Below, piece after piece: positions 1-29,153 of a DNA stretch of 29,153 nt. Below the pieces are notes generated by a model. It saw nothing but the letters and a program-made list of their open reading frames with translations, made no database searches and had not been told where the DNA came from. How positions within the stretch are numbered: the stretch's first letter is position 1; each line of letters opens with the position of its first letter. Both the position numbers and the translations under genes were made by a program. Source of the stretch: a virus (Duplodnaviria > Caudoviricetes); the IMG/VR virus record IMGVR_UViG_3300011334_000219, positions 1 through 29,153 of that record. One strand, given 5' to 3'.

Positions 1-2
1 AG

Positions 3-164
3 AAGACAAACAACATTGTCGCGTTTCTTGAAGGTCAGGTAGACGAACTTGAGGAAATGCGGTATAAAGTCGTTGATAAGGATTGCACTCCAATCCAAAA
101 CATTATCGACGAGATTTTTGGGTTGTATTACTCAACCTTGTACAAACTTAAATTTCTCGCATAA
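3..164 (+). CDS. 3' end of a phage ferritin/Dps-like (DUF5856-like) protein, 5'-truncated by the window
   Basis: Hand translation KTNNIVAFLEGQVDELEEMRYKVVDKDCTPIQNIIDEIFGLYYSTLYKLKFLA*; the ending QNIIDEI..LY.STLYKLKFL resembles phage Dps-like four-helix proteins. Confidence 0.65.
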   Translation, partial: KTNNIVAFLEGQVDELEEMRYKVVDKDCTPIQNIIDEIFGLYYSTLYKLKFLA

Positions 165-175
165 GGACGCGACAT

Positions 176-490
176 ATGGAACTTTTACGCCCTCTTAGTG
201 ACCCTGCTTTTGGTACGCAAAGCGTAGCATACACCGGAACCGCTGGTTCTGTAACTGGCTGGCCCGCTGGCCCACAAGGTGTGCTGGTGTGGTCTACATC
301 TGACGCGTATATTGCGGTTGGAGACAGCGTTACAGCCACAACAGCAGCAACACCGCTGCCTGCTAATACACCTGTACCTATTTTCGTACCGCAGCCCAGC
401 GGCGGCGCTACGGGCGGTGCGTGGCGCGTCAGCGCGATCCAGATCAGTGCTGGCGGCACTTTGTACGCAAAGCCGATTAACATCAGATGA
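176..490 (+). CDS. Hypothetical virion-associated protein (104 aa, beta-rich)
   Basis: AAGGA RBS upstream; ATGA overlap with next gene; lies in the structural operon. Confidence 0.7.
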   Translation: MELLRPLSDPAFGTQSVAYTGTAGSVTGWPAGPQGVLVWSTSDAYIAVGDSVTATTAATPLPANTPVPIFVPQPSGGATGGAWRVSAIQISAGGTLYAKPINIR

Positions 491-1329
491 GTTTTGGCAT
501 CCCCGTCCGTAATGGTTTAGGTATAGGCTTAAAAGCCTCTACTGCGCTGTCTACGCGCGGCGGGGCCAGCGGTCCACCTCAAGGACAGCAAGCGTTTACC
601 ACGCCGGGGACGTTTAGTTGGGTCGCTCCCGCAGGCGTGACAAGCGTGTGCGTTGTTGCTGTCGGCGGCGGCTCGTATAAAGGCGCCGGCGGATTAGGCT
701 GGAAAAACAACATTGTTGTCATCCCCGGCAATTCCTATTCTGTTAGAGTAGGCACTGCCGCGCCATTTAGCGGCTCCAACGGTCAATCTTCATATTTTAT
801 AAGCGACGCAACAGTCAGCGGCGGCGGCGGCACTTGGAACGGCGGCGGCGGCGGATTTATTGGTACCGGCGGCGGTAACGGCGGCGGCAGTAGCGGCACT
901 CTTGGCGCCGGCGGTGCTGGTGGGTACGCAGGCAACGGCGCGGCGGCGCCCGGTTCGTATAACGCAAATGGTTTGGCCGGCGCCGGCGGCAGCGGCGGCA
1001 GCGGGTCTTTAGTAAGTTCCGCAGGCATTACTTTTTACGGCGGCGGCGGCGGCGGGGTTGGTATTTTGGGCCAAGGGGCCAATGGTGTCGCGGGATTGGT
1101 ATCTGGGCTTAGTGCGGGCGGCGGCGGCGGCGGCAGTGGCGGCGGAACTGGTGACACTGGGAGCAGTTCAGAAACCCCCGGCAACGGCGGCCTTTACGGC
1201 GGGGCAGGCGGCGGCGGGTATAACGATGTCACTGCAGAAGAAACTACTAATTTGGGCGCCCGCGGGGCAGTCCGCATTATTTGGGGCGCAGGGCGCGCAT
1301 TTCCTTCAACTAACACAGGTAACGTCTAA
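487..1329 (+). CDS. Glycine-rich virion/fibre-like protein (280 aa)
   Basis: FTTPGTFSWVAPAGVTSVCVVAVGGG...GARGAVRIIW frame typical of phage glycine-rich domains; many poly-Gly runs. Confidence 0.75.
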   Translation: MSFGIPVRNGLGIGLKASTALSTRGGASGPPQGQQAFTTPGTFSWVAPAGVTSVCVVAVGGGSYKGAGGLGWKNNIVVIPGNSYSVRVGTAAPFSGSNGQSSYFISDATVSGGGGTWNGGGGGFIGTGGGNGGGSSGTLGAGGAGGYAGNGAAAPGSYNANGLAGAGGSGGSGSLVSSAGITFYGGGGGGVGILGQGANGVAGLVSGLSAGGGGGGSGGGTGDTGSSSETPGNGGLYGGAGGGGYNDVTAEETTNLGARGAVRIIWGAGRAFPSTNTGNV

Positions 1330-1353
1330 CAAAGACAAAGAACCTTAATCATA

Positions 1354-1382
1354 TTGTCAACCCACATAATTTACTGTAGTTT
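1354..1382 (+). promoter_or_regulatory. Putative sigma70-type promoter for the scaffold/capsid genes
   Basis: TTGTCA(1354-1359)-17 nt-TAGTTT(1377-1382) in an AT-rich intergenic gap. Confidence 0.45.
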
Positions 1383-1391
1383 GACCATTAA

Positions 1392-1429
1392 CCGTACTGG
1401 TGCGGCACATCAGGAACTCCATAGGAGTT
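1392..1429 (+). promoter_or_regulatory. Structured 5' leader of the scaffold gene, including an SD-sequestering hairpin
   Basis: CTGGTG/CATCAG stem (1397-1413); AACTCC-ATA-GGAGTT hairpin (1415-1429) pairs the GGAG RBS. Confidence 0.5.
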
Positions 1430-1433
1430 AAAC

Positions 1434-2219
1434 ATGGACGAAACAGTCCCCAACGTAGCGGATGCCTCCGCGCCAGAACTCGAAGCCACGGCAGCAATCG
1501 AGCCTGTAGAAAACACGACGCCGGAAACGCCTGCTGAACAGGAAGCAAATAAGTCCTTCACACAAGAAGAACTTGACGCAATTGTCGGCAAGCGCCTCGC
1601 AAGAGAACAGCGCAAATGGGAGCGCGAACAGGCTCAAAGAGCAGAGGAAGTACAGGCCCGCCAACAAGCAGGCTATGATATTACCCCTGATCAATTTGAG
1701 ACTTATGAAGATTACGCAGAGGTTTTGGCCGAACGTAAAGCTGAAGAATTGCTGGCACGGCGAGATACTGCCCGTCAGCAAGCTGAAATGCAGGATGCCT
1801 ACCATGATCTAGAAGAGGCGGCGCGGGACAAATATGATGACTTTGAACAAGTCGCATACAACCCCAACCTTCCGATTACAGATTTCATGGCGCAAAGCAT
1901 CCAAGCGTCAGACGCAGGCCCAGACGTTCTATATTATCTCGGCTCTAATCCGAAAGAAGCTGATCGTATCGCCCGCCTAGCGCCAATTTTGCAGGCAAAA
2001 GAGATTGGAAAACTTGAGGCTTCATTGTCCTCAAATCCGCCGGTTAAAAGAACTTCAAACGCCCCGGCTCCGATTGCGCCTGTCACAGCACGTTCTACTG
2101 GGTCAAACCAGTTTGACACAACTGATCCTCGTTCGACTAAGTCAATGACTACGTCGGAATGGATCGAAGCAGAACGTATGCGGCAGATCAAGAAGTACGA
2201 GGCACAACGCAACAGATAA
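1434..2219 (+). CDS. Capsid scaffolding protein
   Basis: Acidic N-terminus, FTQEELDAIVGKRLARE motif, helical charged body, directly upstream of the coat gene. Confidence 0.85.
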   Translation: MDETVPNVADASAPELEATAAIEPVENTTPETPAEQEANKSFTQEELDAIVGKRLAREQRKWEREQAQRAEEVQARQQAGYDITPDQFETYEDYAEVLAERKAEELLARRDTARQQAEMQDAYHDLEEAARDKYDDFEQVAYNPNLPITDFMAQSIQASDAGPDVLYYLGSNPKEADRIARLAPILQAKEIGKLEASLSSNPPVKRTSNAPAPIAPVTARSTGSNQFDTTDPRSTKSMTTSEWIEAERMRQIKKYEAQRNR

Positions 2220-2234
2220 TTTGGGATTATTACC

Positions 2235-3443
2235 ATGTCTAACTCGATTTTAACAATTGATATGATCACGCGGAAGGCTCTAGAAATTCTAGAGAATAAC
2301 CTTGTGCTGACACGTAACGTAAACCGCCAGTACGACGATAGCTTTGCTGTCGAAGGTGCTAAAATTGGCTCAACCCTGCGTATCCGTCTTCCAGACCGTG
2401 CGCTTGTAACCGACGGCGCAGCCCTTCAGGTACAGGATGACAACGAGCAGTTCACAACACTGCAAGTTTCCACCCAGAAGCACATCGGCGTCAACTTCAC
2501 GACTGCTGAATTGACGATGCAGCTTGACGATTTCGCAGACCGCGTTCTCAAGCCACGTATCTCGCAGCTTGCTGCCAGCATCGACGCTGACGTTGCAAAC
2601 TCGTATCTGACCATCGGTAACACGGTCGGCACGCCCGGCACTACGCCAGCTACTTCGGCTGTTCTTCTTGCTGCACAGCAGAAGCTCAACGAAAACGCTG
2701 CTGTAATGTCGCCACGCTATGCAACTGTTAACCCAGCCGCTAACGCTGGTTTGGTCGAAGGTCTGAAGGGTCTATTCAACCCAACCGACACGATCAGCAA
2801 GCAGTTCAAGAACGGCATGATGGGTACAGGCGTACTTGGCTACGACGAAATCAATATGTCGCAGTCAATCAAGCAGTTCACCACTGGTTCGCGTACTGCA
2901 ACTGGCGGCACGACTTCGGCTGCAATCACTACTGAAGGTGCAACAACCATCGCCATCACCGGCGCTGGTGCATCGGCAACGGTTAAGGCTGGCGACGTTT
3001 TCACTGTAGCTGACTGCTTCCAAGTTAACCCACAGACCCGTGAAAGCACTGGTTCGTTGTTCCAGTTCGTTGCTCTTGCTGATGTCACACTCAGCGGCGC
3101 AGGCGCTGGTAGCGTAACTGTTGCACCGATCTATTCGGCTACGCAGGCACTTGCTACTGTCAACGCGCTGCCCGGCAACTCCAAGGCAATCATCTTTGTT
3201 GGTACGGCTTCTACGCAATACGCGCAGAACCTTGTATACCACAAGGACGCTATCACCTTCGCAACCGCCGATCTTCTGCTCCCACAGGGCGTAGATATGG
3301 CTTCGCGTCAGGTGCATAACGGCATCAGCTTGCGCGTTGTTCGTCAGTACGACATCAACAACGACCGTCTGCCTTGCCGTATTGACGTTCTGTACGGTTA
3401 CAGCACAATCCGTCCACAGATGGCTGTCCGGATGTGGGGTTAA
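2235..3443 (+). CDS. Major capsid protein, P22 coat (gp5)-like
   Basis: 402 aa; MSNSILTIDMITRKALEILENNL start, KIGSTLRIRLP, C-terminal CRIDVLYG motif. Confidence 0.92.
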   Translation: MSNSILTIDMITRKALEILENNLVLTRNVNRQYDDSFAVEGAKIGSTLRIRLPDRALVTDGAALQVQDDNEQFTTLQVSTQKHIGVNFTTAELTMQLDDFADRVLKPRISQLAASIDADVANSYLTIGNTVGTPGTTPATSAVLLAAQQKLNENAAVMSPRYATVNPAANAGLVEGLKGLFNPTDTISKQFKNGMMGTGVLGYDEINMSQSIKQFTTGSRTATGGTTSAAITTEGATTIAITGAGASATVKAGDVFTVADCFQVNPQTRESTGSLFQFVALADVTLSGAGAGSVTVAPIYSATQALATVNALPGNSKAIIFVGTASTQYAQNLVYHKDAITFATADLLLPQGVDMASRQVHNGISLRVVRQYDINNDRLPCRIDVLYGYSTIRPQMAVRMWG

Positions 3444-3452
3444 TTTAATACC

Positions 3453-3484
3453 GGCCCTCGGTTCGCCGGGGGCCAACTATTTTA
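3453..3484 (+). terminator. UUCG-capped hairpin after the coat gene (weak terminator or stabiliser)
   Basis: GGCCCTCGG-TTCG-CCGGGGGCC followed by AACTATTTTT. Confidence 0.6.
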
Positions 3485-3497
3485 AAGGATTTTTATT

Positions 3498-3896
3498 ATG
3501 CCTACTTTACCTAACGGCGCCGGCGGTTATCAACTCGGTGATGGTAACATTACCGAAGTTAACATGACCACGTCAGCCATCCCTACTGCACTTACCGCAG
3601 CCACTACACTAACTGCTGCCAACTTGGCTGGTGGACTTATTGTCTACACTTCTGCAAGTACAGCCAACCTTACGCTTCCAACAGTTGCCCTTGTTAATGC
3701 TGAAATCAGCAGCGCAAAGATCAACTCAGCGTTTGAGTTCTCTTTGGTTACTACCAGCACTGGCGTACCTACTCTTGTAGTAGGCACCGGCTGGACCTTG
3801 GTTGGTTCAGGCGCAGGCGTTGCTTCACTCAGCACACTGTTCCGTGCTGTTAAAACGGGCGAAACAACGTACAACCTGTACCGCATCGCTGGCTAA
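3498..3896 (+). CDS. Putative capsid decoration/minor head protein (132 aa)
   Basis: Thr/Ala-rich small protein right after the coat gene; AAGGA RBS. Confidence 0.7.
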   Translation: MPTLPNGAGGYQLGDGNITEVNMTTSAIPTALTAATTLTAANLAGGLIVYTSASTANLTLPTVALVNAEISSAKINSAFEFSLVTTSTGVPTLVVGTGWTLVGSGAGVASLSTLFRAVKTGETTYNLYRIAG

Positions 3897-3902
3897 TAGG
3901 TT

Positions 3903-3931
3903 TGCCCCGGCTACGGTCGGGGCATCCTTTT
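3903..3931 (+). terminator. cUACGg-capped hairpin (weak terminator or stabiliser)
   Basis: TGCCCCGGC-TACG-GTCGGGGCA followed by TCCTTTT. Confidence 0.55.
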
Positions 3932-3944
3932 CAGGAGAAAATCA

Positions 3945-4358
3945 ATGCCTAACAGCAAATCTATTGGTGTTGCCTTCCTCGACCAAGACATTATTGGCGC
4001 ACAATTTGTCTTGGCTGATGAGCAAATCGGCTACACCGCCGCAGCACAAGGTACAGTCACGCAGTTGACGGATAAATCGACTGCCGTTACGCTGAACAAA
4101 CCCGCTGGCCGCATCACCATGAACGCCGCGTCGTTGGCTACTGCCACTAACGCTACGTTCACGCTGAACAACAGTTTCATTTCTGCAAATGACACTGTTA
4201 TTCTGACTATCTCTGGGGGTCAAGCGACCGCTGGATCATACAACGTGTTTGCAAACAATTTGGGTACTGGCACTGTCAGCATCAGCCTACGCAACATTTC
4301 TGGCGGTTCGCTGTCAGAAGCAGTAGTGATTAACTTTGCACTCATTCACTGTTCATAA
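3945..4358 (+). CDS. Putative head fibre/decoration protein (137 aa)
   Basis: GTVTQLTDKSTAVTLNKPAGRITM motif common in phage structural proteins; AGGAG RBS. Confidence 0.72.
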   Translation: MPNSKSIGVAFLDQDIIGAQFVLADEQIGYTAAAQGTVTQLTDKSTAVTLNKPAGRITMNAASLATATNATFTLNNSFISANDTVILTISGGQATAGSYNVFANNLGTGTVSISLRNISGGSLSEAVVINFALIHCS

Positions 4359-4363
4359 TTAAA

Positions 4364-4400
4364 TTGGACGGCTTTCGGGCCGTCCAAGTTTACATTTTTT
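4364..4400 (+). terminator. UUCG-capped hairpin terminator
   Basis: TTGGACGGCT-TTCG-GGCCGTCCAA followed by GTTTACATTTTTT. Confidence 0.6.
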
Positions 4401-4413
4401 CAGAGGTAAAGCG

Positions 4414-5124
4414 ATGGATACGGCTGGTGAAACAATCAACGGTGCGCTTAGACTGCTAGGTGTTCTGGCAGAAGGCGAAACTCCATCGGCTGAAACGTCG
4501 CAAGACGCCCTGCGCGCTATGGATCAGATGATTGATAGCTGGAACACTGAGCGCCTGTCCGTCTTCTCAACGCAAGACCAAGTCTTTACATGGCCCGCCG
4601 GTATACTTAACCGCACGCTTGGGCCTTCTGGCGACTTCGTCGGCAACCGTCCTATCTTGCTGGATGACGCTACATATTTCAAAGACCCTAGCACTGGCGT
4701 TAGCTACGGCATCAAAATGATCAACCAGCAGCAATATGATGGCATCGCGGTCAAGACCGTGTCCTCTACGTTCCCGCAGGTTCTCTTTGTCAACATGACA
4801 TATCCCGACATTGATATGTTTATCTACCCGCGCCCAACGCGCGCGCTAGAATGGCATTTCATTTCGGTCGAAGAACTGACGCAGCCTGCGACGCTTGACA
4901 CAAACCTAACATTTCCGCCCGGCTATCTGCGTGCGTTCCGCTATAACCTAGCGTGCGAACTAGCACCTGAGTTTGGCGTCGAGCCATCACCACAGGTTCA
5001 GCGTATTGCTATGACATCCAAGCGCAACCTAAAACGCATCAACAATCCTAACGACATCATGTCGATGCCATACAGCATCATAGCTTCGCGCCAGCGGTAT
5101 AACATTTTCGCAGGAAACTACTAA
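4414..5124 (+). CDS. Head-tail adaptor, P22 gp4-like
   Basis: TAGETINGALRLLGV..EGE N-terminus, YNLACELAPEFG motif; sits before the gp10-like gene. Confidence 0.75.
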   Translation: MDTAGETINGALRLLGVLAEGETPSAETSQDALRAMDQMIDSWNTERLSVFSTQDQVFTWPAGILNRTLGPSGDFVGNRPILLDDATYFKDPSTGVSYGIKMINQQQYDGIAVKTVSSTFPQVLFVNMTYPDIDMFIYPRPTRALEWHFISVEELTQPATLDTNLTFPPGYLRAFRYNLACELAPEFGVEPSPQVQRIAMTSKRNLKRINNPNDIMSMPYSIIASRQRYNIFAGNY

Positions 5125-6656
5125 TGAAGACGCCCATACTGGGCAGCGCGTATGTGGCCCGTTCAGTAAACGCTGCCAACGCACGCATGGTAAACTTGTT
5201 TCCCGAAGCTGTGCCAGAAGGCGGCATAGAGCCGGCGTTTATCCAGCGTTGCCCCGGCTTGCAGCTTCAGCAGACCATAGGCGATGGACCGATCCGCGGA
5301 CTGTGGGCGCACCAAACGCAAGGCGATGACTTTTACGTTGTGTCTGGGTTTGAAGTCTACAAACTGTCCAGCCTGACCGGAACACCTGTCAAGCTGGGCG
5401 ACGTAACCGGCACTGGCCCTGTGTCCATCGCCGACAACGGCAATCAAATATTTTTCGCCTGCAATCCTGACGCGTATATTTACGACGAATCCGCCAACAC
5501 GTTTACGCAAATTACAGACCCAGACTTTCCGGGCGCGGTTACTGTTGGCTATCTGGACGGCTATTTCGTGTTTAACGAACCCAGTAGCCAGAAGATTTGG
5601 GTGACGCAGCTTTACGACGGTTTTAATATTGACCCGCTAGAGTTTGCCAGCGCCGAAGGTAGCCCTGATGGCGTCGTGGGCTTGTTGGTAGACCACCGCG
5701 AATGTTGGGTGTTTGGTACGGACTCCACCGAAGTGTGGTACAACTCTGGCGGGTTAGACTTTCCGCTGTCGCCGATCCAAGGCGCGTTCAACGAAATCGG
5801 TTGCGCGGCGCCGTATTCCATCGCCAAGATGGATAACACTGTGTTCTGGCTGGGCGCTGACGCGCGCGGCCAAGGCGTCATTTACCGTGCGGCTGGCTAT
5901 AACGCGCAGCGCATATCCACGCACGCAATTGAATGGCAAATCCAAAACTACCTAGATATGAGCGATGCTGTAGGCTACACCTACCAGCAGGACGGCCATG
6001 CGTTCTACGTCATTTCGTTTCCGTCTGCGGATGAAACGTGGGTGTACGACGCTGCTACTGGCGCATGGCACCAGCGGTCATCTTACTCTGCCATTGCGCC
6101 GGTTGAAGGCGCGTTTGAAGCCGAATCGTTTTACTCCGGCGCGTTCTACACGGTGCTGCCGCTTACACCTTCTGGCGTCAGCGGTGCGTTCTCACGCCAT
6201 CGCAGCAACTGCCAGTGTAACTTCCAAGGCAACATCATCGTCGGCGACTACGCTAACGGTAACATCTACACGTTTGAACTAAATGTTTTTGCGGACAACA
6301 ATATAGCGCAGCGTTGGTTGCGGTCGTGGCGCGCGCTGCCGACAGGCCAGAACAATCTCAAGCGTACAGCAAACCACAGCTTGCAGCTTGAGTGCGAAAC
6401 AGGCGTTGGCTTGAACGACGGCCAAGGAAGTGATCCGCAAGCCATGCTCCGCTGGTCCGACGATGGCGGCCATACATGGTCCAACGAACATTGGGCGGCT
6501 ATGGGCAAGATAGGTGCAACTGGCACCCGCGTCATATGGCGCCGGCTTGGCATGACGCTGAAGCTGCGCGACCGTGTCTACGAAGTGTCTGGCAGTGATC
6601 CTGTCCGTATTTACCTGACCGGCGCTGAACTGCAACTGAGCGGCACAAATGCCTAA
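5124..6656 (+). CDS. Tail hub/DNA stabilisation protein, P22 gp10-like
   Basis: 510 aa; FASAEGSPD, STEVW, LRWSDDGGHTWS and WRRLG motifs. Confidence 0.88.
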   Translation: MKTPILGSAYVARSVNAANARMVNLFPEAVPEGGIEPAFIQRCPGLQLQQTIGDGPIRGLWAHQTQGDDFYVVSGFEVYKLSSLTGTPVKLGDVTGTGPVSIADNGNQIFFACNPDAYIYDESANTFTQITDPDFPGAVTVGYLDGYFVFNEPSSQKIWVTQLYDGFNIDPLEFASAEGSPDGVVGLLVDHRECWVFGTDSTEVWYNSGGLDFPLSPIQGAFNEIGCAAPYSIAKMDNTVFWLGADARGQGVIYRAAGYNAQRISTHAIEWQIQNYLDMSDAVGYTYQQDGHAFYVISFPSADETWVYDAATGAWHQRSSYSAIAPVEGAFEAESFYSGAFYTVLPLTPSGVSGAFSRHRSNCQCNFQGNIIVGDYANGNIYTFELNVFADNNIAQRWLRSWRALPTGQNNLKRTANHSLQLECETGVGLNDGQGSDPQAMLRWSDDGGHTWSNEHWAAMGKIGATGTRVIWRRLGMTLKLRDRVYEVSGSDPVRIYLTGAELQLSGTNA

Positions 6657-7296
6657 CGACTTACTCACCCGTATCCCTGCGTCGCGCGTCCCGATTACGG
6701 ACGTGGCAGACGGTACGGTGACGCGTGAGTGGTACAGGTATTTTTTCAATATATTTACGCAGGCGGGCGGCGGTCAAGCTAACTCGGCTGCAAGTTCGTC
6801 TTCGGGGCAAGATTTGGCCCCGCTGTACACACCGCAACTTGAAGATAACCGGCATGGCGTGTTCTTTGATACAACCACGCAGACTGCTTCCGTCATCAAC
6901 ACAGCGTATCCAATCACGTTTAACACCACAGATATAACTGACGGCGTCTACATCGGCACGCCTACGTCGCGTATTTATGTGGATCGGCTAAACACTTACA
7001 ATTTTCAGTTTTCCGCGCAACTTAACAAAGCATCTGCGGCCAGCAAACACGTTTATATCTGGTACAGGGTCAACGGTGTTAACGCGGCAAACTCTGCGGG
7101 GAAAGTAAATTTATCCGGAAACGACGCGGCAGTTATCGCTGCGTGGAATTATGTGATAAAGCTAAACGCAGGCGATTATTTTGAATTGGTTTGGTCTACT
7201 GATGATACAGGCTGTAAAATTGAAGCGTTTGGGGCCAGCGCACCTGTCCCCGCAATCCCATCCGTCATCCTGACGGTAACTGATAACATTAACTAG
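6649..7296 (+). CDS. Tail-associated protein with a beta-sandwich C-terminal domain (215 aa)
   Basis: VTREWYRYF N-terminal motif; YNFQFSAQL and LNAGDYFELVW suggest a C1q/TNF-like fold; overlaps the gp10-like stop. Confidence 0.6.
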   Translation: MPNDLLTRIPASRVPITDVADGTVTREWYRYFFNIFTQAGGGQANSAASSSSGQDLAPLYTPQLEDNRHGVFFDTTTQTASVINTAYPITFNTTDITDGVYIGTPTSRIYVDRLNTYNFQFSAQLNKASAASKHVYIWYRVNGVNAANSAGKVNLSGNDAAVIAAWNYVIKLNAGDYFELVWSTDDTGCKIEAFGASAPVPAIPSVILTVTDNIN

Positions 7297-7305
7297 GGTT
7301 TAGAT

Positions 7306-8097
7306 ATGACTGTTCTTGCTCAACAACCTAAAGCACAATTCTTCGATGCTAACGGTAGCCCGTTGGTCGGCGGCAAGGTCTATACCTATGCTGCTGGTAC
7401 GACAACACCTTTGCAGACGTACACTGATGCGTCAGGGGTCACACCCAACACTAATCCAGTTATTCTGGATTCCCGCGGCGAATGTAACCTGTGGTTCTCT
7501 ACAGCTACTAGCTACAAGGTAGTCTTGGAAAGCGCGACTGACGTGCTGCAATGGTCCGTCGATAACATTGCGACCTACGGCACCATCACCAGCCAGAACT
7601 CCAACAACGTGGCTATCACCGGCGGTACGATCAGCGGCGTTACAATCACAACATCCACTATTACTGGCGACATATCCGGTAACGCTGGCACAGTGACAAA
7701 CGGCGTCTACCTGACAGCCACCCAGACGCTGACAAACAAGACCATTACAGGTCTGGCTTCGGCATCAACTGTCAATGACAGCCTTGGTACGCCGTACACT
7801 GTTGGCTACCGCAGCGTCCCGCAAAGCCTCAACACTACGGCTGCGGCGTCGGACATCGGAAAGCATCTGTTTGTTTCCGCTACCACCACAGTCCCTTCGG
7901 GCGTGTTTGTGGCCGGTAACGAGTTTCTTGTTGTCAACAGCAGCGCCAGCGCCATTACGCTCACACAAGGCGCTGGAACGACGCTACGGCTTGGCGGTAC
8001 TGCAACCACAGGCAGCCGCACTGTTGCAGCCTACGGCGTCGCTAACGTGCTGTGTACTGGCGCTGAAACCTTCTACGTCACCGGCAACGTAACCTGA
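7306..8097 (+). CDS. Short tail fibre/spike with a P22-tailspike-like head-binding N-terminus (263 aa)
   Basis: QFFDANGSPLVGGKVYTYAAGTTTP...NPVILDSRGE N-terminus; TQTLTNKT fibre motif. Confidence 0.75.
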   Translation: MTVLAQQPKAQFFDANGSPLVGGKVYTYAAGTTTPLQTYTDASGVTPNTNPVILDSRGECNLWFSTATSYKVVLESATDVLQWSVDNIATYGTITSQNSNNVAITGGTISGVTITTSTITGDISGNAGTVTNGVYLTATQTLTNKTITGLASASTVNDSLGTPYTVGYRSVPQSLNTTAAASDIGKHLFVSATTTVPSGVFVAGNEFLVVNSSASAITLTQGAGTTLRLGGTATTGSRTVAAYGVANVLCTGAETFYVTGNVT

Positions 8098-8109
8098 TAG
8101 GACCGGCCC

Positions 8110-8448
8110 ATGCCAATTATCGCAGTAAACATCATCCCTGCCAAGAATATGGAAAACGCGCAGACTACGCAGTATGTGTCGCCAAGCAGTACCACGACTA
8201 TCATTGACAAGTTCACGGCTACCAACTTTAGTAGCGGCATGGTCAACGTAAGCGTCAACTTGGCAGCGGTCAGCGAAGCCACGGGCAACAGCAACCTGAT
8301 CGTCAAGACGCGGACGCTGCAACCCGGCGAGACATACACCTTTCCTGAAATCGTAGGCCACACCCTGCCGTCTGGCGGGTTTGTCTCTACGCTTGCGTCA
8401 GCAGCAGCGGCAGTCAACTTGCGCGCGTCTGGCCGCGAGATCAGCTAA
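8110..8448 (+). CDS. Hypothetical virion protein (112 aa)
   Basis: TIIDKFTATN and PGETYTFPEIVGH motifs; TAATG coupling to next gene. Confidence 0.7.
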   Translation: MPIIAVNIIPAKNMENAQTTQYVSPSSTTTIIDKFTATNFSSGMVNVSVNLAAVSEATGNSNLIVKTRTLQPGETYTFPEIVGHTLPSGGFVSTLASAAAAVNLRASGREIS

Positions 8449-9515
8449 TGCCGCCCTTCGTCGTATTCTCTTTACCTAGGTCACGGTCAGCTTGGCTGTC
8501 CCAGTTTCTGACTTACGGTGAATGGGTGTGCGGCCATGAAGAGTTACGGCATATGCGTAGCATTGACGATGTGCAGGCATGGTTTTCGCAACCTAACATC
8601 GGCACGGCAGAAACTGCCGGTGCGCCTTGGTGGCGGCTGCTAGACAAGTTTGCGCCCAACGCACGCGTTCTGGTTGTCCGCCGTCCGCGTGACGAAGTTG
8701 CCGAAAGTCTGATGAAGATAGCCGGCACGCAGTTTGACCGCGCTGGTCTTGACGCCCTACTGCTGAAGCTGGACCGCAGCCTAGACCAGATTGAGGCGCG
8801 GCTACCCAACGTCTTGTCCGTATCGTTCGACAGCCTGAACGATGAAGACACTTGCGCGGCAGTGTTTGAGCATTGCCTTCAGCAGCCGCATGATCTTGAC
8901 CACTATGCGCGTATGGCGCCTGTTAACATCCAGATCAATTTACCCGCAATGATGCGTCACTACAACGCATACGCACCAGCAATGGAAAAGTTGGCATCGG
9001 TTGCCAAGCACCAGACGATAACGGCGTTTGCGCCAAAAATTAACGAGCCGCCCGAAGGTGTCACCTTTCAGACAGAAGACTTTGATAGTTGGGTGCGCGA
9101 CGCCGACAGTCTGTTTGACGAGCATCTTATTCAGGTAGGCGAAACACCGGGCAACTGGCAGAATAAAAACTTGCCGCTTATGCGCGCGCTAGATGATGTT
9201 GGCGCTATGCAGATAATGACCGCGCGGTGTAATGGCCGTATGTTTGGTTATTTGATGACGCTAATAGCCCCATCGTTGACTTCGCCTGACATTCTGTCCG
9301 CGACAAACACTACATTCTTTGCGTCGCCAGAGTTCCCCGGTTTAGGGTTGAAGTTGCAACGTGAGGCAATTAAAGAGTTAAAAAATAAAGGTGTTGACGA
9401 AGTCTTTTTTGAGGCAGGCAAAAGGGGTTCTGGTCCCCGTATTTCTATGCTATATAAGCGCCTAGGCGCGCAAGATCACGGTAGTGCATACCGTTTGCAA
9501 CTGAAGGAAGCGTAA
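8448..9515 (+). CDS. Two-domain protein: sulfotransferase-like P-loop domain plus GNAT acetyltransferase-like domain
   Basis: FVVFSLPRSRSAWL, CGHE, VLVVRRP in the N-half; MFGYL, FFASPEFPGLGLKL, LYKRLG in the C-half. Confidence 0.6.
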   Translation: MPPFVVFSLPRSRSAWLSQFLTYGEWVCGHEELRHMRSIDDVQAWFSQPNIGTAETAGAPWWRLLDKFAPNARVLVVRRPRDEVAESLMKIAGTQFDRAGLDALLLKLDRSLDQIEARLPNVLSVSFDSLNDEDTCAAVFEHCLQQPHDLDHYARMAPVNIQINLPAMMRHYNAYAPAMEKLASVAKHQTITAFAPKINEPPEGVTFQTEDFDSWVRDADSLFDEHLIQVGETPGNWQNKNLPLMRALDDVGAMQIMTARCNGRMFGYLMTLIAPSLTSPDILSATNTTFFASPEFPGLGLKLQREAIKELKNKGVDEVFFEAGKRGSGPRISMLYKRLGAQDHGSAYRLQLKEA

Positions 9516-9516
9516 A

Positions 9517-11028
9517 ATGGGTTTAGCAGCAGCAGCAGCAGTAGTCGGGACGGCAGTAGTCGGCGGCGTCGTATCTGCTAAAGCGTCCAGCAAAGCCGCT
9601 CAAGCGCAAGTGACCGCGTCTAACACTGCGGCAGTAGCGCAAGAACGTGCAGCGGCGCTGGGATTAGAAGCGCAGCGCACCGCGTCGGCTGAGTCCGTTG
9701 CAGCGGCAAGAGAAGCAGCAGCAGTAGCGCAGCAGGCGCAGAATGAAGCAAATTTTCAGGCGCAAAATTTGGAGCGCCTGCGCTACAACGAAGCGCGTAT
9801 TGCGGACCAGACGGCGTTTACTGGCGCGGAAGCAGCTTTAGGTAAGGGTTATGATACCGCCCTAGACGCATACCGTTCTTCGTATGGCGGGGCGCAGGCG
9901 GCTAGCGATTTGGGTTTTGACACCGCCTTGGGCGACGTTAATAGGGGCTACGACACAGCCCTAACCGGCGTCAACAGGGGTTATGACGAGGCTCAAGCTG
10001 CCGCGGAACTGGGCTATACTACCGCTCAAGGTGATTTTGAGAAAGCGTATCAGCGGCAAGGCGAATTCCAGCAGCCATTTATAAAAAGCGGCCTTACTGC
10101 TCAAGAGCAGATTATGCAGCTTATGGGCCTTGGCGGCGACACGACTGCTGCCAATTATGGTGAGTATGCTAAGGCTTTTGGTGTAGACCAGTTCCAGCAA
10201 GACCCCGGCTATGCTTTCCGTATGGCAGAAGGTCTAAAGGGGTTAGATCGGTCGGCATCTGCGCGCGGCGGCGTATTGTCCGGTGGCGCGTTGAAAGGCA
10301 TCCAGCGGTTTAGTCAAGACTTAGCCAGCCAAGAATATCAAAACGCGTTTAACCGCGCTCAAACTGAACGCGCTGCCCGCCTTAATACGCTTGGCGGTTT
10401 GTCATCTGCGGGTCAGTCAGCATCAAATGTCATGACGGGTGCGGCGGGGCAGCTTGGTTCAAGCAGCGCGGCAAACGCTTTGGCGCGGGCGCAGGCGACA
10501 TCCGCAAACTCTATAGGCCGCGGGGCCGCAACTGGCAATCTTGCTGTAAATCGAGGGACCGCAACCGGCAATATCGCTATGAACCGCGGCGCGACAACGT
10601 CAGCAAATCTTTTGAACCTTGGCGAAGCGACCGCTGGGATTGGTTTGGCGCGCGGTAACACAACCGCCCAAAACCTTATGAACCAGAGCGCAGCGACTAA
10701 AGCAAACGATGCGGCATACTACGGCACAGTAGGCGGTCTTACGCTGGACCGAGGCACGAACACCGCAAATAACGCGTTCTACGTTTCAGACGCGGCGCAG
10801 CGCGGCGCGGCAAACATAGGCAACGCGGCTATGCAAAGCGCTTACAATATTGGCAACGCTCAAGCCAACAACGCAACCAACATAGGGAACGCCCGCGCGT
10901 CAGGCTATGCAGGGACAGCTAACGCGTTTAACAACGCCCTTGGACAAATATCTGGCTATGTTACCGCGGCGCCTATGAACAACGCCATAATGGGTTACTA
11001 CAACCGCACCAAACCACCCGTCGGTTAA
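9517..11028 (+). CDS. DNA ejection/transfer protein, P22 gp7-like, with 11-residue repeats
   Basis: Hydrophobic Ala/Gly N-terminus; DPGYAFR..EG and RGGVLSGGALK core; first of three large genes before lysis. Confidence 0.75.
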   Translation: MGLAAAAAVVGTAVVGGVVSAKASSKAAQAQVTASNTAAVAQERAAALGLEAQRTASAESVAAAREAAAVAQQAQNEANFQAQNLERLRYNEARIADQTAFTGAEAALGKGYDTALDAYRSSYGGAQAASDLGFDTALGDVNRGYDTALTGVNRGYDEAQAAAELGYTTAQGDFEKAYQRQGEFQQPFIKSGLTAQEQIMQLMGLGGDTTAANYGEYAKAFGVDQFQQDPGYAFRMAEGLKGLDRSASARGGVLSGGALKGIQRFSQDLASQEYQNAFNRAQTERAARLNTLGGLSSAGQSASNVMTGAAGQLGSSSAANALARAQATSANSIGRGAATGNLAVNRGTATGNIAMNRGATTSANLLNLGEATAGIGLARGNTTAQNLMNQSAATKANDAAYYGTVGGLTLDRGTNTANNAFYVSDAAQRGAANIGNAAMQSAYNIGNAQANNATNIGNARASGYAGTANAFNNALGQISGYVTAAPMNNAIMGYYNRTKPPVG

Positions 11029-11042
11029 AAAGGTTTATTGAT

Positions 11043-12836
11043 ATGCCAAGCCAAACGATGCCTAAGATAAACTTGCTCAAGATGCCGGACCCAGCCGCGC
11101 AGACCGCGAAGTACGTCAACATGATGAACGCGACGAAGCAGCAGGAAGCGGCTGAACGTCAAGCCGACGCGGCGCAAAAAACGTTAAAGTTGCAGCAAGA
11201 ACGCGGCGCGCGGGAAGAAGCATTGCAACCATCTGCGTTGGCTAAAGGAAAAACTGAAGCTGACGTTGCCCAATTAGATTACGTCATGAAATTCTATAAG
11301 GCGACGGCTAATGATATAGCCAACTCAAGCACGCCTGATGAAGTTGTAGCGCGCGCCGAACGGTTAAAGCAGCAGTTTTCTGATCCTGCGCTTCAAGCGC
11401 GGGTAGATGAAACAGTAGCTAACTTAGTAAACGACCCTAGTAGGTTTGAGGAAAACCGTAAGAAGATACTTATCCGCACTTTGGACGCTAAGGATCAGTT
11501 TGCGGTAAGCCACAGCGACATTTTCGACGCTGAAGGAAACCTATACATTAAGGAAACAAGCCCTACAGGTTCTTTCCCAACTAGAATAATGCCCGGCGTT
11601 GTAACCGGCCCTGCAAACACCGGCGCAGCGCCTGCACCCGCACCTAGGACGCCAACCGCACCACAGGCAGCAGCACCTAATCCTTTTGCGTCTGGCTACA
11701 AACCGAATAGCGCCGCCGCCCCAGTTAACTCGCTTTCGCTGGTTGTGGATTCCGCGCTGGAAACGGGCGTCATGGCAAAGGCGGACTTTGATAAGCTGGT
11801 TAGTATTGCTCAACCCGGAAGCGGACCAAAGCTTGAGGCTTGGGCGCGTCAGCATAATATAACTATCGCGCCAAACGCCCCCGGCGTCACCGACAATCAG
11901 GTACGCGGCGCGCCCGCAACCTTGCCTGATCAAATGGCTGTCTCGCCAATGTCGTATGACGGCAAGACTCCGCAATCGCAGTTTGCTAATTTACCCGCAC
12001 AGCCAATGCAATCGCAGACCGCCGGCTTAACCGGCGCTCCGCAGATGCAGAACACGATGGCGCAATATCAGGTCGGCCAGCAAATTAAAGGCCGCAATCC
12101 AAGTGTATCGCCAGCCCCCGGCATTTACGGCGTCCCCACGCAAGATGTGGCGGCAACGTCGCGTGCCACACGTCCATCAAAGCAAGAAATGTATGATGCG
12201 GAAGCAGCAAAAATTCAAGCTGCGCGTGACGCTGGCCCCGCGCCGGTAACGGCACAGCAGAAAATTGCACGTAAAAGTGAAGTGGCACAGGCGTACAGCA
12301 GGGCGCAGACGCTTATAGACAAAGCGTATAACCCTAAAGAGGGAATTATCTCTATCGCCAATAAAATCAAATCGCTTTCGCCCGACCAAAAGGAAGCTAT
12401 TACTGGTTTTAGCGGGTACGTTCCTTCATTCCGCGAATCCACTAAAGAAGCAGACACGCTTTTTGGCAACTTAAAAGGTGTAGTTACGTCGCTGGGTAAA
12501 GATGCTGCCGCTGCTTCTGGCGCAGTCGGAAATATGGCCGTGCAAGAGTGGAAGATTGCCGCCGACATGATTGCCGATCTTAAACTTGAAGGTATGACGC
12601 CGCGCGCGCTTGACGCGCAAATGGATCGCATCATCGAACAAGTTCGTAACGCAACCAATCTTGCTGAACGCGTGTACAATATTCAGTTTGGCGATGACGT
12701 TAAAGAACTTCCTGCGTTTAAGCTAAGAGGAACGCCGCCCGCCAAAACAAAAACGCTGGTCACTAAAGCGCCTTCTGGCGTGACCGCTACGGAATGGAAA
12801 GCAATGACTCCAGCGGAGCGTAAATTATGGCAATGA
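11043..12836 (+). CDS. DNA ejection/internal virion protein (597 aa)
   Basis: Position after the gp7-like gene; Ala/Gln/Pro-rich low-complexity linker between helical regions. Confidence 0.6.
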   Translation: MPSQTMPKINLLKMPDPAAQTAKYVNMMNATKQQEAAERQADAAQKTLKLQQERGAREEALQPSALAKGKTEADVAQLDYVMKFYKATANDIANSSTPDEVVARAERLKQQFSDPALQARVDETVANLVNDPSRFEENRKKILIRTLDAKDQFAVSHSDIFDAEGNLYIKETSPTGSFPTRIMPGVVTGPANTGAAPAPAPRTPTAPQAAAPNPFASGYKPNSAAAPVNSLSLVVDSALETGVMAKADFDKLVSIAQPGSGPKLEAWARQHNITIAPNAPGVTDNQVRGAPATLPDQMAVSPMSYDGKTPQSQFANLPAQPMQSQTAGLTGAPQMQNTMAQYQVGQQIKGRNPSVSPAPGIYGVPTQDVAATSRATRPSKQEMYDAEAAKIQAARDAGPAPVTAQQKIARKSEVAQAYSRAQTLIDKAYNPKEGIISIANKIKSLSPDQKEAITGFSGYVPSFRESTKEADTLFGNLKGVVTSLGKDAAAASGAVGNMAVQEWKIAADMIADLKLEGMTPRALDAQMDRIIEQVRNATNLAERVYNIQFGDDVKELPAFKLRGTPPAKTKTLVTKAPSGVTATEWKAMTPAERKLWQ

Positions 12837-14791
12837 CACTAGACCAGCAACGCGCGCTTGCGCTTGCCCGCGCCCGCGTTCGCTCTGGTCAGAACGCGCC
12901 GCCACCAAAGAAAGCGCCGCCTAAGCGTTCGTTGTTTGGCGCCGCTGTTGAAGCTATACCTAACATCCCCTCTAGTGCTGCCGAGTTTGCAACAGGGCTT
13001 TACACCGCCGTCACTAACCCTATAGAAACGGCAGGCACGCTTCTCGACATTGCGGCAGGCGGTTTAAAAACCGGCGCGCAAAAAGCGTTGCCGAAAAACG
13101 TGTATAATTTCATTAATGATTTGGACGCCAACCCCCAAGCGGCGGAGCGGGCCATGCGTACAGCGCAACAGTTTGGCGGTCAGATGGCCGACCGCTACGG
13201 TACATATGACGCCATTAAAAATACGCTGGCGACTGATCCGGTAGGTTTCGCGGCTGATATGTCTACGCTGCTATCTGGCGGTTCCAGCGTTGCTGCGCGC
13301 GCAGGTAGAACTGGCCCCGCCGGCGCATTAAATAAAATGGCGCAAGTTACAAACCCAGTAAATGTGCTGAAGCCTGCTGGCCGTGCTGTTGCCAAAGCCG
13401 CTGGGCGGGCGCCACTTAAAATTGCTAACGTTATGGCGCCTAAGTCGGCGGCGTATATGGAAGCCGCCGAAGGGCGCGCGCCAGAACTTATCGCTCAGCT
13501 TCGCGCGCCCAGTGAGATTGTGCCGGGCAGCAGACCAACTGCCGCGCAGCAAGCGTCGCCTTTGGGCCTTACTAAGTTTTCGGCAATGGGTGAGGCCGGC
13601 GCCAAAGCAAAGCCATCTGAATATCTGGCCCGCGCAAACGAAGCCGAAGCCGCGCGGCTTGCCAGCCTTCGGACAGTTGGTGGCACGCCCGGCGACCGCA
13701 CGGCGGCGGTTACTGCGCGCAGAGCGGCTACAGACCCGCTATACGCTGCTGCTGAAACGAAGAAGTTTCGCGCCGATCCAAAACTTATGCAGTTGGCTGA
13801 TGACCCTTACATTAAGCAGGCGATGCCAGATGCGGCACGACTTTCTGCGTCGCAGGGTGTGACGTTTGATAGCAATCCAACACGGTATATTCACAACGTT
13901 AAAATTTCGTTAGATAAGATGCTTACGAAAACCGGCGAAACTGCGTTGGCGTCTACTGAACGCGCGCAAGTTGCAAAGGTAAAGACGCAACTGGTTAATT
14001 GGCTGGAGTCTAAAGCGCCTGAGTACGGTGCGGCACGCACGACATTTGCCGAAAAGTCCAAGCCGATCAACCAGATGGAAGTCGGTCAATATCTTGAAGG
14101 TAAACTTACGGCGCCGCTAGAAGGCGGAGCGGAACGCGCTGGCGCGTTTGCGACCGCAGTTAAAGACGCGCCGGGGACGTTGAAGCGCGCGACTACTGGC
14201 GAAGCGCGGTTCAAAGAACTGACTGATGTGCTAACGCCTGAACAGGCGGGTGTTGTTATGGCTATACGCGACGATCTTGCGCGGGTCGCCGCGACCAAAA
14301 CGCAAGCCCAGAAGGGTGCATCTGCCGCGCCGCGCATCTCTCAGTTAGCGTCGCAGACCGGAGATATGCCTGCGTTGCTAAACCGTGCCGCGACCATTGC
14401 GAACACGATCTTCAACCGTCTTCAAGGCCAAATCGACCGTAAATTGGCTATCGAAATTGCCACAGAAATGCTTGACCCGCAAGCAACCGCCGCGGCTATA
14501 GAAAAAGCAGCGACGCGGGAGAGAAGGGCGACCACAACAGGCCGCGTTACGGGGGCCACCGCTCGTGGCGCAGGTAAAGTCTTAGGTTCTACGCCGGTTA
14601 AGGCCGGCGCGCAGACGCAGAATATTATGACGCAAGCGCAAAACCAAAACGCCATGAACAATATATACGGCATCTCTGAGTTCCCTGACTTCGATCCTGA
14701 AACCGGCGAACCGCTGATAGATATTGATTACTCCGAAGGCTATCCTGTACCGATATACGGCACAGTCCCCCGCAACATGATGAGGCGCTAA
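12827..14791 (+). CDS. DNA ejection/internal virion protein (654 aa)
   Basis: Ala-rich helical protein, last of the ejection trio; LATDPVGFAAD motif. Confidence 0.6.
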   Translation: MAMTLDQQRALALARARVRSGQNAPPPKKAPPKRSLFGAAVEAIPNIPSSAAEFATGLYTAVTNPIETAGTLLDIAAGGLKTGAQKALPKNVYNFINDLDANPQAAERAMRTAQQFGGQMADRYGTYDAIKNTLATDPVGFAADMSTLLSGGSSVAARAGRTGPAGALNKMAQVTNPVNVLKPAGRAVAKAAGRAPLKIANVMAPKSAAYMEAAEGRAPELIAQLRAPSEIVPGSRPTAAQQASPLGLTKFSAMGEAGAKAKPSEYLARANEAEAARLASLRTVGGTPGDRTAAVTARRAATDPLYAAAETKKFRADPKLMQLADDPYIKQAMPDAARLSASQGVTFDSNPTRYIHNVKISLDKMLTKTGETALASTERAQVAKVKTQLVNWLESKAPEYGAARTTFAEKSKPINQMEVGQYLEGKLTAPLEGGAERAGAFATAVKDAPGTLKRATTGEARFKELTDVLTPEQAGVVMAIRDDLARVAATKTQAQKGASAAPRISQLASQTGDMPALLNRAATIANTIFNRLQGQIDRKLAIEIATEMLDPQATAAAIEKAATRERRATTTGRVTGATARGAGKVLGSTPVKAGAQTQNIMTQAQNQNAMNNIYGISEFPDFDPETGEPLIDIDYSEGYPVPIYGTVPRNMMRR

Positions 14792-14793
14792 CA

Positions 14794-14976
14794 ATGGCTA
14801 GTATCGACGAAACCCAAGCGCAGCTTAACACACACGAACAAGTCTGCGCTTTTCGGTACGAAAGTATCTGCGCGCGGATGAAGCGTCTGGAAAGCATTGG
14901 CATGACTGCGACAGGTACAATCATCATGCTGCTGATTGGCATATTAATAAGCCTGCTGCAAAAGGGCGCTGCATGA
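14794..14976 (+). CDS. Small membrane protein (coiled N-terminus plus C-terminal TM), lysis-associated
   Basis: HEQVCAFRY motif followed by the hydrophobic TGTIIMLLIGILISLL; directly before the endolysin. Confidence 0.7.
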   Translation: MASIDETQAQLNTHEQVCAFRYESICARMKRLESIGMTATGTIIMLLIGILISLLQKGAA

Positions 14977-15365
14977 GTATAGTCTTAGGCCAGCGCAGTT
15001 TGTCACGACTTGAAGGCGTACATCCTGATCTGGTGCGCGTAGTCAAGAAGGCGGCTGCGCTGTCAGACCTTGACTTTACGGTGTTAGAAGGCATACGCAG
15101 CGTCGAGCGGCAGAAGCAGCTAGTTAGCCAAGGCGCGTCGAAGACGATGAACTCGCGTCACATCACTGGTCACGCTGTCGATCTAGCGCCTATGATTGCT
15201 GGCGAAGTACGTTGGGATTGGCCGCTGTATCACAAGCTGGCTAAGATAGTTAAGGCCGCTGCGGCGGATGAGAAAGTCCCGCTCCAATGGGGTGGTGATT
15301 GGCGCGCGTTCAAGGATGGCCCACATTGGGAACTGCCTTGGAAGTTTTATCCGAAGGGAAAATAA
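14973..15365 (+). CDS. Endolysin, M15 family (L-Ala-D-Glu-type) Zn peptidase
   Basis: EGIRS..RQ, SRHITGHAVD, WGGDW, DGPHWEL motifs. Confidence 0.92.
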   Translation: MSIVLGQRSLSRLEGVHPDLVRVVKKAAALSDLDFTVLEGIRSVERQKQLVSQGASKTMNSRHITGHAVDLAPMIAGEVRWDWPLYHKLAKIVKAAAADEKVPLQWGGDWRAFKDGPHWELPWKFYPKGK

Positions 15366-15366
15366 C

Positions 15367-15543
15367 ATGAAAATCGTATCTTGGGTAGTAACCCGTTTGA
15401 AAGAGCCTAGCACATACGCAGGCTTCGCTGGCATCGCATTGGCGTTCGGCTTGTCCGACGCGCAGTGGGCTACAATCTCCACGGCAGTTGCCGGTCTGGC
15501 TGGTGTAGCCGCTATGCTTCTGTCTGAAGCACCCGCCGAATAA
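15367..15543 (+). CDS. Putative holin (58 aa, two hydrophobic segments)
   Basis: MKIVSWVVTRLKEPSTYAG...; ATG at 15367 just after the endolysin stop; ORF-track start at 15268 judged too far upstream. Confidence 0.7.
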   Translation: MKIVSWVVTRLKEPSTYAGFAGIALAFGLSDAQWATISTAVAGLAGVAAMLLSEAPAE

Positions 15544-15755
15544 TGAAGTTCCTGACGGCCCTGCTGGGTATCATTAACAAGCTTTTAGGGCTTTGGAATG
15601 AGAACCGTTGGAAGCAGCGGGGCCGTCAAGAAACCATTAAGGAAATGAACGATGCCATTAATCGTCAAATCGAGCTGGGCGAGGCTGCTGTCATCGTCCC
15701 TGATCCTGAGCGCGACGAACGGTTGCGCGACCGTTTCGACCGTTCCCGTAAATAG
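15543..15755 (+). CDS. Putative inner-membrane spanin (Rz-like)
   Basis: Hydrophobic N-terminus, charged helical tail; overlapped by a lipoprotein ORF. Confidence 0.6.
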   Translation: MKFLTALLGIINKLLGLWNENRWKQRGRQETIKEMNDAINRQIELGEAAVIVPDPERDERLRDRFDRSRK

Positions 15756-15885
15756 CTATTGTGCTATTGCGAAGCCTATAAGTTACGACGCGACGAAAGA
15801 CACATCAGAAACTATCAGAGAAATAGAGGCGCATAACAGCGCCTTTATTTGTATCTGTGAGGCTGATTGCCCGAAAGGCAAATAA
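15652..15885 (+). CDS. Putative outer-membrane spanin lipoprotein (Rz1-like)
   Basis: +1-frame overlap with the Rz-like gene; signal-like LLSSSLILSATNG-C; further Cys residues. Confidence 0.65.
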   Translation: MPLIVKSSWARLLSSSLILSATNGCATVSTVPVNSYCAIAKPISYDATKDTSETIREIEAHNSAFICICEADCPKGK

Positions 15886-17082
15886 ATGCCGTCATCCATA
15901 TTTATAGACCCAGAGTTGTACAAATATTGTACACCCCGTCAGCGTGAGATGCTTGAGGCCATTCAAGAACACGGCGGCGCTAGGGCTGCGTCGATTGCAA
16001 TGGGCATCAACATAGGCGGCGCAAGCGACGCTTACCTTGCGGTCAAGAAGAAAGCGGCGTTGCAGGGCTACGCGCCCGAAAACGACTTCACTCGGCCAGT
16101 GCCGCAGGGCTATGTCACCAAGGGCGTGTCAACCTACTACAACTCCGAAGGCAAGCCATCAGGCCAGTGGGTCAAAGCGTCGCTGACGCATGAGGCGATG
16201 GTAGAAGCCATGCGTGAGACAGTCGCTGGCTTCAAGGATCAGATACAGCCGGCGGACATTATCGTCGCGCCAGAGGCTACTGAAGAGCATCTGTGCAACC
16301 TGTACACTTTCACCGACTACCACCTTGGTATGCTGGCATGGCATCAGGAAGGCGGCGCTGATTGGAACGTATCTAAAGCAGAGCAAACTATCCTTGCGGC
16401 GCTGGCGCAGATGATCAACCAAAGCCCGACAGCGCACACGGCAGTTGTCAACATCCAAGGCGACTTCCTGCACACCGACGGCAAGACGCCTGTGACGCCA
16501 GCGTCCAAGCACGTTCTGGATGCGGACAGCCGCTTCCCAAAGATACGCCGCGCAGCCATCCGCATCATCCGCTCACTGGTGACGCTGTCGTTGCAGCGAC
16601 ATCAAGAAGTGTATCTGATTATAGCCGAAGGCAATCACGACGAAGAAAGCAGCGGCTGGTTAGCCGATTTGTTTTCTGTGCATTACGAAGAAGAACCGCG
16701 CGTCACTGTCAACGACAGCGTCCTGCCGTTCTATGTATTTGAGTGGGGCAACACCATGCTGGGCGTGCACCACGGTCACAAGGTTAAGAACGAAAACCTA
16801 CCGCTGCTGTTCGCCGCGCAGTTCCCGCAACAGTGGGGTCGCACTACCCGCCGTGAGATACACTGCGGCCACCGCCATCACCGCGACGAAAAAGAATATA
16901 ATGGTGTGACAGTTGTGCAACACCCGACGCTGGCTGCGCGGGATGCCTACGCTGCACGCGGCGGCTGGATCGCAGACCGCGCGGCATGGGCCATCACGTA
17001 CCATAAAGAGTACGGCGCTGTGGGCCGCGTCATGGTCACAACTGAAATGCTAGGTGCGCCTAGCCATCAGGCGACCGATTAG
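15886..17082 (+). CDS. Calcineurin-like metallophosphoesterase with an N-terminal HTH-like region
   Basis: TDYHLG, GDFLH, GNHD, HHGH and GHRHH motifs in canonical order; TPRQREMLEAI...ARAASIAMGI HTH-like start. Confidence 0.85.
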   Translation: MPSSIFIDPELYKYCTPRQREMLEAIQEHGGARAASIAMGINIGGASDAYLAVKKKAALQGYAPENDFTRPVPQGYVTKGVSTYYNSEGKPSGQWVKASLTHEAMVEAMRETVAGFKDQIQPADIIVAPEATEEHLCNLYTFTDYHLGMLAWHQEGGADWNVSKAEQTILAALAQMINQSPTAHTAVVNIQGDFLHTDGKTPVTPASKHVLDADSRFPKIRRAAIRIIRSLVTLSLQRHQEVYLIIAEGNHDEESSGWLADLFSVHYEEEPRVTVNDSVLPFYVFEWGNTMLGVHHGHKVKNENLPLLFAAQFPQQWGRTTRREIHCGHRHHRDEKEYNGVTVVQHPTLAARDAYAARGGWIADRAAWAITYHKEYGAVGRVMVTTEMLGAPSHQATD

Positions 17083-17181
17083 TATCACCGCCTCACCTAA
17101 GTCTTCTGGCACATGGCCTGCCCGCAGCATGGCAAGCACCTTTTCTAGTGCCTCTGCTGCGGCTGCCGCATGGTCTGTCAT
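17050..17181 (-). CDS. Small hypothetical protein (43 aa), not in the ORF track
   Basis: MTDHAAAAAEALEKVLAMLRAGHVPEDLGEAVILIGRLMARRT*; ATGA coupling with the 17178-17369 gene. Confidence 0.55.
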   Translation of the reverse strand: MTDHAAAAAEALEKVLAMLRAGHVPEDLGEAVILIGRLMARRT

Positions 17182-17369
17182 TTCTTTAACCCTACCATAA
17201 TCTCGACGCGCTCCCGCGCTGTCCGCATCGCAGAGTAACGCTGGTGCAACCGCCGGGCTATGGCTGGGCGCTTGTGCGTCTTCAGTTCAGCGTCCAGCGC
17301 CTGCTTTAGCTGGTCTTCCGTAAGGTCAGACAGCACGGCAATCATCGACCGCCAGTTTAGTTTACTCAT
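17178..17369 (-). CDS. Hypothetical protein (63 aa)
   Basis: RLHQRYSAMRTARER motif; overlaps the helicase stop. Confidence 0.7.
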   Translation of the reverse strand: MSKLNWRSMIAVLSDLTEDQLKQALDAELKTHKRPAIARRLHQRYSAMRTARERVEIMVGLKK

Positions 17370-18675
17370 TTTTTAGTTCCTCTAGTGCTAGGTCGGATAC
17401 TGTACGCTTGTCGTGCAGCGCCGCCCATATGCGTTCATCAATACTCTTTTCGGTTAGCATCACGTAGACCCAGACATCTTTTGTCTGGCCGCTGCGGTGC
17501 AAACGCCCGACAGTCTGTTCGTACAACTCCAGCGACCACGGCAGCGACAGGAACACCATGTGGCATCCGCCATGCTGTAGGTTCAAGCCATGCCCTGCCG
17601 ACTTAGGGTGGGCCAGCAACAGCTCGACCTCGCCTGCGTTCCAGCGTTCGATGACGTTGTCATCATCCATCGTCTGCGCGTGCGGGAAGCGGCGCTTCAG
17701 TTCCGCTAACTCTTCCTGATATGTATACGCTACTAGCGTATTGGCCCGCTGGTTTTCCGACAGCAGTTCTTCCAGCCGGTCAAACTTGTGGCTGCTGAAC
17801 CAGATGGACGGCGTGCCTGCGTCGCGGTTGTACACAAAGCCAGACGCCATCTGTTGCAGCTTGGTCGTTACCGCCGCTGCGTTCTGGGCTACGATCTGGT
17901 CGCTGCCGAAACGCACGACATAGTCGCGCTTCATCTTTTCGTATGGCGCGCGGTCATCCAGCGCGACGCGTACCTCAGTGACATGGCATGGCGGCAGCTT
18001 GTCCTTGTACTCGCCCGGCTCAAGCACGAACGTCGCAGGGCGTATGCGCTTCATGACTTGCTCCAGCGCGCCGGCTGCGGGTACCCATTGACCAAACTCG
18101 CGGTTGGTGCAGATGAAATACTGTTGCATGAACGCACCCTTGGCGCGGCCCAGCAACGACTGGTCTATTATCTTGCACTGGCCGAAGACATCCTCCAGCC
18201 CGTTCGACGTAAACGATCCTGTCAACCCCCAACGTATTCTCATAGAAGACATGATTTTCTCCAAAGCCTTATAGCGTTTGCCTGACGGGTTCTTCAGTCG
18301 CGTCAGTTCGTCAAACACCACTCCATCGAAACTTGATAAGTCCTTTAGCTTGTCCAAGTTATCATAATTGCTAACCACAACGCTGGCGCCGCTGTCCATT
18401 GCGGCTGCGCGCTGCGCCGGCGTGCCAACAGCCACCGCGGGCGTAAGGCTAGACCACTTCGGCGCTTCCACCGGCCACACGTCAGTGCAGACACGCTTCG
18501 GCGCCACCACCAGCCAGCGGTTGACAATGCCATCGCGCAGCATCTCATCCATCGCCGTCAAAGTAATGGCGGTCTTGCCAGCGCCTACAGGCGCAAGGAT
18601 CATGGCGCGGTCGCGTTCGTACAGGAACGTCGCCGCCTGCTGCTGGTACGGTCTTAGCTGAAACGTTTGAGCCAT
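17362..18675 (-). CDS. SNF2-family DEAD/H-like helicase
   Basis: LRPYQ, GAGKT, VVFDE, GLTGS, GHGLNLQ and GRLHRSGQ motifs; start placed at MAQTF (18675), ORF extends to 18705. Confidence 0.92.
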   Translation of the reverse strand: MAQTFQLRPYQQQAATFLYERDRAMILAPVGAGKTAITLTAMDEMLRDGIVNRWLVVAPKRVCTDVWPVEAPKWSSLTPAVAVGTPAQRAAAMDSGASVVVSNYDNLDKLKDLSSFDGVVFDELTRLKNPSGKRYKALEKIMSSMRIRWGLTGSFTSNGLEDVFGQCKIIDQSLLGRAKGAFMQQYFICTNREFGQWVPAAGALEQVMKRIRPATFVLEPGEYKDKLPPCHVTEVRVALDDRAPYEKMKRDYVVRFGSDQIVAQNAAAVTTKLQQMASGFVYNRDAGTPSIWFSSHKFDRLEELLSENQRANTLVAYTYQEELAELKRRFPHAQTMDDDNVIERWNAGEVELLLAHPKSAGHGLNLQHGGCHMVFLSLPWSLELYEQTVGRLHRSGQTKDVWVYVMLTEKSIDERIWAALHDKRTVSDLALEELKNE

Positions 18676-18929
18676 GCGTCTATGTCCTCTATCGACCACA
18701 GACACGCGTAGTGCTGCTTGGTGTGTGCCATCTCATCTGAAAAGATACGCTGCAACGCAGACAGGCGTCCGTTGGGCTGCTTGATTTCTATAAACCAAGC
18801 CTCACCGTTAGGCATACAAGCTATGCGGTCGGCAACGCCAACTTGCGTGATGCTGCGGAACTTATAGGCAAAACCGCCCAGCGCCCGCACACGTTTACAA
18901 AAGTACCGCTCTATTTCTTTCTCAGTCAT
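18654..18929 (-). CDS. VRR-NUC domain nuclease
   Basis: EKEIE, GVADRI, FIEIK, GRLSALQ motifs. Confidence 0.88.
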   Translation of the reverse strand: MTEKEIERYFCKRVRALGGFAYKFRSITQVGVADRIACMPNGEAWFIEIKQPNGRLSALQRIFSDEMAHTKQHYACLWSIEDIDAWLKRFS

Positions 18930-18935
18930 GCAAAA

Positions 18936-18964
18936 AGGCTACTACAAAATTTTTTCAATTTCAA
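18936..18964 (-). promoter_or_regulatory. Putative leftward promoter (leaderless VRR-NUC/helicase mRNA)
   Basis: Minus strand TTGAAA-17 nt-TAGCCT; ATG lies 6 nt downstream with no SD. Confidence 0.45.
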
Positions 18965-18967
18965 GCC

Positions 18968-18996
18968 TTGCATTAAGTTTTGTTGCAGTCTATGGT
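18968..18996 (+). promoter_or_regulatory. Putative rightward promoter of the replication operon
   Basis: TTGCAT-17 nt-TATGGT. Confidence 0.5.
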
Positions 18997-19026
18997 CACA
19001 TCTCAAACAGTAAAGTGAGGTACATT

Positions 19027-20148
19027 ATGCAACACAGTAAGATTGTCGGCGGTTCGACCGCCAAGCGCGTCATAGCCTGCCCCGGCAGCGTGGCGCTGGT
19101 GGACACCGTACCGCCAAAGCCCAGCAGCAGCTACGCCGACGAAGGCACGCTCCTGCACGACAGCATTGCAACTATACTAGAACGCGACGTTGACCCGTAC
19201 CGCTTGGTTGGTCTGCGTTACGAAGACGTAGAGTTGACGGAAGCGTTAGTCGAGGACAAGCTGATACCGGCGCTGCGTGCGCTGGACGAGATAGACCCGC
19301 AGGGGGAGATGGAATATGCTGTTGAGAGCAGGGTTGGTTTTGGTGATTATTTGCCTAACGTTTTTGGTTCTACCGATCTTCTTGGTCGCCTTGGTGATCG
19401 AGCGATTGTTCTGGATTGGAAATTTGGCGATGGTGTGGCTGTTGAAGCCACCGAAAACGCCCAATTACTCTTCTACGCTGCGGCGTCTAGGCGAACGGCG
19501 GAAACGGCGTGGGCTTTCGACGGAGCCAAAGAAGTAGAACTAATCATTGTCCAGCCGCCTTACGTTAAGCGGTGGGTGACAACGCTGGACCGCGTCGATG
19601 CGTTTGAGAAAGAACTTGCCGCTGCCGTCAAGATTGCTGCGCGGCCAGACGCGCCGTTGGCATCAGGCGACCATTGCAAGTGGTGCGCGGCCAAGCCTGT
19701 CTGCCCTGTTATGACCGGCGCTGTAGACCGCGCGCTGAAGGTCAAGGTCGATGCGCTGCCAATGGATCAGATAGCACACTATCTGGAACAGGCGCCGCTG
19801 GTCGAGGCGTTCATTAAAGATTTGCAGCAGTTGGCGCATGGGCTTCTGGAAAGCGGGGCAAAAGTCCCCGGCTGGAAGCTGGTCAACAAACGCGCAACAC
19901 GGCAGTGGACAAACGAAGATAAAGCTGTAGCTTTCATGTCCGCTGCGGGTGTAGAAGCATGGGCTGATCCAAAGCCGCTGTCGCCTGCACAAGCGGAAAA
20001 GGCTTTGAAGAAAGCCAAAATAGAATTGCCAGCGGACTTAATTGTCGCTGTCTCCAGTGGCTCTACCCTTGCGCCGGAAAGTGATTCCCGGCCAGCGGTC
20101 TTGCAGATCGGACAGATGCTTACCAAAGCTATGTCTAAAATACAGTAA
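19027..20148 (+). CDS. Cas4-like PD-(D/E)XK nuclease (DUF2800-like)
   Basis: CPGS, EGTLLH, FGSTD, DWKFG, QLLFYA and HCKWC...CP motifs; start at MQHSK after GTGAGG. Confidence 0.85.
   Translation: MQHSKIVGGSTAKRVIACPGSVALVDTVPPKPSSSYADEGTLLHDSIATILERDVDPYRLVGLRYEDVELTEALVEDKLIPALRALDEIDPQGEMEYAVESRVGFGDYLPNVFGSTDLLGRLGDRAIVLDWKFGDGVAVEATENAQLLFYAAASRRTAETAWAFDGAKEVELIIVQPPYVKRWVTTLDRVDAFEKELAAAVKIAARPDAPLASGDHCKWCAAKPVCPVMTGAVDRALKVKVDALPMDQIAHYLEQAPLVEAFIKDLQQLAHGLLESGAKVPGWKLVNKRATRQWTNEDKAVAFMSAAGVEAWADPKPLSPAQAEKALKKAKIELPADLIVAVSSGSTLAPESDSRPAVLQIGQMLTKAMSKIQ
19316..19537 (+). CDS. Candidate overprinted membrane protein (73 aa) in the +1 frame of the nuclease gene
   Basis: GGAG 7 nt before the ATG; 43-residue hydrophobic stretch then a basic tail; host-frame third positions become T-rich over this stretch. 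Confidence 0.55.
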   Translation: MLLRAGLVLVIICLTFLVLPIFLVALVIERLFWIGNLAMVWLLKPPKTPNYSSTLRRLGERRKRRGLSTEPKK

Positions 20149-20166
20149 CAGAAAAGGAATACAGTA

Positions 20167-20829
20167 ATGTCCAATATCACTACTTTTGGCGGCGCTAACT
20201 TGCCGTCAGTACAATCGCTCTCTGGCGCTTTGCGCTCCATCCAAGCTGAAAGTGCCCCCGGTGGTACAGTCATCCTCAAGATGGACAAGACAGGCCATTG
20301 GGTTTTCGGTGCAGACCAGACCGAAGTCGAGGAAGGCAGCCGCTGGGCAGCTAACCCGTTCTCGTTCGTCCACGGCTACATTGCGTGGGGCAACGGCGAA
20401 GTGCTGGCTGAAAAGCTGGTGCCGGTGTCAGAGCCGCTTCCAGAGCTAGACCCAGCGCCAGCAGGCGCACAGCGCGGTTGGGAAATGCAAGTGGGCATGA
20501 TGCTCGTTTGCACCAACGGCGAAGACAAGGATATGCAGGCACGCTTCACCGCTACGTCAGTCGGTGGCAAACGCGCCGTGCAGGCGTTGGCTGTCGCCAT
20601 CGCTGATCAGGTCGAGAAAGACCAGACTAAGCCTGTGCCATTGCTTGAACTAAAGACCGAGCATTACCAGCACAAGACTTACGGGCGTATCTTTACGCCT
20701 ATCTTTGAGATTACCGATTGGGTGTCTATGGACACCGATTCGGTAGCTGAACCAGAGGAAGCGGTATCGGAAACCGCCGCTGATCCTGAAGCCGCTGAAG
20801 GTGCGCGTCGCCGGCGTCGCGTAGCCTAA
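20167..20829 (+). CDS. Putative single-stranded DNA-binding/annealing protein (220 aa)
   Basis: Between nuclease and polymerase as in APSE-like modules; YQHKTYGRIFTP..W motif and an acidic C-terminal region. Confidence 0.6.
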   Translation: MSNITTFGGANLPSVQSLSGALRSIQAESAPGGTVILKMDKTGHWVFGADQTEVEEGSRWAANPFSFVHGYIAWGNGEVLAEKLVPVSEPLPELDPAPAGAQRGWEMQVGMMLVCTNGEDKDMQARFTATSVGGKRAVQALAVAIADQVEKDQTKPVPLLELKTEHYQHKTYGRIFTPIFEITDWVSMDTDSVAEPEEAVSETAADPEAAEGARRRRRVA

Positions 20830-20833
20830 GTGG

Positions 20834-20872
20834 TGCGAAAGCCGGGGTGATCCACCACCCCGGCGAGTAGCA
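20834..20872 (+). promoter_or_regulatory. Hairpin with a loop E/bulged-G internal loop upstream of the polymerase RBS
   Basis: TGC-GAAA-GCCGGGGTG-ATCCAC-CACCCCGGC-GAGTA-GCA; no U-tract. Confidence 0.55.
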
Positions 20873-20888
20873 GAAGAGTGAGAACTTC

Positions 20889-22844
20889 ATGACTAAATTA
20901 TGGGTAGACTTTGAAACGCGCAGTCGGTGCGACCTTCGCAGCCGCGGCGTGTACAATTACGCGCAGGACGCCAGCACCGACGTGCTGTGTATGTCATACG
21001 CATTTGATGACGAAGACGTGCGGACGTGGCTACCCGGTGAGCCTTTCCCGCAAGCCGTGCGTGATCACAAGGGGCTGGTGTACGCGCACAACGCAGCGTT
21101 TGAGCGTCTGATATTCTGGTATGTCCTTCAGGTCGAGTTTAAGCTGGAGCAGTTTTATTGCACCGCAGCACAAGCCCGCGCTAACTGCGCGCCGGGCAGC
21201 CTTGAGGATGTGGGCCGCTTCGCTGGCGCGACTATGAAAAAAGACCACCGCGGCGGACAACTGATCCGCGCGCTATCCATCCCGCAAGGCGACGGCGAGT
21301 TCCGCGCAGACGCGAAGCTGATGCAAGAGATGGTTGACTATTGCGAACAGGACGTGCGGGCCATGCGTGCCATAGCGCAGGCGCAGCGCCCGCTGTCGGC
21401 TGAAGAGTTGGCTGACTATCATGTCAACGAGCGTATCAACGACCGCGGCGTGCTGCTCGACAGGCCATTGGCGCTGGCAGCGGTTTCGTACTCAAACGCA
21501 GAAACAATTGAAATACAGAACTTGGTGTGCGAGATAACCAACCGCGAAATTGTAAGCGTTCGCAGCGTGCGTATGAAGGACTGGGTTTGGGACCGCGTTG
21601 GGCCTGAATCGCGGAAACTTATGACGCTTATTAAAAAAGAACGTGAGCATAGATGTCTAGATAAAAACGCGCGCGCAAACTTGCTGGCGTTAGCGGAGGA
21701 GAACCCTGATGAAGTGCCGGCGGAAGTGGCGGATGTTATCCAGTGCGCGGACGATCTGTGGGCATCGTCCGTTGCGAAGTTCCAACGTGCAGCGGCGCTT
21801 GCTGATGAGGAGGATTTTCGCGTTAGAGGAGCGTTCGTATTTGCAGGAGGTAGCGCTACTGGCCGCGCTGCATCGTATGGGCTTCAGGTCCATAACTTCC
21901 CAAGAAAGTGCGCCGCAGACCCTGCATTAGTACGGCAGGCTATGGTGCGCGGGCATCAAATTGTCCCTGACCATGGTCGCCGTGTAACTGACGTGCTGAA
22001 AGGTATGCTGCGCCCTGCGCTGATGGCCGGCAAAGGCAAGCGCCTTGTTGTTGCCGATTGGGCTGCGATTGAAGCGCGTGTGACGCCGTGGGCGTCCGAC
22101 AGTATCTTTGGTGAACGCAAGCTGGACATCTTTGCCAAGGGCGAAGACGTGTACAAGCACAACGCTATGGCGACCTTTCATGTCGGTTACGGCGATGTCA
22201 CTACAGACCAGCGCCAGATCGGCAAGGTGCAAGAGTTGGCCTGTGGCTTTGCCGGCGGCGTTGGAGCGTTCGCCAGCATGGGCCGCATTTACGGCTTGAT
22301 GATGTCAGAGAGCGACGCAAAGCGCATGGTTGACGCATGGCGCAGGGCTAACCAGTGGGCCGTGCCGTACTGGTCGGGTCTGGAAGAGACTTATATGCGC
22401 GCCATGCGGAACAAGAACCGTGAGTTTACAATAGGCCGCATCACATATTTATTTGATGGACTGCATCTTTGGTATGCCCTTCCGTCTGGACGTGTGTTAT
22501 GCTATCCTTTCGCCCGTTTCGACGAGGAAGGCAACCTGACCTACGCGAAGGCTTCTTGGAAGCCCGCCGCGGACGCGAAGGAGTGGCCGAGGGCGCGGCT
22601 ATGGCGCGGTTTGGCGTGTGAGAACATCACGCAAGCTATCGCTAATGACTTGCTGCGCTACGCCTTGCGGCAGTTGGACGATACGGTACTTCATATTCAC
22701 GATGAAATCGTCTTGGAAGTGCCAGAAGCAGATGCAGAAGCCGCAGCAGCGCGGCTGGTGCAGGTTATGTGTACGCCGCCACCTTGGGCATCGGGGCTAC
22801 CCCTGAACGCAGAAGTGGCAATTATGGAACGTTATGGCAAATAA
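20889..22844 (+). CDS. Family A DNA polymerase (APSE/SPO2-like) with 3'-5' exonuclease domain
   Basis: DFETRS, AHNAAFE, YCEQDV exonuclease motifs; ATGR, DWAAIEAR, RQIGKVQELACGF and HIHDEIV polymerase motifs. Confidence 0.95.
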   Translation: MTKLWVDFETRSRCDLRSRGVYNYAQDASTDVLCMSYAFDDEDVRTWLPGEPFPQAVRDHKGLVYAHNAAFERLIFWYVLQVEFKLEQFYCTAAQARANCAPGSLEDVGRFAGATMKKDHRGGQLIRALSIPQGDGEFRADAKLMQEMVDYCEQDVRAMRAIAQAQRPLSAEELADYHVNERINDRGVLLDRPLALAAVSYSNAETIEIQNLVCEITNREIVSVRSVRMKDWVWDRVGPESRKLMTLIKKEREHRCLDKNARANLLALAEENPDEVPAEVADVIQCADDLWASSVAKFQRAAALADEEDFRVRGAFVFAGGSATGRAASYGLQVHNFPRKCAADPALVRQAMVRGHQIVPDHGRRVTDVLKGMLRPALMAGKGKRLVVADWAAIEARVTPWASDSIFGERKLDIFAKGEDVYKHNAMATFHVGYGDVTTDQRQIGKVQELACGFAGGVGAFASMGRIYGLMMSESDAKRMVDAWRRANQWAVPYWSGLEETYMRAMRNKNREFTIGRITYLFDGLHLWYALPSGRVLCYPFARFDEEGNLTYAKASWKPAADAKEWPRARLWRGLACENITQAIANDLLRYALRQLDDTVLHIHDEIVLEVPEADAEAAAARLVQVMCTPPPWASGLPLNAEVAIMERYGK

Positions 22845-22854
22845 GGAGCAAGCG

Positions 22855-25203
22855 ATGAGTGAGGATCGCCAGAAGTTTATAGATTATATAGTTGGATTAG
22901 CCGCTGATACAGTGGGTGAAACGGCTTTGTTAGTGCGTCAGAAGCCAATACGCGGCGATGACGGCAACCTAATCTACCATGCAGATGGTGCGCCGAAGGC
23001 GACCTTTCCTGCGTTCCTGCCCGAAAAGGCACGGATTAAAGATGGCGAGGCTTGGTATATCAACACAGGTTCGTTCGTCGTTGACCGCTTTGTAGACGGC
23101 AAGCCGGCTGCTAAGTCCAGCAACGTCGAGTTCGTCCTGTTTATGATGCTGGATGACATTGGCACAAAGTCTAAGACGCCGCCGCTTGACCCGACATGGA
23201 TACTGGAAACTAGCGAAGGTTCGTTCCAGTGGGGCTATGCGTTTAACGAGCAACCAAACAAAGGCGATTTCTGCGCTGCCGTCAAAGCTATTGCAGATGC
23301 GGGCTATACCGACCCCGGCGCGACTAACGCTGTCCGCAACTGCCGTATCCCTGACAGCATTAACCTGAAGCGCGGGCGCGGCAACTTTCCCGCACGGCTG
23401 GTCGAGTTCCACCCAGAGCGTGAATACACTTTAGAGCAGATTTGCACTGCTTTGGGTGTTACGCCAGAAGAAGGCGACACAGCGGACTATAAAGCCGTAA
23501 AGATACGCGACACTGGACAGGACAACGTCCTGACATGGTTAAGCGAACAGAACCTAGTTCTTAGCGCACCTAACAACGACGGCTGGTGTGGCATTGTCTG
23601 CCCTAACCATCACGAACACAGCGACGGCATGATCGAGGCGCGCTACAAGCCGCTGGATCGTTCGTTCTGCTGCTACCACGGCCATTGCCAAGACTTAGAC
23701 AGCCGCACGTTTCTTGATTGGGTCGCCGCTAACGGTGGGCCGCAGGCAACGCCCGGCTTGCGTGATGAGCTAATCGCTGAACGCATGGCGTCGATGATGG
23801 ACAAGATTTCACCAACGGAAGCCTTCCCTGATGAAGCCGCAGCGCGTGTGCGTGAGGTCGAAAAGAAAGAAGCAGGACGGCTGGAACAAAGCGAGTGGTT
23901 TGATCGGTTCGCTTACATACAGTCTGATGACTGCTATTTCGACATGGTCACACGTCAAGAGATAGCGCGTAACGTCTTCAACGCTTTGTTCCGTCACATT
24001 GACTGTCGTTCCATCCACAAGAAAACGCAGCGTGTGCAAGCGTCCATCTATTTTGATGAGCGTCGGCAGGATCGCGGCGCGCCAGCATTGGCAGCGGTGA
24101 CGTTTGCCGCCGGCGATGACGTTCTGGTGACGCGCGACGGGTTGGTTTACGGCAACAGGTGGACAAACGCCCGCCCTGATGTAGCTGATAGCGACAAGAT
24201 TGCGGATCATGATGTCGAGCCTTGGCTAGCGCATTGCCGCAATCTGATCGCGGATGATAAAGAGTTAGACCATATCCTTAACGCTATGGCGTTCAAGATA
24301 CAAAACCCAACGGTCAAGATCAATCACGCCATCCTTATTGGCGGCGATGAAGGCGCGGGCAAGGATACTATATTCCAGCCGTTCCTGTGGGCGCTAGGCG
24401 GCAAGAACTGGCGCAACAGGTCAGTCATTGAGGCTGGCGGATTGGAAAGCCAGTGGGGCTATGCGCTTGAGGCTGAAGTGGTCATCCTGAATGAGTTAAA
24501 GGAACCAGAGGCAAGAGAGCGCCGCGCTATGGCTAACAAGCTAAAGCCGCTGATCGCTGCGCCACCTGAAACGCTGTCGGTCAACCGTAAGGGTATGCAC
24601 CCCTATGATTTGGTCAATCGCTTAATGGTGATCGCTTACACGAACGATTCGCTGCCTATCACGCTGCCAACGCAGGATCGCCGTTGGTTCTGCGTCTGGA
24701 CACACGCGCCGCGCATGACAACGCCAGCAGCCGACGCGCTGTGGGGCTGGTATAAGACAGGCGGCTATGAAAAGTGCGCCGCTTGGCTGCACCAGCGCGA
24801 CGTGTCGGCGTTCAACCCTGCTGCTGCACCGCCAGTGACCGAATGGAAGCTGAACATGGTCGAGCATGGCATGAGCGCAGCGGAAAGCTATCTGGTAGAG
24901 TTGATGCGTAATCGGTCGGGTATGTTTGCGGATGGTGTCATCGGTGGGCCGTTCCATCGTCTTGGCGATATACTCGCGCCGTTCATGCCAGCGGGATTAA
25001 AGGTTCCGCAAGCTGCGCTGCTTCATGCGTTAAAGGAGGCTGGATGGGTTGACATGGGGCGGATCGGTTCGGTTGAACACCCCACTAAAAAGCATATCTT
25101 TGTCGCGCCGGATGCGCTTCAGAAATATAGCAAGTCCGACTTGCGCCGCATGGCGGAAAACTTACCTACAAGCAGCAATATGCCAACGATAGGCAGGAAT
25201 TGA
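22855..25203 (+). CDS. Primase-helicase (RepB-like primase domain, Zn-binding region, SF3/D5-like ATPase)
   Basis: MLDD and ETSEGSFQW; CPNHHEH...CYHGHC; GDEGAGKD Walker A, ILNE, DRRW; start at MSEDRQ after AAGGAG. Confidence 0.88.
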   Translation: MSEDRQKFIDYIVGLAADTVGETALLVRQKPIRGDDGNLIYHADGAPKATFPAFLPEKARIKDGEAWYINTGSFVVDRFVDGKPAAKSSNVEFVLFMMLDDIGTKSKTPPLDPTWILETSEGSFQWGYAFNEQPNKGDFCAAVKAIADAGYTDPGATNAVRNCRIPDSINLKRGRGNFPARLVEFHPEREYTLEQICTALGVTPEEGDTADYKAVKIRDTGQDNVLTWLSEQNLVLSAPNNDGWCGIVCPNHHEHSDGMIEARYKPLDRSFCCYHGHCQDLDSRTFLDWVAANGGPQATPGLRDELIAERMASMMDKISPTEAFPDEAAARVREVEKKEAGRLEQSEWFDRFAYIQSDDCYFDMVTRQEIARNVFNALFRHIDCRSIHKKTQRVQASIYFDERRQDRGAPALAAVTFAAGDDVLVTRDGLVYGNRWTNARPDVADSDKIADHDVEPWLAHCRNLIADDKELDHILNAMAFKIQNPTVKINHAILIGGDEGAGKDTIFQPFLWALGGKNWRNRSVIEAGGLESQWGYALEAEVVILNELKEPEARERRAMANKLKPLIAAPPETLSVNRKGMHPYDLVNRLMVIAYTNDSLPITLPTQDRRWFCVWTHAPRMTTPAADALWGWYKTGGYEKCAAWLHQRDVSAFNPAAAPPVTEWKLNMVEHGMSAAESYLVELMRNRSGMFADGVIGGPFHRLGDILAPFMPAGLKVPQAALLHALKEAGWVDMGRIGSVEHPTKKHIFVAPDALQKYSKSDLRRMAENLPTSSNMPTIGRN

Positions 25204-25229
25204 CATCAGTGGGTTTCCAGTGATACAAT
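25200..25229 (+). promoter_or_regulatory. Near-consensus sigma70 promoter driving a short non-coding transcript
   Basis: TTGACA(25200-25205)-18 nt-TACAAT(25224-25229) with an extended TGn; no + strand gene follows. Confidence 0.7.
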
Positions 25230-25233
25230 GTTT

Positions 25234-25300
25234 GGGTTGGTAATGCTCTACTGACCCTTTTGGAAAACCCTCGGCGTCCTCACTCCGCCGAGGGTTTTTT
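25234..25300 (+). ncRNA. Candidate two-hairpin small regulatory RNA (~67 nt)
   Basis: Hairpin 1 GGGTTGGTA-ATGCTC-TACTGACCC has two G-U pairs valid only on +; hairpin 2 loop TCCTCACTC; ends in a T6 tract. Confidence 0.6.
25264..25300. terminator. Bidirectional intrinsic terminator between convergent operons
   Basis: AAAACCCTCGGCG-9 nt-CGCCGAGGGTTTTTT, perfect 13-bp stem with A and T tracts. Confidence 0.85.
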
Positions 25301-25302
25301 GT

Positions 25303-25482
25303 TTATTCGTCCCATGCTTCTTCGGCGTCTAGGATCAACTCGCATGGCGGGAAGCGCAGATTGCTCACTTCAATATCGGTTATTATGCCTCTAAAGGCGA
25401 GATGCTCCATCAGGCGATAAGCCAGCGTAGCTTCGGCGCGTTGGTCGTAATTTTCAAAAGCGTCTATTTCTTCTTCAGTCAT
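25303..25482 (-). CDS. Acidic hypothetical protein (59 aa), not in the ORF track
   Basis: MTEEEIDAFENYDQRAEATLAYRLMEHLAFRGIITDIEVSNLRFPPCELILDAEEAWDE*; AAGGA RBS; ends at the terminator. Confidence 0.65.
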   Translation of the reverse strand: MTEEEIDAFENYDQRAEATLAYRLMEHLAFRGIITDIEVSNLRFPPCELILDAEEAWDE

Positions 25483-25873
25483 TTGTCAGTGTCCTTTCAC
25501 ACGTTTTGCAGACTTCGCCTTCCGTCCGCCTAAACAAGCGGCAGCGTGGGCATTTGTCGCCGGAGGCAGGGAACCACATCGCAGCAACGCGGGGCAGTTC
25601 CAGATCGTCCCGCTCGGCTTCATGCGCTGCAGGTGGAAACTTGTCGCCCATCACGATGCACACGCCTTCAATGGCGCTAGTCTTGCACATTGCGGCCATG
25701 TCGGAATTGCGAGCGAACAGCCCTGCCGTTGTCGGATCGTCGGTGTATAGCATGATGCTGCTATCCTCTTGCTCCGTCACACGCCCCATGCGGCGTTGTT
25801 CTTCACCGGCCAACAGCGCGGCGCGTCTGGCTAAGCGCATGACTGCGCCCCATTCGCGGATATTTTCGGTCAT
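25475..25873 (-). CDS. Stand-alone protein resembling the IleRS C-terminal region with an FPG/IleRS-type Zn finger (132 aa)
   Basis: ASGDKCPRC-x10-CKTC plus upstream W, E.QRR.GR and DMAAMCKTS patterns; GAGGA RBS. Confidence 0.65.
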   Translation of the reverse strand: MTENIREWGAVMRLARRAALLAGEEQRRMGRVTEQEDSSIMLYTDDPTTAGLFARNSDMAAMCKTSAIEGVCIVMGDKFPPAAHEAERDDLELPRVAAMWFPASGDKCPRCRLFRRTEGEVCKTCERTLTND

Positions 25874-26061
25874 TTCTTTTCCTCAATCCAAAAGTGGTGC
25901 ATCATGTAATGCGTGGCGGTTTCATCTGTCACCCTGTCGCCTATCCCGCCGCTTGCGGTGGTTAGGTGGTTGGCGAAAGTGTTGGGGTCTTTAGCTGACC
26001 GCACCGCAGGGGTGCGTGTCAGTTTCATATATCCGTTCTGGTCTGTCATGGTCACATCCAT
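25870..26061 (-). CDS. Hypothetical protein (true start may be 26055 or 26049)
   Basis: ORF track; ATGA coupling to the downstream gene. Confidence 0.55.
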   Translation of the reverse strand: MDVTMTDQNGYMKLTRTPAVRSAKDPNTFANHLTTASGGIGDRVTDETATHYMMHHFWIEEKK

Positions 26062-26237
26062 CTAGTTATAAAGGTTATGCCGCCCGCAGTGCGGCATTTA
26101 AACGCCTTACCGTGGCGTATGCCGTATTGCGACACGTTGCGGCTGGTGCGCTTGGCATCGCCTTTGTTGGCGGCTGGCATAGTGCCAACATCGCCGACTT
26201 CTAGCGTCCCCATAGGGTAAAACATCGGTCGGCTCAC
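26052..26237 (-). CDS. Small basic protein, possibly nucleic-acid binding (61 aa)
   Basis: YPMGTLEVGD...GKAFKCR...ITR pattern seen in small phage proteins; GTGA coupling; GGAG RBS. Confidence 0.6.
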   Translation of the reverse strand: MSRPMFYPMGTLEVGDVGTMPAANKGDAKRTSRNVSQYGIRHGKAFKCRTAGGITFITRWM

Positions 26238-26437
26238 TCGCCCTGCTCCCGTGCTTCAAGCATGGCATCGGCAAATTCGTATGCCCAATTAGCAATGTCA
26301 ATTAGGGCACCGTCATCGTCAACGGGGCCGGCTATGTGGCCGTTTAGTATCTGTCCCGCGAAGTAATCGCGCAGGGTTATGTCACCGTCAATCTGTTTGC
26401 TTATGCGTGCGAGATGTTCTTGTGCTGAATTGCTCAT
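26234..26437 (-). CDS. Small phage protein with the TLRDYFA motif (67 aa)
   Basis: ITLRDYFAGQ...AYEFADAMLEAR; AAGGAG RBS. Confidence 0.8.
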   Translation of the reverse strand: MSNSAQEHLARISKQIDGDITLRDYFAGQILNGHIAGPVDDDGALIDIANWAYEFADAMLEAREQGE

Positions 26438-26565
26438 TTGTTCTGCTCCTTTTCCTTGTGTCGTTCTGCGAATGTTTTACCATCTAGGCCGCGCAGCGGC
26501 CATGCGTTTTCGGACGATACGCGATATTTGCGCCCTAATGGGGCGGCTTGGGGTGTCTTAATCAT
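26434..26565 (-). CDS. Small hypothetical protein (43 aa), not in the ORF track
   Basis: MIKTPQAAPLGRKYRVSSENAWPLRGLDGKTFAERHKEKEQNK*; GGAG upstream; fills the gap exactly with ATGA coupling. Confidence 0.6.
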   Translation of the reverse strand: MIKTPQAAPLGRKYRVSSENAWPLRGLDGKTFAERHKEKEQNK

Positions 26566-26566
26566 A

Positions 26567-26905
26567 TTATAACTCCACTGTTGTCTTAGGTTTGGCGCGC
26601 TTGTCGTTTAGTCGTTCAAGCCAGTATTTTTGGTCGGGCCCAAATGACCGTGCTGCGTGATATTTGAACAGCGCAACAGCCAACGGATCGTAACCCTTCC
26701 ACTTATGCGTCACGATCAGCGGCGAGGGCATCATGGGCGCATGGTCAGTGCTATAGAAGCGCCGCCGGTCATTTGCCGTGACTTCGATAATGTCCAGCGT
26801 GCTAAGGTTTAGGCCATGCTCGTTGTTAACATAGGCGGCAATCGCGCTTCTGTCGCTGATGTAGCTAGCTAGATGCTGGATTTGCTTGCGTAGGGCGTAT
26901 TCCAT
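26567..26905 (-). CDS. Hypothetical protein (112 aa)
   Basis: Start at MEYALRK by TAATG coupling; ORF-track extension to 27040 overlaps another gene. Confidence 0.65.
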   Translation of the reverse strand: MEYALRKQIQHLASYISDRSAIAAYVNNEHGLNLSTLDIIEVTANDRRRFYSTDHAPMMPSPLIVTHKWKGYDPLAVALFKYHAARSFGPDQKYWLERLNDKRAKPKTTVEL

Positions 26906-27105
26906 TAGCTTTCGCCTTTCTTGTGATAGCGTCCCGTGCGCTTGTCGCGTATGAGCGCGTTTTGCTTCCAATACAGCAACTCTTTTGTGTCGCGCACCCA
27001 TGCGTTGCGAAACCAACTGTATTGCCTGTGCGTGTCCCATAGGATAGCCAGCGTTGCGGCTTGTGCGGCTAACAAAACCGCGATTGTGAAATATTCGGGT
27101 GCCAT
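26905..27105 (-). CDS. Small protein with an N-terminal hydrophobic helix and basic tail (66 aa)
   Basis: FTIAVLLAAQAATLAILW; RDKRTGRY tail. Confidence 0.65.
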   Translation of the reverse strand: MAPEYFTIAVLLAAQAATLAILWDTHRQYSWFRNAWVRDTKELLYWKQNALIRDKRTGRYHKKGES

Positions 27106-27107
27106 AG

Positions 27108-27167
27108 TTAATCGTCCAATATTAGAGTTAATAGGAAAAGGGCTGCTGCACCGACAACGGCTATCAT
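27108..27167 (-). CDS. Candidate hydrophobic micropeptide (19 aa)
   Basis: MIAVVGAAALFLLTLILDD*; ATGA coupling; fills the gap between neighbours. Confidence 0.45.
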   Translation of the reverse strand: MIAVVGAAALFLLTLILDD

Positions 27168-27418
27168 TGGGCGTCCAACTGCGCTTGCATAACTTCTATT
27201 TCGTCCAACGATCTAAGTGCTTGATCCATACAACTGGTGAGCCGTAAATTTAGGTCTTCTATTTCGTTCTTGGCTTCGTCTAGCTGCGCTTCAACGGTCA
27301 ACAGTTCGCTAAGGCGTTCTGCTAACACAACAGCCAGTTCGTGATTGCGATCTAATGCAGTGCGAACAAGTTCTGCGTCTGACAGCATACTAAGATAGGT
27401 TCGTCCGTGGTTTGTCAT
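27164..27418 (-). CDS. Coiled-coil hypothetical protein (84 aa)
   Basis: Start at MTNHGRTYL after GGAGG; LSDAELVR...LAVVLAERL then heptad pattern. Confidence 0.7.
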   Translation of the reverse strand: MTNHGRTYLSMLSDAELVRTALDRNHELAVVLAERLSELLTVEAQLDEAKNEIEDLNLRLTSCMDQALRSLDEIEVMQAQLDAQ

Positions 27419-27419
27419 A

Positions 27420-27656
27420 TCATTCGCCCTCCAAGCCAAGCAGGCCAATGACTTCATATAGTTCGGCACATTCCATGCCGCTTGCCACGCATACGTTCAC
27501 AAGGCCGCGCAGGGACGGTTCAAGCATATCCAGCGCATGAAGATTTTCTACGCTATCGTCGTATAGCTTGCCGTCATTGTTGACGGCGTTGCCCATCAGC
27601 ACATCGTCGCGGTTTTCGAGTAGCTCGCGCACTGTGCGGAATATGTCGTTAGTCAT
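27420..27656 (-). CDS. Hypothetical protein (78 aa)
   Basis: ORF track; AAGGA RBS; tight packing. Confidence 0.65.
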   Translation of the reverse strand: MTNDIFRTVRELLENRDDVLMGNAVNNDGKLYDDSVENLHALDMLEPSLRGLVNVCVASGMECAELYEVIGLLGLEGE

Positions 27657-27659
27657 TTC

Positions 27660-27749
27660 TCAGTTTCCTTTTAATGTGATGATAATTGATGTGATCGATA
27701 GCAACAGCACGGCGGCAAAGCCGGCTGTTGCGATTATGTGCGCGATCAT
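27660..27749 (-). CDS. Candidate single-TM micropeptide (29 aa)
   Basis: MIAHIIATAGFAAVLLLSITSIIITLKGN*; ATGA coupling to the upstream gene. Confidence 0.55.
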   Translation of the reverse strand: MIAHIIATAGFAAVLLLSITSIIITLKGN

Positions 27750-28012
27750 GCGTTGGTGCTTTCCACAGGCGCGTAATGGTCGCGCAGCGCGTCCCAATCG
27801 ACACTGTTAAGGTCAAGCATGTCGTAAATGAAACCGGCGGCATAATCACGCCCTAACAGTTCCTCGACATGTTCCTCGACCATATCGCGCAGATATTCGG
27901 GAGAAAAGTCAAAGCCATCTTCTGCTAATTCTGCCCAATGGTCACCAAACCAAAGGCTTACTGTCCATGTGGCGGCATTGCGCCAGCCGTTGCAAGTTGT
28001 TTCGGTAGTCAT
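27746..28012 (-). CDS. Acidic early phage protein with the NGW.N..TW.V.LW motif (88 aa)
   Basis: CNGWRNAATWTVSLW...VDWDALRDH; AGGAG RBS. Confidence 0.8.
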   Translation of the reverse strand: MTTETTCNGWRNAATWTVSLWFGDHWAELAEDGFDFSPEYLRDMVEEHVEELLGRDYAAGFIYDMLDLNSVDWDALRDHYAPVESTNA

Positions 28013-28037
28013 AGTTTCTCACTCCTATTGATTATGG

Positions 28038-28259
28038 TTATGCGTCATGCTTTGCTTTGTTGATTATGCGAGCTAGTTCTTGGCGGCCTGTCATAAACAG
28101 AAAGCTAATGCCCTCATCGACCGTAGCAAAATCTAACAGGCGGTTGCTTTCGTCGGGGCCATTGACGATTAGGCGGCCTTGCGTGTTTGTCCAAATATGC
28201 CAGCCGTTAGCGTCAATGCAGATTTTAGAGCCGCTAGAATTGATTTTATAATAGTTCAT
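28038..28259 (-). CDS. Hypothetical early protein (73 aa)
   Basis: ORF track; preceded by the repeated RBS element. Confidence 0.75.
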   Translation of the reverse strand: MNYYKINSSGSKICIDANGWHIWTNTQGRLIVNGPDESNRLLDFATVDEGISFLFMTGRQELARIINKAKHDA

Positions 28260-28288
28260 GGTTTCTCACTCCTATTGATTGGTTGGTG

Positions 28289-28471
28289 TTATGCGTCTAA
28301 ATCAATCAGACGCTGTAATGATTTGGTCAGTTCGCTGGCCCGTGCCATGCTGTCGCTGTCACCGTCGATAAGAAATGCCGTTATCTTTTCGGAAAGCTCA
28401 ATCACAGTGTCGCGATAAGTTAAACCCTCGCCGCGCAAGAAATCGAAAATAGTGTCAGTATCATGTGTCAT
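28289..28471 (-). CDS. Hypothetical early protein (60 aa)
   Basis: ORF track; preceded by the repeated RBS element. Confidence 0.75.
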   Translation of the reverse strand: MTHDTDTIFDFLRGEGLTYRDTVIELSEKITAFLIDGDSDSMARASELTKSLQRLIDLDA

Positions 28472-28492
28472 GGTGTCTCACTCCTATGTTGT

Positions 28493-28512
28493 GGGCGGCG
28501 CTAAGGCCGCCC
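28493..28512. other. GC-rich intergenic hairpin without a U-tract (stabiliser or processing site)
   Basis: GGGCGGC-GCTAAG-GCCGCCC. Confidence 0.45.
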
Positions 28513-28520
28513 GATTAATG

Positions 28521-28715
28521 TTAAGCCGTCAATTCTTCCCATGAGGGCAATTCCCAATGGTCAGACAGTTTCAATTTGCCGTCTGGACCAATAACAAGCA
28601 GCGGGCTTTCGTCGCCGCGCGTTGGATGTTCGTAAAACTTATGTCCGGCGACTGCGCCCATGAGATAAGGCTTAGTGGCTAAGAACGTTTGGGCTTTGTC
28701 AGATAGTGTAGGCAT
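28521..28715 (-). CDS. First early-operon protein (64 aa)
   Basis: Start at MPTLSDK after GGAGTG; FYEHPTRGDESPL motif. Confidence 0.7.
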   Translation of the reverse strand: MPTLSDKAQTFLATKPYLMGAVAGHKFYEHPTRGDESPLLVIGPDGKLKLSDHWELPSWEELTA

Positions 28716-28741
28716 AGCAGGCACTCCGTTGTTGATACCCT

Positions 28742-28770
28742 CTTATCTACCCTCAAACATAGCCTGTCAA
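28742..28770 (-). promoter_or_regulatory. Putative early promoter
   Basis: Perfect TTGACA (28770-28765) on the minus strand; -10 uncertain (TAGATAAG region). Confidence 0.45.
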
Positions 28771-28820
28771 CAACAAATTGTGTTGCAGCGAAAATAAATC
28801 GTAAAAAGTGAAAATAAACC

Positions 28821-28829
28821 TGTGGATAA
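28821..28829 (-). promoter_or_regulatory. Consensus DnaA box
   Basis: TGTGGATAA on + equals TTATCCACA on -; beside an A-rich tract. Confidence 0.4.
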
Positions 28830-28860
28830 CTTATTTTGCCGCTTGGCGAAAATAGTCATG

Positions 28861-29134
28861 AGTTAGGCTATTGTGGCGGGTGAAATAGCCTAACTTTTTT
28901 GGCTTGATTGCGCGGGTTTGAAGGGGAGTTAGGCTATCTAGGCTATTTGTTTTATAGTCATTGATGAAATGAAAAATGTTATATAGAATATAACCATATA
29001 GGTTTCTCACAATTCGCGGTGACTTCAAACCCGATGACAATATAGCCTAGAACGCCTAACTTGCCCTCTAACTTTACGTTAACGTAACTCGGTTCATCGG
29101 CAACTTGTTATGTCATAGCCTAGATCGCCTAACT
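28861..29134. repeat. Iteron-like direct and inverted (TA)GCCTA repeats around an AT-rich core
   Basis: 12-bp inverted repeat 28861-28872/28884-28895; 20-mer at 28927-28946 inverted at 29042-29061 and 29115-29134. Confidence 0.75.
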
Positions 29135-29153
29135 AATAACCGTTCGCAATAAG

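What the first reader, a model, noticed from the sequence alone, without database searches (positions are those of the whole stretch)
19316..19537. Overprinted membrane-protein gene hidden in the Cas4-like nuclease
Seen: a +1-frame ORF (MLLRAGLVLVIICLTFLVLPIFLVALVIERLFWIGNLAMVWLL then a basic tail) with GGAG 7 nt before its ATG. By my hand count 29 of the 43 nuclease codons from 19315 end in T, whereas flanking codons mostly end in C or G. Those T bases are the second positions of the hydrophobic codons, and the bias starts at this ATG. Inference: selection for a second, membrane protein across the nuclease catalytic motifs, perhaps for superinfection exclusion or lysis timing.
Basis: partly seen in the sequence, partly recalled or inferred. 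Interest (0 to 1): 0.7.

Follow-up and report, generated by a model that had tools for sequence, protein, structure and literature searches.

The report
Membrane gene hidden inside phage nuclease
Inside the catalytic core of a phage's DNA-cutting gene, a second reading frame keeps its own start signal and a water-repelling stretch across many related phages, so it is likely a real small membrane-protein gene written over an older one, and it possibly serves to keep rival phages out of the infected cell.

Summary
Confirmed and extended. 29 of 43 nuclease codons from 19315 end in T (recoding null: mean 10, maximum 22), and GGAG lies 7 nt before the ATG. An open frame and an ATG alone are common by chance (21%, 45%).

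Among 200 related nucleases (≥50% identity), 168 keep a hydrophobic +1 segment. Of these 153 have a start with a Shine-Dalgarno site, against 6 of 27 without the segment. The start moves between at least five positions, and a new GGAG usually sits 7 nt ahead. Codons that would make +1 stops are absent (0 of 524; 11% outside), while the same codons that make Tyr occur normally. The preference for T tracks the +1 residue it creates. Distant DUF2800 genes lack the bias (1 of 63). RNA structure and an antisense gene fit poorly.

This is likely a de novo overprinted inner-membrane protein, often lost, built like phiX174 E but in the replication operon of a tailed phage that has its own endolysin and spanin. 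Superinfection exclusion is my best guess (0.38); translation and function are untested. This scan noted the same feature earlier on another genome (e1-6327740).

The parts
19027..20148 (+). Host gene: DUF2800 / Cas4-like PD-(D/E)XK nuclease, 373 aa, first gene of the rightward replication operon
   Evidence: PF10926, PF12705; phrog_69 exonuclease
19302..19308 (+). Shine-Dalgarno site of the hidden gene (GGGGGAG; GGAG ends 7 nt before the ATG), written into nuclease codons Gly93-Glu94
   Evidence: pairing energy -8.8, the strongest of 25 start sites scored in the window; GGG 20 of 22 and GAG 22 of 22 in the close clade
19316..19537 (+). Overprinted +1-frame ORF, 73 aa; its ATG is formed by Tyr97 TAT plus the next G
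19334..19444 (+). Hydrophobic core, residues 7-43: predicted membrane helix 7-28 with Pro20, then Glu29-Arg30 and a second hydrophobic stretch; this is the part under selection
19445..19534 (+). Basic C-terminal tail (whole protein net +10); not conserved in length, no synonymous constraint
   Evidence: (ratio 0.89, p 0.32)
19324..19422 (+). Nuclease motif residues E100, D117, D130 and K132 lying under the hydrophobic segment; their reading as catalytic comes from general knowledge of PD-(D/E)XK nucleases
   Evidence: invariant in alignment A1; positions
14973..15885 (+). Context: separate lysis cassette with endolysin, a 58-aa holin candidate (no family match), an i-spanin candidate and an Rz-like spanin
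20167..25203 (+). Context: downstream genes of the same direction: 220-aa gene in the position of an ssDNA-binding protein (inferred; no Pfam match), family A DNA polymerase, primase-helicase

Best explanation
The +1 frame at 19316-19537 is likely a translated gene overprinted on the catalytic core of the phage's DUF2800 nuclease; its product is predicted to sit in the host inner membrane, where it possibly blocks the entry of DNA from later-arriving phages (superinfection exclusion). Shown: a start codon with a Shine-Dalgarno site, selection against +1 stops and for membrane-compatible +1 residues over about 37 codons, restriction to one phage clade, repeated loss, and repeated relocation of the start. 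Inferred: ribosomes initiate internally on the nuclease-polymerase-primase mRNA, so the protein would be made early, together with the replication genes. Predicted: the 37-residue hydrophobic core with basic ends inserts as a helical hairpin, or as one membrane helix plus a surface helix. Untested: exclusion of the T4 Imm type (recalled), chosen by elimination. Odds: about 0.92 that the gene is real, and about 0.4 of that for exclusion.
For: Stop avoidance with an internal control: A-ending Leu/Val/Ile codons before a purine (a +1 stop) are 0 of 524 inside against 842 of 7364 outside; before a pyrimidine (+1 Tyr) 48 of 452 against 341 of 3142, in 154 genes with start+SD. The T-over-C odds ratio follows the +1 outcome: 11.4 for Leu vs Pro, 6.3 for Leu/Phe vs Ser, 3.9 for Ile/Met vs Thr, 2.4 for Val vs Ala (120 genes). 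Close clade: 36 third-position changes against 80.9 expected; Leu/Arg first-position changes, silent in both frames, 18 against 3 third-position changes inside and 31 against 38 outside. Start+SD in 146 of 168 hydrophobic genes against 5 of 27 others, 153 and 6 when starts further upstream are counted. Of 54 hydrophobic genes lacking the usual start+SD, 34 have an alternative, against 4 of 114 that have it. Independent sister pairs agree in 21 of 28, p 0.006. For exclusion rather than lysis: early-operon position, a separate endolysin and spanin, retention beside four endolysin families, and loss with the same flanking gene order in sisters L054 and L065.
Against: No direct evidence of translation: RNA-library contigs of relatives cover the region but cannot show frame, strand or level. 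In the 37 more distant genomes with a start, third-position change is not suppressed (1.07), so only bulk hydrophobicity is kept there. No helical periodicity in the T pattern (p 0.61). 15 of 168 hydrophobic genes have no start+SD at my threshold, and 7 of 28 sister pairs go the wrong way. No member of the alignment matches an exclusion family. AlphaFold gives one straight helix 2-43 with pTM 0.39, not a hairpin. The host and lifestyle are unknown. 6 of the 10 non-carriers with a visible endolysin share one endolysin family, against 8 of 50 carriers, though they are close kin.
Confidence: 0.38

Rival explanations
1. A real gene whose product inhibits a host cell-envelope enzyme, as phiX174 E inhibits MraY or leviviral Sgls inhibit MurJ, weakening the wall or halting division during infection.
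For: Same construction as E and the Sgls: +1 frame, T shifted from third to second position, N-terminal membrane segment (PMC8227390 and PMC7693330, passages). Pro20 is fixed at a fourfold site in 22 of 22 close genomes and Glu29 through two different Arg codons, which suggests a specific contact in this clade.
Against: No match to E or any Sgl among solved structures at E up to 10. The phage has an endolysin and spanin. Pro20 is Leu in most distant carriers, and their core is loosely constrained. A strong SD in a replication operon would risk early lysis (inference).
Confidence: 0.22
2. A real membrane protein with another host-takeover role, such as blocking a membrane-bound defence sensor, tuning membrane potential, or tethering the replication machinery.
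For: Early-operon position and patchy loss (16 changes on the tree) fit an accessory protein useful in some hosts only. The nested bacterial microprotein GndA binds respiratory complexes (PMC11230408, abstract).
Against: Many versions end at residue 30-50 and have no soluble domain to tether anything. No positive evidence for any target.
Confidence: 0.17
3. A holin or antiholin that sets lysis timing.
For: Size, hydrophobic core and basic tail resemble small holins (recalled); the cassette's 58-aa holin candidate has no family match.
Against: It lies about 3.8 kb from the cassette, beyond oppositely transcribed genes. It is kept beside four unrelated endolysin families. Only 1 of 85 members has a weak holin hit, E 0.037. 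The tail is dispensable.
Confidence: 0.1
4. No second protein: the T-rich stretch is selected at the nucleotide level (unstructured mRNA, an origin, a binding site) and the ORF is a by-product.
For: The region folds less than synonymous shuffles (z about +0.9). T-ending codons give hydrophobicity and openness automatically. One weak promoter-like match starts at 19322.
Against: A nucleotide preference does not explain why the same A-ending codons are absent only where they make a +1 stop, why G is avoided only where it makes Arg (0.14 of expected; 1.01 where it mostly makes Gly), or why start and SD relocate together. No stable structure (z -1.18) and no Rfam match.
Confidence: 0.06
5. The +1 segment is reached by ribosomal frameshifting or slippage, giving a nuclease N-terminus fused to a membrane anchor.
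For: Six database proteins are chimeras of the nuclease and the +1 frame (P0005, P0006, P0007, P0013, P0019, P0021).
Against: They switch frame at different places, and the three with counts rest on one contig each, as indel errors would. The conserved signal is a start codon (ATG or TTG) 7 nt behind GGAG at several sites, not a slippery site.
Confidence: 0.03
6. The selected gene is the codon-aligned antisense ORF 19246-19464.
For: It is open in the window and shares the same wobble positions as the +1 frame.
Against: Its TTG start is present in 5 of 22 close genomes. Antisense stops are 43 against 69 expected, while +1 stops are 4 against 98; 15 of 94 ATG-bearing genes have an antisense stop in the region.
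Confidence: 0.01

Closest known systems
phiX174 lysis gene E nested in gene D
   Same: Same-strand overprint in which high T at third positions of the old frame becomes second-position T, giving a Leu-rich membrane segment (PMC8227390, passages).
   Different: E is the lysis gene of a small ssDNA phage and inhibits MraY (10.1101/2023.10.16.562596, passages). This gene is in a tailed dsDNA phage with its own endolysin and spanin, lies over nuclease motif residues, is often lost, and gave no match to E.
Leviviral single-gene lysis proteins embedded in rep (+1 frame)
   Same: Small ORFs with SD and a membrane segment; 21 of 33 active ones lie in the +1 frame of a replication gene (PMC7693330, passages).
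   Different: Those are in RNA phages and mostly in poorly conserved parts of rep, with only two active ones in the conserved motifs. Here the overprint covers the most conserved motifs and is kept across nucleases down to about 50% identity.
T4 Imm-type superinfection exclusion proteins (recalled, from no call)
   Same: Small, early inner-membrane proteins that are dispensable for growth.
   Different: They are free-standing genes; no member of the alignment matches such a family; exclusion is untested here.
E. coli GndA
   Same: Frameshifted same-strand microprotein nested in an enzyme gene and associated with the membrane (PMC11230408, abstract and outline).
   Different: Bacterial, 36 aa, heat-shock role; no sequence relation was tested.

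Membership tests
De novo overprinted gene | ORF wholly inside another gene, in another frame | tested here: met
   19316-19537 in the +1 frame of 19027-20148
De novo overprinted gene | Narrower distribution than the host gene | tested here: met
   T bias in 152 of 200 genes at ≥50% identity, 0 of 1 at 39%, 1 of 63 below 36%; no free-standing copy at E below 0.07 in 120 long loci
De novo overprinted gene | Own translation signals, kept or rebuilt | tested here: met
   153 of 168 against 6 of 27; GGAG 7 nt before the start at four sites
De novo overprinted gene | Selection on the second frame | tested here: met
   synonymous suppression only in the close clade
De novo overprinted gene | Protein detected | not testable with these tools
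   only RNA-library contigs were available
phiX174 E / single-gene lysis proteins | +1-nested ORF with a membrane segment made by third-position T | tested here: met
phiX174 E / single-gene lysis proteins | Sequence or fold similarity to E or a known Sgl | tested here: not met
   none among 11 PDB hits at E up to 10; 0 Pfam families for the window protein; 0 viral fold matches
phiX174 E / single-gene lysis proteins | Sole lysis gene of the phage | tested here: not met
   endolysin phrog_465 and Rz-like spanin phrog_1275 in the window
phiX174 E / single-gene lysis proteins | Causes lysis or inhibits MraY/MurJ | not testable with these tools
   needs expression
Holin / antiholin | Located in the lysis cassette and tied to it | tested here: not met
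   in the replication operon; found with four endolysin families
Holin / antiholin | Match to a holin family | tested here: not met
   1 of 85 members at E 0.037, below significance; none in PHROGs or NCBIfam
T4 Imm-type exclusion proteins | Small inner-membrane protein with two membrane helices (recalled) | tested here: inconclusive
   37-residue hydrophobic core with basic ends, but one continuous helix in the model
T4 Imm-type exclusion proteins | Match to an exclusion family | tested here: not met
T4 Imm-type exclusion proteins | Blocks entry of superinfecting DNA | not testable with these tools
   needs a bench assay
DUF2800 / Cas4-like nuclease (host gene) | Profile match above cut-off | tested here: met
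   PF10926 190 bits, PF12705 52 bits
DUF2800 / Cas4-like nuclease (host gene) | Four conserved cysteines and PD-(D/E)XK motifs (PMC5704561, passages) | tested here: met
   C18, C217, C220, C226 and E100, D117, D130, K132
DUF2800 / Cas4-like nuclease (host gene) | Nuclease activity | not testable with these tools
   no solved relative by sequence

The most novel reading that the evidence does not exclude
A membrane-active protein family was born de novo across the active-site motifs of a phage nuclease and is being kept, lost and re-started over and over in one large phage clade (about 16 state changes and 15 start moves on the tree), with synonymous codons alone switching it on or off. In the window's subclade it has hardened into a sequence-specific inhibitor of a host envelope protein, that is an E-like protein antibiotic or a new exclusion factor in a tailed phage, missed by annotation.
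Probability: 0.45. Interest if true: 0.85.

Novelty: new variant of a known kind. Interest (0 to 1): 0.72.

Why it matters
Well-supported nested overprints over enzyme catalytic cores are known mainly from tiny RNA and ssDNA phages. This one is in a roughly 38-kb tailed phage clade with more than a thousand database records, where carriers and non-carriers are sister genomes. That makes gene birth, start-site turnover and gene loss measurable against a fixed protein background. It also supplies over 150 natural variants of an unstudied small membrane protein that can be expressed alone in laboratory E. coli. Proteins built this way (E, Sgls) have pointed to antibacterial targets before. The stop-versus-Tyr codon test used here could be run across phage families to find more such hidden genes.

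Tried and rejected
Helical periodicity of the T pattern: none, p 0.61. RNA structure: single-strand z -1.18, weak consensus folds, no Rfam match. Family, structure and look-alike searches for the +1 protein gave nothing significant: Pfam, PHROGs, NCBIfam, PDB sequences, viral folds, ESM Atlas best score 0.80, a lead only, annotated phages.

Protein databases gave 3, 7 and 19 hits. By sequence these are +1 products of the same locus, nuclease/+1 chimeras, one chimera with an unrelated N-terminus, and two repeat proteins. Their genomic context was not available, so a free-standing copy is not excluded.

A search for a gene that replaces the overprint in non-carriers found none consistent (12 non-carriers among 120 long loci, many truncated). 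Faster-than-neutral loss of T in non-carriers was considered and not claimed, because GC-biased sites saturate. Host assignment failed: 18 genome hits carry mutually inconsistent MAG labels. RNA runs: 4 of 22 were laid, all contigs, with no information on translation. A DNA scan with the +1 alignment could not be built.

Rows dropped: L042; L042 again; L178, L179 and L307; near-duplicates in each set (81 to 66, 161 to 132, 343 to 264); 5 intermediate genes left out of the carrier/non-carrier counts. Three genes with indels in the region (L072, L128, L130) may have shifted positions.

Full report
SETTING. The window is a linear virus record, 78% complete, with a P22-like coat protein. A late module ends in a lysis cassette: endolysin 14973-15365 and an Rz-like spanin 15652-15885, with a 58-aa holin candidate that matches no family. 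A rightward replication module starts with the nuclease at 19027-20148 (DUF2800, PDDEXK_1), followed by a 220-aa gene, a family A polymerase and a primase-helicase. The closest annotated phage is a 38.8-kb podovirus at 51% identity, where no nested gene is annotated. The host is unknown.

OBSERVATION. The ORF, the GGAG 7 nt upstream and the count of 29 T-ending codons of 43 are correct. The T run is far beyond chance: mean 10.4 and maximum 22 in 20,000 synonymous recodings. An open frame (21%) and the ATG (45%) are not unusual, and third-position T makes any +1 frame hydrophobic and stop-free. The case therefore rests on homologues.

DISTRIBUTION. Five scans and annotated records gave 345 loci. 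Three were dropped and 264 genes, window included, remained after removing near-duplicates. The T bias (p<0.01) is present in 34 of 34 genes at ≥80% identity, 40 of 44 at 70-80%, 65 of 93 at 60-70%, 13 of 29 at 50-60%, 0 of 1 at 39% and 1 of 63 below 36%. The second frame is confined to one clade, while the nuclease family is far wider: the pattern expected of overprinting. Among six other gene families used as controls (up to 60 members each), none matched the nuclease window's combination of T excess (1.8) and stop loss (3 against 50); the nearest is a weaker spot in the polymerase.

SELECTION ACTS ON THE +1 PROTEIN. (a) A-ending Leu/Val/Ile codons make a +1 stop before a purine and a +1 Tyr before a pyrimidine. 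In residues 7-30 of 154 genes with start+SD the first kind is 0 of 524 (842 of 7364 outside) and the second 48 of 452 (341 of 3142 outside); over all 200 genes it is 4 of 681 and 67 of 587. (b) The T-over-C odds ratio is 11.4 where C gives Pro, 6.3 for Ser, 3.9 for Thr and 2.4 for Ala. G is avoided where it gives Arg (0.14 of expected), not where it mostly gives Gly (1.01). The 27 non-hydrophobic genes show no such pattern, with 21 stops against 25 expected. (c) In 22 close genomes third-position changes are 36 against 80.9 expected in codons 97-139 (p 5e-5), while Leu/Arg first-position changes, silent in both frames, run 18 to 3 inside (5 columns) and 31 to 38 outside. Against: the 37 more distant start-bearing genomes show no suppression (1.07), the tail shows none (0.89), and there is no helical periodicity. 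Distant carriers thus keep bulk hydrophobicity only, while the window's clade also fixes residues such as Pro20 and Glu29.

START SIGNALS MOVE WITH THE GENE. Of 200 genes at ≥50%, 168 have a hydrophobic +1 segment, 27 do not and 5 are intermediate. A start with SD pairing of -4 kcal/mol or better lies within 15 codons upstream to 6 downstream in 146 of 168 and 5 of 27; counting starts 16-35 codons upstream gives 153 and 6. At the window's position, start and SD occur together in 112 hydrophobic genes, SD alone in 1, start alone in 18 and neither in 37. Of 54 genes lacking start+SD there, 34 have one elsewhere, against 4 of 114. GGAG sits exactly 7 nt before the start at four different sites (13, 69, 6 and 8 genes), each built from synonymous or tolerated nuclease codons. 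The start is ATG from Tyr or TTG from Ile. These counts are not independent; 28 independent sister pairs gave 21 in the expected direction, p 0.006. On a tree built without the overlap region there are 16 changes in hydrophobic state and 15 in start site; deep nodes are weakly supported and the root state is unresolved, so I cannot separate one gain with many losses from some regains. The window's SD is the strongest of 25 starts scored. The anti-SD motif used is a generic recalled one.

RIVALS TO CODING. RNA structure: z -1.18, no Rfam family, and less folding than synonymous shuffles. Antisense ORF: start in 5 of 22 close genomes, stops 43 against 69 where +1 stops are 4 against 98. Frameshift fusion: chimeric database proteins switch at different places. 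I put a real +1 gene at about 0.92. Translation has not been observed.

THE PROTEIN. A short basic N-terminus is followed by an almost uncharged core at residues 7-43 and a basic stretch at 44-50. The C-terminal length varies from 30 to 114, most often 50, 75 or 73. The model is a helix 2-43 and a helix 50-66, mean pLDDT 78.8, pTM 0.39. By the positive-inside rule (general knowledge) both ends would face the cytoplasm, which suggests a hairpin, though Glu29-Arg30 in the window's clade fits one membrane helix plus a surface helix equally well. No family, solved structure or free-standing relative was found; gene callers have occasionally called the +1 frame without a name.

FUNCTION. It would be made with the replication genes, it is dispensable (sisters L054 and L065 differ in it but share the flanking gene order), and it accompanies four unrelated endolysin families (23, 14, 8 and 5 carriers). 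That argues against a holin, an antiholin or a sole lysis gene. The lack of a conserved soluble part argues against a tether. An early, optional, loosely constrained membrane protein fits superinfection exclusion of the T4 Imm type (recalled) best, at 0.38 overall. An E-like inhibitor of an envelope enzyme follows at 0.22, and other host-takeover roles at 0.17. This ranking is by elimination; no result points to a target.

COMPARISON AND NOVELTY. It is built like phiX174 E in D (PMC8227390, passages; 10.1101/2023.10.16.562596, passages) and like leviviral Sgls in the +1 frame of rep (PMC7693330, passages), but it is not a member of either by sequence or role. GndA is a cellular parallel (PMC11230408, abstract and outline). 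The host gene has the four cysteines and motifs described for Cas4-family nucleases (PMC5704561, passages). Ten literature searches listed no paper on a gene nested in a DUF2800 nuclease; I saw listings and abstract openings only, the library lacks most subscription papers, and I opened no supplements. This scan recorded the same feature on another genome (e1-6327740); I met that note after and do not count it as support. Verdict: a new variant of a known kind, interest 0.72.

Noticed in passing
window about 21790-21930, polymerase codons 300-340 (+1 ORF 21709-21930): A second, weaker spot: T excess 1.5 and 0 +1 stops against 16 expected in 60 homologues, with several SD-like words. The +1 product is not hydrophobic and has no conserved start.
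   Followed up: partly
window 19048-19150, nuclease codons 8-41: Third positions are nearly fixed as C or G in 131 homologues and the stretch folds better than synonymous shuffles (z -1.5 to -1.7); +1 and +2 frames have stops in many genomes. Possibly a regulatory RNA or DNA element near the divergent promoter region.
   Followed up: partly
L448, L450, L447 (long versions of L209, L211, L208), 2.0-2.7 kb upstream of the nuclease, minus strand: A clade lacking the hidden gene carries two free-standing 56-76 aa hydrophobic ORFs; whether they substitute for it is unknown.
   Followed up: no
L204 and L191; L054 and L065: Sister genes with 98% identical nuclease residues in the overlap differ one-sidedly at third positions (6 to 0 and 11 to 1 T losses): recent switching of the hidden gene, or allele exchange.
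   Followed up: partly
window 15543-15885: Overlapping i-spanin candidate and Rz-like spanin at the end of the lysis cassette.
   Followed up: no
window 14794-14973 and 15367-15543: Two small hydrophobic genes flank the endolysin; neither matches Pfam or PHROGs, and either could be the holin.
   Followed up: partly
L475 (long version of L238): Polymerase and primase lie upstream and inverted relative to the nuclease, unlike the other genomes shown.
   Followed up: no
L176:3001-3552: A match covering only nuclease residues 1-185, without the hidden gene, in a 4.2-Mb betaproteobacterial chromosome: a possible prophage remnant and the only chromosome-scale host hint.
   Followed up: no

Follow-up and report, generated by a model that had tools for sequence, protein, structure and literature searches.

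A candidate small RNA at the end of the primase gene

What does the short non-coding stretch behind the primase gene of IMGVR_UViG_3300011334_000219 specify, and on what would its product act? A preliminary description of the window (the whole 29,153-nt stretch analysed here) had placed there a near-consensus promoter reading into two hairpins and an intrinsic terminator, and had proposed that the product is a trans-acting RNA repressor of early and replication genes. The element is real: the promoter, with 11 of 12 consensus letters, both hairpins and the U-tract all lie where that description put them.

25200..25229, + strand: predicted small-RNA promoter (-35 TTGACA, 18-nt spacer, TG extension, -10 TACAAT)
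25234-25257, + strand: hairpin 1 (loop AUGCUC here, UGCUCC in most relatives; complementary to GGAGCA)
25264..25300, + strand: hairpin 2, the intrinsic terminator (hairpin 25264-25294 plus T6; loop UCCUCACUC(C) complementary to GAGUGAG)

The -35 hexamer (25200-25205) overlaps the primase stop codon and is followed by the TG extension at 25221-25222 and the -10 hexamer at 25224-25229. This promoter is the top match of eight promoter-like sites in 17000-29153, a number that shuffled sequence likewise gives (8.0). The predicted RNA is about 65 letters long in the window and 61-88 nt long across the clade defined below. Its + strand folds at -32.2 kcal/mol (z -6.2), compared with -26.4 for the - strand, on which hairpin 1 is broken. 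An A4 tract before hairpin 2 makes a two-way terminator in this window, where hairpin 2 also ends the convergent replication and early operons from both sides, and the small RNA region doubles as the 3' end of the nuclease-SSB-polymerase-primase operon. Loop 1 and its target GGAGCA are an addition to the earlier account, which had only loop 2.

The element marks one clade, and its stems covary around fixed loops

Related loci were gathered by primase scans, from which we took the best 80 of 410, of 613 and of 217 matches, leaving out the frameshifted L028 and any locus that did not include the end of the primase gene and the 150 nt beyond it; the 223 loci retained after filtering gave 147 dereplicated representatives. 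Among these 147 (best 80 per scan), the element is present in 73/73 loci with a primase identity of at least 66% and in 0/74 below that value. The 73 positive loci form a single clade with subclades near, farA and farB, and the co-occurrence of element and targets is one evolutionary gain, not 73. A covariance model of the RNA gave at least 37 bits to each of 12 additional positive loci and no more than 25.6 to every negative. Two sequencing runs presumed to be RNA, with low word shares (0.09 and 0.06), yielded only scattered contigs of relatives and speak neither for nor against expression. No contig that carries the element exceeds 39.7 kb.

The element has the features of a trans-encoded small RNA of the bacterial type, namely its own promoter, an intrinsic terminator and a covarying structure. 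The strict promoter pattern TTG-18-TGnTA occurs in 71/73 positive loci, 2/74 negative loci and 1.0% of random windows, and the positive loci carry 52 distinct spacer sequences. The element is single-copy, with no tandem array, and adjoins the primase end in 45/46 and 37/41 pattern matches, the remainder being cut by contig ends. Two-sided changes affect 14 of the 19 RNA pairs (7/7 in hairpin 1 and 7/12 in hairpin 2), a level reached in 0/500 shuffles and compared with 3-9 in slid controls, while the loop-2 core CUCACU is invariant in 45/45 aligned RNAs. A variable loop on a conserved stem, the pattern that the preliminary description had set against its own proposal, is thus the opposite of what we found. 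The argument that G-U pairs fix the + strand also held, with G-U to A-C ratios of 75:5 (hairpin 1) and 16:1. In farB the downstream genes lie on the + strand, yet the U-tract is still on the + strand, and there is no convergent transcript. Terminator loops of element-less relatives are variable and mostly 3-6 nt long, and their matches at start sites are only scattered. The Rfam search that had been suggested yielded no family at threshold for the element, only sub-threshold matches to NsiR1, ar14, ncS54 and leader/terminator families.

Loop 2 is complementary to starts of replication genes

The predicted targets in the replication operon are as follows.

19027..20148, + strand: DUF2800 / PD-(D/E)XK nuclease
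19014..19020, + strand: loop-2 target AGUGAGG before the nuclease AUG (19027), with a 3-bp stem only
20834..20872, + strand: second conserved structured leader, lying between the genes for the putative SSB and the polymerase (GYGAAMGC-stem-GCGAGUAGC internal loop)
20873..20888, + strand: loop-2 target hairpin GAAG-[AGUGAGAA]-CUUC immediately 5' of the polymerase AUG (20889)
20889..22844, + strand: family A DNA polymerase
22845..22850, + strand: loop-1 target GGAGCA, primase Shine-Dalgarno (SD) region
22852..22869, + strand: loop-2 target hairpin GCGAU-[GAGUGAGG]-AUCGC spanning the primase AUG (22855)
22855..25203, + strand: primase (RepB-primase N-terminal domain + DUF5906)

The complementarity of loop 2 to the starts of primase, polymerase and nuclease, as first described, was recovered, as GAGTGAG copies at gene starts and AGTGAGG at 19014. 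The primase match at 22857 stands as well, although the start is most likely 22855 rather than the one then assumed, so that the loop-2 site spans the AUG. AGUGAG is found at the primase start in 61/61 positive loci versus 3/69 element-less kin, where the three copies lie inside upstream terminator-like hairpins; the corresponding counts for GGAGCA are 41/61 and 0/69. Behind the putative SSB gene AGUGAG occurs in 49/49 positive versus 0/36 negative loci, and it is kept there even when another gene is inserted before the polymerase; at the nuclease it occurs in 26/42 versus 0/35. No loop-2 site was found at the putative SSB, helicase and VRR-type nuclease genes (0/48, 0/45 and 0/45). The most constant targets (primase, polymerase leader and nuclease) lie in one operon in all three subclades.

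The seeds are displayed in loops on both partners, as in a kissing interaction, at primase and polymerase, weakly at early genes and not at the nuclease. Target stems of at least 4 bp enclose 34/39 primase sites, versus 17% of shuffles, and 33/36 distinct polymerase sites, versus 24%, the latter by several different stems; the polymerase target hairpin covaries, and the nuclease target lies in a hairpin loop in 1/24. Primase codons 2-5 are invariant in 31/31, compared with 72/543 other conserved-residue codons, and a conserved 5-bp stem (-6.3 kcal/mol) buries the primase AUG. The polymerase has no other clear SD besides the target region. The second structured leader, for which Rfam returned nothing, is present in 49/49 positive loci and always followed by AGUGAG (99.8% of cells paired; two-sided changes at 5/11 pairs), whereas 3/36 negative loci match its loose pattern and none of these continues with AGUGAG.

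Some early genes carry predicted targets of both loops

On the opposite strand, both motifs recur at early genes.

28477..28484, - strand: loop-2 target GGAGUGAG, early gene 28471-28289
28265..28272, - strand: loop-2 target GGAGUGAG, early gene 28259-28038
28018..28025, - strand: loop-2 target GGAGUGAG, early gene 28012-27746
26444..26449, - strand: loop-1 target GGAGCA, early gene 26437-26234
26233..26249, - strand: tandem targets, GGAGCA (26249-26244) and GAGUGAG (26239-26233), at a conserved 57-aa gene

The three early genes named at the outset (28018, 28265 and 28477) each have the loop-2 target at their start. The gene described at 26237 has it too, its start probably being 26225 instead. 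The match claimed at the first early gene (28722) spans only 6 nt (GGAGTG), is equalled at two other called genes and does not rise above background. The 57-aa gene family is present in 44/51 near, 10/13 farA and 0/74 negative loci. GGAGCA occurs at 70/683 early starts in near and 44/177 in farA, versus 5/599 in negative loci, and at 0/320 and 1/68 late starts. Early targets are spread over 29 and 66 different protein families. Sites are present at only about one-fifth of early genes and lie weakly in hairpins (29/98, 30%, versus 16%). Early genes of farB have a repeated motif of their own at their starts, GAAGGGAAAC, to which no loop corresponds; repeated early ribosome-binding motifs are thus possible without the RNA, a point against the repressor reading. 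The early promoter of the window carries an operator-like repeat.

The motif is concentrated at gene starts, and evidence for loop-target compensation is mixed

All six GAGTGAG copies outside the element in the window lie at gene starts, and loop-2 matches of at least 7 nt mark 7/43 called genes. Counted across positive loci, 157/195 GAGTGAG copies are at starts, giving the motif rank 3 of 14,268 7-mers, versus 2/25 in negatives. The remark that the motif was not seen at structural or lysis gene starts proved right for the + strand genes in 57-17082 (0/21), but within one subclade 4 loci do have it at a gene of the lysis region; late-gene starts as a whole have AGUGAG in 5/429. The caveat that an SD variant could match by chance is largely answered, since element-less relatives and the late genes of the same phages are without the motif. 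Specific avoidance of the motif inside genes is not supported (GAGTGAG 3 in 908 kb versus 6 in 744 kb).

Loop-target pairings span only 6-9 bp, and evidence for compensatory change is divided. L124 speaks for it, its loop CCCUCACUUCCC and primase site GGGAAGUGAGG being complementary over 11 nt, but GAAGUGAGG is found also in phages without that loop, which weakens the case. In farB, a changed loop 1 goes together with the absence of GGAGCA at replication genes (0/53). L122, the sole genome with a varied core, is contrary: it has CUCACC, and its targets are still AGUGAG. On either side of the 6-7-nt core, covariation is mostly lacking, and 24 phages with a C loop have a mismatching A at the polymerase.

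How the RNA would act

Several lines of evidence make an RNA aimed in trans at early and replication gene starts well supported as a prediction: loops stay fixed as stems covary, loops and targets co-occur throughout the clade, targets are displayed in hairpin loops, and a second loop has a second target. That it represses the phage's own early and replication genes at translation, as first proposed, we consider probable (roughly 0.68), the trans targeting having comparative backing and the sign of the effect, repression, being inferred from position alone. In the proposed sequence of events, the conserved promoter would give a 61-88-nt RNA with two loops facing translation starts, which would pair with the primase, polymerase, nuclease and first early gene starts and block ribosome loading. 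Loop 2 (CUCACU core) would kiss the AGUGAG loops at primase and polymerase and loop 1 (UGCUCC) would cover the GGAGCA SD, so that primase may be bound at both sites. Since host polymerase would suffice for this promoter, the RNA would accumulate with time and genome copy number; it would damp replication enzymes and host-takeover genes and spare the late genes and the putative SSB. Overall this would form a negative-feedback timer, with late superinfection exclusion of kin as a possible side effect.

The best-surviving alternative, which we nonetheless hold improbable, is action in cis, the hairpins serving as an operon 3' UTR that folds back on the operon's own starts, with the promoter product secondary. 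The terminator does also end the replication operon, the most constant targets lie in that operon in all three subclades, and pairing of a 3' UTR with a 5' UTR has precedent (PMC3868564). Against this, a dedicated promoter lying partly inside the primase coding sequence is kept in 71/73 loci, and the early targets are on the opposite strand and so require a trans RNA.

Less probable still is that the RNA pairs at these sites but activates, opening the start hairpins or aiding ribosome loading. The buried primase AUG and the polymerase's want of another clear SD would suit such a role, as would the likeness of loop 2 to the anti-SD of the 16S end minus one C. Yet the pairing covers the SD or AUG region itself, and 7-9 bp of loop pairing are unlikely to be enough to open the stem.

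We also give little credence to the AGUGAG hairpins being operators for a phage or host protein, with the element acting as a - strand sink (loop GAGUGAGGA) or a stoperator-like DNA site. A motif displayed in a loop is typical of protein operators, the - strand terminator loop carries the target sequence, small proteins without a family are conserved in the clade, and the polymerase site adjoins a second structured leader; but the G-U versus A-C asymmetry, the promoter and the U-tract all indicate the + strand, farB has no convergent transcript, and the match of loop 1 to GGAGCA would go unexplained.

Slighter again is the chance of a cuckoo-like anti-SD RNA directed mainly at host mRNAs, the phage matches then reflecting SD preference and cassette recombination at repeated ribosome-binding sites. 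Both loops are anti-SD-like, ar14 similarity is detectable if weak (27 bits, threshold 58.8), and farB has repeated ribosome-binding motifs without a loop match; set against these, the primase site is itself coding and its synonymous codons are invariant, and in these phages the late genes that have a GGAG SD use other variants. That the element works as a structure in single-stranded DNA, for instance a priming origin, is the least credible reading, for although the element is always beside the primase end and G-T pairs are tolerated in DNA too, promoter spacing and U-tract are conserved and matches are confined to translation starts.

Host, lifestyle and significance

The GTDB hairpin-pattern search gave 0 matches, and a primase profile found six short MAG contigs from unrelated phyla. 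Five of these have 58-63% identity, the sixth is an N-terminal fragment at 73%, and the RNA model scored on none of them. The nearest GenBank phages are uncultured or distant, and no organism names were attached to the endolysin homologues. An alphaproteobacterial host is no more than a guess from -10 boxes without the last T.

Among 147 representatives of protein families with at least two members, no integrase, repressor or antirepressor Pfam family was found, most small proteins being without a family, and no prophage with these primases was found in GTDB. RNA-based immunity, offered earlier alongside an early-to-late switch as a function of the RNA, is possible but gains no support from this. 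Nor is the accompanying statement that the window has no protein repressor established: small proteins without an assigned family are conserved in the clade (atlas look-ups for two gave scores all below 0.9), one window protein matches a PHROG labelled transcriptional regulator (E 8e-6), and there is the operator-like repeat at the early promoter.

A broader proposal, which we regard as unlikely, is that in these integrase-less phages one RNA might serve as master repressor, combining plasmid-style kissing-loop control of primase and polymerase with another seed that reaches the first early genes, and might permit a low-copy carrier state and kin immunity, a logic that may also explain the start-associated repeats (SAS) of other phages (K1). 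The phage RNAs taken here from a 2025 review (PMC12197685), whose main text makes no mention of polymerase or primase, have single phage genes or host genes as targets. In the present case a set of replication and early genes of the phage itself appears to be the target of one two-seed RNA, with hairpins at the target sites to match, and the predicted control spans a large clade of uncultured phages. If true, a phage can time or damp replication with RNA alone. Each part is short enough for reporter tests without the host, and the arrangement offers a testable idea for the role of the start-associated repeats, called open in the cluster K papers (PMC3203893, PMC12699233).

Comparison with known systems

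Literature searches brought up no description of this RNA. More than 10,000 candidate structured RNAs were mined from viral genomes by Fremin et al. 2023 (PMC10690425); a loop search in part of the supplement gave no match, and, that coverage being partial, the structure may be listed there.

The NsiR1 family (RF02399) resembles the element in length, terminator hairpin and a recurring weak match (25-36 bits), but our RNA is single-copy rather than in a tandem array and its loop differs; membership was rejected at 26.0 bits in the window and 35.9 at best (L069, among 7 loci), the threshold being 39. The cuckoo/ar14 RNAs of Alphaproteobacteria (RF02344) likewise combine stems that vary with an anti-SD-like loop that does not (PMC4615179, in which the word "phage" is absent). 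All cuckoo loops read CCUCCUCCC, whereas here there are two different loops, UGCUCC and CCUCACUCC; with UGCUCC and (C)CUCACUCC as loops and 27.1 bits in L008 against a threshold of 58.8, membership was rejected here too.

Recognition of a pre-formed target hairpin by a loop, limiting a replication protein, is known from the plasmid antisense RNAs CopA/CopT, RNAI/RNAII and Inc. Those RNAs are encoded in cis, each with full complementarity to a single target, whereas the RNA described here is trans-encoded and would use 6-9-nt seeds on many targets. In OxyS-fhlA, two loops pair with two mRNA sites, the ribosome-binding site and the coding region (PMC2946933), and the primase start shows the same two-site layout. 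OxyS is an Hfq-dependent host stress RNA with no sequence relation to ours, for which the phage's own genes are the predicted targets.

Phage RNAs that recognise, in trans, short sites repeated within transcripts of the phage itself are exemplified by the C4 antisense RNA of P1/P7 (RF01695) and the P4 CI RNA, the likeness to our RNA lying in this mode of recognition. C4 RNA is cut from the operon it controls, a linked antirepressor operon in a temperate phage. The C4 family is listed in PMC2864571; Rfam C4 gave no match up to E 1 in the window or E 10 in 25100-25400. The present RNA differs in having its own promoter and terminator and many unlinked target starts, including primase and polymerase, and no antirepressor or integrase was found with it. 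The start-associated repeats of cluster K phages, finally, are asymmetric SD-like repeats at non-structural gene starts whose function is open, an RNA or protein partner having been proposed (PMC3203893, PMC11373665, PMC12699233). K1 phages have a single reverse SAS in a hairpin loop, which is not so in all SAS-bearing phages. The phages and the motif are unrelated to those described here, where a candidate partner is visible in the genome.

Genomic setting of the element

The window covers the larger part of the genome of an uncultured phage. It encodes a P22-like capsid and a helicase and includes a lysis region. The element, a promoter followed by a predicted two-hairpin small RNA at 25200-25300 (+), lies where a rightward operon (nuclease, putative SSB, polymerase and primase) meets small early genes arranged in a leftward block. 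The SSB label was assigned from gene position, and PHROGs labels this gene a nucleotidyltransferase. The closest named primase, in MW202483, is 53% identical; relatives came from three IMG/VR primase scans, whose best 80 matches each (of 410, 613 and 217) provided 223 usable loci and, after dereplication, 147 representatives. No integrase, partition or repressor families were found among the 147 family representatives, GTDB yielded no prophage, and element-bearing contigs reach at most 39.7 kb, so a lytic lifestyle fits. These phages may also have a carrier state, and a protein regulator may act in them.

A 67-aa early protein (26437-26234, -), rare in relatives, matches phrog_30599 'transcriptional regulator' (E 8e-6), its top match being a PHROG of unknown function. 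Families 11, 12 and 16 (26225-26052, 27418-27164 and 26905-26567, -) are small proteins confined to the element-positive clade, family 12 occurring in all three subclades (near, farA and farB); none received a confident family assignment, and they are candidate RNA- or DNA-binding partners. In 22 of 51 near loci the early promoter TTGACA (28770-28738, -) is followed by direct repeats, GAGGG-N7-GAGGG, that overlie the -10 region and may serve as an operator or as a site for an activator.

A conserved, predicted small RNA downstream of the primase gene

The near-consensus promoter, two hairpins and intrinsic terminator named in the preliminary description were all recovered in the window sequence:

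TTGACA-18-TGnTACAAT, ending at 25229, + strand: promoter
25234-25257, + strand: hairpin 1
25264-25294, + strand: hairpin 2, then six T

Among the best 80 matches per scan, a CUCAC-loop hairpin follows the primase in all 73 loci with a primase identity of at least 66% (positives) and in none of the 74 others (negatives), most of which have ordinary terminators whose loops are short and variable. A covariance model trained on 45 RNAs gave at least 37 bits to 12 other positive loci and at most 25.6 bits to every negative, and found one copy of the element in the window. Since the positives form a single clade (support 100/97 in a tree of 52 primases), the element represents one gain. Five element-negative near relatives (L126, L127, L138, L170 and L175) have a long terminator hairpin after the primase with a 10-nt loop, UGUWCCRAUC, that has a 6-7-nt match at the primase start in one member; this is possibly a sister element with another seed. 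In L223, also negative, the primase stop is followed directly by a short ORF, beginning MWTKPTATEMRFGFEV, that resembles PqqA.

The + strand of the element folds at -32.2 kcal/mol (z -6.2), and on the - strand hairpin 1 is broken. The earlier argument that G-U pairs fix the + strand was borne out in 63 distinct RNAs, where G-U outnumbers A-C by 75:5 and 16:1 at non-Watson-Crick stem positions; in farB the genes after the element run rightward, yet the U-tract is still on +. Two-sided changes occur at 14 of 19 stem pairs (slid controls, 3-9; 0 of 500 shuffles as high), a count that is not a probability because the structure was derived from these same, related sequences. We conclude that the predicted phage sRNA is real and conserved and, judging from sequence, that it is encoded on the + strand. 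Full predicted RNAs measure 61 to 88 nt, the longest containing a second copy of hairpin 1. These tandem duplicates (L026 12381-12468, L067 6978-7064 and similar) have a variant loop in an RNA of 87-88 nt, and the two copies are predicted to pair with each other.

Hairpin-pattern matches adjoin the primase 3' end in 45 of 46 loci from viruses and 37 of 41 from metagenomes; contig ends cut off the remaining five. Of the positives, 71 of 73 have the strict promoter pattern, compared with 2 of 74 negatives and 1.0% of random windows; the element promoter has 52 different spacer sequences and in distant members lies within the primase coding sequence. We regard it as unlikely that the hairpins act by folding in cis as the operon's 3' UTR. 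The imperfect inverted repeat in the window's spacer (25206-25223) is unlikely to be an operator, as spacers vary freely in relatives.

Loop-complementary sites at gene starts

Loop 2 had been proposed to repress replication and early genes in trans through AGUGAG-type initiation sites. At homology-anchored starts, the motif is present at the primase in 61/61 positives versus 3/69 negatives, at the polymerase in 43/54 versus 0/45, and at the nuclease in 26/42 versus 0/35, upholding all three assignments; the three negative primase loci carry it within upstream terminator-like hairpins. Homology-anchored starts of the putative SSB, helicase and VRR nuclease lack it. AGUGAG lies behind the putative SSB gene in 49/49 loci and is missing at some polymerase starts because of inserted genes. 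Between SSB and polymerase in L007, L020, L027, L080, L087, L090, L091, L100, L122 and L131, methylase, HNH and QueD-like genes stand right after the structured leader and have acquired the AGUGAG site.

Outside the element, all six GAGTGAG copies in the window are at gene starts. Of the 43 called genes, 7 have a loop-2 match of at least 7 nt, whereas the 21 genes on the + strand in 57-17082 have none. With starts from a purpose-written simple gene caller, 157 of 195 GAGTGAG copies in positives fall at called starts versus 2 of 25 in negatives, an enrichment that ranks third of 14,268 7-mers (mean 2.9%). The match claimed for the first early gene (28722) shrinks to 6 nt. The reported absence from structural and lysis gene starts holds in near (1/320 late genes) and farA (0/68) and fails in farB (4/41), where the four sites belong to one small lysis-region gene with complementarity of up to 11 nt. 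The primase site spans codons 1-4, and codons 2-5 are invariant in 31/31 genes versus 72/543 other conserved-residue codons. The 25873 gene start (-), absent from the preliminary list, has UGAGGA, a 6-nt loop-2 match (-12.3 kcal/mol, fifth best in the window). An intergenic hairpin (28486-28512, -) just 5' of an early GGAGUGAG site gives a weak, sub-threshold Rfam match to blv_FSE.

Loop 1 (UGCUCC), overlooked previously, is a predicted second seed, complementary to GGAGCA; the window's loop 1 ends in U, so one G-U pair is needed. GGAGCA occurs at early starts in near (70/683), farA (44/177) and negatives (5/599), at late starts in near (0/320) and farA (1/68), and at primase starts in 41/61 positives and 0/69 negatives. 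Loop-2 sites are concentrated in the first four to five early genes and loop-1 sites are spread wider. In farB loop 1 is altered, and GGAGCA is found at 0/53 replication-gene starts. Two farB genomes, L100 and L090, are rearranged, with early genes 5' of the nuclease on the + strand and the helicase after the element; their loop 1 is ACCCCAAACC, with no target seen, and their early starts repeat GAAGGGAAAC.

Target hairpins and proposed mechanism

The polymerase AGUGAG site lies in a stem of at least 4 bp in 33/36 distinct sequences versus 24% of shuffles, with differing stems (GAAG/CUUC, GGAUG/CAUCC, GGUUG/CAACC, GCAGGU/ACCUGU, UGAAG/CUUCA); the primase site does so in 34/39 versus 17%, nearly all with the same stem. 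Early sites are weakly in stems (29/98 versus 16%), and the nuclease site has a 3-bp stem. In these predicted folds the polymerase and primase sites are laid out for loop-loop contact. A second conserved, covarying hairpin (20834-20872, +; 49/49 positives; no Rfam match) lies just 5' of the polymerase site, in the leader that separates polymerase from the putative SSB gene. Its invariant internal loop, GAA/AGUA, resembles a bulged-G motif, and the hairpin may bind protein or be a protein operator.

The element most likely encodes a kissing-loop translational repressor with two-seed targets among the phage's own genes, a reading from comparative sequence evidence to which we give a probability of roughly 0.68. 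Sequence comparison shows the structure and its strand, the complementarity of loops and sites, their co-occurrence and the hairpins at the targets. The course of events is inferred: host polymerase would transcribe the RNA from infection onset, its level would rise with copy number, and it would kiss the start hairpins of primase and polymerase and cover GGAGCA and GGAGUGAG Shine-Dalgarno regions, so lowering translation. Such an RNA may serve as a timer or in immunity. That such contacts activate translation instead seems to us distinctly unlikely.

Several observations tell against this reading. Only one early gene in five or so carries a site, and AGUGAG-type motifs are not specifically avoided within genes. 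Direct loop-target covariation is thin: in L124, a long branch, the loop is lengthened and the primase site matches over 11 nt, and GAAGUGAGG also occurs in other phages; in L122 the loop has changed to CUCACC with targets unchanged. Letters flanking the loop and target cores mostly do not co-vary, and farB early genes have a repeated start motif without a matching loop. Of the other readings, a protein operator or decoy is very doubtful, an anti-SD RNA directed at the host is still harder to credit, and a DNA origin is scarcely credible.

Relation to known systems

The Rfam search suggested earlier has been run and gives no family at threshold: the best scores were 35.9 of 39 bits needed for NsiR1 and 27.1 of 58.8 for ar14, with no C4 match. 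C4/CI and plasmid antisense RNAs have a mode of action like that proposed for the repressor, but the element is a member of neither. As far as the accessible parts of these sources go, the C4 family is covered in PMC2864571 and phage RNAs are reviewed in PMC12197685; the phage sRNA is apparently undescribed so far, and the supplements of PMC10690425 may list the structure.

According to the portions available of PMC3203893, PMC12699233 and PMC11373665, the starts of non-structural genes in cluster K mycobacteriophages carry SD-like repeats (SAS), and four K1 genomes have one reverse SAS copy each (PMC3203893). Of nine aligned phages, five (Anaya, CrimD, SgtBeansprout, Shaobing and Nanz197) have this reverse copy in the loop, CCUCCUAUCC, of an intergenic hairpin; in Amgine and Amohnition it has degenerated, and SirPhilip and Pixie have lost it:

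L321 (Anaya), 31860-31890: reverse SAS hairpin loop, complementary to SAS
L322 (CrimD), 30825-30855: reverse SAS hairpin loop, complementary to SAS

No reverse copy occurs in the portions retrieved for Pixie, ZoeJ, Kratio and Unicorn, which have 9-19 sense copies; the region is present in 145 phage records. As a parallel to the element the reverse SAS is suggestive only. In the sections available of the respective papers, cuckoo RNAs follow a similar plan, but with loops CCUCCUCCC that the element lacks (PMC4615179), and the two-site layout of OxyS-fhlA (PMC2946933) is also present at the primase start.
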